DNA of 64,000 nucleotides from contig DYFC01000032.1 in NCBI GenBank assembly GCA_020725385.1, forward strand, positions 63,493-127,492, given 5' to 3'. The notes beneath the pieces were generated by a model that was not told where the DNA came from, did no database searches, and worked only from the letters and a program-made list of their open reading frames with translations. The position numbers and the translations under genes were made by a program. The stretch's first letter is position 1. The number at the start of each line of letters is the position of its first letter. This document shows positions 1 through 64,000 of the stretch, piece by piece. This DNA comes from Nitrospira japonica. Its GTDB lineage: Bacteria; Nitrospirota; Thermodesulfovibrionia; Thermodesulfovibrionales; SM23-35.

Positions 1-372
1 TAAAAATGCTCTTTTTGTAAATTCCCCGGGTTCAGCGAGTCTTGCACCTGATTGAAGTACAAGATTAAGAATTCTTTTTAAGGTAATCATGCCACTATGG
101 CAATTTATTTCAACAACATCTTCTTTTGTATAAGAATAAGGAGCTTTCATTAAGGTTATCAGGACCTCATCAATTTTTCTTTGAGAAGAAGGGTCAATTA
201 TAAAACCATAAATTATTCTACGGGATTTTAAACCGGAAAGGGTTTTGTTTTTAGGTGATAGGAATATTTTTTCAACGATACTTACAGCATTGCTTCCGCT
301 TAACCTTATTATACCAATTCCACCTTCTCCAAGAGGGGTGGAAATAGCAGCTATTGTATCTTCATCAAACAT
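1..372 (-). CDS. mnmE: tRNA modification GTPase MnmE/TrmE, 5' part (runs off the window)
   Basis: Not in the ORF track. Manual translation from ATG at 372 gives [26 protein letters not shown], the typical MnmE N-terminus. It lies downstream of yidC. Confidence 0.93.
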
Positions 373-405
373 CAATATTTAGTATATATCAAAATGATAT
401 GAGTA

Positions 406-1998
406 TTAAGATGAGGATTCTTTTGCCATTTTCTGATTAACATATACTTGCTGTGCGATGCCAAAAATATTGTTGACGAGCCAGTACAACACAAGACCGG
501 ATGCAAAATTAAGGAAGAGAAAAGTGAAAATAACAGGCATAAACAGCATCAATCTGTTTTGCATAGGATCCATACTTGTAGGGGTCATCTTCTGTTGTAT
601 GAGCATGGTTGCTCCCATAAGGATTGGAAGCGGTCCAACAGCAAATCCGCCTATTAATGGAAGCCACGCAGGAAGATGGCCGAATAAAGTATCCGGAGCA
701 GAGAGGTCTTTAATCCAGAAAATAAAAGGAGCGCCTCTTAATTCAATTGAAATGAGTAGTATTTTATAAAGAGCAAAAAATACAGGGATTTGAAGCAAAA
801 TCGGCAGACAACCACCGAGCGGATTAACTTTGTGTGTTTTATAAATTTCCATCATCTCACGCTGCATTCTCTGCGGGTCTTTTTTGTATTTTTCACGAAT
901 TTCAGCCATTCTCGGTTGAATTTCCTGAAGCTTTTTCATTGATTTCTGGCTTTTGTTAATTAAAGGTATAAATGGAATTCTCACAATAATTGTGAGTAAC
1001 ACAATGGCCCATCCATAATTACCACCTATTTTATAAAGCATTTTTAATACCCAGAAAAGTGGAACAGCAAGGATTGAAAAGAACCCGAAATCAATAATGT
1101 GTTCGAGACCTCTGTTTAAGGCTTTAAGTGTATCGTATTCTTTAGGACCGGCATAAAGCATGAAATTATTTGTTCCTGCTTTTCCTTTAAGCGCAATTAC
1201 CGGGGAATCTTTTGCTTTCCAGACTTTTACTTCATCCATTGGATTAAGCGGTACAATCGATGCAAAAAAATATTTATCTTCCTGTGCAATCCACTTAATC
1301 TGACCTTTAAAAGTTTTTGGTTCATTTAAGTTTTTTAATGAAAATTCAAGTCTGTCAGTATCATCTTTTAAAAGAACAGGTCCAAAATGGGTAGAAGCAT
1401 CTGTTTTATCGTGGATTCCAAAATCAGTTCCAACAGTAATCCAGTATTCAGATGGCCCGGAAAGGTCATCTTTAACATCAATTTTGTAACTATCATTATA
1501 AAAAGTAAATGTTCTTCTCACACTAAAACCTGAAGAAGCGTATTCAAAAGTTAATGAATCGGATTTCTTGTTATTGTCAAGTTTTATATTTTTACCCGTT
1601 GAACTGAAGAAAATATTTGAGAGTTCGAATTCTTCCTTTGAACCAATTCCAAGGGCAGGAATTTCGCCTGTTGATTTTAATAAAACAACGTTATTGCCTT
1701 TATTGTCTTTGTATTTTTTAAGTTCAAAATGTTTAATGGTAGCTCCTTTATTAGAAAATACCGCTGAATATAGATCAGTTTCTACTTTAATTTCTTTTTC
1801 TTCGGAAGGAATATTTTTTGGTTGTATTTCCAATAAAGTTTTTGGTTGAACCTCTGGAGTTGACTCTACAGGTTTTTGTTCGCTGGTTGAAGGTTTTTGA
1901 ACCTGCTGCGGCTGTGGTTCTGGTTTAACGAAAAAGTATTGATATGCAAAAAGTATTAAAAAAGAAAGCGCAACAGCTATTAATGCTCTTTTTTCCAT
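406..1998 (-). CDS. yidC: Membrane protein insertase YidC
   Basis: N-terminal TM, large periplasmic domain, YAGPK, IDFG, NYGWAIVLLT, NPLGGCLP and GLVLYW motifs; rpmH-rnpA-yidD-yidC synteny. Confidence 0.97.
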   Translation of the reverse strand: MEKRALIAVALSFLILFAYQYFFVKPEPQPQQVQKPSTSEQKPVESTPEVQPKTLLEIQPKNIPSEEKEIKVETDLYSAVFSNKGATIKHFELKKYKDNKGNNVVLLKSTGEIPALGIGSKEEFELSNIFFSSTGKNIKLDNNKKSDSLTFEYASSGFSVRRTFTFYNDSYKIDVKDDLSGPSEYWITVGTDFGIHDKTDASTHFGPVLLKDDTDRLEFSLKNLNEPKTFKGQIKWIAQEDKYFFASIVPLNPMDEVKVWKAKDSPVIALKGKAGTNNFMLYAGPKEYDTLKALNRGLEHIIDFGFFSILAVPLFWVLKMLYKIGGNYGWAIVLLTIIVRIPFIPLINKSQKSMKKLQEIQPRMAEIREKYKKDPQRMQREMMEIYKTHKVNPLGGCLPILLQIPVFFALYKILLISIELRGAPFIFWIKDLSAPDTLFGHLPAWLPLIGGFAVGPLPILMGATMLIQQKMTPTSMDPMQNRLMLFMPVIFTFLFLNFASGLVLYWLVNNIFGIAQQVYVNQKMAKESSS

Positions 1999-2001
1999 AG
2001 T

Positions 2002-2211
2002 TTATTTAACAGGGTCATACCCGCCGGGATGGAACGGGTGACACCTTAATATCCTCCTCAGAGATAGAAAAATTCCTTTAAAAGCTCCATACTTCCGAAT
2101 AGCCTCTATAGAATATTGCGAGCACGAAGGAAAAAAACGACAGCTTGAAGGAAAAATCGGAGATATACAATATCTATAACATTTAATCAGCAGTATTAAA
2201 AATGCCTTCAT
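2002..2211 (-). CDS. yidD: Membrane protein insertion efficiency factor YidD
   Basis: [10 protein letters not shown]...[16 protein letters not shown] signature. Confidence 0.95.
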
Positions 2212-2542
2212 CTTTAAACCTTAACAGAGCCATCTTAATGTCATTAATAAAATCATTGAGTGTGCCTTCCGGAGCTAATTTCCGGGCGACAATAACAATA
2301 TCACATGGCACCGGAATTTCTTTTGTCAAAGCTCTCAGGGATTCCCTCAGAAGGCGCTTTAATCTGTTTCTTACAACTGCTTTGCCGATTTTTTTCCCAA
2401 CAGCAAGTCCCAAACGGCTAAAATTCAGGCTATTCGGCATCGCATAAATTACGAGATATTTTGAACTTTGATTTTTGCCTTTCTTAAATACTAAATCAAA
2501 GTCCCGTCTTTTCGTTAAGGTTCTTAATGACTGCTGATTCAT
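2183..2542 (-). CDS. rnpA: Ribonuclease P protein component
   Basis: [25 protein letters not shown] (RNR motif); synteny. Confidence 0.96.
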
Positions 2543-2682
2543 CAGACAGTCAGTCTCTTGCGTCCTTTGTCCCTTCTTCTTTTGAGAACCTTGCGACCGC
2601 CTGAAGAGCTCATTCTCTCCAAAAAGCCGTGTGTCTTTTTCCTTTTACGGTTATGTGGATGATATGTTGTATATGTTGCCAT
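2542..2682 (-). CDS. rpmH: 50S ribosomal protein L34
   Basis: Not in the ORF track (46 aa). Manual translation [46 protein letters not shown]; its stop overlaps the rnpA start. Confidence 0.95.
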
Positions 2683-2710
2683 AATTCAGAATTAATATTT
2701 TAGTTTTTTC

Positions 2711-2739
2711 TTGAAAATAAAGTCAAGGTTGTTTAAGAT
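2711..2739 (+). promoter_or_regulatory. Putative sigma70 promoter of queF (probably leaderless mRNA)
   Basis: TTGAAA(2711-2716)-17 bp-TAAGAT(2734-2739); ATG at 2746 with no SD. Confidence 0.5.
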
Positions 2740-2745
2740 GATTAT

Positions 2746-3123
2746 ATGAAATATGGTGAAAAGGCGATTAAAAAAGCTGAACTTGAAATATGGAATAATC
2801 CTGAACCCGAACGCGATTATGAAATAAATATTTCTTTTTCTGAATTTACCTGTCTTTGTCCACGTTCAGGTTATCCTGATTTTGCAACAATAAAAATCAC
2901 TTATATTCCTGACAAAAAGATTGTAGAGTTGAAATCACTAAAACTCTATCTTAATTCGTATCGTGATATTCATATATCTCATGAGGAAGTTACCAATAGA
3001 ATTTACACTGAATTAGAGAAGAAACTCAAACCAAGATTTCTTGAAGTTATAGGAGATTTTAACCCGAGGGGTAATGTAAAGACTATCGTGAAAGTATGTT
3101 CGGATTTAAAAAGACTTAAATGA
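2746..3123 (+). CDS. queF: NADPH-dependent 7-cyano-7-deazaguanine (preQ0) reductase, unimodular
   Basis: [27 protein letters not shown] and FNPRG motifs. Confidence 0.95.
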
Positions 3124-3124
3124 A

Positions 3125-3742
3125 CTATGCAGCTTTTGCTCTTTCAATGAATAATTTTAGTTTCTTTAAATCTTTCTTGCCTTTTTCAGCTTCAACACCA
3201 CCACTTACATCAACGCCATAAGGTCTTACATGTCTAACTGCTTCGGAAATATTTTCAGGAGTCAAACCTCCTGCAAGGATAATATTTCCAAATTTTTTTG
3301 CTTCAACAGCTATATCCCAGTTGAAAATCTTGCCTGTACCGCCAAGTGAATCCGGTGAATATGCATCAAGCAAGAAAGCAGAAACATTGTCTTTATAATT
3401 AATTAGAGGTTCGAGACTCTGAAGGGATTTAATTCTAATGACTTTTACTATTTGCCTTGAAAAAGTGCTCAGTTTTGCAATTTCCTGTTCATAAATCTGT
3501 ACAGCATCTATCCTGACACTTGATACAACTTCTTCAATCTGCGCCGGGCTCTGGTCAACAAAAACACCAATTGTAGTTACAAAAGGAGGAAGTTTTTTAA
3601 TAATTAATTCAGCATCTTTATAGGAAATCCAGCGGGGGCTCTTTTCGAAGAACACAAAACCAATTGCATCAGCTCCGGAATCTATTGCTGCAAGGGCATC
3701 ATCAAGATTAGTAATGCCGCATATTTTAACTCTTACTGCCAC
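3125..3742 (-). CDS. trpF: Phosphoribosylanthranilate isomerase
   Basis: VKICGIT, GGTG, LAGGLTPEN and GVDVSGGVE motifs. Confidence 0.96.
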   Translation of the reverse strand: MAVRVKICGITNLDDALAAIDSGADAIGFVFFEKSPRWISYKDAELIIKKLPPFVTTIGVFVDQSPAQIEEVVSSVRIDAVQIYEQEIAKLSTFSRQIVKVIRIKSLQSLEPLINYKDNVSAFLLDAYSPDSLGGTGKIFNWDIAVEAKKFGNIILAGGLTPENISEAVRHVRPYGVDVSGGVEAEKGKKDLKKLKLFIERAKAA

Positions 3743-3753
3743 GTATTATTTTA

Positions 3754-4539
3754 TCATAATCTCCCTTTTAGCTCATCAATTTTTTTACCAATATCGGGGG
3801 ATTCCATAAATGCTGTGCCAATAAGCATTGCATCTATGCCATATTCCTGAAGCCTCTCTACATCCCTGTAATTTTTTATACCGCTTTCACTCACAACAAT
3901 TCTCTCAGGCGGGATTTCTTTTTTCAGTTCAAAAGTTGTATTAATATCTATTTGTAAAGTCTTCAGATTTCTGTTATTAATTCCAATAATCTGGCAATCG
4001 ATATGAAGGGCAACCTCGAGTTCCTTAAAATCATGCACTTCAAATAGAACCGATAGCCCGAGTTCTTTTGAAAGATGAATGTATTCGGAAGCCTGACTTT
4101 TTTCGAGTAGTCCGGCTATAAGTAATATTGCATCAGCCTGATATGCCCTTGCTTCATATATCTGATATTCATCAAAGATAAAATCCTTTCTTAAAACAGG
4201 CCTTGTTAAAATATTTTTAACTTCAGGAATAAATAATAAGTTTCCCTGAAAATAATCTTCTTCAGTAAGCACGGAAACTGCATCAACGGCTTTTTCTTCA
4301 TAGATTTCTGCTATCTTCAGAGGATCAAAATCTTTCCGTATAATCCCTTTCGACGGGGAAGCCTTTTTTATCTCTGCGATAAGTTTTATATTATCCGAAT
4401 TTCGTTTAATTGTACTACTAAAGTCCAGAGGATTCTTAATATCAGCTATTTTTTCTTTCAGGTGGTAAAGAGGTGTTTTGTATTTTGTCTGTATAAGCCT
4501 TTCCTTTTTTCTATCGACAATTGTTTTTAAAATAGACAT
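3754..4539 (-). CDS. trpC: Indole-3-glycerol phosphate synthase
   Basis: IAEIKKASPSKG, LRKDF, GINNRNL and VSESGI motifs. Confidence 0.96.
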   Translation of the reverse strand: MSILKTIVDRKKERLIQTKYKTPLYHLKEKIADIKNPLDFSSTIKRNSDNIKLIAEIKKASPSKGIIRKDFDPLKIAEIYEEKAVDAVSVLTEEDYFQGNLLFIPEVKNILTRPVLRKDFIFDEYQIYEARAYQADAILLIAGLLEKSQASEYIHLSKELGLSVLFEVHDFKELEVALHIDCQIIGINNRNLKTLQIDINTTFELKKEIPPERIVVSESGIKNYRDVERLQEYGIDAMLIGTAFMESPDIGKKIDELKGRL

Positions 4540-4596
4540 AGAAAATTTTAAAGCTTATACATTTGCTTTTTCAAGCTATCCATATCGAATCTTCGA

Positions 4597-6261
4597 TTAT
4601 TTTGACCATGATAATGAGTTATTTATATAATATGACAATTCTGAATAAACCATCTCGATTACCGAATCCCAGTCACCGGGTTTAGGCTGGCGAAACAACT
4701 TCATCGTTGGGTACCACGGACTATCATCTCTATTAATCATCCATCTCCAATCAGATGAAAATGGCAATAATGTCCAGACTTTTTTGCCTAAAGCACCTGC
4801 AAGATGCACTATTACTGTATCCACCGATATGACAAGATCGAGATTTTCAATTAAAGCTGCTGTATCTGAAAAATCTTTTATGTCTTCCGTTAAATCAATA
4901 ATATTAATTCCTTCCGGTTTCTCAATTTTTTTCAAAGAAGACGCGCCTACCTGTAGGCTATAAAATTCAACATTCTTTAACTTGAATAAAGGCAAAAATT
5001 TTTCTAAAGGGCATGACCTATTTTTATCATTTTCGTGCTCCGGATTCCCTGCCCATGTTAAACCAACTTTGAAATGCTTTTCTGAATTTAATTTATTCCT
5101 CCAATAGTTGATAAGAACTTGAGCAACTGATATGTAAGGAACATCCGATGGTATATTATTTAAATCTGTTCTAAAAATCAAAGGCAATTTACTAAGAGTG
5201 CAATGAAAATCAAATTCAGGTAATTGTTCTTTATAACTATAAACCCCGGCGATCCCCTTAACATTTTCCATTATTGATTTAAGAGATTCAGAACATAAAA
5301 GGACTATTTTTACACCTTTGTTAGCAACTATATTACAATATCTAACAAATTGTATCGTGTCACCGAACCCCTGTTCTTCGTAAAGCAATAAACAACAATC
5401 ATTTATAGTTCCTTCCCATTCCGGTTCTTTAAATTCGAAAGAGTGATTTTTTAATTTTGTTCTCCATTGATACTCTATCCATCCTTCTTCAAAATTACCA
5501 ATACTTAAAAGTGCAAATGCAAGATCAAAATGTATTTCTGCTAAATTGTAATTCAAAGATATGGCTTTTTTATAATATTTTATGGCTTCTTCAATTAGTC
5601 CCTTATTATGGAGCAATATGCCGATATTATGATATAAATCTATATTTGCCGGTTCTAATTGTAATGCTTTTTTATAAAGTATTATAGCTTCGTCATTCTG
5701 TTCTCTTTCTTTAAGAATATTTGCAAGGTTATAATATGCTGCTGTGAATCTCGGATTCAATTTAATAGCATTGCGATAAGATATTATGGCTTCCTCTATA
5801 AACCCCATATCATAAAATGCATTTCCAAGATTGAAGTGCACATTAAAAAGGTTTGGATTTATCTGAATCGCTTTTTGGTAACATTTAATTGCATCATTAA
5901 GCCGGCCTATTTCTTGATATAAAACACCGAGGTTATAAAAGGCGTCAACAAAATCAGGGTAATAATTGATAGCTTTCTGGTAGCAATCTATTGCTTCATT
6001 GTAGCATTTGTTATCACGATAAATATTTGCAAGGTTATAAAAAGCATGGTAATTTGAAGGGTTAATATTGATAGTTTTTTTAATAAGCCTAACAGCGGAG
6101 TCGAAATCGCCCCTTGCTGCGTAAATGAGTCCTAACATATGAAGTATATCAACATTGTCAGGTTGTTTTTTTAGTATTCTTTTATAGAGAATTTCAGCCT
6201 GCGAGAGATCTCCGTTTCGATGGTACTCTAAAGCTGTATAAATCATTCTATTTATGTTCAT
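4597..6261 (-). CDS. TPR-repeat protein with C-terminal glycosyltransferase (GT9-like) domain
   Basis: About 7 TPR units (AFYNLAN, AFYNLG, VHFNLGN), then EQGFGDTIQF, VGLTWAGNP, LDLVISVDT..HLAGALG, DWRW, SPWYP and LFRQ. Confidence 0.85.
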   Translation of the reverse strand: MNINRMIYTALEYHRNGDLSQAEILYKRILKKQPDNVDILHMLGLIYAARGDFDSAVRLIKKTININPSNYHAFYNLANIYRDNKCYNEAIDCYQKAINYYPDFVDAFYNLGVLYQEIGRLNDAIKCYQKAIQINPNLFNVHFNLGNAFYDMGFIEEAIISYRNAIKLNPRFTAAYYNLANILKEREQNDEAIILYKKALQLEPANIDLYHNIGILLHNKGLIEEAIKYYKKAISLNYNLAEIHFDLAFALLSIGNFEEGWIEYQWRTKLKNHSFEFKEPEWEGTINDCCLLLYEEQGFGDTIQFVRYCNIVANKGVKIVLLCSESLKSIMENVKGIAGVYSYKEQLPEFDFHCTLSKLPLIFRTDLNNIPSDVPYISVAQVLINYWRNKLNSEKHFKVGLTWAGNPEHENDKNRSCPLEKFLPLFKLKNVEFYSLQVGASSLKKIEKPEGINIIDLTEDIKDFSDTAALIENLDLVISVDTVIVHLAGALGKKVWTLLPFSSDWRWMINRDDSPWYPTMKLFRQPKPGDWDSVIEMVYSELSYYINNSLSWSK

Positions 6262-6370
6262 GGTTTTGAATTATTATATAACAGGTTGTTATATTCTTTT
6301 AACCCGGATAATACAGATATTGACCCAAAAAACGTGAAGTATAAAAGGCAAATTGTAAACAGTCAGTTTA

Positions 6371-6402
6371 TCATTCTCGGTCTGGCTTGCCCCGGGAATC
6401 TA
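6371..6402 (+). repeat. Degenerate copy of the TCATTC...GGGAATC REP-like hairpin
   Basis: TCATTCTCGGTCTGGCTTGCCCCGGGAATCTA resembles the GTCATTCCC-N-GGGAATCCA units at 22917 and 45359. Confidence 0.4.
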
Positions 6403-6550
6403 TAAAACTCAAAATCGGACCTGGGTGATTAAAAAGAAAAATGGAAAATTTTTGCTAAAAGAAAGAGAAATATTTGATAATATAAACATTATGATTCTAA
6501 ACGCTTTAATCGCATATTTAGAGTAAAATGAGCTATTAAGGAAGGATTAG

Positions 6551-9034
6551 ATGCAAAACAAAAAGGAAAATCCAGAATCACCGGATAAGTATAAAGCAAA
6601 TTTTAATGAAAAGACAGATGTACAGGCGATTAAACAATCAATTTTAAATAATCTTTTTTATAATCTCGCAAGACTCCCGCATTCTGCTACTGTTAATGAC
6701 TGGTATCTTGCTGTCTCTTATACAATCAGAGACATGATGGTTAAAAGGTGGGTTAATTCAGTTCAGGAATTTACTGAAGATGTAAAGGTTGTTGTTTTGT
6801 TATCCGATGAATTTCTTTTAGGTCCACAGCTTGAAATGAATATAATTAATCTTGATGTTTATTCAGAAATATCTCAAGCGGTTCTGGAATTAGGACTCAA
6901 TCTGAATGAAATTACAATGGCAGAGATTGAACCGGGTCTCGGATCTGGAAGAACCGGAAGTTTTGCAGCTTCCTCTTGTGATTCACTCGCTACACTCGGG
7001 ATTCCTGCTATAGGATACGGTATCAGGTATGAATTTGGACAATTTGAACAGGATTTTCAAGACGGGTGGCAGATTGAAAAAACAGGCAAATGGCTTGCTT
7101 CGGGAAATCCCTGGGAGATTTTGAGGAGCGATATTTCTTATACAGTAAAACTTGGTGGTAGCACGGAATCATATTATGATAAACATAATAATTTCAAAGT
7201 TAAATGGACGCCGAAATTTGCTATAAAAGGAATCGCTTATGATGTTCCTGTCACAGGTTATAAGACCGATAAAATAAATTTACTTCGTCTCTGGAAGGCC
7301 GAAGCTATTGAATCTTTTGATTATGATGCTTTCAATATAGGGGATTACCTAAGCCGTTTGAATGAAAAAATTGCCTCTGAATCAATAGGAAAAATTCTTT
7401 ATCCCGATGATGAGCCATATCTCGGAAAGCACCTTAGATTGTCCCAGCAATACTTTTTCGTCTCCTGTAGCCTTCAGGATTTGATCCGCCTCCATCTTTT
7501 GCGGTGGAAAAACATACATTCATTCTCTGACTCGTTTGCGATTCAGTTGAATAGTGCAAATCCGGCAATAGCAGTTGCAGAATTAATGAGACTCTTAATT
7601 GATGAACACGGGGTTGATTGGGATAAAGCATGGTATATTACACAGAATAGTTTTTCATATACCAATTATGCTGTTGTTCAGGAGGCTCTTAAAAAGTGGC
7701 CGTTGCCTGTGTTTGCAAGCATCCTTCCAAGACATCTTGAAATTATTTATGAAATAAACAAAAGGTTTTTAGATGAGATATGGCTGAAATATCCGAATAA
7801 CAATGAAAAACTCTCAAGTCTTTCAATAATTGATGAAAGTGACCAGAAATATGTGAAAATGGCACATCTTGCTTCTCTTGGCAGTCATATTATTTGTGGC
7901 ATCTCGGAAAATCACACTAAATTACTAAAAGAAACACTTATCCCAGATATTTATGAACTCTACCCCGAGAGGTTTCGCAATATCACAGGTGGTGTCACAC
8001 ATAGAAGATGGTTGCTTTTAAGTAATCCAGAACTTGCCGGGCTTATTTCCAGGACAATTGGAGAGAAATGGATAAAAAACTTTGGTGAAATTAAACATCT
8101 TGAAGCTTTCTCAAATGACCCGGAACTTATAAAAAAATGGCAGGAAGTAAGATTCAGTAATAAAAATAAACTTGCGACTCTTATTAAACAACATAATGGC
8201 AATTTAATTGATAATTCAGCAATTTTTAATGTGCAGGCCGGTAAGATACATGAACAAAAAAGACAGCATTTGAATTTATTACATATAATAACTCTCTATA
8301 ACCGCATAAAGAAGAACCCGGGAATTGATTTAAATCCACGTGTCTTTATCTTCAGCGGAAAAGCAGCACCCGGATATTTCATTGCAAATCTTATTGTTAA
8401 ACTTATAAATTCTGTTGCTGAAATAATCAACAAAGACCTTGATGTTGCCGGAAGGCTTAAAGTTTTTTTCCTGCCGGATCTTAATGTTAAGAAAGCACAG
8501 ATAATTTTTCCAGCTACTGATATTGCGGTGCAGATCTCAACAGCAGGCAAGGAATCGTTTTCTTCGAGTCTAATTAAGTTCTTAATGAATGGTGCGCTGG
8601 CTATTAGCACATTTAATGGTGGAATAGATGAAATTTACAGAGAAATTGGAGATGATAATTTCTTTAGGTTTGGGTTAAGTCCACAACAGATAAGTGAAAA
8701 GAAAACCGGCGGATATAATCCAATGGAATACTATAATTCTAACTTCGAACTCAAAGAAGCAATAGATTTAATAAGTTCTGGATTCTTCTTCAAGAAAGAC
8801 CCGGCGCTTTTTAAACCATTAATTGACTCTTTGTTATGTAGGGATGAACAAATGGTACTTGCGGATTATCAATCATACATTGAGAGTCAGACACTTGTAG
8901 AGAAGATATTCAAAGACAAGAAAGCCTGGACAAAAAGGTCAATATTAACAGTAGCCGGAACAGGCTATTTTTCATCCGATCGTATGATTTCAGAGTACAA
9001 TAATTTAATCTGGTATGCATCAGCGAACCCTTAA
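6551..9034 (+). CDS. glgP: Glycogen/starch phosphorylase (GT35) homolog with degenerate catalytic motifs
   Basis: Full-length GT35 scaffold (GYGIRYEFG, LRLWKA, LRLSQQYFFVS, GKAAPGY, QISTAGKE, FSSDR), but many active-site motifs are altered (see findings). Confidence 0.85.
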   Translation: MQNKKENPESPDKYKANFNEKTDVQAIKQSILNNLFYNLARLPHSATVNDWYLAVSYTIRDMMVKRWVNSVQEFTEDVKVVVLLSDEFLLGPQLEMNIINLDVYSEISQAVLELGLNLNEITMAEIEPGLGSGRTGSFAASSCDSLATLGIPAIGYGIRYEFGQFEQDFQDGWQIEKTGKWLASGNPWEILRSDISYTVKLGGSTESYYDKHNNFKVKWTPKFAIKGIAYDVPVTGYKTDKINLLRLWKAEAIESFDYDAFNIGDYLSRLNEKIASESIGKILYPDDEPYLGKHLRLSQQYFFVSCSLQDLIRLHLLRWKNIHSFSDSFAIQLNSANPAIAVAELMRLLIDEHGVDWDKAWYITQNSFSYTNYAVVQEALKKWPLPVFASILPRHLEIIYEINKRFLDEIWLKYPNNNEKLSSLSIIDESDQKYVKMAHLASLGSHIICGISENHTKLLKETLIPDIYELYPERFRNITGGVTHRRWLLLSNPELAGLISRTIGEKWIKNFGEIKHLEAFSNDPELIKKWQEVRFSNKNKLATLIKQHNGNLIDNSAIFNVQAGKIHEQKRQHLNLLHIITLYNRIKKNPGIDLNPRVFIFSGKAAPGYFIANLIVKLINSVAEIINKDLDVAGRLKVFFLPDLNVKKAQIIFPATDIAVQISTAGKESFSSSLIKFLMNGALAISTFNGGIDEIYREIGDDNFFRFGLSPQQISEKKTGGYNPMEYYNSNFELKEAIDLISSGFFFKKDPALFKPLIDSLLCRDEQMVLADYQSYIESQTLVEKIFKDKKAWTKRSILTVAGTGYFSSDRMISEYNNLIWYASANP

Positions 9035-9057
9035 CCCTGTGTACCCGAATGTGGAGG

Positions 9058-9090
9058 GGGAGGGGCCTTTTAGGGGGAAAGGCCCCTCTC
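9058..9090. terminator. GC-rich hairpin between convergent glgP and ftsZ
   Basis: GAGGGGCCTTT(9060-9070) pairs with AAAGGCCCCTC(9078-9088); no strong U-tract. Confidence 0.55.
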
Positions 9091-9100
9091 TGGAGGGAAA

Positions 9101-10279
9101 TTATGCTTCCTGTTGGGGTTGGGGAGCTTTTCGCAAAAATGTCGGGACGTCAATATGATCGTCGTACGACATTATGTCAGACGTTTTTAAATCAATGCCG
9201 TATTTTGTTTTGAGATCCTTTGATAAAACCCTTTCAGAACCTCTCAAGCTAATCGTCTGTTTTACCGGCTGGGGTGCTGGAGTCCATTTCTTAACCTGCG
9301 GCAGGTCAACTTTTTCTTTCTGGTCATTGAATCCTGTTGCTATAACCGTTACCCTAACTTCATCTGTTATATCAGGATCAATAACTGCACCGAATATTAA
9401 ATGGACTTCTTCATGTGCGGAATCATAAATGTAAGAAACAGCTTCCTGCACATCATTAAGGGCAAGTTCCATTCCTCCTGTTATATTAACTAAAATTCCT
9501 TTTGCGCCTTCGATAGATGATTCTTCAAGTAATGGGTTTAATATGGCTTTTTTAGCTGCATCAAGTGCGCCTGTGTCTCCTCTGCCAACACCTGTTCCCA
9601 TTACACCTCTACCCTGATTCTGAATAATAGTTTTCACGTCTGCAAAGTCAACATTTATAAGACCGGGAATAAGAATAATATCAGAAATTCCCTGTACCGC
9701 TTGTTTTAAAACATCATTTGCTACAGCAAAGGATTTAAGCAAAGGAGTGCCTTTTTCAACTACAAGCCCTATTTTATCGTTTGGTATTACTATCAAAGTA
9801 TCGACGTATTTACGAAGTTCTTTAATGCCTTCCTCAGCATTGTTGTATCTGATTTTACCTTCATAGAAAAAAGGTCTTGTTATTACAGCGATAGTAATCG
9901 CACCAAGATCTCTTGCAATGCTTGCAATAACAGGACCCGCGCCTGTACCTGTCCCTCCTCCCATTCCTGCAGTAATGAAGACCATGTCAGAACCTTCAAG
10001 ATATTCGGCAATCAAACTGCTGTCTTCAAGTGCAGCTTCTCTGCCAATCTGGGGATTAGAGCCGGCGCCAAGACCTCTTGTAAGATTTGCTCCAATCTGA
10101 ACTTTTACGGGAGCAAGTGAGGTTTCAAGAGCCTGCATATCTGTATTTATTGCTATAAATTCAACTCCATGCAGGTTGCCTGCTATCATGTTATTAATAG
10201 CATTCCCTCCTGCTCCTCCAACACCTACTACTTTGATTTTTGCTGCCTGTCCTTTTGTTTCTTCAATTTCGAATATCAT
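9101..10279 (-). CDS. ftsZ: Cell division protein FtsZ
   Basis: [24 protein letters not shown] and C-terminal DVPTFLR. Confidence 0.99.
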
Positions 10280-10306
10280 CTTTCCCCTCCTTCTTTAAAT
10301 TTATTT

Positions 10307-11530
10307 TCATCTGAAAATTCCTTTAACCCAATCTTTCATTTTTCCGAATATACCTGTAAATGTTGCAGGATAAATTTCCACATCTTTTTCTTCATTGTAA
10401 CCATAAAGAACCAGACCTATTCCTGTTGAGTACATGGGATTACCCGTAATTTCTTTCGGACCGTAAATTTTTAACGGCATCCCTATCCTTACAGGAAGCC
10501 CAAATATTTCTGCAGCAAGTATATCAATGCCAGAAAGTAAAGAGCCCCCTCCTGTTAGGACAACTCCTGATGATGCAACTTCATATCCCGAACATGTTTT
10601 TAATTCATTGCTTATAATTTCTATCAGTTCTTCTGTTCGTGAATAAATAATTTCGCATAGTTGTAATCTTGGTATGACTGCTATTTCACCTGACCGTGAA
10701 ATCTTTATTTCCTCGGCTTCATCAATTGCTGTTAAAACAGCATGACCGTATTTCTTCTTTATCTTTTCAGCTTCATTGATCGATATACCGAGTCCTACAG
10801 CTATATCGTTTGTAAAATGGTTTCCTCCAACAGCAAGAACAGATGTATGTCTCAGCCATCCATCCCTGTAAAGGATTACATCTGTCGTACCACCACCAAT
10901 ATCTACAACAGCAACACCGAATTCTTTTTCTTCTTCTGTTAATATTGCTTCAGCAGAAGCAAGGGGCTCAAATATAATGTCTATTACCTCAAGTCCTGCT
11001 TTTTCGCAGCATTTAAGTAAATTCTGAACAGATGTAATTGCCCCGGTAAGAATATATACTTTTGCCTCAAGCTTTGTACCAATCATTCCGACAGGATCTT
11101 TTATGCCATTTAACCCATCAAGACTATATCCGGTTGGAATTACATGTAAGACTTCTCTATCAAGTGGAACATATACTGCTTTCGCAGAATCAATAACTCT
11201 TTCAACATCATCATTTGTGACTTCTTTTCCACGCACACCTGAAGCACCAACACTGTTAAATCCCTTGATATGACCTCCTGAGATTCCAACATAAACAGAG
11301 TTTATTTCAACTCCTGAAACACTTTCTGCTGTTTCAACTGCCTTGCGTATAGAGTTAATAGTTGCCTCAATATTAACTACAACTCCTTTTCTAAGTCCTG
11401 TTGATGGCGATGAACTGACACCGAGTATCTCAATCTTATTGTTTATTACTTCACCGACAACAACACATATCTTTGTTGTGCCAACATCAAGTCCAACAAT
11501 TATGTTTCCATGTGAGATTCTACTACCCAT
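10307..11530 (-). CDS. ftsA: Cell division protein FtsA
   Basis: GLDVGTTK, VDIGGGTT, VLTGGG and C-terminal amphipathic helix. Confidence 0.97.
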   Translation of the reverse strand: MGSRISHGNIIVGLDVGTTKICVVVGEVINNKIEILGVSSSPSTGLRKGVVVNIEATINSIRKAVETAESVSGVEINSVYVGISGGHIKGFNSVGASGVRGKEVTNDDVERVIDSAKAVYVPLDREVLHVIPTGYSLDGLNGIKDPVGMIGTKLEAKVYILTGAITSVQNLLKCCEKAGLEVIDIIFEPLASAEAILTEEEKEFGVAVVDIGGGTTDVILYRDGWLRHTSVLAVGGNHFTNDIAVGLGISINEAEKIKKKYGHAVLTAIDEAEEIKISRSGEIAVIPRLQLCEIIYSRTEELIEIISNELKTCSGYEVASSGVVLTGGGSLLSGIDILAAEIFGLPVRIGMPLKIYGPKEITGNPMYSTGIGLVLYGYNEEKDVEIYPATFTGIFGKMKDWVKGIFR

Positions 11531-12285
11531 TATTTAATTACCTTTTCAATTACAGGTTTTACAAATGCTCTGCCTGAAAATCTGAGGTCAATATAAGCAA
11601 CATTTATACCCATATTTTTTATGTCCTCTTCAAGCTTGAGTAATTTATCAAGCTTTTCTTCATATTGTCCTTCACCGATTTTTACTTCAAGTCCGTCAAT
11701 TACTGCTGTTATTTCATGAGGCTTATATGCTTTAATCTCTATGTGTTCTCTTTGCGTTGACAGACCTTTGCGATTCATTGCATTTGCAAGATTAATTGCT
11801 TCTTTGAGCCCCTGTTTGTCCCTGAACGGATCACCTGTTATTACAGGAAGAAAAGGAACCGATTTATTCTTAATCTCTTCAAGAAGATTACCCTGATCAT
11901 CTATAAGGAAAAGATGTTCGTTCATCTCAAGAAGTGCAAAAGGCTCTGCTTCTTTGATTGTCATTAAAAGAGTGTCAGGGAATATTTTTTTAATATTCAC
12001 TGATTTTATCCATGGTGATTTCAACATTCTGTTGCAAATATCTTCGCCTGAGAACGAAAGGAGGCTATCACCCTTTTTGATGCATGAAAATGTTCTTAGT
12101 TCATCATCTGTAAGATGTTTGTTCCCTGAAAAAAGAAAATGTTTTACCGGAAATATAAATTTAAACGGGTTTGAATAAATTAGAAGATACAAAGAAACTG
12201 CAGCAGATATTATCAGTATCATAGAAACTGCATTCCTTGCTATTATTAGAATATTCCTGTGTTTCTTAAATCTATTTATTTTCAT
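11530..12285 (-). CDS. ftsQ: Cell division protein FtsQ/DivIB
   Basis: TM plus POTRA (GNKHL, PWIKSV, FPDTL) and YIDLRF; lies between ddl and ftsA. Confidence 0.9.
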
Positions 12286-13189
12286 CTTCTATGCTTTTCA
12301 AAATCTCTTCAACCAATTCTTGAAAACTCAAACCTGCTTGCATAGCTATCTTTGGAAGCAGGCTTGTTTCTGTCATTCCGGGTATCGTATTTACTTCAAG
12401 CACAAATGGATTACCTTTGTTGTCTATCCTTAAATCGACTCTTGTAGCTCCTCTACAGCCGAGAGCAAGATGGGCTTTTAAAGCTTCTTCTGCTGCTCTT
12501 TCATAAACATTTTGTTCAAGTTCGGGAGGAAGTATATATTGAGTAAGACCTGCTGTATATTTTGCTTCATAACTGTAAAACTCCAGCGATGGCCTGACTT
12601 CTACTCCACCAAGAATTTTGTTTCTTAAGATACCTATCTGAACTTCTTTTCCTTCTATATATTTTTCGATAATCACCCGATTCCCAAAAGAAAATGCATT
12701 TTCAAGAGCAGCACCAAGTTTTTCCTTGTCTTTTAAGATAGTAACACCGATGCTTGAGCCTTCTGTTGCCGGTTTAACAACCCATGGCATTTCGAAAGGC
12801 ACATCAAATTTAATAGAAGGTTTTTTTATGATGATAAATTCAGGAACCTGAACTTTATGATATATAAAAATCTGTTTTGATGCTTCTTTATCCATTGCGA
12901 GTGCAGATGCAAGCACGCCGGAACCTGTATAAGGAATGTCCATAACTTCAAGCATTCCCTGAACAGCTCCATTCTCACCCCATCCGCCATGTAGAACAGG
13001 AAATGCTATTTCAATGCCTTCTTTAATTAATAAAGCACATAAATCTTTTTGAGCATCTATTAAAACCACATTATAGCCCATGTTTTTTAATGCATTAAAA
13101 ACTGCTGTACCACTTCTTAGAGATACTTCTCTTTCAGCCGAGATCCCTCCAAATAATACACCTATTTTTTTATCCTTCAACAAACTCAT
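12272..13189 (-). CDS. ddl: D-alanine--D-alanine ligase
   Basis: [24 protein letters not shown] and EVNTIPGMT motifs. Confidence 0.97.
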
Positions 13190-14108
13190 CTCTCCCTATT
13201 ATTTTTATTTCCGGTTCAAGAATAAGTCCTGTCTTTTTTTTAACTTTATATGAAACAATTTCCATAAGTTTCAGAAAATCAGCAGCTTTTGCTCTGCCCC
13301 TGTTTATAAAAAAGTTCGCATGTAAATTGCTGACTTCAACATCTCCAACCCTTAGTCCTTTACACCCTGCTTCTTCTATTAATTGTCCTGCATAAAATCC
13401 AGGAGGATTTTTAAATACGCATCCTGCTGATGGCTCCCAGATAGGTTGTTTCTCTTTTTTAATTTTCAGAAAATTTTCAATGTTTTTGGTAATCTCTTCT
13501 TTATCGCCTTTTTTTAGTTTTATCTCAGCACCGATAATTATATTCCCCGAATTTATTCCGGAAGTTCTGTATCCAAAGTTAAGAGAATCCGTGGTAAATC
13601 TTTTTATTAAACCTGCTTCATTCATAATGTCGATTGAATAAAGAATATCTTTTATTTCACGTCCAAAAGAGCCTGCATTCCCGTATATCGCTCCTCCGAT
13701 AGTGCCCGGAATTCCTGCAAGTTCCTCGGTTCCTGAGTATCCATTTTCTTTGCAATAAGTAATAAAACGTTGTAATAAAACTCCTGATCCGGTATAGATT
13801 ATTACTGAATCTCCATCTTCTTTTATCCTGGTTATATTTTTAAACGACTTTAATGATATTACCGCGCCTTCGATCCCGTTATCCCTGACAAGAATATTTG
13901 TTCCGCCACCCAGGGCGATAAAGGGGATCCCGTTATTCTTTAAATTGATTAAAAGCCCGATTAATGAAGGAATATCAGCCGGCAAAGCATATATATCGGC
14001 ATTGCCCCCTATTCTTAAAGATGTGTGACTGCTCATTGGTTCCATGAACTTAACTTCACCCTCAAAAAGGCTACCCGAAAATATTTTTCTAAATTCGAGT
14101 TCAACCAT
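13170..14108 (-). CDS. murB: UDP-N-acetylenolpyruvoylglucosamine reductase
   Basis: [29 protein letters not shown] and HANF motifs. Confidence 0.96.
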
Positions 14109-15517
14109 TATCTGAAATCTTTCCTGTTTAATATATGAAGAATTTCTTCACCTATCTTCCAGACATCGCCAGCCCCGAGTGTGAGAAGGACATCTCCTTC
14201 TTTTAATTCTGATGCGATTTGCAAGGCTGCATTCTGCCTGTTCTGTAAATAAAAGACATCATTCATGCCTTTATTTTTTATGCTTTCAACAAGTCTATCC
14301 GAGTTTACCCCTTCAATAGGTTTTTCTCCTGCAGGATATATATCAATAACAAAAAGTCTGTCTGCATCATTAAAGGATTCGGAAAATTCATCCATAAGAT
14401 CAGTTGTTCTTGAATAACGGTGAGGCTGAAATAATACAACAAGACTTCCAGATTTTCTATTTAATGGCAGGTTCTCGAAAATACCTTCTTTGACTGCTCT
14501 TAAAGTCGCTTTTATTTCAGCAGGATGATGGCCGTAATCATCATAAATCATAATTCCATTTTGTTCGCCTTTAAATTCAAGTCTCCTCTGTATGCCGCTG
14601 AAATTTTTTAATGCGTTTTTGATTATTTCTATATCCATCTTTAAAGTTAGACCGCAGCCGATTGCTGCAAGTGCATTCAAGACATTATGAATACCCGGCA
14701 AGCAAATCTTAAATTCACCGAGATATTTGCCCTTATGGAAGACGTCAAAATTTATGGACATGAAACCTTTTTTAATATTTACTGCCCGCAATTCAGCTTC
14801 TTCTGAAAAACCATATGTCATATACTTTCTATGTATAGAAGGCAAAAGTTCTTTTATATGCTGATTTTCAATACAAACTATTGCTGTTCCATAAAATGGC
14901 ACTTTATTTATAAATTCAAGAAAAGCCTTTTTCAGGGAATCCATATTCTTGAAAAAATCCATATGTTCCCTGTCAATATTTGTAACAACTCCGATAGTTG
15001 GTGAAAGTTTCAGGAAAGAGCCATCACTTTCATCAGCTTCTGCAACAAGAAATTCACCTTTACCCAGCACAGCATTCTTGCCTGTAGCCTTAAGCCTTCC
15101 ACCAATAACAACTGTTGGGTCAAAATTTCCTTCTGTCAATAAAGTTGATATTAATGAGGTAGTCGTTGTTTTTCCGTGCGCTCCGGCAACAAGCACTGAA
15201 TATTTCAAACGGGCTAATTCAGCTAACATTTCTGCTCTTGGTATAACAGGTATTGATTTTTTCTTTGCTTCGAGAACCTCTGGATTATCATCTTTAACAG
15301 CAGAAGAAATAACGAGAACATGTGCATCATCAACATTTTTTCCATCATGTCCTATGTAAATTTTTATTCCGAGAGTCTGAAGCCTTTTTGTTGTTTGAGA
15401 CTCATTCAAATCAGAACCTGTTACTTCATACCCGAGATTGTGAAGTAGTTCAGCGATACCCGACATTCCGATACCACCTATACCAACAAAATGTATTATT
15501 CTATACCGTTCAAACAC
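14108..15517 (-). CDS. murC: UDP-N-acetylmuramate--L-alanine ligase
   Basis: HFVGIGGIGMSG, GAHGKTTT, EADESD, DDYGHHP and FQPHRY motifs. Confidence 0.98.
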   Translation of the reverse strand: MFERYRIIHFVGIGGIGMSGIAELLHNLGYEVTGSDLNESQTTKRLQTLGIKIYIGHDGKNVDDAHVLVISSAVKDDNPEVLEAKKKSIPVIPRAEMLAELARLKYSVLVAGAHGKTTTTSLISTLLTEGNFDPTVVIGGRLKATGKNAVLGKGEFLVAEADESDGSFLKLSPTIGVVTNIDREHMDFFKNMDSLKKAFLEFINKVPFYGTAIVCIENQHIKELLPSIHRKYMTYGFSEEAELRAVNIKKGFMSINFDVFHKGKYLGEFKICLPGIHNVLNALAAIGCGLTLKMDIEIIKNALKNFSGIQRRLEFKGEQNGIMIYDDYGHHPAEIKATLRAVKEGIFENLPLNRKSGSLVVLFQPHRYSRTTDLMDEFSESFNDADRLFVIDIYPAGEKPIEGVNSDRLVESIKNKGMNDVFYLQNRQNAALQIASELKEGDVLLTLGAGDVWKIGEEILHILNRKDFR

Positions 15518-16676
15518 TTGTAACCCCGTTTTTGAATTTTGAATCTTGAGTTTTGAGTTTTGAATCTTGAGTTTTGAGTTTTGAATTCTTTATTATGCTC
15601 ATTGCTATATCAACAACTTTCTCTGATGCATCAGGCTTGCTTACTGAAATGCAGCTTTTTCTCATATCATTCCTTAGATTCTCATTAAAAAATAATTCTT
15701 TTATTTCTCCGGCAAGTTTTTCTCCACCGAGGTCTTTATCGGCTATCAGCTTCGCTGCTCCTATTTCCTTAAGTTTTTTTGCATTTAATTCCTGATGATT
15801 ACCGGCAGCATAGGGGTAAGGAATTAATATCGCGGGTTTCCCCAAAGATGTAATCTCCGCAAGTGTTGTTGCTCCTGCCCGTGAGATTACAATATCCGAT
15901 ACAACATAAGCTTCACCCATTTGATAAATAAATGGTGCTACAACTCCTTTAAACCCTGCATTTCTATACGCATCTCTGATATATTCATAATCAGAAGAGC
16001 CTGTTTGATGAATAAACTGAATACTATCTTTAATTTCTTTTAGAAAATTGAATGCATCAATAATCGCAAGATTTATACTCCTTGCGCCTGAACTTCCTCC
16101 AAAGACTAATATTGTAAAAAGATTCCTTTCAATCGGGAAAATCTTATAAGCTGATTCAATACTTCCTTTAAAAACCTGAAGTCTTACAGGATTCCCTGTA
16201 AGAAAGGTGTTGCCTTTAGGAAAATGTGAGATGCTTTCCTGGTATGTTATACATATTGCATCAACAAATTTTCCGAGTTGTTTATTTGTAAATCCGGGTG
16301 TTAAATTCTGCTCGAGTATCATTGTAGGGAATGACATAAAATATGCGATCATCAGTATTACTCCTGATGCATACCCTCCAACTCCGATCACAATATCCGG
16401 TTTTACAGATGTTAATATGTTGTATGAATCAAATACTGCATAAACCATTTTAATTAAAGATTTAACCTTTCTCTTAATTGACACTCCAACAAATCCCTCG
16501 GCTCTTAAGAACTTAATCGGGTAACCTTCTCTTGGCACAACCCTCGATTCTATCCCGTGCTCTGTGCCTACAAAAATAATTTCATTAGACTCATCCCTTC
16601 TTTTAAATTCCTCTGCAACCGCTAAACCGGGAAACAAATGTCCACCGGTTCCACCCCCGGCTATTATTATTCTCAT
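15510..16676 (-). CDS. murG: Lipid II GlcNAc transferase MurG
   Basis: GGGTGGH, GGY, GNPVR, GGSSGA, SRAGA and HQELNA motifs. Confidence 0.97.
   Translation of the reverse strand: MRIIIAGGGTGGHLFPGLAVAEEFKRRDESNEIIFVGTEHGIESRVVPREGYPIKFLRAEGFVGVSIKRKVKSLIKMVYAVFDSYNILTSVKPDIVIGVGGYASGVILMIAYFMSFPTMILEQNLTPGFTNKQLGKFVDAICITYQESISHFPKGNTFLTGNPVRLQVFKGSIESAYKIFPIERNLFTILVFGGSSGARSINLAIIDAFNFLKEIKDSIQFIHQTGSSDYEYIRDAYRNAGFKGVVAPFIYQMGEAYVVSDIVISRAGATTLAEITSLGKPAILIPYPYAAGNHQELNAKKLKEIGAAKLIADKDLGGEKLAGEIKELFFNENLRNDMRKSCISVSKPDASEKVVDIAMSIIKNSKLKTQDSKLKTQDSKFKNGVTSV
15530..15585. repeat. Tandem heptamer array (T[T/C]TTGA[A/G])x8 inside the murG 3' end
   Basis: TTTTGAA TTTTGAA TCTTGAG TTTTGAG TTTTGAA TCTTGAG TTTTGAG TTTTGAA; encodes the SKLKTQDSKLKTQDSKFK tail. 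Confidence 0.9.
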
Positions 16677-17872
16677 CTTTCGAAAATTATCCTGTTGCCT
16701 TTAAAATTTTTTCTTAAATTCCTGGATTCAACCTTTCTTTTAATTATCTTTCTCTTAATAATATTCTTGTCTTCAGCTTCTTCATTTTCATCGTTCTTTG
16801 AAAGTCTTAAAAGCATCCCGATTGTAGCCATATTAACAAGCAAAGAAGACCCGCCATAACTTATAAAAGGAAGCGGAAGTCCTTTTGTAGGAATCATCCC
16901 GGTAACAACAGCAAAATTTATAAGAGCCTGTAAAGCAATCATTAATGAAAGCCCTGTGACAAGATAACTTGTAAACAAATCTTTTCTTGAAGCAGCAATC
17001 TTTATTCCCCTGTAAAATAGAAATGTAAAAAGGACAATGACAAAAATTGCTCCTATAAGTCCGAATTCTTCCCCGATAATTGAAAATATAAAGTCTGTAT
17101 GTGATTCCGGCAGATAGGATAATTTTTGTTTTGAACTGCCAAGCCCTACACCTGTTAGCCCCCCGCTTCCCAGTGCGATAAAAGATTGAATAAGTTGAAA
17201 ACCGGTTTTTTGAGGGTCTTCCCATGGATTAAGAAAAGAAGTAATTCTCCTGAACCTATAAGGTTCCATCGCAAGTTTTATTATTACGGGGATAGCTGCA
17301 AGAAGAAGAATCCCGATATATCTTATCTTTGTTCCTGAAAGAAAAAGCATAGCAATCGTAATGAATGTCAGACTCATTACAGCACCAAAATCAGGCTGTA
17401 AGATTATGATTAACTGAAAGATAACCATAACTCCTATTGGTTTTATGAAAGAAATGAAACTATCTGTTCTGTAATCAGGCATTGAAATATATTTTGCAAG
17501 AAATATGACCATTGCCATTTTTACGAGTTCAGATGGTTGAAATGTCGATGGCCAGAGTCTAATCCATCTTCTCGCACCGCCTGCAGATATACCAATCCCG
17601 GGTATAAAGACAAGTAAAAGAAGGATTAGAGAAATTATAAGTAAAGGTATCGCAAGCTTTTCAATAAAAGAAGGCTTCAGTCTATAAGCAATTGCCATAA
17701 TAATAAAACCCGCGACTATTGTGAAGAGATGTCTTTTAAAAAAGAAGAATTCGGTTGCTCCCTTTTTTATCAATACAGGAGTCAGAACAGATGTAGTACT
17801 GTAAATCATCAGGGCTCCGAACCCTGTGAGTATCAAAGTAATAATCAGTAGATATTTATCCTGTCTTTCCAT
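16673..17872 (-). CDS. ftsW: SEDS peptidoglycan polymerase FtsW
   Basis: GARRWI, FQPSE, QPDFG, LPESHTDFIF, PTKG and SYGGSS motifs. Confidence 0.97.
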   Translation of the reverse strand: MERQDKYLLIITLILTGFGALMIYSTTSVLTPVLIKKGATEFFFFKRHLFTIVAGFIIMAIAYRLKPSFIEKLAIPLLIISLILLLLVFIPGIGISAGGARRWIRLWPSTFQPSELVKMAMVIFLAKYISMPDYRTDSFISFIKPIGVMVIFQLIIILQPDFGAVMSLTFITIAMLFLSGTKIRYIGILLLAAIPVIIKLAMEPYRFRRITSFLNPWEDPQKTGFQLIQSFIALGSGGLTGVGLGSSKQKLSYLPESHTDFIFSIIGEEFGLIGAIFVIVLFTFLFYRGIKIAASRKDLFTSYLVTGLSLMIALQALINFAVVTGMIPTKGLPLPFISYGGSSLLVNMATIGMLLRLSKNDENEEAEDKNIIKRKIIKRKVESRNLRKNFKGNRIIFER

Positions 17873-19302
17873 TATTTAAGCTTCCTGACTATATCTTTGA
17901 ATTGTCTTCCTCTGTCTTCAAAATCTCTGAACATATCAAAACTTGCACATGCAGGTGATAGAAGAACAACATCTCCTTTTTCAGCTTCTCTTTGGGCAAT
18001 TTCAACCGCATCTTTAAGACTTGCAGCCATATGAGTTTTAACAAAATCACCGAGCGCTTTTTTAATTTTCCCGGACGCTTCGCCAATAAGTATCAGGGAT
18101 TTTACTTTATCTTTTACCAAATCTTTCAAAGCACTGAAATCTCCTGCCTTATCTCTTCCACCTGCTATTAAAATCACAGGAGATTTGAATCCCTCAAGTG
18201 ACTTCATTACTGCGGCAACATTTGTGCCTTTCGAATCATTGATGTAACTCACACCATTTAACTCTCTGACAAATTCAAGCCGGTGTTCTAATCCCCCAAA
18301 CTCTTTAAGTGAATCTATTACTGCATTTACAGGACAACCTGCAAGGAGAGCCATGGCAGAAGCAGCCATGGCATTCTCCAGGTTATGTACTCCTTTAATT
18401 CTTATCTCACCGGTATTAATTAAACTAAATGGAATTTTTTCTCCAAATATATCCGGAATATTACAATAAATATATCCATCTTTGAGATATAGACCTTTAA
18501 CCTCATTTTTCCTGCTGAAAAAATAGACTTGTGGTTTTATTGATTCCAATTTTGAATAATATAGTTTTTTTGTTTCATCATCGTCATAATTAAGAACAAG
18601 ATAATCTTCTTCTGTCTGATTCATAAATATTCTTGATTTTGCGTCTATGTATTCTTTCATTGAATGGTATCTATCGAGATGGTCCGGAGTTATATTTAAT
18701 AAAGAAGCAACAACTGGTTTAAACTTATCAATTGCCTCAAGCTGAAAACTCGAGACTTCAACTACAACAAAATCAACAGTCTTTTTATTATCCTTAATGC
18801 TTGCAAGTCTTAGTATTTCTTCTGTTAAAGCATTGCCAATATTGCCTCCTAAAATGCTTTTAAATCCTCCTTTATTAATCATAAAATCGAGCAAAGTTGT
18901 TGTAGTTGATTTTCCGTTTGTGCCTGTAACAGCAAGAAACCCTTTATTGCAATTAATTAGTTGTTCTTCTTCATTGACAGACATTATTATTCTGTAAGCT
19001 AGTTCAAGCTCACCTATTATAGGAATTCCTCTTGCCCTCGCAAGAGATAGCGGGCTTATATCAAGAGGAACACCCGGGCTGACAACCACAAGATCAGAGT
19101 CTTTAAATAGATAGTCCGGATGAGAACCTAATATAAGCTTTACTTCTTTATTGATATTCTGAATATAAGATTCTAATTTGTCTTCTTGTTTTATATCAGT
19201 TACAGTTACATCAGCGCCCATTAAAGAAAGCAGATTGGCTGCGCCAACTCCGCTTCTTGCGAGTCCTACTATTGTTACTCTTTTCCCTTTAACTTCTTTC
19301 AA
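17872..19302 (-). CDS. murD: UDP-N-acetylmuramoyl-L-alanine--D-glutamate ligase (probable TTG start at 19302; the ORF track extends to 19359)
   Basis: GLARSG, VVSPG, VTGTNGKST, EVSSFQ, NDSKGTN and LSPACASFD motifs. AAGGA-like SD upstream of the in-frame TTG at 19302. Confidence 0.95.
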   Translation of the reverse strand: MKEVKGKRVTIVGLARSGVGAANLLSLMGADVTVTDIKQEDKLESYIQNINKEVKLILGSHPDYLFKDSDLVVVSPGVPLDISPLSLARARGIPIIGELELAYRIIMSVNEEEQLINCNKGFLAVTGTNGKSTTTTLLDFMINKGGFKSILGGNIGNALTEEILRLASIKDNKKTVDFVVVEVSSFQLEAIDKFKPVVASLLNITPDHLDRYHSMKEYIDAKSRIFMNQTEEDYLVLNYDDDETKKLYYSKLESIKPQVYFFSRKNEVKGLYLKDGYIYCNIPDIFGEKIPFSLINTGEIRIKGVHNLENAMAASAMALLAGCPVNAVIDSLKEFGGLEHRLEFVRELNGVSYINDSKGTNVAAVMKSLEGFKSPVILIAGGRDKAGDFSALKDLVKDKVKSLILIGEASGKIKKALGDFVKTHMAASLKDAVEIAQREAEKGDVVLLSPACASFDMFRDFEDRGRQFKDIVRKLK

Positions 19303-20407
19303 CTCCTGTCCTTTTTGCAAATTTATAAGATTTCTTTTTATTTGTTTTTGATTTTGCAATGTTATATTTTTTGACTTTTTTCTTTGTATATATCTTTTCT
19401 TCCGGGGATTTGCTTTTTGATTTTTTAGCGAGTAAATATTTTTTGCTGGATTTTTTTATTTTATGAATTCTTTTTGATGGCGTAACGATACTATAATCAT
19501 CATCAATCTCTGTATTCGTTACATAAAATACAGGATTTTCTCTATTATTCAAGACATCAAATCCTTTTGTTATAAGTAATTCTGTCTCGCGCCAGAGTTC
19601 TTCCCTGCTTGGACTGCCAAGAACAGCAACAACTACGGTGTCGTTTTTTCTTTCAGCAGCACATACAAAACAATGTCTTGCTTTGTTTGTATATCCTGTC
19701 TTTCCTCCGACAAGATCATCTTCAGACCATAAAAGTCTATTTGTATTTCTTATTAATTTTGAGTTGCCATTGGTTGAAGAAACTTGAGTTATTCTTGTGC
19801 CTATAATTTCGCGAATCTTCGGGTATTTAAGAGCATAGCTCATAATTCTTGAAAGATCATTTGCGGTTATATGCTGGCCGCTACCGGGAAGTCCTGTTGC
19901 ATTTATGAAAAATGTGTTTGAGGCTCCAATTGAAAGAGCTTTCATATTCATAAGTTCTACGAATTTTTCTTCTGAACCGGCAACAGCTTCTGCCAGAGCT
20001 ACTGCCGCATCATTTGCAGAACCTATTAAAGCTGCATTTAATAGCTCTTCGACAGTGATTCTGTCACCTGCCTTAAACCCTGCCTTATGTGGTTGAACAC
20101 GGGCAGCATTTTTGCTTATTGTAACAATGTCATTCAGATTAGCTCTTTCGAGTGTAACTATTGCTGTCATGAGTTTTGTAGTACTTGCCGGAGGACATCT
20201 AAGGTCAGGATTTTTGGCATATAATAGCCTGCCTGTTGACGCATCCATTACAACGACTGCCCTTGAAAGTATATCCTGGGAGTAAGAGAATACAGGTAAA
20301 AGAAAAATGGATAGGAAGACAATTATTAAAGATAACGTATTATTTTTTAACAAATATCCTGCTGTTTTTCTACCCTGAATCCACGTATTTTTAAGCATAA
20401 TTGTCAC
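19289..20407 (-). CDS. D-alanyl-D-alanine carboxypeptidase (peptidase S11) with Lys-rich C-terminal tail
   Basis: PASTTK (SxxK), SANDAA (SxN) and GKTG motifs; hydrophobic signal region. Confidence 0.9.
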   Translation of the reverse strand: MTIMLKNTWIQGRKTAGYLLKNNTLSLIIVFLSIFLLPVFSYSQDILSRAVVVMDASTGRLLYAKNPDLRCPPASTTKLMTAIVTLERANLNDIVTISKNAARVQPHKAGFKAGDRITVEELLNAALIGSANDAAVALAEAVAGSEEKFVELMNMKALSIGASNTFFINATGLPGSGQHITANDLSRIMSYALKYPKIREIIGTRITQVSSTNGNSKLIRNTNRLLWSEDDLVGGKTGYTNKARHCFVCAAERKNDTVVVAVLGSPSREELWRETELLITKGFDVLNNRENPVFYVTNTEIDDDYSIVTPSKRIHKIKKSSKKYLLAKKSKSKSPEEKIYTKKKVKKYNIAKSKTNKKKSYKFAKRTGVERS

Positions 20408-21486
20408 CTCACTTTTAAAGTTGCCAGACTCAATAAAGCAAGAACTATTCCAATAATCCAGAATCTTACAATAACTTTGGGCTCAGGCCATCCTTTTAGT
20501 TCGAAATGATGATGTATTGGAGCCATCTTAAAAACTCTTTTCCCTGTTAATTTAAAAGAAGAAACCTGAATTATTACCGATAATGTCTCAATTACAAATA
20601 TCCCGCCAACTACAGCAAGAACAATTTCATGTTTTGTTATTACAGCTAATGTTCCAAGAGCGCCTCCAAGACTAAGTGAACCTACATCACCCATAAAAAC
20701 ATCTGCAGGATAGGAATTAAACCATAGAAATCCTAATGCTGCTCCAAACATGGCTCCACAAAATACAGTAAGTTCTCCTGTGCCCGGAAGATAAAGAACC
20801 TGCAGATATTGAGCCAATCCTTTATGTCCTGAAAGATAAACAAGAACTCCGTTTGCAAGTGCTGCGACAGCTACAAGTCCTATTGCGAGGCCATCAATTC
20901 CATCTGTGAGATTTACAGCATTTGAAGAACCAACTATGACAATTATCGAAAAAGGTATATAAATCCAGCCAAGCTCAAAAAGCCATTTCTTGAAAAAAGG
21001 TACACTAAGAACGTCTGAATAAGGATCCTTTGGGTTTAAATAAAGGAAAACTCCTATTATGACTGCAAGTCCGATCTGAAGTCCGAATTTTTGATATGCT
21101 CTTAACCCTCTATGGTTATGGCGATGTACTTTGAGATAATCATCAAGAAATCCGATAAAACCAAAACCTAAGAGAGAGACAATCATTATCCATATATAAA
21201 TATTTTTAAGATCACCCCACATTAACATTGAAACCATAATACATGTAATAATTAAAATTCCACCCATTGTCGGAGTGCCTGCTTTCCCGAGATGCGCTTT
21301 CGGGCCATCATCTCTTATTTGCTGGGTAAGACTAAGGTTCCTTAATTTATTAATCATCCATGGCCCTAATAGCAAAGAAAGAAAAAGAGCTGTCAAAATA
21401 GCCAGAGATGTTCTAAAAGTAATATATCTGAATACATTTAAAGGGGAAAACCAGTCATGAAGGCTGTATATTAAACTGTACAGCAT
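20404..21486 (-). CDS. mraY: Phospho-N-acetylmuramoyl-pentapeptide transferase
   Basis: GTPTMGG, DDY, NAVNLTDGIDGL, FMGDVGS and MAPIHHHFE motifs. Confidence 0.98.
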   Translation of the reverse strand: MLYSLIYSLHDWFSPLNVFRYITFRTSLAILTALFLSLLLGPWMINKLRNLSLTQQIRDDGPKAHLGKAGTPTMGGILIITCIMVSMLMWGDLKNIYIWIMIVSLLGFGFIGFLDDYLKVHRHNHRGLRAYQKFGLQIGLAVIIGVFLYLNPKDPYSDVLSVPFFKKWLFELGWIYIPFSIIVIVGSSNAVNLTDGIDGLAIGLVAVAALANGVLVYLSGHKGLAQYLQVLYLPGTGELTVFCGAMFGAALGFLWFNSYPADVFMGDVGSLSLGGALGTLAVITKHEIVLAVVGGIFVIETLSVIIQVSSFKLTGKRVFKMAPIHHHFELKGWPEPKVIVRFWIIGIVLALLSLATLKVR

Positions 21487-22823
21487 ATTTCCTCCATAAC
21501 TTTTTCCATTCCCATTCCCCTTGAACCTTTAATAAGTACAGAATCGCCTTCTCTTAATATTTTGCTTAGAATCTTTCCAGCTTCAGAAGCATTGTCTGAT
21601 GTGTAAACAATTCCTTTGAATTCATCTGAAGCTATTTTCATTAAATTTCCTACTGCTATAAAAACATCTATGTTAAGTTTTGATAGAACTCTTCCAATAT
21701 TTCTGTGTGCTTCTTCAGCATATGAGCCAAGTTCGAGCATATCTCCTAAGACTGCTATTGCTCTTGTCTTTTTAATTCTCGAAAGTTCTTCCAGAGCGCC
21801 TTGAACCGAACCTGGATTGGCATTATACATATCCTTAATAAAAGTAATTCCATCAATATAAGTATATTCCAGCCTCATTGGAACACCTTTAAAAGTATGT
21901 ACAGCTTCCCGAATATCTTTTAAAGGAATTCCTATCTTGTAAGCAATAGAAGAAGCAGCAAGTATGTTATAAACATTAAACATCCCTGATATTGAAGATT
22001 CTATCCTTGTACTTTCTTTTCCTTTAATATGCATCTCAAAACCCAGACCTTTTTCATGGAGTCTAACATCTTTTGCATAAACATCAGCAATTTCCTTTGC
22101 AGAATAATAGATAATCTCTCCATTGAAATTTGAATTTCTTATCCCTTCAACCATAAATTTATCATCAAAATTAACCACAATAGTCTTTACAAATTCAAGC
22201 ATCTCAAGTTTTGTTGAACGTATTGTTTCAATATCCCCGAATCCTGAGATATGAGCATATCCAATATTTGTTAATACTCCATAATCAGGCAACGCTATTT
22301 CGCAAAGCTGCTTTATTTCACCCTTGCCGCTTGCACCCATTTCAAGAACAATAGCTTCATCTTTCCGTGTTAAATTTGACAGACTTAGAGGAAGCCCGAT
22401 GTGATTATTAAGGTTACCTTCATTTTTTAAAACTCTACGACTTCTACCAAGAATGGCTGCTGTCAGTTCTTTTGTTGTTGTTTTGCCATTTGTTCCCGTA
22501 ATTGCAATAACAGGAATATCTCTTTTTAAACGCAAGAAACGGGCTAAGTCCTGCAAAGCTTTCAAAGTGTCTTTTACAAATATAATGGTTTTATCTGTAA
22601 TCTGCCTTGATGGCTTTATACTTACGAATGCACCAATCCCGATTTTTATTGCTTCGAGCAAAAACTCATGACCATCACTTTTAGTTCCTTTTAAAGGCAC
22701 AAATAATTCTCCATGTTTGATCTTTCTGGAATCAATACAAACTCCTGTAAAAACATCTGCACCTTTAAAGAGAATTTCTCCTCCTGTAGCTTTCAAAATG
22801 TCTTCTAATGTTATGAATCCCAT
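21471..22823 (-). CDS. murF: UDP-MurNAc-tripeptide--D-Ala-D-Ala ligase
   Basis: ITGTNGKTTTK, NNHIGLP, YNANP, GDMLELG and KGSR motifs. Confidence 0.96.
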   Translation of the reverse strand: MGFITLEDILKATGGEILFKGADVFTGVCIDSRKIKHGELFVPLKGTKSDGHEFLLEAIKIGIGAFVSIKPSRQITDKTIIFVKDTLKALQDLARFLRLKRDIPVIAITGTNGKTTTKELTAAILGRSRRVLKNEGNLNNHIGLPLSLSNLTRKDEAIVLEMGASGKGEIKQLCEIALPDYGVLTNIGYAHISGFGDIETIRSTKLEMLEFVKTIVVNFDDKFMVEGIRNSNFNGEIIYYSAKEIADVYAKDVRLHEKGLGFEMHIKGKESTRIESSISGMFNVYNILAASSIAYKIGIPLKDIREAVHTFKGVPMRLEYTYIDGITFIKDMYNANPGSVQGALEELSRIKKTRAIAVLGDMLELGSYAEEAHRNIGRVLSKLNIDVFIAVGNLMKIASDEFKGIVYTSDNASEAGKILSKILREGDSVLIKGSRGMGMEKVMEEICCTV

Positions 22824-22855
22824 AATTTAAATATGTTTATCCTTTAAATTTTTAG

Positions 22856-23037
22856 GTTCTTCTCTAATTTAGTTGCTCCAAAACTCTCTTTTGTCACTCT
22901 TTCTAAAACCTTCTGTGTCATTCCCGCGCAAGCGGGAATCCAGTTTATTTATAATTTTTCATATTTTTCTGGATTCCCCGATCAAGTCGGGGAATGACAG
23001 TTTGTCTACTTATTCAGCAACTTTTTTGGAGAAGAAC
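22856..23037. mobile_element. 182-bp MITE-like element with imperfect 22-bp TIRs and an inverted pair of REP-like hairpins, between murE and murF
   Basis: Left end GTTCTTCTCTAATTTAGTTGCT (22856-22877); right end reverse complement GTTCTTCTCCAAAAAAGTTGCT (23016-23037). Internal hairpins GTCATTCCCGCGCAAGCGGGAATCCAG (22917-22943) and CTGGATTCCCCGATCAAGTCGGGGAATGAC (22969-22998). A second copy starts at 45320. Confidence 0.8.
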
Positions 23038-23079
23038 AAATTTTTTATAATTATTCATCCCATTAAAGTGAATACGAAC

Positions 23080-24657
23080 TTATTCTGTACTTTTATTAAG
23101 TCTTTTTTCTATTGCCTGTCTTGCAATTTCTTTATCGCTAAAATGTTTTTTTACACCTTCTATTTCCTGATAATCTTCATGTCCCTTCCCTGCTATCAAT
23201 ATAATGTCCCCTGTTTTTGCCATATTTATGGCATGTTTAATAGCCTTTTCACGATCAGGCTCAACAATATAATTTTTATTTACAGTACCTTTTTCAATAT
23301 CATCAATAATTTGCAAAGGGTCTTCTGTTCTTGGATTATCCGATGTAATAACCACAAAATCACTAAGGGATGTTGCTGCTCTACCCATTGCAGGTCTTTT
23401 ACCTCTGTCCCTGTCACCACCGCATCCAAATACTGTAATTATTGAACCTTTCTTTGTAATAAGCCGACCTTCAGGAGCATTGAAATTAAGAAGTTCTCTT
23501 GCAGTGATTATAAGTCTTTCAAGAGCATCTTCGGTGTGGGCATAGTCAATAATACATAGAAAGTCCTGGCCAATGTCAACTTTTTCAAATCTTCCGGGAA
23601 CAGTTTTAGTATTTTTAATTCCTTCTGCAATTATATTTAAAGGAACATTCATTGATTTTGCTGCTCCGGCAGCAGCCATAATATTATAAACATTGAACAT
23701 ACCGATTAAAGATGTATCTATCTGTATAGTCTCATTGTTGATTTGAAGCAAGAAATTCATTCCATTATATGAGAAATTAATTTTTGATGCTGTTATATCG
23801 GACCCCGGTTGAAGTCCAAAAGTAAGAATATTCAAGGTAGAGGTAAGCCATCTAACAGGAAGTAATTCAGAATAAAGTTGTTTTCCAAAAATATCATCAA
23901 TATTTATTATTGCAGTACCATCGGAAGAAAGCAATTCGACAAATAATCTTCTTTTTGCATAGAAATAATTTTCCATTGTTTTATGAAAATCGAGATGATC
24001 CCTTGTTAAATTTGTAAATACAGCGACTTTAAACTTTGCTCCATCAACCCTATATTGTGCAAGTGCGTGTGATGAAACTTCCGAGATAACATCTGTACAA
24101 CCCGCATCAAACATATCTTTCAAAAGATGCTGGAATTCAGGCGATTCAGGTGTCGTATGTATTGCCGGTATTATATTATCACCAATCATATATTGTATTG
24201 TACCTATAAGGCCAACCTTACGTTGCCATGCTTCGAGAATTGATTTTAATATATATGTGATGGTTGTCTTTCCATTAGTCCCTGTTATTCCTATTAGATT
24301 TAGTTTTTCCGATGGTCTTCCATAAAAATTATTTGACATGCAGGCAAGTTCTTTCCTGGTGTTTTCAACATGAATAAATACAATAGAATCGGGCTTGTTA
24401 CCCGAGGCAGTAAATAAATTTATCTGTTCTTTATCAAGTTGTTTTTCATGTACAATCGCAACAGCGCCTTTTTGTATAGCATCTTGAATAAAATTATGTC
24501 CATCAAATTTTTCTCCATGAATCGCTACAAAAATCCAGTCTTTTTTAACCTGCCGTGAATTATAAGTAATACCTGAAATATTAATTACATTCAGGACATT
24601 ATTTGTATTAATACTATTAGAAATTTTACAGTTTTCTATTATTTCCCTTAAAATCAT
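23080..24657 (-). CDS. murE: UDP-MurNAc-dipeptide--meso-DAP ligase
   Basis: GITGTNGKTT, EVSSH, DHLDFH, DYAHT, FGCGGDRD, DNPR (DAP-type) and GKGHE motifs. Confidence 0.97.
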   Translation of the reverse strand: MILREIIENCKISNSINTNNVLNVINISGITYNSRQVKKDWIFVAIHGEKFDGHNFIQDAIQKGAVAIVHEKQLDKEQINLFTASGNKPDSIVFIHVENTRKELACMSNNFYGRPSEKLNLIGITGTNGKTTITYILKSILEAWQRKVGLIGTIQYMIGDNIIPAIHTTPESPEFQHLLKDMFDAGCTDVISEVSSHALAQYRVDGAKFKVAVFTNLTRDHLDFHKTMENYFYAKRRLFVELLSSDGTAIINIDDIFGKQLYSELLPVRWLTSTLNILTFGLQPGSDITASKINFSYNGMNFLLQINNETIQIDTSLIGMFNVYNIMAAAGAAKSMNVPLNIIAEGIKNTKTVPGRFEKVDIGQDFLCIIDYAHTEDALERLIITARELLNFNAPEGRLITKKGSIITVFGCGGDRDRGKRPAMGRAATSLSDFVVITSDNPRTEDPLQIIDDIEKGTVNKNYIVEPDREKAIKHAINMAKTGDIILIAGKGHEDYQEIEGVKKHFSDKEIARQAIEKRLNKSTE

Positions 24658-26360
24658 CTCATTACCAGAATATCAGGCTTGTTTTGTTTTTCTTCAATTG
24701 GCACATTCAGATAAGAGAGTGCCTGATTTGCTATATCACGAAATACTGGAGCAGCAACTGTTCCACCATAAATCTGACCTTTGGGCTCATAAACTACGAC
24801 TATCATCGCTATTCGCGGGTTATTTGCCGGAACGAATCCCACGAAAGAACTTACATATTTTTCTTTTGAATATCTTTTTGTAACAGGATTAATCATTTGT
24901 GCGGTTCCTGTTTTGCCCGCGACATCATTGCCGTCTATAGATGCAAGAGTGCCTGTGCCACCTTCTTCGGTGACGCTTTTCAGAATTTCTCTGAAAGTTT
25001 CTGCTGTTTTACTGGATATTATGCGTATTTTTTCTGTGTCATTGAACGAAGCAATTATACGGCCTTCAGGAGATATAATTTCTTTGACCACATGTGGTGT
25101 TATAAGAAAGCCTCCATTTGCAACAGCAGAATATGCACGCAACATTTGTAATGGCGTAACAGCAACTTCCTGTCCGATAGGAATAGCGCCTATAGAAGTC
25201 GCAGACCATTTTTCAGGTGGACGAATCCAGCCCGATACTTCGCCGGGCAAGTCAATTCCTGTTTTTTCTCCGATGCCGAGTAGTTTTGCATATTTATATA
25301 ACCTTTCTTTTCCAAGTCTCATACCAACCATTATCGAACCAACATTGGACGATTTCTGGATAACTTCTTTGAATGTCAGGACTCCATATTTATGAACATC
25401 CCTGATTGTCTTGCCACCAACTTCTATGCCACCTCTACTTACATCAAAAAGACTATTTGGTTTGACAATTTTTTCTTCTATAGCACCAACCCCAATCACA
25501 ATCTTAAAAGTCGAACCAGGTTCATAGCAGTCTGTAATTGCCCTGTTACGTCTTTCAGATGCATTTGCACTGCTTCCCTTATTCAGGTCATAGTCAGGCA
25601 TATTTGCGAGAGCAAGAATTTCACCATTAAACGGATCCATCATTATTACAGAGCCTGCAACAGCCCTCCATTTAGACATTGCTTTATCAAGTTCTTTTTC
25701 GACTATACGTTGTAGAACCTCATCGATTGTCAAAATTATGTTATTTCCTTTTATTTCGGTATTGACGCCTGAAGAAAGAATTCTCCCTCCGGCATCTCTT
25801 TCTACAATCACTTTTCCACCGTTTGCTTTAAGATATTTATCATATTTAAGTTCTATTCCTTCCAGAGACTGATTGTCAACACCAACGAAACCGATAACAT
25901 GGGATGCGAGATTAGATTTTGGATAATATCTTTTTGCCTCTGTTAAAAATCCGAGTCCATTTATTTTTAATTCCTTTATTTTTTCTGCTTTTTCAGGTTC
26001 GATTTTCCTTCCGAGCCAGACAAACCTTCCCTGTTCTGGTATTTTTGCTAAAATAGCTTCAGGCTTTTGGTTCATTAATGAAGCAAGAATTCCTAATTTT
26101 TCATTTTCACGTATAAAATTCTGTGGATCACAATAAACTGAATCAAAATCTAAGTTAAGGGCGAATTCTCTTCCGCGTCGATCTACGATAATTCCTCTCC
26201 TTGCCTGGATGTCCTCAACCTTAATGTATTGTTTCTTTGCGCTATTAGCAAGAATTTTATGGTCGAAAATCATTAAATCCACGAGACGAAATATAACTAT
26301 GAAAAAGCTAAAAATTATAACAGTATTGAGGATTACAGCCCTTTTTTTATTCAACCCCAC
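24654..26360 (-). CDS. ftsI: Septal transpeptidase PBP3/FtsI
   Basis: RGIIVDR, EPGSTFK (SxxK), SSN and GKTGTAQ motifs. Confidence 0.95.
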   Translation of the reverse strand: MGLNKKRAVILNTVIIFSFFIVIFRLVDLMIFDHKILANSAKKQYIKVEDIQARRGIIVDRRGREFALNLDFDSVYCDPQNFIRENEKLGILASLMNQKPEAILAKIPEQGRFVWLGRKIEPEKAEKIKELKINGLGFLTEAKRYYPKSNLASHVIGFVGVDNQSLEGIELKYDKYLKANGGKVIVERDAGGRILSSGVNTEIKGNNIILTIDEVLQRIVEKELDKAMSKWRAVAGSVIMMDPFNGEILALANMPDYDLNKGSSANASERRNRAITDCYEPGSTFKIVIGVGAIEEKIVKPNSLFDVSRGGIEVGGKTIRDVHKYGVLTFKEVIQKSSNVGSIMVGMRLGKERLYKYAKLLGIGEKTGIDLPGEVSGWIRPPEKWSATSIGAIPIGQEVAVTPLQMLRAYSAVANGGFLITPHVVKEIISPEGRIIASFNDTEKIRIISSKTAETFREILKSVTEEGGTGTLASIDGNDVAGKTGTAQMINPVTKRYSKEKYVSSFVGFVPANNPRIAMIVVVYEPKGQIYGGTVAAPVFRDIANQALSYLNVPIEEKQNKPDILVMR

Positions 26361-26369
26361 CTCACAATT

Positions 26370-26717
26370 TTAGGGCTCGTTCAGGTTTCTTTTCTCCAGA
26401 GAAGCCCTGTAAGGCATATATTTTTTATTCTTATCAATACTCATTACTTTGATTCTATCCGGTATGATGAAGCCTTCTTCAGAAGGTTGAGTTGTAGTAA
26501 TTTTTGCGAAAGATAGAATATTCGTTCTTTCTGCAAGAAGAAGTTTTCTTTCCCTTAAAGCATTCGTCTTTTTATTTTCTAATTCACCAATGCTATATTC
26601 AAGTTTGAGAAAATCGGAACGTAATTTAACTATACCAAACACACATAGTACGAGGAGAATTACAAGAAAACTTTTAAGCATAAAAGATAGGAATCCGGAT
26701 CTTTTTCTTCGCATCAT
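26370..26717 (-). CDS. ftsL: Probable FtsL-like cell division protein
   Basis: Basic N-terminus, one TM and a coiled coil; sits between rsmH and ftsI. Assigned mainly by position. Confidence 0.65.
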   Translation of the reverse strand: MMRRKRSGFLSFMLKSFLVILLVLCVFGIVKLRSDFLKLEYSIGELENKKTNALRERKLLLAERTNILSFAKITTTQPSEEGFIIPDRIKVMSIDKNKKYMPYRASLEKRNLNEP

Positions 26718-27589
26718 ATTTTCTCCGCAACCCTTAATTTTGCACTTCTTGAAGCAGGATTCATTTCAATTTCTTCTAAAGAAGCTGTTACGGGTTTTTT
26801 AGTTATTTTTCTAAAAGTTTCTTTTTTTACTTTATCTGCTATAAACTGTTTTACAATTCTGTCTTCGAGAGAATGATATGAAATTACACATAATCTACCT
26901 GTTCTTTTCAGAAGACTCTCTGCAGCGCATAGGCCTGCATTTAAATTTTCGAGTTCTTTGTTTACTTCAATTCTTAAGGCCTGAAAAGTTTTCGTAGCAG
27001 GATGTATTTTCCCTCTTTTTCTATATACACTTTCCACAATTTTCGCGAGTTCCGCACATGTATCAATCGGACTTCTTTCTCTATTTTTTACTATTAATCG
27101 TGCTATCTTGCGCGAATGTCTTTCTTCTCCATATTCCCAGAGAATCCTGCTTAAATCTTTTTCAGAATAATTATTAATTACATCCCATGCAGATAGTATC
27201 TGTGTCATATCCATTCTCATATCCAGTTTTTCATCAGATGAAAAACTGAACCCCCTTTCAGCATCTTTCATCTGAATCATTGAAATACCGAGGTCAAATA
27301 ATATTCCATCAACTTCAGAGATGCCTTCTTCAAGAAGGATATTCCCCATATCTTTAAAATTCCCCCTTCTCAAAATGACCCTGCTGTCAGAAAATTTTTT
27401 AGCTGCAAATTCGATTGCTCTAATATCTTTATCTATGCCTATTAATTTTCCCTTGCTATTAAGATGCTTCAAAATAAGCTCTGAATGACCGCCGGGTCCT
27501 AATGTAGCATCAACATAAACTCCGTCTTTTTTAATTTTTAAAGCATCTAAAACTTCTCTATGCAAAACAGGAAAATGTACTTTCTCCAT
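26714..27589 (-). CDS. rsmH: 16S rRNA m4C1402 methyltransferase RsmH (MraW)
   Basis: DATLGPGGHS, DLGIS, LDMRMD, HPATKTFQALRI, HSLEDR and SAKLR motifs. Confidence 0.97.
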   Translation of the reverse strand: MEKVHFPVLHREVLDALKIKKDGVYVDATLGPGGHSELILKHLNSKGKLIGIDKDIRAIEFAAKKFSDSRVILRRGNFKDMGNILLEEGISEVDGILFDLGISMIQMKDAERGFSFSSDEKLDMRMDMTQILSAWDVINNYSEKDLSRILWEYGEERHSRKIARLIVKNRERSPIDTCAELAKIVESVYRKRGKIHPATKTFQALRIEVNKELENLNAGLCAAESLLKRTGRLCVISYHSLEDRIVKQFIADKVKKETFRKITKKPVTASLEEIEMNPASRSAKLRVAEKI

Positions 27590-27600
27590 AAAAATAATAT

Positions 27601-28053
27601 CTATATTTCATACGACGACAGCCTCTCTGCATATGCTTTCCAGTCAATTTTTGCAGGATCAAATGAATTGTTCCATGAATCTCTGTCCCATAGTTCTATT
27701 TTTTCTATTTGACCTGCAATAACTACATCGGAATTCAGTCCTGCATCTTCACGTAAAGAAGCGGGAACCAAGATTCTTCCTTGTTTATCCATTTCTGTTT
27801 CAACTGCTGATGCGACAACTCTTCTTAAATAGTAACGTACTGCTTCATCAGAACGTGGTTTAGAACGGATATTTTCGAGGTGTTTGTTCCATTCCTCAAG
27901 TGGATAAATTAATAAACAGGCATCAAAAGGAGCATTTGTAATATATAATTTAGTGCTATAATTACTTGTAATAATTTCTCTGAAAGGAGCCGGTATAATT
28001 AATCTGCCCTTTTGGTCTAATGTGTAATAATATTTTCCAGAGAAAGATGGCAC
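27601..28053 (-). CDS. mraZ: Transcriptional regulator MraZ (probable GTG start at 28053; the ORF track gives 28065)
   Basis: LDQKGRLIIP and MDKQGRILVP repeats, IELW; GGAGG SD upstream of the GTG at 28053. Confidence 0.95.
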   Translation of the reverse strand: MPSFSGKYYYTLDQKGRLIIPAPFREIITSNYSTKLYITNAPFDACLLIYPLEEWNKHLENIRSKPRSDEAVRYYLRRVVASAVETEMDKQGRILVPASLREDAGLNSDVVIAGQIEKIELWDRDSWNNSFDPAKIDWKAYAERLSSYEI

Positions 28054-28060
28054 TTTTCCC

Positions 28061-28087
28061 TCCACTTTTTACCACTTTCTACCACTA
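28061..28087 (-). promoter_or_regulatory. MraZ operator (dcw boxes): three AGTGG repeats at 10-bp period
   Basis: CCACT at 28062, 28072 and 28082 on the + strand, immediately upstream of mraZ. This matches the known GTGG[N6]GTGG MraZ binding repeats. Confidence 0.85.
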
Positions 28088-28088
28088 A

Positions 28089-28117
28089 ATAATAATTTGA
28101 TATAGAAATATTGTCAA
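28089..28117 (-). promoter_or_regulatory. Sigma70 promoter of the dcw operon
   Basis: TTGACA (28117-28112)-17 bp-TATTAT (28094-28089), directly upstream of the MraZ boxes. Confidence 0.7.
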
Positions 28118-28410
28118 GTAAAAAAATCATATTCCTATATTATGTATATGTTTATACCTATAACTACAATATGTTGGATATGTATATATAAATTAGACCA
28201 AAGAAATAAAATTGAGATTAGGTTGTGTAATGGTAATCTTTATTATGTTATTTTTTAACTTGTTTCTGAGGCAGCTGACATAACAAAATGCAAATGTGAA
28301 ACAGTTCAAACTGTCCAAAAAGTTTTTATAGGTTTAATTAAAAACGTGAAATACAGGATTCCTCACATTTATTTGAAATGGCAGAAAAACTGTTCATACT
28401 TTACGTTTTC

Positions 28411-28480
28411 TATACTATTTACTTTTCGCTCTTTGTTCTATGCTCTCTGCTCTTCGCTATTTGCTCTTTGCTATTTGCTT
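28411..28480. repeat. Degenerate heptamer array (consensus TTTGCTC)x10 in the mraZ-hup intergenic region
   Basis: TATACTA TTTACTT TTCGCTC TTTGTTC TATGCTC TCTGCTC TTCGCTA TTTGCTC TTTGCTA TTTGCTT. Confidence 0.8.
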
Positions 28481-28621
28481 GTTAGCTTGACTTCTTGGAA
28501 TTTTTGCATCTTATTTTTCATATAATTTTTGTCTTGACAAAAAGATTTCTTACTTGATACTGTTATTTCAGGCTTTATTTTCCATTTATTAAAATCCAAA
28601 AACAAAGAGGGGGGTGATTAG

Positions 28622-28894
28622 ATGACAAAAGCTGAGTTAATCGACAAAATCGCAACGAGTACAGGTTTAACCAAAGCTGTTGCATCAAGGGCACTTGAAG
28701 CTACTTTAAATTCAATAAGAACTGCACTCAAAAAAGGACAAAAAGTTACTCTTATAGGTTTTGGCACTTTTTCAGTCACAAAAAGAAAATCCAGAAAAGG
28801 CCGCAATCCTCGTACCGGCGCTATTATTACAATTCCTGCTGCTAAGATACCAAAGTTTACAGCCGGAAAAGCTCTCAAAGACGCAATTAAATAA
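28622..28894 (+). CDS. hup: HU family DNA-binding protein
   Basis: MTKAELI, GFGTF, GRNPRTG and PKFTAGKALK motifs. Confidence 0.96.
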   Translation: MTKAELIDKIATSTGLTKAVASRALEATLNSIRTALKKGQKVTLIGFGTFSVTKRKSRKGRNPRTGAIITIPAAKIPKFTAGKALKDAIK

Positions 28895-28910
28895 TCATAT
28901 TTATAATAAA

Positions 28911-28940
28911 TTAAAGGGGCAAATTGAATTGCCCCTTTAA
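28911..28940 (+). terminator. Intrinsic terminator-like hairpin after hup
   Basis: TTAAAGGGGCAA-ATTGAA-TTGCCCCTTTAA, a perfect 12-bp stem. Confidence 0.75.
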
Positions 28941-28982
28941 TGGAATTTCTTTCATTAATCTATTTTTACAAAGGAGGTATTT

Positions 28983-29288
28983 ATGTTAGCGGAATTTAGT
29001 ATAGTTCCGGTAGGCTCTGGTAGTAGTATTGGAACAAGACTTGCTGAAGTCCTTGATATTGTTGATTCAAGCGGAATACCATATAAAATCAATCCTATGG
29101 GTACTGTAGTTGAAGGTGAGTGGGATGATATTATGAAACTGATAAAAAAGTGTCACAAAACTGTAATGAAATCTGAAGAAAGAGCAGTAACAACTATTAC
29201 AATTGATGATCGTAAAGGAAAACCAAACAGGATAGAAGAAAAAGTAAAATCTATTGAGAAGAGGCTCGGTAAATCCCTCAAAAAGTAA
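28983..29288 (+). CDS. MTH1187/YkoF family thiamine-binding protein
   Basis: AEFSIVPVG, PMGTVVEGEWD, IDDR and KVKS..KRL pattern. Confidence 0.88.
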   Translation: MLAEFSIVPVGSGSSIGTRLAEVLDIVDSSGIPYKINPMGTVVEGEWDDIMKLIKKCHKTVMKSEERAVTTITIDDRKGKPNRIEEKVKSIEKRLGKSLKK

Positions 29289-29297
29289 GGAGGTCTT

Positions 29298-30395
29298 ATG
29301 TCTTCAAAAATAACCATTTCTGTGATCAAAGCCGATGTTGGTGGTTATGTAGGACACTCGAGTATTCATAATGATATAATCCAGACAGCAAAGGAAAAAT
29401 TGAATAATGCTATAGAACAGGATATCCTTATAGATTTTCATGTAACCCGGTGTGGAGATGATCTCGAGCTAATAATGACTCACAAATACGGAACAGATGC
29501 TCAGAATATTCATAAACTCGCATGGAATACATTTGTTGCATGTACTGAAGTTGCGAAAGATTTAAAATTATATGGTGCCGGACAGGATCTTCTTTCAGAT
29601 GCTTTTACAGGAACAGTGAAAGGCATGGGTCCTGGAGTTGCAGAAATGGAATTTGAAGAAAGAAAAAGCGAGCCGATAATTATTTTTATGGCAGACAAAA
29701 CTTCTCCGGGAGCATGGAATCTTCCTTTATATAAAATATTTGCAGACCCTTTCAATACAGCAGGACTTGTAATAGACACTGCAATGCATGAAGGCTTTAT
29801 ATTCGAAGTTCTTGACGTTTATAAACGCAGGAAAATAACTTTTAGTTGCCCGGAAGAATTATACAATCTATTAATGTTTATAGGTGCCCTACGAAGATTT
29901 ATGATTAAAAGTGTTTACAGAAAAGATGGTGTGATTGCAGCTACAGCATCCACTCAAAAGCTCAGTCTTATTGCAGGCAAATACGTGGGCAAAGATGATC
30001 CTGTATTGATCGTTCGTTGTCAGTCAGGTCTTCCTGCGATTGGCGAGGTTCTTGAACCATTTGCATTTCCGCATACAGTCGAGGGATGGATGCGGGGTTC
30101 ACACAGAGGCCCGTTAATGCCGGTTGCCTTTTATGAAGCAAATCCTTCAAGATTTGATGGACCGCCAAGAGTTATCGCAGCAGGTTTCCAGTTATGTAAC
30201 GGGAAACTCATAGGGCCAAGAGATCTTTTTGATGACCCTGCATTTGATGAAGCAAGAAGAAAAGCAAATGAAATTGCAAATTATTATAGACAGCATGGAT
30301 CATTTGAACCTCATAGACTCGGACTTGAAGATCTTGAATATACTACAATGGATAAACTTATGAAAAATCTCGAAAGCAGATTTATTCCTGAATAA
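29298..30395 (+). CDS. fbp: Bifunctional fructose-1,6-bisphosphate aldolase/phosphatase (FBPase class V)
   Basis: IKADVG, GDD, YGAGQDLL, ADKT, YVGKDDP (Schiff-base Lys), GWMRGSH and RFDGPP motifs. Confidence 0.95.
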   Translation: MSSKITISVIKADVGGYVGHSSIHNDIIQTAKEKLNNAIEQDILIDFHVTRCGDDLELIMTHKYGTDAQNIHKLAWNTFVACTEVAKDLKLYGAGQDLLSDAFTGTVKGMGPGVAEMEFEERKSEPIIIFMADKTSPGAWNLPLYKIFADPFNTAGLVIDTAMHEGFIFEVLDVYKRRKITFSCPEELYNLLMFIGALRRFMIKSVYRKDGVIAATASTQKLSLIAGKYVGKDDPVLIVRCQSGLPAIGEVLEPFAFPHTVEGWMRGSHRGPLMPVAFYEANPSRFDGPPRVIAAGFQLCNGKLIGPRDLFDDPAFDEARRKANEIANYYRQHGSFEPHRLGLEDLEYTTMDKLMKNLESRFIPE

Positions 30396-32988
30396 TTCTT
30401 TTTACGAATTCTTCTTCATCCATGCGTGTTTTTAATTTACCCTTAAGTTTTTCTTCTAACAATTGATTCAATATTTTTGAGTATATAGGACCTGGTTTTA
30501 TCCCCAAGTTTTTCAGGTCATTGCCATTTAAAATTGTTTTAATATTTCTTAATTCTGTAAGATATCTTGAAATAATTTTTTGCTTTTTTCTATCTCTACA
30601 AATTGCCATAAGATATAATATGATTTCTATGCTTAGATGTTTAAAGCAATTATAAATTTCAACAGGGTCATCGGAAGGGAATTTCTTCAAAATTTCTCTT
30701 GCATTGTTAATGCCTTTAATTATTAACTCCTTTATTTTTGAAGGTGGAGAAAGTCTCTCGATAGACGCTTCCAATTCTTCATTTGTAAGTCTTGAAAGCA
30801 AAACCATTAAATATAGCAAACTACTATCAGGTTTTTCATCAAGAAAAAGAAGTTTGAACCATGCTAAAGTTTCCTGAAGGGACTTTAACAGAGCTTCAAG
30901 TTCTTCATTGAATATTAGACGATTATGTATAACTTTCAAAAGCCCGTAGTCAGAGAGTTTCTTCAAAGTATTCACAGGTTCGGTCTCTTTAAAAGAAAGC
31001 AAAAGTTCTTCATAAATTCTTGGACCTGAAAGCATATTGAAAAGATTCATCTCAAGAGCAGACTTAATCAGGTTTTCGGTATGCTTACTAATTTTGAAAC
31101 CAAATCTTTGTGCAAATCTCACAGCTCTAAAAGCCCTTGTTGGATCCTCAATAAAACTCAGGTTATGTAGCACACGAATAGTTTTTTCTCTTAGATCTCT
31201 CTGACCACCAAAAAAATCTATTAATATCCCGAAATCTTTTGAATTAAGTTTAATGGCAAGCGTATTGATAGTAAAGTCTCTTCTATATAGATCTTTTTTT
31301 ATTGAAGATGTTTCGACTTTTGGGAGTGCTGCGGGTGATTCATAATACTCGGTTCTTGCAGTAGCGACATCAAGTTTAAGCGCACTTGTGAATACCTGAG
31401 CGGTTCCGAATTTTTCATGCGTTCTAACTTTTGCTCCGAGAATTTCACCAAGTTTTTTTGCAAAAGCTATACCATCACCTTCAATAACAATATCAATATC
31501 GAGATTTTCTTCTCCCCTGAGCATGTCCCTGACCGAGCCTCCAACAAGATAGGCATTATAACGCAATTCATCGGCAACCTGTCCCGATAGTTTTAATAAA
31601 TTATATATTTCTGACGGAAATTTTTCTTTTAACCATGAAGATAAATTCCTGCCCATAGTTGGCTTCTCTTTAGTAATCGTTTCCTCTATTTTCCTCCTCC
31701 TTAGAAATTCTTCGTAAAGAGTCCGAAGAAGATCGGTTCTTGTTATAGCACCTACAATTTTTTCTTTTTCTATAACAGGCATAAATCTCTGGTTCTGTTC
31801 AATCATTAGTGTTTCAATTTCTCTAATTGGAGTTCCGGGCTCCACTGTCATTGCATCTGTTGTTGAAAAATCAATGGCTTTGCTTTTTCCAAAACCATGA
31901 AATAATGCTTTTTCGACTATTTCACGCGCGATAAGGCCGGTATACTTACCTTCCTTAAGTATAGGAAGAACATTAACTCCATATCTTGTCATTACAGACT
32001 CTGCTTCTTTAATAGTCATATCATAAGGGATAGTTATGACAGGTCTTGTCATTATATCAGAAGCAACTTTTCCTGGTTGAACAGAAGCATTTAGAATATT
32101 TAGTATGCGTTCTTCAATAATCTCAAGAGAGGCTTCTTTAATGGTTGCAGATGCAGCGGTCGGGTGACCGCCTCCGCCAAATTCTGCCATAATAGAAGCC
32201 ACATTCAATTCCGGTACCCTGCTTCTTCCGACAACAAGAATTTTGCCTTCCATACTTAGAATAACGATTACTGCATCAATATCTTCCATATCCATTATCC
32301 TGTGTGCAAGATGGGCTGCATCACCTATGTAAAATTCCCTTGCTGCTTTTGCTATTTTTATTCTGATTCCTTTTATCACAATATCCTTTGATGACTGTAA
32401 AAGTTCATTCAATATATCAAGTTCTTCGGTGCTTAATTCCATCTTTAAAAAATTCGCGGCTATATTTAAATTTGCCCCTCTTTTAAGAAGATAAGCTGCG
32501 GCAAGCATGTCACGTTCTGTTGTTGAAGGAAATAACATACAGCCTGTTTCTTCATATATTCCCATAACAAGTATTGTTGCTTCCATAGGTGTAGGGTGAA
32601 GCCTTTTGTTTTTTAATATTTCAGTGAAAATTGTAGCTGTCGCTCCAACAAGTTCAATCTTTTCAAGTTCACCCCTTATATCCCCTTTTGCAAATGGATG
32701 ATGGTCATAAATATGAATTTTTATTTTTTTATTTTGAATCAATTCCGCAAAAGGACCTATTCTAGAAGGTGTTTTTGTATCAACAAGTATAAGCCGGGTT
32801 ATTTTTGAAGCATCAATATCTTTTATCCTTTTTATCTGAACAGGCTGAAAAGCTTCAAGGAAATCCCTGAGTTTCTTTTCCTGAGAGCCAGGAAAAACAA
32901 TCTCAGCGTCAGGATAAATTTTTTTTGCTGCAACCATTGATGCCAAAGCATCAAAGTCAGCATTCATATGTGAAGTTATAATATCCAA
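30382..32988 (-). CDS. DHH-CBS-fused tRNA nucleotidyltransferase (A-adding type)
   Basis: DHH phosphoesterase (HMNADFD, DHH, GGGH), CBS pair, VGGSVRD..DIDI, EYYESPAALP, RRDFTIN and EDPTR motifs. Confidence 0.9.
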   Translation of the reverse strand: MDIITSHMNADFDALASMVAAKKIYPDAEIVFPGSQEKKLRDFLEAFQPVQIKRIKDIDASKITRLILVDTKTPSRIGPFAELIQNKKIKIHIYDHHPFAKGDIRGELEKIELVGATATIFTEILKNKRLHPTPMEATILVMGIYEETGCMLFPSTTERDMLAAAYLLKRGANLNIAANFLKMELSTEELDILNELLQSSKDIVIKGIRIKIAKAAREFYIGDAAHLAHRIMDMEDIDAVIVILSMEGKILVVGRSRVPELNVASIMAEFGGGGHPTAASATIKEASLEIIEERILNILNASVQPGKVASDIMTRPVITIPYDMTIKEAESVMTRYGVNVLPILKEGKYTGLIAREIVEKALFHGFGKSKAIDFSTTDAMTVEPGTPIREIETLMIEQNQRFMPVIEKEKIVGAITRTDLLRTLYEEFLRRRKIEETITKEKPTMGRNLSSWLKEKFPSEIYNLLKLSGQVADELRYNAYLVGGSVRDMLRGEENLDIDIVIEGDGIAFAKKLGEILGAKVRTHEKFGTAQVFTSALKLDVATARTEYYESPAALPKVETSSIKKDLYRRDFTINTLAIKLNSKDFGILIDFFGGQRDLREKTIRVLHNLSFIEDPTRAFRAVRFAQRFGFKISKHTENLIKSALEMNLFNMLSGPRIYEELLLSFKETEPVNTLKKLSDYGLLKVIHNRLIFNEELEALLKSLQETLAWFKLLFLDEKPDSSLLYLMVLLSRLTNEELEASIERLSPPSKIKELIIKGINNAREILKKFPSDDPVEIYNCFKHLSIEIILYLMAICRDRKKQKIISRYLTELRNIKTILNGNDLKNLGIKPGPIYSKILNQLLEEKLKGKLKTRMDEEEFVKRIIQE

Positions 32989-32989
32989 T

Positions 32990-34399
32990 TCAGGAAGGTT
33001 TTATAACTACTCTGTCCCGGCCTTCATTCTTGGCAGCAAACATCGCATTGTCAGCTATATTAATAAGATCATCGTAATTTCTAACTTTTTTATTAGTGCT
33101 ACAGGCTATCCCGATGCTTACAGTAATATTTATCTTTTTCTTTAATGCATCAAAACGGTGATTCCTTACGATATTTCTGAGTCTCTCAGCCTCAATAAAA
33201 GCTCCTTTTTCATTTGTCTGGGGTAAAAGTAGAATGAATTCTTCACCGCCATATCTCGCAAATATATCAGACCTTCTTGTATGCATTTTCACAAGCTGGG
33301 CAAATTCCCGCAAAACAATATCGCCTACTCTATGCCCGAATGTATCATTTATTTTTTTAAAATAGTCTATATCAAACATCATGCAACTTAATGGTAAATG
33401 ATACCTTTCGGATCTACTGAATTCCTCTTCAATTCTATTATAAAAATATCTGATATTATATATTCCTGTTAAATAATCTGTAATTGCAAATCTTTCGAGT
33501 TTCGATTTCTCAAGATTAAGATTTTCATAAAGAAAAGCATTATAAAGTGGGTTTGCAGAAGCATTTGCGAGTGCAAGACACATTTTTATTTCTTTATCGG
33601 TGAAAGTATGTTTTTTCCTTGAAGTTCTTAGAAGAAGGGTACCAATTATTTCATCATAAAAAATTACAGGAATTACAACTATTGAGCGGATACCTACAGT
33701 TTTTATAATATCCTGCACTTCTTTCATTAAAGGATCTTTTGATGCATCTTTTACAACGATCATCTCCCTTGAATTAAGAACCTTTCTTATCTCAGGATAT
33801 TTTCTTAAATCAATTCTTATATTGGTGATTTTTGGATCTTCATAAGTAGAGATAACATCGGCATATTGAGGATCGGATGAATTAATACTTAGAATTGAAC
33901 ATCTATCAACTTTTATAATCTCGGCAAGTTTCCTTACAATTAAATATAAAACCTCACGCGGGTCGAGCGTGGATGAAAATAAAGTTGCAAGTTCAACTAC
34001 TGCATGATGATTTTTACCGCATTCATAAAGACTCTCAATCCATTTTTTACCTGTGGTAACAACCTTAAGTTTGCTATTTAAATCATCTTTATGGAAGGGG
34101 CTTATAAGATAACATTCAGCATCGGATTTAACTACTTTATGAATACCCTGTGTTATATTTTTTGAAATTAAAGCCAGAATAGGAACTGATAATGGCATTG
34201 AATCCAGATCATCTAATCCATCAGGACTATCTGTCAAAATAGCATCTATTTTTTTTGTGGAAGATAACTCTCTCTTTAATGAGGTCGAGCTTTTAATAAA
34301 TTTTGCTTTATAGTCCTGATTGTTTTTAAAGAAAGATTTTAAAAATGTATTTACTTCTTTATCATTGCTGTATATTAAAACTTCTTTTTTATTTCCCAT
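32990..34399 (-). CDS. Diguanylate cyclase (degenerate REC-like + GAF + GGDEF)
   Basis: TDYLTG, DIDYFK.INDTFGH, RRSD I-site five residues before GGEEF, AKNEGR. Confidence 0.9.
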   Translation of the reverse strand: MGNKKEVLIYSNDKEVNTFLKSFFKNNQDYKAKFIKSSTSLKRELSSTKKIDAILTDSPDGLDDLDSMPLSVPILALISKNITQGIHKVVKSDAECYLISPFHKDDLNSKLKVVTTGKKWIESLYECGKNHHAVVELATLFSSTLDPREVLYLIVRKLAEIIKVDRCSILSINSSDPQYADVISTYEDPKITNIRIDLRKYPEIRKVLNSREMIVVKDASKDPLMKEVQDIIKTVGIRSIVVIPVIFYDEIIGTLLLRTSRKKHTFTDKEIKMCLALANASANPLYNAFLYENLNLEKSKLERFAITDYLTGIYNIRYFYNRIEEEFSRSERYHLPLSCMMFDIDYFKKINDTFGHRVGDIVLREFAQLVKMHTRRSDIFARYGGEEFILLLPQTNEKGAFIEAERLRNIVRNHRFDALKKKINITVSIGIACSTNKKVRNYDDLINIADNAMFAAKNEGRDRVVIKPS

Positions 34400-34442
34400 G
34401 TTTAAATTATTGCAAAAAATATGATTATTGTCTAATAAAAAA

Positions 34443-36167
34443 TTATTTTTTTCTCTTTATATTCAGAATTTTTATAAGATTTTGGTAATTCATTGTATTA
34501 ATCACATGCTTTTTTTCGAGCCAGCCGCGCCTTGCGATAGATACTCCGTAAGCCATAAATTTAAATTGACTTAACATATGGGTATCTGTACTAATAACAA
34601 TCGGGATACCTGTTAATGCAGCTTTTTTAGCATAAATATCATTAAGATCAAGCCTGAGCGGATATGCATTAATTTCAAGAATAGTATTGGTTCTATAAGC
34701 TGTTTCAATTATCTTGTCCATATCAATATCATAAGGGTCTCTTTCACCTATAAGTCTTCCCGTTGGATGTGCGATAACAGAAACATAGGGATTTTTCATC
34801 GCAGAAATAATCCTCTGTGTAAGTTGTTCTCTGCCCTGCTTGAATCCAGAATGGATTGAAGCTATGACTATATCAAGCTGCTTAAGAATATCATCGGAAA
34901 AATCCAGATGACCATCAATTCTTATATCAACTTCAATACCCGATAATATCCTGAATCCCTTAAGTCTCTTATTTAGCGCATCGATCTCTTTCTTTTCTTC
35001 GATGACTTTTTCTTCGTTTAAACCTCCTGCGATTCCAAGCCCTTTTGAGTGATCTGTTATTGCTATATATTCATAACCAAGTTCTCTGGCAGCGTTTATT
35101 AGCTCATCGTAATCATGACTACCGTCACTTCTCTTTGTATGAACATGCAGGTCCCCTCTAATATCTTTAAGTTCAATTAATACGGGGAGCTTTCCATTTA
35201 AAGCTGCTTCAATCTCTCCTGTATCTTCTCTCAATTCCGGGGGAATATATGGTAGACCTAATATTTTATAAATGTCCTCTTCTTTTTCGCCTCCAAGTTT
35301 TTTATCATCTTTTTCCCTGAAAATCCCGTATTCATTTATCTTCAATCCTGTTTTAACAGCCATCTCTCGAAGTCTGATATTGTGTTCTTTACTACCTGTA
35401 AAATAAGCGAGTGCAGCACCGTAACTCTCTTCTTGAACTACCCTTAAATCAACCTGAATGCCTTCGTGAATTATTATGCTTGATTTTGTAGGACCGTGCA
35501 TCAGTACTTCTTTTACATTTGGCAGATGAATAAAAGCATTCATGACAGATTTAGGGTCATTTGAAGTCGCAAGAATGTCTATATCTTTGATAGTGTCTTT
35601 CCAGCGTCTAAGACTACCGGCGAGGCTTAGCTTATTAACAGGACTGTGTTTTCTAATATAATTAAGAATTTCTTCAGCAATCGGAAGAACTTTACCCAAT
35701 GGTTTTCTCTCTATACCCCTTTTTAACATCTCTATACCTTTTATTATATTTTCTTCTGTCTTTTCTTTTATTCCGGGGAGCCCGGTTAATTTATGTTGAC
35801 GGGCATAATTTTCAAGATCATCTATATTTTTTACATTCAATTTTTCATAAAGCAATTTTGCGGTTTTCGGGCCAAGCCCCGGAACTTTCAATAATGCGCT
35901 AAGACCTTCAGGGATTTCTTTTTTAATATCTTCATACGCCTGAATCCTGCCTGTATTAACATATTCTTCTATTTTCCCCGCAAGATCCTGGCCGATTCCG
36001 GGTATTTTGAGTAATTCTTCTTTTGAAGTTTCTGCTACATCTTTTGATAGACTCTCAAGCGCAAGAGCTGCCCTTTTATATGCTCTTATTCTGAAAGGAT
36101 TGTCACCTTTAATTTCAAGAATATCAGCAATATCATTAAATATTGAAGCAATTTCTTTGTTCTTCAT
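34443..36167 (-). CDS. polX: DNA polymerase/3'-5' exonuclease PolX
   Basis: GSLRR, DIDIL, VDLR, YFTGSK, IPPELRE; PHP domain DLHVHT, ITDHS and STDTH. Confidence 0.95.
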   Translation of the reverse strand: MKNKEIASIFNDIADILEIKGDNPFRIRAYKRAALALESLSKDVAETSKEELLKIPGIGQDLAGKIEEYVNTGRIQAYEDIKKEIPEGLSALLKVPGLGPKTAKLLYEKLNVKNIDDLENYARQHKLTGLPGIKEKTEENIIKGIEMLKRGIERKPLGKVLPIAEEILNYIRKHSPVNKLSLAGSLRRWKDTIKDIDILATSNDPKSVMNAFIHLPNVKEVLMHGPTKSSIIIHEGIQVDLRVVQEESYGAALAYFTGSKEHNIRLREMAVKTGLKINEYGIFREKDDKKLGGEKEEDIYKILGLPYIPPELREDTGEIEAALNGKLPVLIELKDIRGDLHVHTKRSDGSHDYDELINAARELGYEYIAITDHSKGLGIAGGLNEEKVIEEKKEIDALNKRLKGFRILSGIEVDIRIDGHLDFSDDILKQLDIVIASIHSGFKQGREQLTQRIISAMKNPYVSVIAHPTGRLIGERDPYDIDMDKIIETAYRTNTILEINAYPLRLDLNDIYAKKAALTGIPIVISTDTHMLSQFKFMAYGVSIARRGWLEKKHVINTMNYQNLIKILNIKRKK

Positions 36168-36175
36168 CTTTTAAA

Positions 36176-38164
36176 TTATTTTTCGGTAAATCTTACGGCT
36201 TCGCTATCCCTACACTCAATTAATATATTTGCTTCTTTTTCAATTAAAGGTTTGATTTCATAAATTCCTACAGGTTTTTCTTTCCCTTTCACTATAACCT
36301 TTTCGAGTCCCTTTACTTCAACATGTCCGATTCTTCCATTTTTAAGGCTATCTTTAATTAATTCAAAAGTATATTCTGTAATAAGTATATTAGCATTATA
36401 TTTTCTTGTTAATGCTTCAACTCTTGAAGCAAGATTTACATTATCTCCAATTACAGTATAATCCATTTTTCTTCCTTCAGCCCCTATATTTCCAACGAGC
36501 ACCTCTCCAGAGTTAATTCCAATACCTGCATCAAGCATTGGTTTGCCTTCTGCTTTCCATCTTTCTTGAAGCTCATGCAATTTATTAAGCATATGCAATG
36601 TGCATTTCACAGCTAGTTCTGCATGATTATCCTGCTTTAATGGCGCTCCCCAAAAAGCCATTATTGCATCGCCCATAAATTTATCAACGGTTCCTTCCCA
36701 TTTAAATATTATATCTGTCATAGTACCAAGATATTCATTCAATATTGAGACAACCTCTTCCGGAGAATGACTCTCTGAAAAAGATGTAAAACCTCTTACA
36801 TCGGAAAAAAGGATTGTTACTTCTTTTCTCTCTCCACCGAGTTTCGCCATGCCTGGATTTCTTATCAATTCTTTGACAACCCGCTCTGTTACATAGCTTG
36901 AAAACATTGACCTCATTTTACGCGCATATGTCTCTTCAACAGCATGACTATAAGCTGTGCCAGAGGCAAACATAAGCAAAGTGGCTATCGAAGGATAAAC
37001 AACATAAATCCATATTCCTCCGTAAGAAAAAACAAGATATGCAATAAACAAAAGAAAAAATACTATTAAAGTTGCTATCACAAAGGATATTACAGCTTTG
37101 AGCCTTCCAACAATAAAAGACACAAGCATTACAGAAGCAAATAGTATAAAAAGATTTGTAATTAAAGAACTTTTTATTAAATATCTACTTTCAAGTATAG
37201 ATGAAATTACATTTGCATGTTTTTCAACACCAGGCATTGCAGGTGAAAAAGGAGTAACCCTTAGGTCATAAATACCCATTGCTGTTGCGCCAATAAGTAC
37301 AATTTTGCCTTGCAATTCATTAGCTCCAATTTTTCCTTCAATAATATCCGAGATTGAATAATGCTTAAAAGTAAAGGAAGGCCCGTAATAGTAAATCAAA
37401 CTTCTTCCGTATTTATCTGTAGGAACATATCTTTTCTTACTTAAATAAATACCTTTTGTTGCTTCCACGACAACTTTTTCGTATGGTATTCCAAGATAGA
37501 TTGAAGCTGTTAATAAATCAAGTGAAGGATATAAATAACCTTTATGTTCTATAAGCATTGTTTCCCATCTCAATGTCCCGTCATTTTTGTCAGGTATCAT
37601 ATTAATGTGACCTATTGCCATTGATTCTTTCATTAAAACAAGCACAGGTGCAAGAACTCCTGTTGAACTGAGGGGAGAATATTTATTGAATTTTTCAGGA
37701 TTTAAAATGGATTTAATAGCTGCGTATGTGATATGTTCGTTTTCTCTTGATGTCTGAGTTTTATCAAATGAAAAAACAAGCGGAAGCAATACATTACCTG
37801 CATCTTTTACAGCTTTTGCAAGCAGAGGGTCGTTTTTTTCAGATTCAGGCATAAAGATATCGAAAACGATAAGCTCTGCTCCGGTCTCAGTAAGTTTATT
37901 AAGCAAAGATGCTATTCTGTCTCTACCCCATGGCCATCTTCCAAGTTTTTCAATACTTCTTTCATCAATTGCAGCTATTACGATATTTTCAGGAGCTTTT
38001 GTCTTACCCATCAGACGGAACCTTACATCATACATTTTATCTTCAAGTATCTCGATGGGAGTGAATTCTATTATCATCAAGGTAGAAAAAATTACGGTGA
38101 TAAAAAAACCAATTAGAAAAATGACCCTGTTTTTCTTAGACCTATCAAGCTGTATAGCAGGCAT
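36176..38164 (-). CDS. CHASE2-domain membrane adenylate cyclase (class III)
   Basis: IDERSI..LGRWPW, MPGVEKHA, three TMs, FSDVRGFT, DKFMGD and DYTVIGDNVNLASR (K/D pair typical of ATP specificity). Confidence 0.92.
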   Translation of the reverse strand: MPAIQLDRSKKNRVIFLIGFFITVIFSTLMIIEFTPIEILEDKMYDVRFRLMGKTKAPENIVIAAIDERSIEKLGRWPWGRDRIASLLNKLTETGAELIVFDIFMPESEKNDPLLAKAVKDAGNVLLPLVFSFDKTQTSRENEHITYAAIKSILNPEKFNKYSPLSSTGVLAPVLVLMKESMAIGHINMIPDKNDGTLRWETMLIEHKGYLYPSLDLLTASIYLGIPYEKVVVEATKGIYLSKKRYVPTDKYGRSLIYYYGPSFTFKHYSISDIIEGKIGANELQGKIVLIGATAMGIYDLRVTPFSPAMPGVEKHANVISSILESRYLIKSSLITNLFILFASVMLVSFIVGRLKAVISFVIATLIVFFLLFIAYLVFSYGGIWIYVVYPSIATLLMFASGTAYSHAVEETYARKMRSMFSSYVTERVVKELIRNPGMAKLGGERKEVTILFSDVRGFTSFSESHSPEEVVSILNEYLGTMTDIIFKWEGTVDKFMGDAIMAFWGAPLKQDNHAELAVKCTLHMLNKLHELQERWKAEGKPMLDAGIGINSGEVLVGNIGAEGRKMDYTVIGDNVNLASRVEALTRKYNANILITEYTFELIKDSLKNGRIGHVEVKGLEKVIVKGKEKPVGIYEIKPLIEKEANILIECRDSEAVRFTEK

Positions 38165-38336
38165 ATAAATCCCTTTTCAATTAAAAATATATCATTATCA
38201 TAGCATTATTATAAATAGAGTTGTATTTGTTGACACCGGAAAATACAGAAATTAACCTTTTCAAGATGCAAGATATAAAAGACAACAGACTACGAACATC
38301 AGAACAAATTCGAAGTATACATTTTTCAGAATAATA

Positions 38337-38345
38337 TGTTATAAT
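38337..38345 (+). promoter_or_regulatory. Extended -10 promoter of the cold-shock gene
   Basis: TG-T-TATAAT at 38337-38345, about 118 nt upstream of the ATG. Confidence 0.6.
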
Positions 38346-38351
38346 TTTTTA

Positions 38352-38437
38352 GAGTTTTGGAAGTTTTTATGTCCACACAAGGTCACAAAGACTTTTAGCT
38401 TTGTGGCTTTTTTTATTACCTGTACTTCCGAAAATTC
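38352..38437 (+). promoter_or_regulatory. Structured 5' leader of csp with an internal terminator-like hairpin
   Basis: Inner stem AAGGTCACAAAG/CTTTGTGGCTTT (38379-38410) plus U-run; outer stem 38352-38364 pairs with 38424-38437. Confidence 0.55.
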
Positions 38438-38463
38438 AATTTTTTAAATAAGGAGGTACAAAA

Positions 38464-38664
38464 ATGAGCAAAGGAACAGTAAAATGGTTCAATGAATCAA
38501 AAGGCTTCGGTTTTATAACAAGCGAAGACGGGAAAGATGTTTTTGTCCATTACTCTTCAATTCAGGGTAATGGTTTTAAATCCCTTGCAGAAGGCGACCA
38601 TGTAAGTTTTGATACTGAAAAAGGTCCAAAGGGTCCAAAAGCAATCAATGTTGTAAAACAATAA
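38464..38664 (+). CDS. Cold-shock protein (CspA family)
   Basis: GTVKWFN, KGFGFI and DVFVH (RNP1/RNP2); strong AAGGAGG SD. Confidence 0.97.
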
Positions 38665-38672
38665 AAAAACCA

Positions 38673-38709
38673 AAACCCCCTGACTTTTATTCTCAGGGGG
38701 TTTATTTTT
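38673..38709 (+). terminator. Intrinsic terminator after csp
   Basis: AAACCCCCTGA...TCAGGGGGTTT followed by ATTTTT. Confidence 0.8.
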
Positions 38710-38725
38710 CAAAAAGGGGAGTTAA

Positions 38726-39100
38726 ATGTTAAATAAAAAGAAGCTTGCTGAACGGGATGAAAGAAAACGGTGTGAACTTGATACAGAACTTCTATCTTCT
38801 AAATATCCTGATATAGAATCTATTGTAATTACTATGGATTATTATCATAAGGGATACAAGGATTTGATGATGAAACGTACTGTAAATTTTTCTCCTGAAA
38901 GCCATGCTTATTTTCATATGGAGTGCATGAAAAATGACTGCCTTGAAGGCGGCTTTAATCTCACGCCTGTTATCTCATCTATGGTTAAAAGAAACATTAC
39001 ATCAGAAAAAGGAGAAATAAACTGTCAGGGTAATAATTTATCCGAACACGCCCGTATAATCTTTAAAATATCTATAAAGTATAATAGAAAAACTTCTTGA
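38726..39100 (+). CDS. Hypothetical 124-aa protein with Cys/His cluster (possible metal binding)
   Basis: ORF with GGGGAG SD; contains C-x4-C (ECMKNDCLEGGF) and a later C..H. No family recognised. Confidence 0.65.
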   Translation: MLNKKKLAERDERKRCELDTELLSSKYPDIESIVITMDYYHKGYKDLMMKRTVNFSPESHAYFHMECMKNDCLEGGFNLTPVISSMVKRNITSEKGEINCQGNNLSEHARIIFKISIKYNRKTS

Positions 39101-39366
39101 TGCTATTATGCTCATTTAAATGGGTTGTAAAAAAAGTATTTTCCTGCATCGATAACGTCGAAAAATAAATTTTCTCGAAATATCTACTTTATTCTAAATA
39201 CATTTTTGGGTTAACAGATAGGTGGTATAAATTTATTTTGAGCAATATCTGTATTTTTTGAGCCAACCTTTTTAGATTCTTTTCGAAACTTGTTAGCTTG
39301 ATAATCTTGTTATGATTATTTTTGGAGATTATTTATATATATATTAAGGTATAATATAAATGATAT

Positions 39367-40242
39367 ATGTACAATTTCGTAAACAAAAAAACTTCAACTT
39401 TTATCAATTTCATTCTCGGTCTGGTCCTATTGCTTTCAATTCTTGTTTTTATAAGAGACATAATCACATATAAATTTGAAAACAAAAAGAGGTCAAAAGA
39501 AAATATCTCTAATTTAAATCAACAGCCTTTTTCACCAGTTACAACTCAATTTATCGAATATGCTCCTTTAATGAAAAATAATATCTTCGGAATACAATCA
39601 GGAGAGCTAAAACAACTAACAGCTTCAGCAACACCTGTTATTCGACAGACAAATTTTACATTGATTGGTACTGTGTCAGGTCCCAAAGAGCTTAGTTATG
39701 CAATATTTAAAAACAATTCAGGAATGCAGGAAATATTTAAAATAGGTGATTCAGTTTTTGGAGCAGGAAAGCTTTATAGTGTTAAAAAAGATAAAGTATT
39801 AATGCAAAGTAGCGAAGGGATAAAAGAAGTTCCGATTGAAGACATTGTAAAAGTCAGGGAAATAAAGCCGGCTCAAGCCGCGCAAACATTGGGAGTAACT
39901 GGTTTTACTCAAAAAGTCGGCAGAAGCTCTTATATAGTCGATCAGTCAAGGCTCCAGCAAATGATAGCAAGTCCAGCACAAATAATGACAGATGCAAGAC
40001 TTAAACCGAATTCCTCTAATGGCAAAGAAGAAGGTTTTATTCTAAGTGAAGTAAAAGCCGGTGGAATTTATCAAAGCCTCGGGCTTCAGGATGGAGATGT
40101 GCTTTTAAGAATTAATGAATATGATATATCAAATCCTGAGATGGCATTACAGGCGCTTACCGCACTTAAAGGGCTTGATAGGGTACAAATTGATTTAATC
40201 AGGGCAGGTTCAAGAATGACAATGAATTATCAAATTAAATAA
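39367..40242 (+). CDS. gspC: Type II secretion protein GspC (TM + HR + PDZ)
   Basis: N-terminal TM, LIGTV HR domain, PDZ with LGLQDGDVLLRIN; first gene of the gsp cluster. Confidence 0.88.
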   Translation: MYNFVNKKTSTFINFILGLVLLLSILVFIRDIITYKFENKKRSKENISNLNQQPFSPVTTQFIEYAPLMKNNIFGIQSGELKQLTASATPVIRQTNFTLIGTVSGPKELSYAIFKNNSGMQEIFKIGDSVFGAGKLYSVKKDKVLMQSSEGIKEVPIEDIVKVREIKPAQAAQTLGVTGFTQKVGRSSYIVDQSRLQQMIASPAQIMTDARLKPNSSNGKEEGFILSEVKAGGIYQSLGLQDGDVLLRINEYDISNPEMALQALTALKGLDRVQIDLIRAGSRMTMNYQIK

Positions 40243-40306
40243 AGTTATATTTGTATTATTTATAATGCTGACTTGAGATGTTGTTTGATGCTAAAATAGA
40301 CAAACT

Positions 40307-42637
40307 ATGAATTTCTTTTTACATAAAAAAATATTTATCAAAAAGATTCCCTCGTTCTATCTCTCAACCTTTATCTTTTTATTTATCCTAATTTTGTTAT
40401 TGATAATTCATCCCTCTTCTTTCTCGATGGACAGTCAAACATCTAATATCAAAGATAGCAAAACTAAGGAAAAAGATACCCAGAAGACTAAAGAAAAAAA
40501 GGTTACTTTTAATTTCGTAGATGTTGATATACCAGTGGTTGTAAAATTCATCAGCGAAGTGACCGGCAAAAATTTTGTTTTTGATGATAAGGTTAAAGGC
40601 ACCGTAACTATTATTGCACCTTCAAAATTATCTGTTGATGATGCTTTCAGTTTATTTACATCTGTCCTTGAATTAAAAGGCTTTACAATTATTCAGATGG
40701 GCAAAGTCTATAAAATAGTTCCTCTGTCTCAGGCAAGACAATCCAGCACAGAATTAATAAAAGACGAAGATAGAGCAGTTAATGATGCTTATATAACCAG
40801 AATTATTCAATTGAATTCTATCTCAAGTACAAAAGCAATGAATTTTCTCCAGCCACTTATATCAAAGGATGGACACATTTCCTCATACGGACCTGGCAAT
40901 ATGCTCCTGATAGTTGATTCTTCTGCTAATATCGAAAAAATAATAAAGATTATTGAAAGCATAGACAAACAGGATATTGAAGAGCCGGAACTTATCATGC
41001 TTAAATACGCATCAGCTGAAGAGGTCGTTAAAATGTTAAATGAATCTATCTCTACTGTAACAAAATCTCAAGCTCCAGCTGTAGGAGTAGGAGTCAGGCC
41101 TCCTGTAAGAGGTGAAACAGTATCAGGGGTTTCTGTTGATGAAACACGTCCGAATATTTTTGCGGATACAAGATTGAATGCAATTATAATGATAGCGGGT
41201 AAACAGGAAAAAGAAGAGATAAAGAGAATGATTAAACTTCTTGATATACCAATGCCTGAAGCTACAAGCAAAATTAATGTTTATTTTCTCGAATATGCTG
41301 ATGCTACCGAACTCTCAAAAGTTCTTGAGGGAATGATCTCAGGAATTTCTCAGATAAAAACAACCCAGACTGTTCAAGCTCCACAGAGTATCAAAGGACC
41401 TTTTGAAGCAGGAAGGATTGTAATATCACCAGATAAAGCTACAAATTCATTGATTATAGTTGCACCACCTGCTGATTATCAGAACATAATGCAGGTAGTA
41501 AAACAACTTGATAGAAGAAGGAAACAAGTTTATGTAGAGGCAATGATTGTTGAGGCATCCATAGACAATTTGAAAGAACTTGGAGCTCAATGGAGAATTA
41601 CTGCTGAAAAAAATAATGAACCTGTATTTATAAGTGGATTCGGGAAAATGGATGCATCTGCTATTAGTAATGTAATTTATGGACTAAGCGGAATGACATT
41701 GGGTGGTATAGGAAATTTTCTTAATGTTCCTGTTACAACAACTGATTCTTCCGGAAATACAACCACAACAACTCTGACAATACCGGGCTTTGCAGCTCTT
41801 TTTAGCTTGAATGAATTTAAAGGAGCTGTAAATGTGCTTTCTACTCCTCAGATACTGACATCTGACAATAAAGAAGCAGAGATAGTTGTTGGAGAAAATG
41901 TGCCTTTTATATCAAAAAGGGAACGCGATATTACTACATCAAGCACAATTCTAAATTCTATCGAGAGAAAAGATGTTGGCATAACCTTAAGGCTTACTCC
42001 GCAGATAACCGAAGGTGATTATGTTAAGATGGAAATCTATCAGGAAATATCTTCTTTGAAAGGTGATACAGAAAATATAATTCTTAATGTTGGTCCAACC
42101 ACAACAAAGCGTTCTACAAAAACTTCTGTTGTTGTTAAAGATAGCCAGACAGTTGTAATAGGCGGCCTCATGGAGGAAAAAGAAGAAGTCAATATTAATA
42201 AAGTGCCGTTACTTGGTGATGTGCCTGTATTGGGATGGATTTTTAAAAATAAAAAACAGGAAAAGAAAAAAACCAATCTCTTAATTTTCCTCACGCCACA
42301 TATCGTCAAAGAATCAGAACATCTTGAAAAGCTAAGTGAAAACAAGAAGTCTGAATTTGCAAAAGCAGAAGAAAGATTCAAACAAGGAGAATTGCTCGTT
42401 AAATTTAAAGAAGGTGTTAGTGAATCAAGAATCAATGAAATAATTTCTTTAGAAGAGGCTTCAATTATCAGCACCTCAAAATCTACAGGAGTATATAATA
42501 TAAAATTAAAGGAAAATATGGATGTATTGAAAGCAAAAGAGAAATTTATAAGTTATAAAGAAGTTCAGTTTGCTGAGCCGAATTATATGATTAAAATGCA
42601 ACATCATGAATCAAAAATTAAAAATGGAAATAATTGA
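40307..42637 (+). CDS. gspD: Type II secretion secretin GspD with a C-terminal subtilase-propeptide-like domain
   Basis: N0 domain (FNFVDVDI, TGKNFV), N1-N3 repeats, QVYVEAMIVE, LSTPQI, VPLLGDVPVLGWIF and NLLIFLTPHIV; extra domain at aa 691-762. Confidence 0.95.
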   Translation: MNFFLHKKIFIKKIPSFYLSTFIFLFILILLLIIHPSSFSMDSQTSNIKDSKTKEKDTQKTKEKKVTFNFVDVDIPVVVKFISEVTGKNFVFDDKVKGTVTIIAPSKLSVDDAFSLFTSVLELKGFTIIQMGKVYKIVPLSQARQSSTELIKDEDRAVNDAYITRIIQLNSISSTKAMNFLQPLISKDGHISSYGPGNMLLIVDSSANIEKIIKIIESIDKQDIEEPELIMLKYASAEEVVKMLNESISTVTKSQAPAVGVGVRPPVRGETVSGVSVDETRPNIFADTRLNAIIMIAGKQEKEEIKRMIKLLDIPMPEATSKINVYFLEYADATELSKVLEGMISGISQIKTTQTVQAPQSIKGPFEAGRIVISPDKATNSLIIVAPPADYQNIMQVVKQLDRRRKQVYVEAMIVEASIDNLKELGAQWRITAEKNNEPVFISGFGKMDASAISNVIYGLSGMTLGGIGNFLNVPVTTTDSSGNTTTTTLTIPGFAALFSLNEFKGAVNVLSTPQILTSDNKEAEIVVGENVPFISKRERDITTSSTILNSIERKDVGITLRLTPQITEGDYVKMEIYQEISSLKGDTENIILNVGPTTTKRSTKTSVVVKDSQTVVIGGLMEEKEEVNINKVPLLGDVPVLGWIFKNKKQEKKKTNLLIFLTPHIVKESEHLEKLSENKKSEFAKAEERFKQGELLVKFKEGVSESRINEIISLEEASIISTSKSTGVYNIKLKENMDVLKAKEKFISYKEVQFAEPNYMIKMQHHESKIKNGNN

Positions 42638-44162
42638 TGTAATAAGAGATGAAGATGTTGAATTACCTTTATTAAAAAATATTCCTCTTGGATTTGCAAA
42701 GAGCAATAACATATTCCCCATAAAAGTTCAAAATTCAGAATTAATCTGCGCAGTTTCAGATGATTCTGGATTACTTGCTTTGGCTGAACTCTCACGTACT
42801 CTTGGATTAAAACCAAGAGCTTTAAAGGCAAAGTCCGAAATTATAATAAATGCTGTAAATAAATATTACGGACAGTTAGGCTCAGCAGAAGAGGTTATGG
42901 ATACTATTACAGGAGAAGACCTTTCTTCTGTTGCTACAGAATTTGAGAAGCCAAAAGACTTGCTTGAGCTCACAGAAGATGCTCCTATTATAAGACTTTT
43001 AAATGCTATACTTCTTCAGGCTTTTAAAGAAAGGGCAAGCGATATTCATATTGAGCCTTATGAAAAAGTCCTTGAAGTTAGATTCAGAGTAGATGGAATT
43101 CTTCATAATGTATTATCTCCGCCTAAAATTATTCAGGATGCTTTAATAAGCAGGATAAAAATAATGGCTAATCTCGACATAGCTGAACAAAGGTTGCCAC
43201 AGGACGGCAGGATAAGACTTCTTCTTGCCGGAAGGGATATTGATATAAGAGTTTCTGTAATTCCTACTTCTTATGGAGAAAGAGCTGTTTTAAGACTGCT
43301 CGACAGAAAACAGGGTTTACTCGGACTTTGGGAAGTTGGATTCAGCGACGATGATTGTAAAAAAGTTGAGAGTTATCTGCAAAGATCAGATGGGATTATT
43401 CTTGTTACAGGTCCAACAGGAAGCGGAAAGACTACGACTCTCTATGCTGCATTAAACAGAATACATACAGAAGAGAAAAATATAATTACAGTAGAAGACC
43501 CGGTTGAATACCAATTAAAAGGCATCGGTCAGGTTCAGGTTAATCCTAAAATAGGGCTAACTTTTGCCTCAGGTCTAAGGTCTATATTAAGGCAGGATCC
43601 TGACATCATTATGGTAGGTGAGATTAGAGATATTGAAACTGCTGAAATGGCAATGCAGGCATCATTAACAGGACATCTTGTCTTGAGTACTCTGCATACC
43701 AATGATTCTCCTTCTGCTGTTGTAAGGCTTATAGACATGGGTATTGAGCCTTTTCTTATTTCCTCTTCTCTTTCGGTTGTTATTGCTCAAAGACTTGTCA
43801 GAACAATTTGCCCTGATTGTAAAGAAACCTATTCTCCTTCGGATACAGAAAAAGTTCTATTAAAAGATGTAATAAATATTCATATGCGAGAAATCACTCT
43901 CTCAAAAGGCAAGGGTTGCAGCAAGTGTAATAATAAAGGCTATATCGGAAGAACCGGTATATTTGAAGTTCTTGTTATTGACAATGAAATTCGCAATATG
44001 ATAAATGAAAAAATGGATTCTCAAACAATAAAAAACTATGCTTTATCAAAAGGAATGAAGACATTAAGGACCGATGGTCTCGAAAAAGCAATTAAAGGCA
44101 TTACAACTCTTGAAGAAGTATTAAGAGTTACCCAGAAAGATTATGCCGATCTTTCAATATAA
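42606..44162 (+). CDS. gspE: Type II secretion ATPase GspE
   Basis: ASDIHIEP, LPQDGR, GPTGSGKTT, LRQDPDIIMVGEIRD and CPDC...CSKC zinc motif. Confidence 0.96.
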   Translation: MNQKLKMEIIDVIRDEDVELPLLKNIPLGFAKSNNIFPIKVQNSELICAVSDDSGLLALAELSRTLGLKPRALKAKSEIIINAVNKYYGQLGSAEEVMDTITGEDLSSVATEFEKPKDLLELTEDAPIIRLLNAILLQAFKERASDIHIEPYEKVLEVRFRVDGILHNVLSPPKIIQDALISRIKIMANLDIAEQRLPQDGRIRLLLAGRDIDIRVSVIPTSYGERAVLRLLDRKQGLLGLWEVGFSDDDCKKVESYLQRSDGIILVTGPTGSGKTTTLYAALNRIHTEEKNIITVEDPVEYQLKGIGQVQVNPKIGLTFASGLRSILRQDPDIIMVGEIRDIETAEMAMQASLTGHLVLSTLHTNDSPSAVVRLIDMGIEPFLISSSLSVVIAQRLVRTICPDCKETYSPSDTEKVLLKDVINIHMREITLSKGKGCSKCNNKGYIGRTGIFEVLVIDNEIRNMINEKMDSQTIKNYALSKGMKTLRTDGLEKAIKGITTLEEVLRVTQKDYADLSI

Positions 44163-45318
44163 AGGCTATAAAACAGACGGCTCTGAGATTTCAGGCACGA
44201 TTGAGGCAAATAGTCACAGAGATGCTGTTATACGTCTTAAAGAATCAGGTCTTTATGCAAAAAGCATCTATGAAGCTACTAAAAGAAAAAGATTAAATGT
44301 TTTCAACAAACTTGATATTTCTTTTCTCCCCCATATAACAAGACAACTATCAACCCTGCTTTTTTCAGGTGTAACGTTAATGGATGCACTATCATCTATT
44401 TCACAGGAAAGTAAGGGTTCATGGAGAAATATATTAATAGACATAAAAGAAAAAATTGCAGGTGGCTCAAGTTTTTCTAGAGCACTTGAAGACTACAAAA
44501 ATATTTTTCCAGATTTTTACATAAACATGATTGCAGCAGGTGAGGCAAGCGGAACACTCGATGATGTACTAAAAAAACTTGCTGAATTTCTCGAAAGTCG
44601 CGAAAACATAAAAGCGAAAGTTAGGACATCAATGATATATCCTGTCTTCATGATAGGCATTGGTTTTATAGTACTTTCTTTTATTTTTGCTTTTGTACTT
44701 CCGAAGATAACAAAAATATTCAAAGATACACATAGCGTTTTGCCATTTATTACGGTTGCACTCATTTTCATAAGTGATATATTTCAAAGATTCTGGTGGC
44801 TTATTGTAGGTCTTATTTTAGCGATGTTTTTTCTTTTCAGAAAACTTAGAGAAAGCAAAAAAATATATTTTGACAGATTGATATTAAAACTCCCGGGCAA
44901 TATCATTCAAAGCCTTTATTACAGCCGTTTTACAAGAACATTAAGTTTTTTACTTGAAGGCGGTCTTCCAATGTTAAAAGCTCTTGAGCTTTCATCAAAA
45001 GCTATAGGAAATAAGGAACTTGAACTAAAAGTGATTGCTTGTGGTAAAAAAGTTTCAGAAGGCGCAAAAATATCAAGTTCTCTGGAAGGATTCCCTCCGG
45101 TGCTTTTGCAATTAATAGCTACAGGTGAAAAAAGCGGACAGCTTGCAACCATTTTAAATAATGCTGCCAATGCTTACGAAGAAGAATTTTCAAGGAAAAC
45201 AAGTAGAGCATTCTCATTGCTTGAACCTTTTATGATATTATTCATGGGCGTTATAGTTGGGATAATAGTTCTGGCAGTTCTTCTGCCAATTTTCCAGATG
45301 AACCAATTAATAAAATAA
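44143..45318 (+). CDS. gspF: Type II secretion inner membrane platform protein GspF
   Basis: Two T2SSF domains (AGEASGTL, YP, GEKSGQL, LLEP). Confidence 0.94.
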   Translation: MPIFQYKGYKTDGSEISGTIEANSHRDAVIRLKESGLYAKSIYEATKRKRLNVFNKLDISFLPHITRQLSTLLFSGVTLMDALSSISQESKGSWRNILIDIKEKIAGGSSFSRALEDYKNIFPDFYINMIAAGEASGTLDDVLKKLAEFLESRENIKAKVRTSMIYPVFMIGIGFIVLSFIFAFVLPKITKIFKDTHSVLPFITVALIFISDIFQRFWWLIVGLILAMFFLFRKLRESKKIYFDRLILKLPGNIIQSLYYSRFTRTLSFLLEGGLPMLKALELSSKAIGNKELELKVIACGKKVSEGAKISSSLEGFPPVLLQLIATGEKSGQLATILNNAANAYEEEFSRKTSRAFSLLEPFMILFMGVIVGIIVLAVLLPIFQMNQLIK

Positions 45319-45319
45319 G

Positions 45320-45391
45320 GTTCTTCTCCAAAAAAGTTGCTGAATAAATAGACAAACTGTCATTCCCGCGAAAGCGGGAATCCAGAAAAAT
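45320..45391 (+). repeat. Second copy of the TIR + REP-like end of the 22856-23037 element
   Basis: The first 48 nt match the reverse complement of 22990-23037 with one mismatch; hairpin GTCATTCCCGCGAAAGCGGGAATCCAG at 45359-45385. Confidence 0.88.
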
Positions 45392-45592
45392 ACAAAAAAT
45401 TATTATATTTATATCCTTTGCAGTAAACGCAAAGGAACGCTGCATATAGGTATTACATCTGAGATAATTAAAAGGGCATATGAACATAAAAATGGATTGG
45501 TTGAATGCTTTACCAAGAAATACGGTGTTCATAGACGTGTGTGGTATGAAATACAAGAATCTGTAGAGTCTGCTATTACAAGAGAAAAATAA
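45392..45592 (+). pseudogene. GIY-YIG nuclease (small YhbQ/SLX1-like family) pseudogene
   Basis: Manual translation (T)KNYYIYILCSKRKGTLHIGITSEIIKRAYEHKNGLVECFTKKYGVHRRVWYEIQESVESAITREK*. YIY...HIG motif, R..EH, FTKKY and AITREK are present. The start codon position reads ACA and there is a premature TAA at 45590. Confidence 0.85.
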
Positions 45593-45648
45593 AAAAAGAA
45601 AAGGAATAGCATAAATGAAGAAGCTATTTTTTATTAGGAGGACAATAA

Positions 45649-46110
45649 ATGAAAAAAACAAGATTCTGTAAATTTAACGCCAATAATGAAAAGGGTTTCA
45701 CATTACTTGAAATAATTGTGGTTGTATTTATACTTGGTCTTCTTGCTGCAATAGTTGCTCCAAAGATTATTGGCAGGACAGATGATGCAAGAATTGCTGA
45801 TGCCAAGATGCAGATAAGAAATTTTGAGACAGCCCTTAAACTATATAAACTTGATAATGGTTTTTATCCTGAAACATCCCAGGGATTACAGGCGCTTGTC
45901 GAACAACCTGCTACAGGCAGAATACCTCAAAAGTATAGACAGGGTGGTTATCTTGAACAAAAGACCATTCCTGATGATCCATGGGGCAATCCATATCTTT
46001 ACTTATGTCCCGGTCTACATGGAGATTTTGATATAATGAGTTTTGGAGCAGATGGTAAAGAAGGTGGAGAAGGTAAAGACGCTGATATAAGAAACTGGGA
46101 TATGAAGTGA
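45649..46110 (+). CDS. gspG: Type II secretion major pseudopilin GspG
   Basis: G|FTLLEI prepilin site, ALKLYKLDNGFYP, DPWGNPY and SFGADG..GGEG motifs. Confidence 0.96.
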   Translation: MKKTRFCKFNANNEKGFTLLEIIVVVFILGLLAAIVAPKIIGRTDDARIADAKMQIRNFETALKLYKLDNGFYPETSQGLQALVEQPATGRIPQKYRQGGYLEQKTIPDDPWGNPYLYLCPGLHGDFDIMSFGADGKEGGEGKDADIRNWDMK

Positions 46111-46151
46111 TAACTGTGATATGCAGAAATAATATAAATATTATCTTTAAA

Positions 46152-46214
46152 AATGCAGGATGCAAAATGTAAACTACAGGATGCGAGATACAGAAGGTAA
46201 GATACAACATGCTA
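46152..46214. repeat. Degenerate heptamer array (consensus GATRCAG) upstream of hicBA
   Basis: AATGCAG GATGCAA AATGTAA ACTACAG GATGCGA GATACAG AAGGTAA GATACAA CATGCTA. Confidence 0.6.
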
Positions 46215-46276
46215 TAGACTAAAATTCCCTCTTAGAAAATGGGGGTAAAGGGGCTTGTAAAAGGAGGTGATTTTAA

Positions 46277-46480
46277 ATGAAACTCAAGGTAATAGTTCAT
46301 AAAGCAGAAGAAGGAGGATTTTGGGCAGAGGTTCCCTCTATTCCAGGGTGTCATACTCAGGGAGACACCTGGGAAGAGCTATTACAGAATATTTATGAAG
46401 CAATTGAAGCATGTCTATCGATTGATGTAGAAGATATTGAACTGAGTCCTGATGATAAAGTGCTGGAAGTTGCTGTATGA
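46277..46480 (+). CDS. hicB: HicB family antitoxin (short, no DNA-binding domain)
   Basis: [24 protein letters not shown]...EAIE motif. Confidence 0.9.
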
Positions 46481-46683
46481 AAACCATATCAGGCAGAGAA
46501 CTGTGCAGGATATTAGAGAAAAAAGGCTGGCAATTGAAAAAGATTCATGGTAGTCATCATGTTTATATGATGGCTGGCAGAAATGAAAGAATTAGTGTGC
46601 CTGTTCATGGCAATAAAGACTTAAAAATTGGTATGTTAAGATCAATAATGAAACTTGCAGTAATTAGTGAAGATGAATTATAA
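46477..46683 (+). CDS. hicA: HicA family mRNA interferase toxin
   Basis: LEKKGW....[17 protein letters not shown]; overlaps hicB (ATGA). Confidence 0.92.
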
Positions 46684-46898
46684 AATGTAAGACTTAAATG
46701 ATACCTAAGCCCAATGAATAAAATATTCAGTTATTTTTAGAAATTTTAATGTATTAACTGTATTTTTAGGTTAATTGTGTTTAATTTGCAAAGGAAACAA
46801 AAGTAATCCGCAACTCTTCTCCGTAACTTTATTGTACGTATCTGTTTTATTATAATTACGAACAACGAAAATGGATAAAGGTTTTTGTATAATATTTC

Positions 46899-47342
46899 AT
46901 GAAAGTCATTTCTTATAAAGGCGTTACTTTAATTGAACTTGTTGCAGTATTATTTATAGTCTCGCTTGTGGTTGCGATTATATTTCCTTCTTTTGAGATT
47001 TTCGGTGAAAACAAATTAAAATCAGAAGCCCTTGAAATTGGTTCTATATTAAAATATCTAAATGAAAGCGCATCTTCTTCAAAAGAGACCTTTTCAATTG
47101 TCTTTGACTTTAATGAGCAGACTCTCATATGGAATGAAAAGGAAGGACAAAGAAAAAAGAAATTCGAAGATATTTCAGGCGTTGAGACCCAATCAAACGG
47201 ACTTGTTAACAGAGGCGAGTTAATATTATTTTTCCCCCCAACCGGAATTCAACAAAATATTATTGTGCATTTAAATAGAGATGATAAAAAACTCATGGTT
47301 GCACTTAATCATTTAAACGGTAAAATAAAAATATATGATTAG
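46899..47342 (+). CDS. gspH: Minor pseudopilin GspH
   Basis: G|VTLIEL prepilin motif; position in the operon. Confidence 0.8.
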   Translation: MKVISYKGVTLIELVAVLFIVSLVVAIIFPSFEIFGENKLKSEALEIGSILKYLNESASSSKETFSIVFDFNEQTLIWNEKEGQRKKKFEDISGVETQSNGLVNRGELILFFPPTGIQQNIIVHLNRDDKKLMVALNHLNGKIKIYD

Positions 47343-47700
47343 AATGTCCTGGTCAAGAAACCTTCATTATCAGGAAAAAGGCTTTACACTTCTTGAAGTT
47401 CTAATATCACTTGCAATAATTAGCGGGCTACTAATAACTCTGATTTACACTGTGAATTATCATCTCGGAATAGTAGAAAAACAGGAGACGGTCACAATCG
47501 GCACCATGCTTGCCAGAAAAGTCTTATCTGAAATGGAAAACAAGCCTGAAAATAAAAAAGGAGTCTTTGAAAAACCATATGAACAATACTCTTTTGAAAC
47601 TATTTTACAAGATTCCCCATATCCTGGGATTTCTGAATTTACTGTGACAGTCAAATCTGAAAAAGAAGAAATTAAACTCAATGAATATATTCTCAAATAA
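47335..47700 (+). CDS. gspI: Minor pseudopilin GspI
   Basis: G|FTLLEVLISLAI; size and position. Confidence 0.82.
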   Translation: MIRMSWSRNLHYQEKGFTLLEVLISLAIISGLLITLIYTVNYHLGIVEKQETVTIGTMLARKVLSEMENKPENKKGVFEKPYEQYSFETILQDSPYPGISEFTVTVKSEKEEIKLNEYILK

Positions 47701-48289
47701 AAAATCAATTAATGGTTTTACTTTAATTGAAATTCTTGTCGCTGTCACAATACTCTCTGTAGTTCTTACAGCAATCTACAGTACTTTTTTTTTACTTCAA
47801 AGGGCAACAGAAAATTCAGATGAATCTATAACAAAAATTCAGGAAGCGAGAAAAGCTATTGAAATTATAAGGTGTGAGCTTGAATCAGCGGTTTTTAATG
47901 AGAATATAAAAGATACCCAAATAAAAATAAAAGATAAAGATTATTACGGTAAACCTGCTTCTCAAATTATTTTTACAACATTTACATCGTTAAAACCGGG
48001 TCTATCAAAACTTTCATATTATATAGAAGAAAAAGACGGGAGATTAACTCTTTACAGAAAGATTGAATCAATGCTATCGGATGAAACTGAAAATACAGCT
48101 GATCTTATTGAAGGTATTGAGGGATTCCTAATCGAAGCTCAATTTGAAGATAAATGGGTTAAGACGTGGGATACGGGAATTAACTATAATATTCCAGAAC
48201 AAATAAGAATAAACTTAATATTCAAAATAAAAGACAGGGAAATAACCCTCACAGATATTGCAAAACCAATGTATGGCAAATCAATTTAA
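47681..48289 (+). CDS. gspJ: Minor pseudopilin GspJ
   Basis: G|FTLIEILVA, W..TWD and IPEQIRI motifs. Confidence 0.85.
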   Translation: MNIFSNKKSINGFTLIEILVAVTILSVVLTAIYSTFFLLQRATENSDESITKIQEARKAIEIIRCELESAVFNENIKDTQIKIKDKDYYGKPASQIIFTTFTSLKPGLSKLSYYIEEKDGRLTLYRKIESMLSDETENTADLIEGIEGFLIEAQFEDKWVKTWDTGINYNIPEQIRINLIFKIKDREITLTDIAKPMYGKSI

Positions 48290-49169
48290 GATTAAGAACC
48301 AAAAAGGCATTGCACTTGTAGTTGTTCTTCTTGTGCTTGCTTTATTGACAGCTATGGTTACCGAGTTTGCGTACCGGGTTTATACAGGGACTAATGATCT
48401 TTATAACTGGCGTGATAGCCAGAGACTCTCACTCCTTGCAAAATCAGGCATCAATCTGGCAGTAAGATACATAAAAGATATGAATGATAAATTTAGTAAC
48501 ACAGTAGATATGTCTTTTAAGGAACCTTCAGAAAGCTTTAATGGAGAAATAAGAATAAAAATAGAGGATGAGACAGGAAAATTCAATCTTAATAGCCTTG
48601 TTTATCCTGATGGAAGAACTCTAAATATTACAGCTTATAAATCATTTCAAAGACTTCTCGAATTATTGTCTTTAGATAAAACTATTGCTGACAGAATCGT
48701 GGACTGGATAGATGCTGATACCACCCCAAACATAACAGGATCTGAAAATATGACTAAAAATAGCATCCTGAGTAGTGTAGATGAACTGCTTTTGATTAAT
48801 GGAATAAACAGAAGTGATTATGATAAATTATCACCATATGTTACTGTTTATGGAGCCCGTGATAATCTTATTATCAATGTCAATACCGCAGGAGATGTTG
48901 TTTTAATGAGCCTTTTTGATAAAAGTAAAGGAATTTTTCCTGTAACAAAGGATAAAGCTAATTTTTTAATACTGAGGAGAAAAAATAAACCCTTAAGTTC
49001 CGGGGAATTTAATTCAGAAGCTGGCACTTCTTTTTCTGCAAATCAAATAACAGATACGGCATCAATGTTCTCAATACACGCTATTGCAACAAATGGAAAT
49101 ATAAAAAGGATAATAGATATGGTAATGAACAAAGATAAAGGCAGAATAGAATACTGGAGAGAATATTAA
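48258..49169 (+). CDS. gspK: Minor pseudopilin GspK
   Basis: G|IALVVVL, DETGKFNLN, IVDWIDAD, ELLLINGI, PYVTV and INVNTA motifs. Confidence 0.92.
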   Translation: MQNQCMANQFKIKNQKGIALVVVLLVLALLTAMVTEFAYRVYTGTNDLYNWRDSQRLSLLAKSGINLAVRYIKDMNDKFSNTVDMSFKEPSESFNGEIRIKIEDETGKFNLNSLVYPDGRTLNITAYKSFQRLLELLSLDKTIADRIVDWIDADTTPNITGSENMTKNSILSSVDELLLINGINRSDYDKLSPYVTVYGARDNLIINVNTAGDVVLMSLFDKSKGIFPVTKDKANFLILRRKNKPLSSGEFNSEAGTSFSANQITDTASMFSIHAIATNGNIKRIIDMVMNKDKGRIEYWREY

Positions 49170-50230
49170 TGAAATCTTTGTTTATTGATATAAAGGACAA
49201 CGAAACAAGATGCTATTTCTTTTCGGTTAAACAGGGCAAATACGAACATATCGAAACAAAAGTTCTTAACAGAGCAGGCAATTATGTTTTTGAAATAAAA
49301 AACTCTGGCAATCTTGACGAGGTAATCTTAAGTCTTCCACTTAACATGCTCAATTTCAGGGTGCTTGAATTGCCTTTTAAAGATAAAGAAAAAATACTTG
49401 AGGTTCTGCCATTTGAACTTGAAGGAATGATACTTGGTGGTTCTGATAAAGTCATAATGGATGCTATAGTTATCAAAAGAATTGATACCAAATATAAAAT
49501 TCTTGCTGTTTATATTGAAAAAAGCATTTTAGGTAAAATTCTTTCTGAATTAAAAAGTTCTTCTTTAGAGCCTTCTTTAATAACTTCTATTGAACTAAGG
49601 AATGTATTAAACGACTTTTCTACTGAAAAACTTATAAATCCTGTTAATATTGATGATGCAGAAAGAATCAAATTTGCGATAGAAGAAATTATCAATCCTT
49701 CAATAAATTTAAGGAGAGGAGAATTTGTTTTCAAACAGCATATAGAGGAGACAAAAAAGGGGTTGAAAGTTGCGTCAATCCTTTTGCTTTTTATTTTATT
49801 CACAATATCCGCTGATATCATCTTCCAGTTATACACCACAAGAAGTGAAATCTCTAATATTAAAAAAGAATTAAGGAAACAATATCTTGAGCTTTACCCA
49901 CAAGAAAAAAATGTGGTTAATGAATATTACCAGCTCCAATCCCACTTAAAAGAGCTTATCGACAGAAACAGCTATTTATCCGGCATATCTACTTTGAATA
50001 CACTAAAGACCCTATCACAAATAGATCGCAAGTCAGCAGTTTTCAATGAGCTAATTATTGAAAAAGGCAACTTGATACTTAAAGGAGAGGCAGATAATCT
50101 TAATGACATTCAACAAATAAAAGATAATTTATCACGTAATTTCGAAAATGTAGTTATATCTGACTCAAAATCTTCATTACAAAATAAGATGCTTTTTACA
50201 ATTACAGCACTGGAGAAAAAAGTTGAATAA
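49169..50230 (+). CDS. gspL: Type II secretion protein GspL
   Basis: Actin-like cytoplasmic part (FRVLELPF, LPFELE), INLRRGEF, TM and periplasmic PilN-like domain. Confidence 0.82.
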   Translation: MKSLFIDIKDNETRCYFFSVKQGKYEHIETKVLNRAGNYVFEIKNSGNLDEVILSLPLNMLNFRVLELPFKDKEKILEVLPFELEGMILGGSDKVIMDAIVIKRIDTKYKILAVYIEKSILGKILSELKSSSLEPSLITSIELRNVLNDFSTEKLINPVNIDDAERIKFAIEEIINPSINLRRGEFVFKQHIEETKKGLKVASILLLFILFTISADIIFQLYTTRSEISNIKKELRKQYLELYPQEKNVVNEYYQLQSHLKELIDRNSYLSGISTLNTLKTLSQIDRKSAVFNELIIEKGNLILKGEADNLNDIQQIKDNLSRNFENVVISDSKSSLQNKMLFTITALEKKVE

Positions 50231-50729
50231 GATTACCGGAAATAATAAAAATCTCTATTTTGTAGCTCTAATTATAATTTTATCTGTATTAATAATATTA
50301 GGTCTTAAACAACTACGTAATGATAAGAAAGAATTGCTGAATCTTCGAACACAGCAGAAAGAAATATCCGTGATAAAAAACAAAATATCCTATCTCAATC
50401 AAAAAGTAAGCTTTTATGAATCAAAGAAAAGAATAGGGAATGCTTCTGGCATAATACAAATTTCTGATGAAATATTTTCATCAACGGGTTTGAAAAATAA
50501 ATTGAAAAGTATTAAAAACTCTGGTACAAATCATACAGTTAACGGGATTGAAGAAATAGCCGATGTTACTGTAGAAAAAGTATCCATGAATGAATTATTA
50601 AATATATTATACAGAATCGAAAACTCTCCTTCTCTTGTTTCAATTAAAAGAATTTCTATAAAGAAAGATTTTGAGAACCCCCAACTTCTTAATATAAATA
50701 TGGTTATTTCATACATAAGGCAAAAGTGA
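50223..50729 (+). CDS. gspM: Type II secretion protein GspM-like
   Basis: TM, coiled coil and ferredoxin-like end (ELLNILYRIE); position. Confidence 0.72.
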   Translation: MNKITGNNKNLYFVALIIILSVLIILGLKQLRNDKKELLNLRTQQKEISVIKNKISYLNQKVSFYESKKRIGNASGIIQISDEIFSSTGLKNKLKSIKNSGTNHTVNGIEEIADVTVEKVSMNELLNILYRIENSPSLVSIKRISIKKDFENPQLLNINMVISYIRQK

Positions 50730-51526
50730 TAAATAAAAAAGCAAAATTTAGAATATACCTTGCCTTCATATTTATTCTTCCATTGATTTTCTGGGCATTC
50801 TGGTTTGTATTCTCGGGCTCTACGATAATAACTATTATAGAAAAGGCCGCTGAAAACAATTCTTTGCAAATTGAAATTAAGGGATTCAAAAAAGGATTTC
50901 TTTATAATATATTTGTTGATGAAATTATTGTAAGATCAGCAAATGGAGAAATAATGACTCTGAACAATATAAATTCAAAAATAAATCCCTTTAAACTTTT
51001 GATGAAGAATCTTGACATGTCACTCGAAGGAGATTCTGGCAATGGTAAAATTAAAGGAATTATAAGTTTTGGAAAAGAAAACACCAATGGTAAATTTGAG
51101 TTTAAAAGCATTGATTTAAATGCTTTTTCTTTTTTAAGAAAAACAAAAATAAAAGGTTCTGGAAATATATCAGGTTCTTTTGTTTTTAATAATAAGGAGT
51201 TACATATAGAATTTATTTCCAGAAATCTATCCCTTGAAGATATAGAATTATCAGGAATCAAAACACCAATAAGTTGTTTTCATTCAATGTCGGGAGCAAT
51301 CAATGTTAATAACAATTTAATAAGTATAGAATCTATCTCATTTGACGGGCAAAATATTTATGCGAGACTAAAAGGTTACATAAAAGATTATATCGCGGAT
51401 ACAACCCTTGAAATAATGCCTGATAAAGATTTTACTGACAACCCTTTTATATTTGCAGGACTCAAACAATATGAGGTATCCCCGGGCTATTATTTAATTC
51501 CATTAAAAGGTGAGTTCCTTATTTAA
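50726..51526 (+). CDS. gspN: Type II secretion protein GspN-like
   Basis: N-terminal TM and beta-rich AsmA-like body; position after gspM. Confidence 0.68.
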   Translation: MINKKAKFRIYLAFIFILPLIFWAFWFVFSGSTIITIIEKAAENNSLQIEIKGFKKGFLYNIFVDEIIVRSANGEIMTLNNINSKINPFKLLMKNLDMSLEGDSGNGKIKGIISFGKENTNGKFEFKSIDLNAFSFLRKTKIKGSGNISGSFVFNNKELHIEFISRNLSLEDIELSGIKTPISCFHSMSGAINVNNNLISIESISFDGQNIYARLKGYIKDYIADTTLEIMPDKDFTDNPFIFAGLKQYEVSPGYYLIPLKGEFLI

Positions 51527-51536
51527 AGGAGGATTT

Positions 51537-53810
51537 ATGTTAAGAATTATACTTTCAGCAATCATGCTTTTAAGTTTCATTTCATGTGGTTCTAATACAA
51601 ATCATATTGAAATAGCATCCAATAATAAGTTTGATGTAACCACAAACAATAATTCATTATTTAAAAACACTAATTTAAAAAATTACGTACCCGGAGAAAT
51701 ACTCATTAAATTTAAAGACGGAACATCTTTAATTAAAACGAATTTATTGCATAAAAATATAAATGCGCAGAAGCTGGGTGAGATTAAAAATTTAAAAATT
51801 CAACATATAAAATTGCCGGAGGAAACTTCTGTTGAAGACGCTATTGACTATTACAAATCTTATCCTGATGTTGAATTTGTTGAACCTAATTATATAGTTC
51901 GCACTGTGGCTATACCCAATGATCCCGGATATATTCAACAATGGGGGTTAAATAATACAGGACAATTTGGTGGAATACCGGGCGCTGACATAAGTGCACA
52001 AAAAGCATGGGAAGTTACTAAAGGCTCGGACAATATCATCATCGCAGTTCTCGATTCAGGGGTTTCCTATGACCATCCTGATTTAAAAGACAATATATGG
52101 GTAAATACAGCTGAGATGAACGGCAAAGCAGGAGTTGATGATGATAACAATGGTTATGTAGATGATTATTACGGATGGGATTATATAGATAATGATGGTT
52201 ATCCTTCAGATTATAATCAACACGGAACACATGTGGCTGGAATTATAGCAGCAAAAGGAAACAATAACACGGGTATCTCTGGTGTAATGTGGTCTGCAAA
52301 AATTATGGCACTGAGATTTCTTGGAGTAACCGGCACGGGAGATGTGGCAAGAGCTGCTGAAGCAATAGAATATGCTGTTGATAATGGCGCAAGAATAATT
52401 AATGCAAGCTGGGGTGGTTATGATTACTCTGCAACAGTCTATTCAGCCATAAACTATGCAAGACAGCATAACGTTCTTTTTGTAGCGGCAGCAGGAAATG
52501 AGAGTAATGACAATAATATATCGCCATTTTACCCTGCAAGTTACAACCTTCCAAATATTATATCTGTTGCTGCAACAGACCAGGGGGATCAATTAGCCTA
52601 TTTTTCGAATTATGGTAGCAACAAAGTTCATCTTGCTGCACCCGGTGTATCTATTTACAGCACAGTGCCCCATTTCTCTTATGGTAGCCCGGTTATTTTA
52701 TATTCCGAGAATTTTGATAGTGCTTCAGGCATTTTGCCTTTGCTTGGCTGGGTAAGAGGCGGGACTCAAAGTACATGGGCAATAACCGAAGGCACAGGAA
52801 TTAATGGTACTAACAGTCTTGAAGATAGCCCGGGGACGAATTATCTGAGCAATACCAATTCATGGGCAGGATATAAAACTTCCTTTAACTCACAAAAAAA
52901 CTACCTTTACAGACTCTATTTCAAATGGAAAGGTCATATAGACACCACCACGAATGACTTCTTTTATATAAATTACTCACAAGATAGTATTTTCTGGGAC
53001 TGGGCGGATTACAGGGATGGAAATAATCCATTATATGTTTCTGATTATACAGATGAAATAACATCAGCAGCAGATTTGCTCGATAAATTTTATATAGGGT
53101 TCGGACTAAAATCAGATTCCTTAGTAAACTATGAAGGTATAAATATTGATGACGTAGTTCTGCAAAAGTACTCTATTTCTGTAAGTAACTATTCATATGA
53201 ATCAGGTGGATGGAATGGTACATCAATGGCAGCTCCTTTTGTCTCTGGTGTAGCAGGTCTGATTCTTTCTGCAAACCCTTCATTAACCTACACTCAGGTC
53301 AAGGATAGAATATTGAATAGTGTTGATAAAATATCATCCTTGACAGGCAAAACAATTACCGGCGGAAGATTGAACGCTGCTTCAGCGCTGGGTGCTACAA
53401 TTCCTTCTGCTCCCTCAGGACTTTCTGCAACCGTAATCTCAAAAACTCAAATTAATCTATCATGGAATGACAATTCGGATAATGAAACAGGTTTCATGAT
53501 AGAAAGAAAAACCGGAGAGACAGGGAGTTATGAACTTATTTTCACAACTAATGCTAATATATCTTCTTACTCTGATACAGGACTTACACCAAATACTAAA
53601 TATTACTATCGTATAAAAGCATATAATGAAATAGGTGAATCTTCTTATTCCAATGAAGCAAATGCAACCACAAAAAAATCTTCTGGCGGCGGAGGAGGTG
53701 GTGGTTGTTCAATAGGTAGCACCCAAAATACTACAACTGCATTTGCAGATACAGCAGTTTTATTAATTCCGTTAATTATTTTACTTATTGTAAAAAGAAG
53801 AACAAATTAA
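51537..53810 (+). CDS. Lipoprotein subtilase (S8) with propeptide, inserted beta-domain, FN3 and a Gly-rich/Cys C-terminal sorting signal
   Basis: AAGGAGG SD before ATG 51537 (the track starts at 51510). Lipobox LLSFISC; triad VLDSG, HGTHVAG and GTSMAAP; oxyanion AAGN; FN3 PSAPSGL...YYYRIKAYN; tail KKSSGGGGGGGCSI-TM-KRR. Confidence 0.93.
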   Translation: MLRIILSAIMLLSFISCGSNTNHIEIASNNKFDVTTNNNSLFKNTNLKNYVPGEILIKFKDGTSLIKTNLLHKNINAQKLGEIKNLKIQHIKLPEETSVEDAIDYYKSYPDVEFVEPNYIVRTVAIPNDPGYIQQWGLNNTGQFGGIPGADISAQKAWEVTKGSDNIIIAVLDSGVSYDHPDLKDNIWVNTAEMNGKAGVDDDNNGYVDDYYGWDYIDNDGYPSDYNQHGTHVAGIIAAKGNNNTGISGVMWSAKIMALRFLGVTGTGDVARAAEAIEYAVDNGARIINASWGGYDYSATVYSAINYARQHNVLFVAAAGNESNDNNISPFYPASYNLPNIISVAATDQGDQLAYFSNYGSNKVHLAAPGVSIYSTVPHFSYGSPVILYSENFDSASGILPLLGWVRGGTQSTWAITEGTGINGTNSLEDSPGTNYLSNTNSWAGYKTSFNSQKNYLYRLYFKWKGHIDTTTNDFFYINYSQDSIFWDWADYRDGNNPLYVSDYTDEITSAADLLDKFYIGFGLKSDSLVNYEGINIDDVVLQKYSISVSNYSYESGGWNGTSMAAPFVSGVAGLILSANPSLTYTQVKDRILNSVDKISSLTGKTITGGRLNAASALGATIPSAPSGLSATVISKTQINLSWNDNSDNETGFMIERKTGETGSYELIFTTNANISSYSDTGLTPNTKYYYRIKAYNEIGESSYSNEANATTKKSSGGGGGGGCSIGSTQNTTTAFADTAVLLIPLIILLIVKRRTN

Positions 53811-53918
53811 GCCAGATAATGCAGACATTGTTCTTATAACTGAAACGTAAGAAGTAAATCGCAAACTATTAGCTCAAACTGTTTGAACCGTTAAAATTCG
53901 TTTTTTATAATATCTGTA

Positions 53919-54446
53919 TTATTTCAAATATATTAAATTCGCAAAAAAATGGAAGATTATGCCAGGCAATATGTTACCGGTTTTTAGATAAAGCCAGCCC
54001 ATAATCAAGGAGGGGAAGAAGCTGAGTAGAGAGAACCAGTCATTCGAGAACATTGCCTTCGGGAAATGGGATAAAGAAAATAGCAAACTTGTTATTAAAA
54101 CTGCTTTTAAATTTCTTTTTAAAGATTCCTGAATATATCCCCTGAAAAAAACTTCTTCAGGAAAAGCAACTCCTACGAATTGAAAGAGGATATCAGCAAA
54201 AGTAATTTTCTCAAAGTCATTTCCAAACACAAGATGGTAAGGAAGAAGTATAATAAATGATATAGAAAAACCGATCAAAATGTCCTTCAAAGAAAAATTC
54301 AATCTTATTCTACAACCTGACAAAAAAGGATATGCGATCATTAAAACAGGAAGAATGCCATAATACATTCCGCCAGGTTTTATATAATGAAGCATGAAAG
54401 AAAAGATGGTTACTAAAAAATAACCTAAAAGAACTTTAGATTTCAT
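53919..54446 (-). CDS. CPBP/Abi family glutamic intramembrane protease (myxosortase/JDVT-CTERM protease-like)
   Basis: EEVFFRG, FSLSH and HFFAN motifs; multiple TMs; convergent with the CTERM-bearing subtilase. Confidence 0.88.
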   Translation of the reverse strand: MKSKVLLGYFLVTIFSFMLHYIKPGGMYYGILPVLMIAYPFLSGCRIRLNFSLKDILIGFSISFIILLPYHLVFGNDFEKITFADILFQFVGVAFPEEVFFRGYIQESLKRNLKAVLITSLLFSLSHFPKAMFSNDWFSLLSFFPSLIMGWLYLKTGNILPGIIFHFFANLIYLK

Positions 54447-54627
54447 TTATAGATAATTTATTCTTTTTTCATGTTTTGTCAATAATGATGCTGACAGTTT
54501 ACAATACCTATCAGACTTTTATTATTGTTTACTTTATTTCCCCTCTCTAATAATCAGGTTAATAATTTAATTTCATATTTGCAATAATAAAGATTTCCTG
54601 AACTATAATTTGATAGATAACACTAAA

Positions 54628-54645
54628 CCGGAAATGATTTTCCGG
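54628..54645. promoter_or_regulatory. Inverted repeat CCGGAAA-N4-TTTCCGG, possible operator
   Basis: Perfect 7-bp arms in the AT-rich divergent region upstream of the RGPP uORF. Confidence 0.35.
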
Positions 54646-54704
54646 GTAAAATAAAGGTGGAAAAAATTAAACTATTAATTGCAGAATTGTAGTATTCTAT
54701 TATT

Positions 54705-54995
54705 ATGAAATATTATTATTTATATTCAGCAATTAAAAACAATAAACCATTTAACATACTATCGGCTTTATGTATTTTTATTATATTCGGGATATTGTTT
54801 ATATGTTATGACGATAATCTTCTGGATAATAATGACCCGCCGGTTTTCCTATATCAATCTTCTATCATAGTAAGCAAATTTATTTTTCAGCCTGAAAGAA
54901 TAAGACTACAGACCAAATTATTCAATTGCTCTTCCATTGATAAAAACCCGTTTCTTACCAGGGGACCTCCCACGGTTCTGGAATCTGAAGTTTAA
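54705..54995 (+). CDS. Small membrane protein ending in an RGPP motif (candidate ribosome-arrest leader peptide)
   Basis: One hydrophobic segment (ILSALCIFIIFGILFIC), spacer, then PFLTRGPP eight codons before the stop; 87 nt upstream of tatA. Confidence 0.65.
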   Translation: MKYYYLYSAIKNNKPFNILSALCIFIIFGILFICYDDNLLDNNDPPVFLYQSSIIVSKFIFQPERIRLQTKLFNCSSIDKNPFLTRGPPTVLESEV

Positions 54996-55082
54996 ACTAA
55001 TAAAGTTATTTATTCTCCGGATTATATTATTAATAACCCGGTAATTTTAGGCGTTTAAAAACCCATAAATAAGGAGTTTGCC

Positions 55083-55274
55083 ATGTTTGGATTAGGAACA
55101 CAGGAATTATTTCTTGTTTTATTAATTGTGTTTGTTCTTTTTGGTGCAACAAGACTGCCACAGATAGGGAGCGGGGTCGGACAGGCTATCAGAAATTTCA
55201 AAAAAAGTATTGCAGAGGCTGATGAAGAAAAACCTGGAAATGATACAAAAAAGGAGATAAGCAAAGATACTTAA
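55083..55274 (+). CDS. tatA: Twin-arginine translocase TatA/E subunit
   Basis: MFGLGTQELFLVLLIVFVLFGATRLPQIGSGVGQAIRNFKK; AAGGAG SD. Confidence 0.94.
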   Translation: MFGLGTQELFLVLLIVFVLFGATRLPQIGSGVGQAIRNFKKSIAEADEEKPGNDTKKEISKDT

Positions 55275-55306
55275 ATAAATATAAGAAAGAAAGGAGAAAC
55301 CTTATC

Positions 55307-55546
55307 GTGAAAAAAATTATTTTATTAATAGTAACCCTTACTTTTATTTTTAGCTTTTCCGCAATTTCTTTTGCTGTAGATAATCAAGGGTTGGAATCTC
55401 AAAGGGTTCAAAAAACTGAAAAAGATAAAACAATTAAGAAGAATATAAAAGTTAGAAAACATAAACAAGTTAGAAAAACAAAGAAAATAAAGAAGATAAA
55501 GAAAACAAAGAAGAATAACAGGTTAGAGAGTAAAAAAACTGACTAA
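55307..55546 (+). CDS. Small secreted Lys-rich protein
   Basis: AAGGAG SD, signal peptide MKKIILL...AISFA and a very basic mature part. Confidence 0.7.
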   Translation: MKKIILLIVTLTFIFSFSAISFAVDNQGLESQRVQKTEKDKTIKKNIKVRKHKQVRKTKKIKKIKKTKKNNRLESKKTD

Positions 55547-55578
55547 GATATTTATGCCATTTATTTTGATTCGTTTAT

Positions 55579-55608
55579 AGAGACCCGGTATATCTTCGGG
55601 TCTCTTTT
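55579..55608 (+). terminator. Intrinsic terminator after the uORF-tatA-small protein unit
   Basis: AGAGACCCG...CGGGTCTCT followed by TTT. Confidence 0.75.
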
Positions 55609-55736
55609 CCTTTAAAAGGTTATTTTCTTGGATTTTCTATGCTTTTCTTTTACCCCGGGTAATACATGGATTGCTCTTATAACGTGAAGCGTTAACCCAA
55701 AAATGTAGATATTGCTCAAAAATTTATTCAACTCTT

Positions 55737-58700
55737 TTGCTACAAAGGGTCTCTTTTTTCTCCTTCCCCATGGCTTGTTATCCTTTTATCTTTGAATGGT
55801 CTAACATTGGGCAAGGAGTAGATATTAATGCAACTTTCAATGTAAATAGTAATACTCCAGGGATATTTAGCATTAATCCATCGAAAATTTACTATTATAT
55901 TAATAACAATAAAAAAATCTTTAATTCTTCATGCAATGCCTCAATCATAACAATCAGGTATGAGCTTGTCTCTCCTGCTAACCCAAAGAATATTTATTCA
56001 ATTTCAGGAGATGGTGTTATCAGAATAAAATGGGACACGAATCGTGAAGCAGATTTTTCAAGGTACGATATATATAAAAGTTTAGATTCGGTTTCATACC
56101 AGCAAATAGCTTCTACACAAGTAGCATCTTTTGATGATGTTTCTATTCAGGACAATTTTACTTATTATTATAAAATTAAAGCAGTTGACACATCTGGAAA
56201 TGAGAGTGAATTCTCGGTGCCAACAGCAGAGACTTATCAGAATATAAAAATTAGGACATATGATACTTCTGGAGCAACAGTAGCGGCAGTTGGTGATATA
56301 AATGGTGATAAACGAGCTGATCTAGTATTAGGTTATCCCTTAGCAGCGAGGAAAAATAAACAGGAAGTTGGCAAGGTGGCTATTTTTTATGGTGGCAATA
56401 CTTCCAGTACTCCTGATGTAATTCTATATGGAGAAAAGGAATATGATAAGTTTGGATACAGCCTTGCAGTTGTTGATATGAATAATGATGGATATAGTGA
56501 GTTAATCGTTGGGGACCCGAGTTATAGTAGTTTGGATAATTACAGAACAGCTCAGCCCAGTATAGGAAAAGTATATGTATATGACGGTGGAAGCAATTTT
56601 AATACAGAGCCAGCATTAACTATAATCGGTGAATGGAATTATAATGAGTTTTACAATGGTTATTATTTCGACCATTTAGGCTTTTCAATTGCACCAGCAG
56701 GTGATATTAATGGAGATGGATACCAAGACGTTCTAATAGGTGCGCCATACGGTGCACCATATGCACCTTACGGGGCAGACTATGACTTAGAATTGGCTGG
56801 GAAAGTGGAAATACTATTAGGTGGAGCATATCTCTCTGCAAGCAGGCTCAGCGTCTTTGGGCAGCATTCTGGAGATAGGATTGGGTATTCTGTCTCATCT
56901 TCTGGAGATATAAACCATGACGGTTATGATGATTTTGTCACTGGTGGTGTGAATATTTACGGCAGTTCCGGAAAGGCGTACCTTTTTAATGGGACTCCCA
57001 ATAATCCAAGTTTAAGTTTTATTTTTCAGAAACAGGAGACTGGTTTTGGAAAAGCAGTTTCACATATGGATATAACTGGAGATGGTTTTGAAGATATCTG
57101 CATTGCCTCAGACTCTGGTATAGATATTCATTATGGCAATACTCCATTAACGAATTCCTCTAATATTAGATTGGCTGGCAATAGCGAGTTTATATCATCT
57201 ATTGGTGATTTGAACTGCGATGGTTTTAATGATATTATTACAGGACCGGGTCCGAAAATATATTTTGGCGGCAATAGTGAAAACGTCGCTGATATAGTAA
57301 GAAGTGATGCTGTAGTTATAGGGACAGGTGATATAGATGGTGATGGAATCAATGAAATTATCGTATCAGACTCTATGAGAGTCTATATATACTCAGTTCT
57401 TTCATATTTAACCTTGCCTAAGATAATAATAACTTCACCACAGGATAATACAGTTACACGTTCAAGTGAAATAACTATATCGGGGTTAATAAAAGGAAAT
57501 GTTGCAAAATTTTTAGTTGGAGGACAACAAATATCCTTTACGCCAAATGGACAGTGGACTGCAAACGTTTCGCTAATTGAAGGAAATAATATTTTTGAAA
57601 TTATTGCGGTAACCTCTGATGGAAAAATCAATAAGAGGATCTTATCTTTAAAACGATCACAATCTTTGCCATTAGCTGTAGCAATAACATCACCTGTTAA
57701 TGGTTCAGTCGTAAATGATACACCAATACAGGTTTCAGGAACAGTTAATGATTCAACTGCAAGAGTAAATGTTAATGGTGTTCAAGGAATAGTATCTGGC
57801 AATACGTTCATAGCTACAGGGATTAATATTAAAGAAGGCTTAAACACAATAACCGCGGTTGCCACAGACAATAAAGGCCAAATAGCATCTAACAGCATAA
57901 CAATAACACTTCTCACAAAGGGAACAATAACAGGTACGGTTAAGGATTCTACTTCAAACCTACCGTTACCTGACACAATCGTGACTGTTTTAGATGTCTT
58001 CAAAACTATTACAACAACAACAGATTCTAACGGCGTTTTTTCAATTACAGGAGTAACACAAGGCAATTTTACAGCAAGATTTGAGAAATCAGGATATATT
58101 TCACAAACAGTAAATGGCACTGTATCTGCCGGACAGACTTTGACTCTTAATATCCGGCTGACTCAGGTACCACCATTGCATATAACTATAACATCTCCAC
58201 AGGATGGTGCAGTTTTGAATGCATCTCCAATATCTGTTACAGGCAATGTGAACAATAATGCAGAAGTAATAGTTAAAGGCGTTAGAGCATCTGTAAGCAA
58301 TAATATCTTCTCTGCTTCAATCCCTCTGGTTGAGGGACAAAACCTAATAACAGCATTAGCTACAGATGAATACGGGCAGACTGCATCCCACAGCATAACA
58401 GTAACATATAGCATTTCTCCAATTATCAACAACATAACAGTCACCAACATAACCACTAATTTAGTGACAATCACATGGACTACCAACCAGCCAACATCAA
58501 CTCTTTTTGAATATGGCACTACAACAAGCTATGGGAATGCAATATCTGATTCAACATTGACGACGAGTCATACTATCACATTATCAAACCTTACACCAGA
58601 TACAACATATCATTTTAAGATAACATCGAAGAATTTTTATGGATTATCTTCATCTACTGAGGATAATACTTTTACAACTAAGAAATTTTCAGCAAAAACC

Positions 58701-60452
58701 ATTGGAGATTATGGCAATGTAACTGTTATGGAGGTAACCGGCAATTATGATGCGAAAAATCCTGATGGAACGATTAACGTTATTCCAAGGCAAGAGATAG
58801 CAAAGGAATTCTTGAGAACCCATTCTGATCAATACGACTTTTTAGTAATATTCTCGAATTTCGACTTTACAATGCCTGATGCTGCTGCAAAAGCATTTTA
58901 TCTTGAGATAAAGAATGATGTGCATGGGATAGGAAAACTTATCTTTGATAATTCATCACTCTTTGGAAGTAATGGTAAACTTCAGGGAATGATTGACATG
59001 GGTAATATCTTAAAACTTGTTACAAACCCCTTAGACACTAAATTTGAAGAAACCATACTTACTCTTGCTCATGAACAGATGCACAGATGGGGTGCTAATA
59101 TTAAGTTTAAAGATGAAAGTGGAAACATCAGCACAGCACTTCTTGGAAAAGACGGTGTTCACTGGAGTTATCTATTAGATACAGATGCATCAGTTATGTA
59201 TGGTAATGATTGGAGGGACAACGGAGATGGGACTTTTACCTCAGTTGCAACAACGAAATACTACAGTTCCCTCGATCTTTATCTGATGGGGATGTATGAC
59301 AAATCACAGGTTGTGCCGATGCTTTTAATTGACAATCCCGCTATTGACCCAACTAAAATGCCTGAAGTTGGTGCAAAGGTTTCAGGAACAGCGAAGTTAG
59401 TGACAATTGATAATATAATTGCAGCAGAGTGTGAAAGGATACCTGATGCATCTATATCGCAAAAGACATTTAAAATAGCATATATTTTATTAACAAGACC
59501 TGATACCTATACTGGCAATGAGCTGGAAGGCATAGAGAATATCAGGAAAGCCTGGGCAGGAAGGTTCAGAAACCTTACATATGGCAAAGGCTCAATTATG
59601 GATGTTACACCATCAATCTCTATATTTGTATCTTCACCATCAGATGGCGAAACAGTAACAAAGTCTGATGTAATGATCAAAGGAGCTATAATTAATTCTA
59701 CAGGTAATGAAACTGGAGTAACTGTAAATGGTATTGTTGCGACTGTCTATGGCAATCAGTTTGTAGCTAATCATGTGCTATTGGTTGAAGGAGTGAACAC
59801 TATCACTATAAAAGCAACAGATACAGATGGAAACACAGCAACAACATCGATTACTGTGAATGCTATAACAACAGGTAATTATATAAGAATAACCTCAAAC
59901 ATAGAGTCAGGCATTGCACCGCTTGAGGTTATATTGAGAGTTGATGGTTCATTCAGCATTGAAGAATCAAATCTAAATATAACAGGACCTACACAACCAG
60001 AAATCGTATCCTCATCTCCTGATGAATACACCATCAGAATAATAGCAGAAGGGATATACTACATCACAGCAAATGTAACAGGTCCTGATGACATTCTTTA
60101 TGAAGACACAATTGCGATAGTAGTATTGAACAAAACACAGTTAGACAGATTACTTAGGAATAAATGGGAAGGCATGAAAGAGGCTTTGGGGAATAAGGAT
60201 ATTGAAGGCGCATTAAATTATTTCCATGAAACATCAAAAGAATCTTACAGACAGGCCTTTAATATACTCATAAATGAAATCCCTCACATTATCTCAGAAA
60301 TGCAAGATATAGAAATGATATACCAAACAGATGATATTTCCAAGTATAGAATAAACAGATTACATGAGATAAATGGAGCATACCATACAATAACTTACTA
60401 CATTTATTTTATAAAAGATAAGCAAGGATTTTGGAGGATAAACAAATTCTAA
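55737..60452 (+). CDS. Large multidomain extracellular-type protein: FN3, FG-GAP beta-propeller, Ig-like repeats, carboxypeptidase-regulatory-like domain, HEXXH zinc metalloprotease and C-terminal alpha/beta domain (5' end probably truncated)
   Basis: YYYKIKAVD.SGNES; repeated GDINGDG.D / D.FGYS; ITSP.DG...L.EG.N Ig repeats; LAHEQMHRWG...HWS...SVMYG...LDLYLMG. No signal peptide or SD at the TTG start. Confidence 0.8.
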   Translation: MLQRVSFFSFPMACYPFIFEWSNIGQGVDINATFNVNSNTPGIFSINPSKIYYYINNNKKIFNSSCNASIITIRYELVSPANPKNIYSISGDGVIRIKWDTNREADFSRYDIYKSLDSVSYQQIASTQVASFDDVSIQDNFTYYYKIKAVDTSGNESEFSVPTAETYQNIKIRTYDTSGATVAAVGDINGDKRADLVLGYPLAARKNKQEVGKVAIFYGGNTSSTPDVILYGEKEYDKFGYSLAVVDMNNDGYSELIVGDPSYSSLDNYRTAQPSIGKVYVYDGGSNFNTEPALTIIGEWNYNEFYNGYYFDHLGFSIAPAGDINGDGYQDVLIGAPYGAPYAPYGADYDLELAGKVEILLGGAYLSASRLSVFGQHSGDRIGYSVSSSGDINHDGYDDFVTGGVNIYGSSGKAYLFNGTPNNPSLSFIFQKQETGFGKAVSHMDITGDGFEDICIASDSGIDIHYGNTPLTNSSNIRLAGNSEFISSIGDLNCDGFNDIITGPGPKIYFGGNSENVADIVRSDAVVIGTGDIDGDGINEIIVSDSMRVYIYSVLSYLTLPKIIITSPQDNTVTRSSEITISGLIKGNVAKFLVGGQQISFTPNGQWTANVSLIEGNNIFEIIAVTSDGKINKRILSLKRSQSLPLAVAITSPVNGSVVNDTPIQVSGTVNDSTARVNVNGVQGIVSGNTFIATGINIKEGLNTITAVATDNKGQIASNSITITLLTKGTITGTVKDSTSNLPLPDTIVTVLDVFKTITTTTDSNGVFSITGVTQGNFTARFEKSGYISQTVNGTVSAGQTLTLNIRLTQVPPLHITITSPQDGAVLNASPISVTGNVNNNAEVIVKGVRASVSNNIFSASIPLVEGQNLITALATDEYGQTASHSITVTYSISPIINNITVTNITTNLVTITWTTNQPTSTLFEYGTTTSYGNAISDSTLTTSHTITLSNLTPDTTYHFKITSKNFYGLSSSTEDNTFTTKKFSAKTIGDYGNVTVMEVTGNYDAKNPDGTINVIPRQEIAKEFLRTHSDQYDFLVIFSNFDFTMPDAAAKAFYLEIKNDVHGIGKLIFDNSSLFGSNGKLQGMIDMGNILKLVTNPLDTKFEETILTLAHEQMHRWGANIKFKDESGNISTALLGKDGVHWSYLLDTDASVMYGNDWRDNGDGTFTSVATTKYYSSLDLYLMGMYDKSQVVPMLLIDNPAIDPTKMPEVGAKVSGTAKLVTIDNIIAAECERIPDASISQKTFKIAYILLTRPDTYTGNELEGIENIRKAWAGRFRNLTYGKGSIMDVTPSISIFVSSPSDGETVTKSDVMIKGAIINSTGNETGVTVNGIVATVYGNQFVANHVLLVEGVNTITIKATDTDGNTATTSITVNAITTGNYIRITSNIESGIAPLEVILRVDGSFSIEESNLNITGPTQPEIVSSSPDEYTIRIIAEGIYYITANVTGPDDILYEDTIAIVVLNKTQLDRLLRNKWEGMKEALGNKDIEGALNYFHETSKESYRQAFNILINEIPHIISEMQDIEMIYQTDDISKYRINRLHEINGAYHTITYYIYFIKDKQGFWRINKF

Positions 60453-60487
60453 TATATACAAAAATAAAACTAAAGAGGTAAAAGGGG

Positions 60488-61063
60488 ATGAAAAAAATAA
60501 TATTTATAATAAGTTTGTTGGGTTTATTTTTAGTTACTGCTGGTTGTGCAATAACAAAATCATTTGGTCCGTATTACGGAAAAGTGATTGAAGCAGAGAC
60601 AAAAGAGCCGATAGAGGGAGCAGCAGTGTTGGTTGTTTTTTATACAGAGGAATATGGACCTGCAGGAGCGATTACCAGATATGCTGATGCATTAGAGACA
60701 CTTACAGACAAAAATGGGGAATTCAAATTTCCAAGACATAGGATAACACTTTTTAGACCACTTCAGGGTTGGGATAGATATGGATACTTTACGATATTCA
60801 AACCTAGCTATGGATGCTATCCAGATCATAAAGATGTAAAACCAATGTTTGTTCCAAATGGATCGCTACCTGAAGATCAATATGTGATAATTGAGTTGCC
60901 AAGATTAAGAACAAGAGAAGAGATAGAAAGAAACGGATCCCCAAGGATTAGATATGAGATTCCATATAAAAAACAGAAGAATTATATTAGCTTGATCAAC
61001 CAGTTGAATGAACTTTTAGGCATCAAATTCAAAGAGTCAGAACAATCTTTTGGAAAGGAGTAA
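60488..61063 (+). CDS. Lipoprotein with a carboxypeptidase-regulatory-like (transthyretin-like) domain
   Basis: Lipobox LVTAGC; YYGKVIEAETKEPIEGAAV, TDKNGEF and IFKPSY motifs. Confidence 0.8.
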   Translation: MKKIIFIISLLGLFLVTAGCAITKSFGPYYGKVIEAETKEPIEGAAVLVVFYTEEYGPAGAITRYADALETLTDKNGEFKFPRHRITLFRPLQGWDRYGYFTIFKPSYGCYPDHKDVKPMFVPNGSLPEDQYVIIELPRLRTREEIERNGSPRIRYEIPYKKQKNYISLINQLNELLGIKFKESEQSFGKE

Positions 61064-61065
61064 AA

Positions 61066-63363
61066 ATGAAAAAAATCATTTTATGCTTAGTTACATGCAG
61101 TTTTTTATTCCTAATAACACCTAATATATATTCATATGACAACGAATATGTCCACCAAAATATAAATATTAATGCAGCGCAACAGTCAGAATATTTTTAC
61201 AATACTATGAAAAGGTTAGGATTTAAAGCTATAACTTCTCGAAAATTGTTAGAATTATATGTTGCGGATAAAAAAGTAAAAGCATGGTTTGAAGAAGGTG
61301 CAAAACTTGAAGATGAGACAGTCTGCCGTTCGCGAAACCATTTTCATGACCCATTGAAGCCTTGGGATAAAGCAGGTCTGAACAACTTTTTTATCAACAC
61401 ATTTTGTTTTGGCATAGGTGAAGATTTTTCAGTTGATTCATCCATAATATGGGCACAAAAACAACCTGAACTGTTATCGACAAAGAATTATTGGTCATGG
61501 AATAAAGCAAGGGAGTATTATTACAAGGCATTAACTGTAAATGACAAAAATACAAAAGAGATGTACTTTGCTCAAACCTTTAGATCTCTTGGACAAGTAA
61601 TGCATTTAATTGCAGATTCTTCAGTACCTGCACATGTAAGGAATGATATCCATGTGTTTCCGCTTACTATTCCTTATCTTGGAATTGAAATTGGAAGCCA
61701 GACATATGAGAGTTGGGCGAGGAAAAATCATAAGAAACTCAATTACTCAGAAATAGCATTAGACAATTCAATATTCAATCATGCAGTATATAATTCATCA
61801 GCACCTGTGGTTATATCTGCGTTATGGGATCAGGATAAATATGATGGGACAAATCTTAATGTGACAACAAAAAGTAGTATTGGATTAGCTGAATATACAA
61901 ACGCCAATTTTTTTAGTGAAGATACAATATTCAAAGACTATCCACATCCGACATATAATGACACAAACTATCCTTATATTGATTGGGAACATCCCGAAAT
62001 AGTTGATGCAGAAGATGGAAAATTTGACAATAGGATTTATATTAGAAAAATAATAGGACAGCCAATTCAACATCTTGCATCTTTGAGTTATATATCTGAA
62101 GACCTTATTAAAAAAAGCTCATATGAATATTCCCCACTAGTTCTTGATGAAAATGTCTATAAAGACTATGCCTCTTTACTCATTCCCCGAGCAGTAGGAT
62201 ATTCTGCTGGTTTGCTGAATTATTTCTTCAGGGGAAATATAGAAATAACTCTTCCATCTTCAGGAGTTTATGCACAGACAGACAATCCATCTGGATTCAC
62301 ACAGATAAAGCTTCGTGCAAGAAACATAACACCTGATAATGAACAAATGAATAATGGGACGATAGAGCTTGTTATGGGTTATCGTCTTGCAATTGATGAT
62401 CCTTTCCTTAACTATCCAGAGGATTATCCTTTTCGAGCAGAGAATGAAATAAAATATATCGTAGTTCCTGAGGCAAATGGAATTCGTTCGATACCAAATG
62501 ATAGGTATGTAGAGCTCACGTTTGATTTAAGTAGTAACCCAATTCCATTATTTGCGATAAATGTATTTATTCGTCTTATATACTATGGACAGCTTGGACT
62601 TGAAGATGGAGCAGTTGTAGTGGGATTCAAGGATATAAGCGAACCGACACCTGTTGACTTATTTAACGATATGGATCAGATATGTTTAAACGGAAGAATG
62701 TATGTAGCTGGAAGTGCTGAAGCTATAGACCAGGTGGACACAAATAATAACGGGATACCTATATGGGATGTTTATCCTCATGACATAAGTAATATCTACT
62801 TTAGGACTTCACCGAAAGATATACCCCAATATGCATCAGTTGCAAATCATAATATTGCAGTTTCATATCTTAACGCAGGGCATTCCATAAGAGCCTCATA
62901 TATCCTGACTGATTACACCTTTTCATATAATTCCTATCAGACGTTAGTTAAAACTATTGCAGAAGACCCTTGGGTTCACACCTCATGGAGGACAGAAGTG
63001 TATCCTGGCATGGCAATAAAGAACCAGGTAGAGTATGAAGAAGACCCTGATGTTTGCGCACCAATGGAGGCGCCATGTCATATCTGGTGGTATCCGACAT
63101 TTCTTGAATACAGGGGAATGAATATCTGGTGGGGCGGAGGGATAATGTATATAAATAAAGCATATCCTCAGGGTTCTGAATGTGATTGTTATCAAGGGGT
63201 ATTAAGGACTTGTATAAGCAACGCACGAACACTAAAGGCAACAGGAAGCAATGACAAATCCATTTCATTACGGAAAAGTTCAGCAGATGTTAGCATATCG
63301 AGAACCAATATGCAAATGCTTCCTCTTAATCATAAGCAAAGACATATTTCGATAGAGAGATAA
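61066..63363 (+). CDS. Secreted protein with an N-terminal Zn-dependent phospholipase C / P1 nuclease-like domain
   Basis: Signal peptide, then YDNEYVH, ED, RSRNHFHDP, LGQVMHLIADSSVPAH and YE, the same order as the tri-zinc ligands of the PLC/P1 fold. Confidence 0.68.
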   Translation: MKKIILCLVTCSFLFLITPNIYSYDNEYVHQNININAAQQSEYFYNTMKRLGFKAITSRKLLELYVADKKVKAWFEEGAKLEDETVCRSRNHFHDPLKPWDKAGLNNFFINTFCFGIGEDFSVDSSIIWAQKQPELLSTKNYWSWNKAREYYYKALTVNDKNTKEMYFAQTFRSLGQVMHLIADSSVPAHVRNDIHVFPLTIPYLGIEIGSQTYESWARKNHKKLNYSEIALDNSIFNHAVYNSSAPVVISALWDQDKYDGTNLNVTTKSSIGLAEYTNANFFSEDTIFKDYPHPTYNDTNYPYIDWEHPEIVDAEDGKFDNRIYIRKIIGQPIQHLASLSYISEDLIKKSSYEYSPLVLDENVYKDYASLLIPRAVGYSAGLLNYFFRGNIEITLPSSGVYAQTDNPSGFTQIKLRARNITPDNEQMNNGTIELVMGYRLAIDDPFLNYPEDYPFRAENEIKYIVVPEANGIRSIPNDRYVELTFDLSSNPIPLFAINVFIRLIYYGQLGLEDGAVVVGFKDISEPTPVDLFNDMDQICLNGRMYVAGSAEAIDQVDTNNNGIPIWDVYPHDISNIYFRTSPKDIPQYASVANHNIAVSYLNAGHSIRASYILTDYTFSYNSYQTLVKTIAEDPWVHTSWRTEVYPGMAIKNQVEYEEDPDVCAPMEAPCHIWWYPTFLEYRGMNIWWGGGIMYINKAYPQGSECDCYQGVLRTCISNARTLKATGSNDKSISLRKSSADVSISRTNMQMLPLNHKQRHISIER

Positions 63364-63417
63364 AGGAAACACAACTCAAAACTAATTAATGCAAAAATGA
63401 AGATAATACTCAAATAA

Positions 63418-63467
63418 AGTAAAGCGTTATGAAAGACCGTAAAGCGTAAGCACGTGAACACGTGAAA
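63418..63467. repeat. Degenerate 7-8-mer array (CGT[A/G]AAN)
   Basis: AGTAAAG CGTTATG ... CGTAAAG CGTAAGCA CGTGAACA CGTGAAA. Confidence 0.5.
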
Positions 63468-63633
63468 TTATAAAGTGTTGTTACTTCTCAAAAGCAAATT
63501 TTGGGTCAATTCTTTCCTATTGACATGAAAAGAGATTTTGAGGTCGAAAGAAATCTTTTATGCCCCTGATATGCCTCTGTTTTCTGGAACGGTATAAATA
63601 CGAATTTTATGGTTTACAAGACAATGCACTCTA

Positions 63634-63729
63634 TGGCTTGGTGGCATTGTTGTTTATAGGGAAAATAAGATAGAAAGAATTTCAGATGAGAACATATGGG
63701 CAATGCCTTCATGGAGGTTGCTTTGTTAA
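63634..63729 (+). pseudogene. Probable C-terminal remnant of an AAA-ATPase/DUF4143-type gene
   Basis: Manual translation WLGGIVVYRENKIERISDENIWAMPSWRLLC* resembles the G.VVY...I.A.P.W tail of that family. No intact upstream frame. Confidence 0.4.
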
Positions 63730-63806
63730 CATAGAAAATAATTGTTTTTTGAAAGCATATTATTTATATTTATCCATAAATCTAACTATATTTTAAGGAT
63801 AAGAAT

Positions 63807-64000
63807 ATGGGAAGAAATCCGAAGGTTCTAATTACTACTTTGTTTATTTCAATAATATTTTCTTTTCTAATGTCTTACACAATTTCTGCAAATGGAGCTT
63901 GTGTCCAGCCACCATCTAATATGGTCTCGTGGTGGAGAGCAGAAGGTAATGCTAATGATAGTGTAAGCACAAATCATGGTACATTAATAAACGGGGCTAC
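63807..64000 (+). CDS. Secreted LamG/concanavalin A-like domain protein, 5' part (runs off the window)
   Basis: Manual translation MGRNPKVLITTLFISIIFSFLMSYTISANGACVQPPSNMVSWWRAEGNANDSVSTNHGTLING: a signal peptide plus the C..PPS..VSWW..EGNAND start of LamG-like domains. Confidence 0.8.
   Translation, partial: MGRNPKVLITTLFISIIFSFLMSYTISANGACVQPPSNMVSWWRAEGNANDSVSTNHGTLINGA

Follow-up and report, generated by a model that had tools for sequence, protein, structure and literature searches.

The window analysed here is a 64,000-nucleotide stretch of Nitrospira japonica (GCA_020725385.1, contig DYFC01000032.1, positions 63,493-127,492 of the forward strand; genome completeness 96.6%), and the locus described below lies at 39367-54446 within it. 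Genes were called from open reading frames (ORFs) together with Pfam and NCBIfam profile searches of the window. [quoted passage not shown] The PDZ-containing T2SS protein C is encoded by gspC (39367-40242; PF11356, 42 bits; PDZ, 24 bits) and scores 141 bits against NF041515 GspC_delta, under the cut-off of 150. The secretin gene gspD (40307-42637; TIGR02517, 553 bits, cut-off 351) encodes N0, Secretin_N and Secretin domains; its longest ORF gives 776 aa, and a database copy starts 40 aa further downstream. Then come the ATPase gene gspE (42606-44162; PF00437, 490 bits) and the genes for the platform protein, gspF (44143-45318; PF00482, 204 bits), and the major pseudopilin, gspG (45649-46110; PF08334, 145 bits). 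The minor pseudopilin genes gspH (46899-47342), gspI (47335-47700), gspJ (47681-48289) and gspK (48258-49169) were recognized by N_methyl motifs, T2SSJ and T2SSK_1st; gspH scores below the TIGR01708 cut-off, and the names gspH-gspK rest also on a gene order conserved among relatives. The operon is completed by gspL (49169-50230; GspL_C, 32.5 bits), gspM (50223-50729; named only on the strength of its place in the operon and a faint match to NF040576) and gspN (50726-51526; TIGR04411, 80.6 bits, cut-off 50). As had been reported, the cluster contains neither gspO nor a pilotin gene; the sole Peptidase_A24 match of the genome lies on contig C3. Genome-wide, PulS/OutS gave no match, and the sole match to the AspS family (E 0.099) fell below the family cut-off. 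A hicB/hicA toxin-antitoxin pair (46277-46480 and 46477-46683, + strand; PF15919, 36.9 bits, and PF07927, 69.7 bits), overlooked by the first-pass annotation, is inserted between gspG and gspH. It is not part of the secretion system; in the closest relative (locus L018) gspG adjoins gspH.

The stop codon of gspN (51524-51526) is followed by ten bases (AGGAGGATTT) and then by the ATG, at 51537, of a gene for a lipoprotein S8 subtilase zymogen (51537-53810, + strand; Pfam; 757 aa from the ATG). The spacing of 10 nt given earlier is exact, and an AGGAGG site precedes the ATG. No RNA run was found to contain the stretch. The protein comprises, in order, a lipobox with Cys17 (..SFISCG), a Fervidolysin_NPro-like prodomain (58 bits), a Peptidase_S8 catalytic domain (202 bits) with an insert of ∼ 170 residues, an FN3 domain (Pfam fn3) and a C-terminal sorting tag. 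C17-G18, D173, H229, N321, S563 and the tag Cys724 are invariant in 57 tagged orthologues. The nearest solved structure is the catalytic domain of deseasin MCP-01 (3VV3, E 9e-75). The tag (53664-53807, + strand) was delineated by alignment of 19 tags (alignment A1). It is tripartite: a glycine run closes in an invariant Cys, a polar spacer leads on to a transmembrane (TM) helix in which one Pro is invariant, and the end is basic. The window's own tail reads GGGGGGGCSIG...TM...KRRTN and the consensus GGGGGGCSIGxxQNxxTAxADxxVLLxPLxxxxIxRRxR, in which G13, G14, C15, G18 and P36 are invariant (n = 19). A scan of the genome for other such tails returned the S8 tag as the only one. The window's own tag has no match to the NCBIfam CTERM models at E up to 10; among the related tags, 11/19 match JDVT-CTERM (NF033191) weakly (best E 2.4e-4) and 4/19 match MYXO-CTERM. 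By sequence, the motif cannot be assigned to any of the four described Cys tags.

Convergent to the S8 gene lies a gene for a CPBP (Rce1-like) glutamic intramembrane protease (53919-54446, - strand; PF02517, 79.6 bits). It is the sole PF02517 match of the source genome, which holds one CPBP and one tag. The motifs EExxxR, FxxxH and HxxxN are invariant in the 20 orthologues checked. In NCBIfam it comes closest to MrtS (79 bits, cut-off 130) and Mrt_core (71 bits, cut-off 100) but stays under every curated Mrt cut-off; all 20 orthologues match MrtS, Mrt_core, MrtP, MrtC, MrtJ, MrtX and MrtZ. The protein is myxosortase-like, a candidate sortase for the S8 tag that probably clips it.

Their distribution supports the proposed pairing of the S8 tail, as sorting tag, with the CPBP, as its sortase. 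Among 41 related genomes, CPBP was found in 20 and tag HMM matches in 19; both occurred together in 18, CPBP alone in two, the tag alone in one and neither in 20, counts that overstate independent events because the genomes are kin. The CPBP-only genomes (G003 and G016) are both fragmented assemblies, and the tag-only genome (G006) has a divergent PF02517 protein at another place. PF02517 gave no match in the four tag-less genomes checked (G008, G019, G020 and G022). We also surveyed the best 80 of 440 CPBP loci from a contig collection, whose record titles name Nitrospirota or Thermodesulfovibrionales in nearly every case. In 56 of these 80 best loci the CPBP gene has an S8 gene within 1 kb, and in 53 this S8 is tagged, the pair being convergent in some and co-directional in others. 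Linkage to the T2SS recurs: at least five gsp types are present in 21 of the best 80 (440 found), and the order gsp genes-S8-CPBP was seen in 11/19 relatives' loci. The CPBP gene lies between gspD and gspE in L123, beside gspC-gspD in L102 and, with no S8, directly 3' of gspN in G016 (L026). Neither S8 nor gsp is near the CPBP in 18 of the best 80 loci (440 found), and in only 5 of these 18 is a contig end near. In at least 10 loci from other lineages the module is found downstream of a pilMNOPQ-like operon and not a T2SS, so the operon linkage to the T2SS is specific to the family of this locus. Tagged ORFs other than S8 occur in 5 of the best 80 loci (440 found), and the two that were scanned are Ig-like repeat proteins, as expected because a portable signal should turn up on unrelated proteins.

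The secretin ends in a tail (residues 679-776; 42341-42637, + strand) of which residues 679-759 match the Fervidolysin_NPro-like domain (PF22148, 50.7 bits, cut-off 21). The tail is 32% identical to the prodomain of the neighbouring S8 (E 1e-12). The best PDB matches of its AF2 model (mean pLDDT 81; order β-α-β-β-α-β) are the subtilisin propeptides 1SCJ_B and 1SPB_P (TM 0.72-0.73 on target). As judged from homology and the predicted model, the tail has a genuine subtilase-prodomain fold. PF22148 and Secretin occur together in all of at least 120 GspD-tail homologues among the matches listed. The tail stops exactly 5 residues past the EPNY tyrosine in 13/28 cases and within 10 residues in 22/28; it resembles an already processed prodomain, these end-points falling in the linker at which S8 prodomains are cleaved. 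It thus shares with subtilase prodomains (PF22148; 1SCJ_B, 1SPB_P, 1R6V) the domain family, the fold and approximately the end-point, but these sit at the N-terminus of the protease, whereas the tail is a C-terminal fusion on a secretin. We found no description of a prodomain-like tail on a secretin in the literature.

The first-pass annotation had proposed that the T2SS, S8 and CPBP are one dedicated unit with secretin docking, and that the lipoprotein S8 could also act as a pilotin-like partner; in the full model the secretin tail would dock S8, and S8 would bring the secretin to the outer membrane where other systems use a pilotin. The nature and end-point of the tail are consistent with this model, as are S8 genes in or next to tailed T2SS clusters (after gspN, before gspC or, in L047, in the gspF-gspG gap). 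A second prodomain-like match outside gspD was found in 23/32 tailed and 1/9 tail-less genomes, but this association is confounded by relatedness. The failure to find the PulS and AspS pilotin families in the genome also fits, but many T2SSs have no known pilotin. Tailed GspD is present in 32/41 genomes, 13 of which have no orthologous CPBP, and six complete gspC/D-N clusters with tailed GspD (L038, L039, L041, L042, L045 and L050) are followed by unrelated genes. Conversely, G025 has a tagged S8 and a CPBP, and no tail match was found on its GspD-like ORFs (647-656 aa). The tail is conserved, including GELL.KF and AEPNY, in three genomes (G008, G019 and G020; 95-100% complete) in which Peptidase_S8 gave no match; unlike a subtilase prodomain, it is therefore kept where no S8 was found. 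In a phylogenetic tree, 27 tails and 15 S8 prodomains split on one branch (support 100/99), which fits one old capture and not an ongoing exchange with neighbouring S8 genes. Of the three-part co-occurrence that had been proposed, the tag and CPBP pair stands, but the T2SS with its tailed GspD does not follow it, docking or a pilotin role of S8 finds no support, and we regard the full model as improbable.

We consider it probable, taking the parts as one joint reading, that the T2SS operon is a general one, belonging to a Thermodesulfovibrionia-type Nitrospirota bacterium and extended at its 3' end by an appended cargo-and-sorting module of two genes. The module would consist of the tagged lipoprotein S8 and its dedicated processing enzyme, the CPBP, a new and uncurated branch of the myxosortase family. 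The GspD tail would belong to this GspD clade in its own right, being older, more widespread and dispensable for the tag/CPBP module. Alternatively, S8 might not be cargo but serve the secretion machine itself as an accessory or maturation factor, its C-terminal helix keeping it in the inner membrane as with the mycosin of a type VII secretion system (T7SS), while the CPBP would regulate or remove it. S8 bears a C-terminal TM helix, its gene overlaps or abuts gspN within the operon, and one domain of the secretin has the potential to bind a subtilase. Its best NCBIfam match is indeed T7SS mycosin (183 bits, under the cut-off of 278), but the likeness is confined to the general S8 core. Several relatives have the same T2SS complete without any S8, the S8-CPBP pair is far from T2SS genes in L031, L033, L034, L035 and many others of the best 80 loci (440 found), and the same tag is borne by Ig-like repeat proteins; we judge such a role to be quite improbable. 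A reading in which the CPBP has nothing to do with S8 and is a membrane protease of general or immunity type, the tail is only a membrane anchor and the adjacency is accidental was already unlikely and earns almost no credence from us: other CPBP roles such as bacteriocin immunity are described in the accessible part of 10.1101/2023.06.07.544157, and there are the 18 loci with neither S8 nor gsp nearby, but against this stand the 18/2/1/20 distribution, the tagged S8 adjacent in either orientation in 53 of the best 80 loci (440 found), the invariant tag Cys and TM Pro, and best NCBIfam matches that are all myxosortase-type models.

For the appended cargo-and-sorting module, we suggest a course of events modelled on MYXO-CTERM/MrtX, JDVT-CTERM/MrtJ and Synerg-CTERM/MrtS. 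S8 would be exported by Sec and lipidated at its N-terminus, and its C-terminal helix would retain it in the inner membrane. The tag Cys would then be modified and the CPBP would cut right behind it, after which S8 may cross the outer membrane via the T2SS and stay attached to the cell surface. Autoprocessing would leave mature S8 hanging from its processed C-terminus; the N-terminal lipid would by then hold the prodomain only, because the prodomain follows the lipobox Cys and precedes the catalytic domain. The order of these steps is a guess, since the accessible parts of the Cys-CTERM literature hold no description of a lipobox and a Cys-CTERM tag on one protein. The locus would thus be a new member of the Cys-CTERM/myxosortase/T2SS kind, a lineage-specific (Nitrospirota) example of a known way to fix proteins on the cell surface.

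The known systems are compared here as far as the accessible parts of the published accounts describe them. JDVT-CTERM/MrtJ shares with the present pair a tripartite tag with a single invariant Cys, one or very few clients per genome, and a client gene that usually adjoins the CPBP sortase gene, single-client JDVT-CTERM genes adjoining MrtJ (Haft, 2023, 10.1101/2023.06.07.544157). It differs in that the tag here has Asp at Cys+14 and Pro at Cys+21, the lineage is Nitrospirota and an S8 lipoprotein is the client in all or nearly all cases; with 48 bits the CPBP falls short of the MrtJ cut-off of 75, and the window's tag does not match the JDVT-CTERM model. Synerg-CTERM/MrtS, the system whose sortase model gives our CPBP its highest NCBIfam score, likewise has a Gly/Ser-rich lead that stops abruptly at an invariant Cys, an invariant TM Pro and an association with the T2SS (Haft, 2023, 10.1101/2023.06.07.544157). 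However, Synerg-CTERM is described only in Synergistales and without a spacer between Cys and the TM helix, whereas a polar spacer of ∼ 12 residues (SIGxxQNxxTAxAD) is present here, and its T2SS link comes from phylogenetic profiling, whereas here the genes are physically linked in a single operon. MYXO-CTERM/MrtX (client TraA) combines, like the module proposed here, a Cys-containing tripartite tag, a CPBP-family sortase and T2SS surface display; MrtX has experimental support, and its cleavage is Cys-dependent (Guo, Haft and Wall, 2025, PMC11980579). Its sortase is a housekeeping gene unlinked to dozens of clients per genome, whose tags often have a GCGC motif and a TM helix without Pro or charged residue, in contrast to the one or two clients, TM Pro and linked sortase gene found here. 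GlyGly-CTERM/rhombosortase, exemplified by VesB of Vibrio cholerae, parallels the proposed course of events in that a serine protease bearing a tripartite tag at its C-terminus is secreted, processed by an intramembrane protease, given a new C-terminal attachment and taken to the surface by the T2SS (Haft, 2023), but the sortase is a rhomboid serine protease and not a CPBP, the tag has no Cys and VesB is trypsin-like, not a subtilase.

The plus-strand gene string at 39367-51526 encodes a complete type II secretion system (T2SS), as judged from ORFs and from Pfam and NCBIfam matches. It runs gspC, gspD, gspE, gspF, gspG, gspH-K, gspL, gspM, gspN and thus supplies GspD, GspE, GspF, the pseudopilins GspG-K, and GspC/L/M/N. 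GspD matched TIGR02517 with 553 bits (cut-off 351) and GspN matched TIGR04411 with 80.6 bits (cut-off 50), whereas gspM, between gspL and gspN, is named from its position only. The first-pass annotation had stated that neither a prepilin peptidase gene (gspO) nor a pilotin gene is present in the cluster, and both statements are borne out. The sole Peptidase_A24 match of the genome (2.46 Mb, 71 contigs, completeness 96.6%) lies on another contig, C3. No PulS/OutS pilotin (PF09691) was found anywhere in the genome, and the single AspS-family match (PF16549; E 0.099, within a 735-aa ORF) is below the cut-off, so that by these two families the secretin does not class as pilotin-dependent. The G+C content of the window is low, about 29-38%. 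A hicB (67 aa)/hicA (68 aa) toxin-antitoxin pair, unmentioned in the first-pass annotation, sits at 46277-46683, where 790 bp separate gspG from gspH; in the closest relative (locus L018) the pair is absent and gspG abuts gspH. An Rfam search of 38000-56000 gave no match. Scans for promoters and for terminators did not do better than shuffled sequence (78 vs 76.9 and 10 vs 8.1, respectively), and we therefore claim no operon boundaries from them.

The gene for the S8 subtilase (plus strand, 757 aa) follows gspN after exactly the 10 nt first reported: gspN ends, with its stop codon, at 51526, the S8 ATG is at 51537, and the sequence between them, AGGAGGATTT, carries a strong ribosome-binding site. 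The protein comprises a lipobox, a Fervidolysin_NPro-like prodomain (PF22148, 58 bits), a split Peptidase S8 catalytic domain (PF00082, 202 bits), an FN3 domain and a tripartite C-terminal tag, which consists of a Gly run with a terminal Cys, then a spacer of polar residues, then a hydrophobic helix and lastly the basic end KRRTN. D173, H229, N321 and S563 (the Asp-His-Ser triad and the oxyanion Asn) are invariant in 57 tagged orthologues, as are the Cys-Gly of the lipobox and the Cys of the tag. The solved structure of a deseasin (3VV3) aligns with E 9e-75. Both this alignment and the Pfam match skip an insert of about 170 residues (residues about 390-560; 52700-53210 of the window), which splits the catalytic domain between its Asn and Ser regions. 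S8 orthologues in other families have 610-640 aa and may lack the insert.

The S8 protease had been described as doubly anchored. Because the lipobox Cys is separated from the catalytic domain by the prodomain, this is true of the zymogen only; the catalytic domain of the mature enzyme lies beyond the prodomain, and the lipobox Cys is on the prodomain side. As a client the protein is unusual: the zymogen starts with a lipobox and finishes in a Cys tag, and the prodomain is on the side of the lipid anchor. A second S8 paralogue encoded in the genome (C31:11146-23787) has 658 aa, a prodomain and two FN3-like repeats; it is 44% identical and untagged. A secretin operon of the pilMNOPQ type lies a few kb upstream of its gene.

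Convergent with S8 is the CPBP gene (53919-54446, minus strand), which encodes an Rce1-like protein of 175 aa (PF02517, 79.6 bits). Its motifs EExxxR, FxxxH and HxxxN are invariant among 20 orthologues (E97, E98, R102, H127, H166 and N170), and the catalytic motifs expected of a glutamic intramembrane protease are thereby intact. Alignment of 19 tags gave the consensus GGGGGGCSIGxxQNxxTAxADxxVLLxPLxxxxIxRRxR, with GGC, the following Gly and the Pro of the helix invariant. The tag is thus tripartite, with an invariant Cys, a TM helix and, at the very C-terminus, a basic cluster. The genome of the window has one PF02517 protein and one tagged protein: two pattern scans of all ORFs and a tag HMM agree that the S8 tail is its only Gly-Cys/TM/basic tail of this kind.

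Tag and protease travel together. We compared 41 related genomes from the same genus, family and order (all MAGs, and mutually related). The CPBP orthologue is found in 20 of them and a tag HMM match in 19, with 1-2 tags per genome; 18 have both, two have CPBP only, one has the tag only and 20 have neither. Both CPBP-only genomes (G003 and G016) are fragmented assemblies, and in the tag-only genome (G006) PF02517 is represented elsewhere by a protein that is more divergent. In the four tag-less genomes that we checked (G008, G019, G020 and G022) PF02517 had no match. A wider scan, with one genome per species, found 440 CPBP relatives, the best 80 of which were analysed as loci; almost all of these carry titles such as Nitrospirota or Thermodesulfovibrionales. 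In 56 of these best 80 loci S8 is no more than 1 kb away from CPBP, and in 53 it is tagged, the pairs being both convergent, as in the window, and co-directional. A portable sorting signal would be expected on unrelated proteins as well. Tagged non-S8 ORFs occur in five of the best 80 loci, and scanning of two of them showed Ig-like repeat proteins, which fit this expectation; support on this point is thin because most clients are S8 proteases. From co-occurrence and side-by-side encoding we conclude that tag and CPBP are a pair, a sorting tag and its putative sortase, as the first-pass annotation had suggested.

Haft (2023, 10.1101/2023.06.07.544157) describes four Cys-containing tripartite tags, JDVT-, Synerg-, MYXO- and CGP-CTERM, each with a cognate CPBP "myxosortase". 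The window CPBP matches the NCBIfam models MrtS (79 bits, cut-off 130), Mrt_core (71, cut-off 100), MrtP (70, cut-off 250), MrtC (60, cut-off 195) and MrtJ (48, cut-off 75) as well as MrtX and MrtZ, in every case below the cut-off. Its 19 orthologues also stay under every curated cut-off, and the best E-values among the 20 are no better. The window tag matched no CTERM model in NCBIfam. Eleven of the 19 related tags match JDVT-CTERM weakly and four match MYXO-CTERM weakly, while Synerg-CTERM (TIGR04564) is not among the eight families matched by any of them.

The described motifs also differ from the one found here. [quoted passage not shown] The Cys of Synerg-CTERM abuts the TM helix without a spacer, whereas about 12 polar residues intervene here. 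MYXO-CTERM (TIGR03901) has a TM helix without Pro or charge, often GCGC, and dozens of clients (Haft, 2023), compared with an invariant TM Pro, a single Cys and few tags per genome here. There are likenesses too. JDVT-CTERM typically has a single client per genome, encoded beside MrtJ, and the CPBP of the window likewise is a candidate dedicated sortase beside its client; Synerg-CTERM, restricted to Synergistales, co-occurs with a divergent T2SS (Haft, 2023), and our module, like Synerg-CTERM/MrtS, is linked to a T2SS. Judged by described motifs, the tag fits none of the described Cys tags. Since the CPBP scores are also below all cut-offs, we file the S8 tag and CPBP as a putative new, uncurated member of the Cys-CTERM/myxosortase-type sorting modules, which would add a Nitrospirota-wide family to these recently defined systems. 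The main text of Haft (2023) mentions no subtilase, subtilisin, Nitrospir, Thermodesulfovibrio, secretin or GspD, although its supplementary tables might list such genomes, and we found no published description of this tag/CPBP family in the literature on Cys-CTERM tags, myxosortases and CPBP sorting.

The link to the T2SS is recurrent. In 11 of 19 loci around the CPBP genes of relatives the order is gsp genes, tagged S8, CPBP, and 21 of the best 80 CPBP loci contain at least five gsp gene types. CPBP can also follow gspN directly on its 3' side without S8 (L026, L062, L073, L104), adjoin gspC-gspD (L102) or lie between gspD and gspE (L123). MrtX cleaves MYXO-CTERM in a Cys-dependent manner, and surface display proceeds via the T2SS (Guo, Haft and Wall, 2025, PMC11980579). 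Given the recurrent gsp linkage, and since MYXO-CTERM and GlyGly-CTERM proteins are reported to depend on the T2SS, export by the T2SS is most likely the route taken by S8. The arrangement of T2SS, single client and sortase in one gene string provides a genomic argument for the proposed route from tag to sortase to T2SS. Export of lipoproteins by a T2SS has precedents, such as pullulanase.

The first-pass annotation had gone further and proposed that T2SS, subtilase and CPBP constitute one dedicated system. This goes too far. In six loci of relatives (L038, L039, L041, L042, L045, L050) the gspC/D-N string is followed by unrelated genes, and in other families the S8-CPBP pair is found away from any T2SS (L031, L033, L034, L035). 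In at least 10 loci the module is instead downstream of a pilMNOPQ-like operon. These loci come from other Nitrospirota lineages (L080, L091, L092, L101, L106, L109, L115, L121, L125, L128; also L114 and L090), often with two tagged S8 genes, and the secretin of the operon has no prodomain tail. The T2SS is not dedicated to the S8 protease; what stands of the proposed neighbourhood is the pairing of tagged S8 with CPBP and its recurrent linkage to gsp genes. In many relatives (among them L019, L022, L023, L027 and L029) a second tagged S8 gene is present upstream of gspC, which puts a tagged protease on either side of the T2SS. At this position the window has no second tagged S8 but an ORF of 124 aa and a gene for a CHASE2-cyclase. 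In another relative (L047, G040:C12, 9044-11482) an untagged S8 (812 aa, with lipobox and prodomain) separates gspF from gspG in a T2SS cluster whose secretin bears the tail, and neither a CPBP orthologue nor the tag was found in that genome.

Taking the observed gene content and order, the tag, its pairing with CPBP and the gsp linkage as given, we propose a course in which S8 would be exported by Sec and lipidated at Cys17, and then retained in the inner membrane by the helix of its tag. The tag Cys would be modified and CPBP would cleave just past it, after which the T2SS would transfer S8 over the outer membrane. Finally, the prodomain would be autoprocessed; the N-terminal lipid would then retain the prodomain, with the mature enzyme tethered by its processed C-terminus.

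GspD itself carries a C-terminal domain, or tail, that is distinct from the S8 tag and matches the fervidolysin-type prodomain PF22148 (50.7 bits, cut-off 21). The tail is 32% identical to the prodomain of the neighbouring S8. Predicted alone, it adopts a beta-alpha-beta-beta-alpha-beta arrangement (mean pLDDT 81) that matches the subtilisin propeptides 1SCJ_B, 1SPB_P and 3CNQ_P (TM 0.70-0.73) and fervidolysin (1R6V), with a probability of 1.00 for all four and Foldseek E-values of only about 5e-3 to 1e-2. A phmmer search of the tail against PDB sequences, with E up to 1, gave no match, and the propeptides were found by fold search only. Family match and predicted fold together identify the tail as a subtilase prodomain. 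PF22148 and secretin domains are combined in all of the at least 120 homologues or protein clusters listed for the tail, and the named ones are Nitrospirota, save one MAG labelled Deferribacteres. The fusion of a subtilase prodomain to a secretin C-terminus, conserved to this extent, matters for T2SS biology; we found no published description of a prodomain-bearing secretin in the literature on secretins/GspD, subtilase prodomains, fervidolysin and type II secretion.

From GELLVKFK to AEPNY, GspD tails can be aligned with S8 prodomains without any gap. The tail ends exactly five residues past the Tyr of EPNY in 13 of 28 sequences and within 10 residues in 22 of 28. The equivalent site in S8 is the linker ahead of PNDP, the start of the catalytic domain, and the deseasin structure 3VV3 starts at the position aligned to S8 residue ~124. 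Because it often ends in the region of the prodomain linker, the tail resembles a prodomain after processing, one whose free C-terminus would be near P1. In a tree, 27 tails and 15 S8 prodomains are separated by one branch (support 100/99), which fits one old capture that was inherited with gspD.

What the tail does is a matter for more guarded proposals. It may act in trans on subtilase cargo, a reading that we regard as unlikely. If true, the secretin would display numerous tails around its periplasmic side, and these would hold the cargo inactive, aid its folding or pass it to the channel, as a chaperone- or inhibitor-like domain tethered to the secretion gate, and tail-bearing genomes without S8 would have lost the cargo more recently than the domain. 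We consider it quite improbable that the tail docks this S8 protease in particular and that S8 serves as a pilotin, as the first-pass annotation had proposed. That the tail ends like a processed prodomain does speak for engagement of a subtilase, and a second prodomain-like match outside gspD occurs in 23 of 32 tail-bearing genomes vs one of nine tail-less ones, an association that is weak because the genomes are kin. However, G008, G019 and G020 (95%, 97% and 100% complete) have a well-conserved tail and no Peptidase_S8 match, which argues against docking as its general function. The orthologous CPBP is absent from 13 of the 32 tail-bearing genomes, so tailed gspD also occurs without CPBP. 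Conversely, a tagged S8 and CPBP are present in G025, where the GspD-like ORFs (647-656 aa) gave no tail match. The separation of tails from S8 prodomains on a single branch also speaks against docking. The original observation and the pairing of tag and sortase hold, and the docking and pilotin roles are not supported. On the strength of that same split we reject the idea that adjacent S8 genes have donated the tail repeatedly and recently, and we reject a liposecretin reading of GspD for the lack of a Cys in its N-terminus.

Two further observations concern other proteins. Downstream of CPBP, a 1571-aa ORF (55737-60452) with FG-GAP repeats, four Glucodextranase_B-like domains, CarboxypepD_reg and fn3 has no C-terminal tag and could be another secreted or surface protein. 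Elsewhere in the genome, three proteins (C2:65371-66588, C28:18287-19126 and C26:36788-43762) share a different tripartite tail, with the motif ..P(T/A)(M/L)(T/N)(E/T)(W/Q)G followed by a helix and a basic end, which resembles the IPTL-CTERM type.
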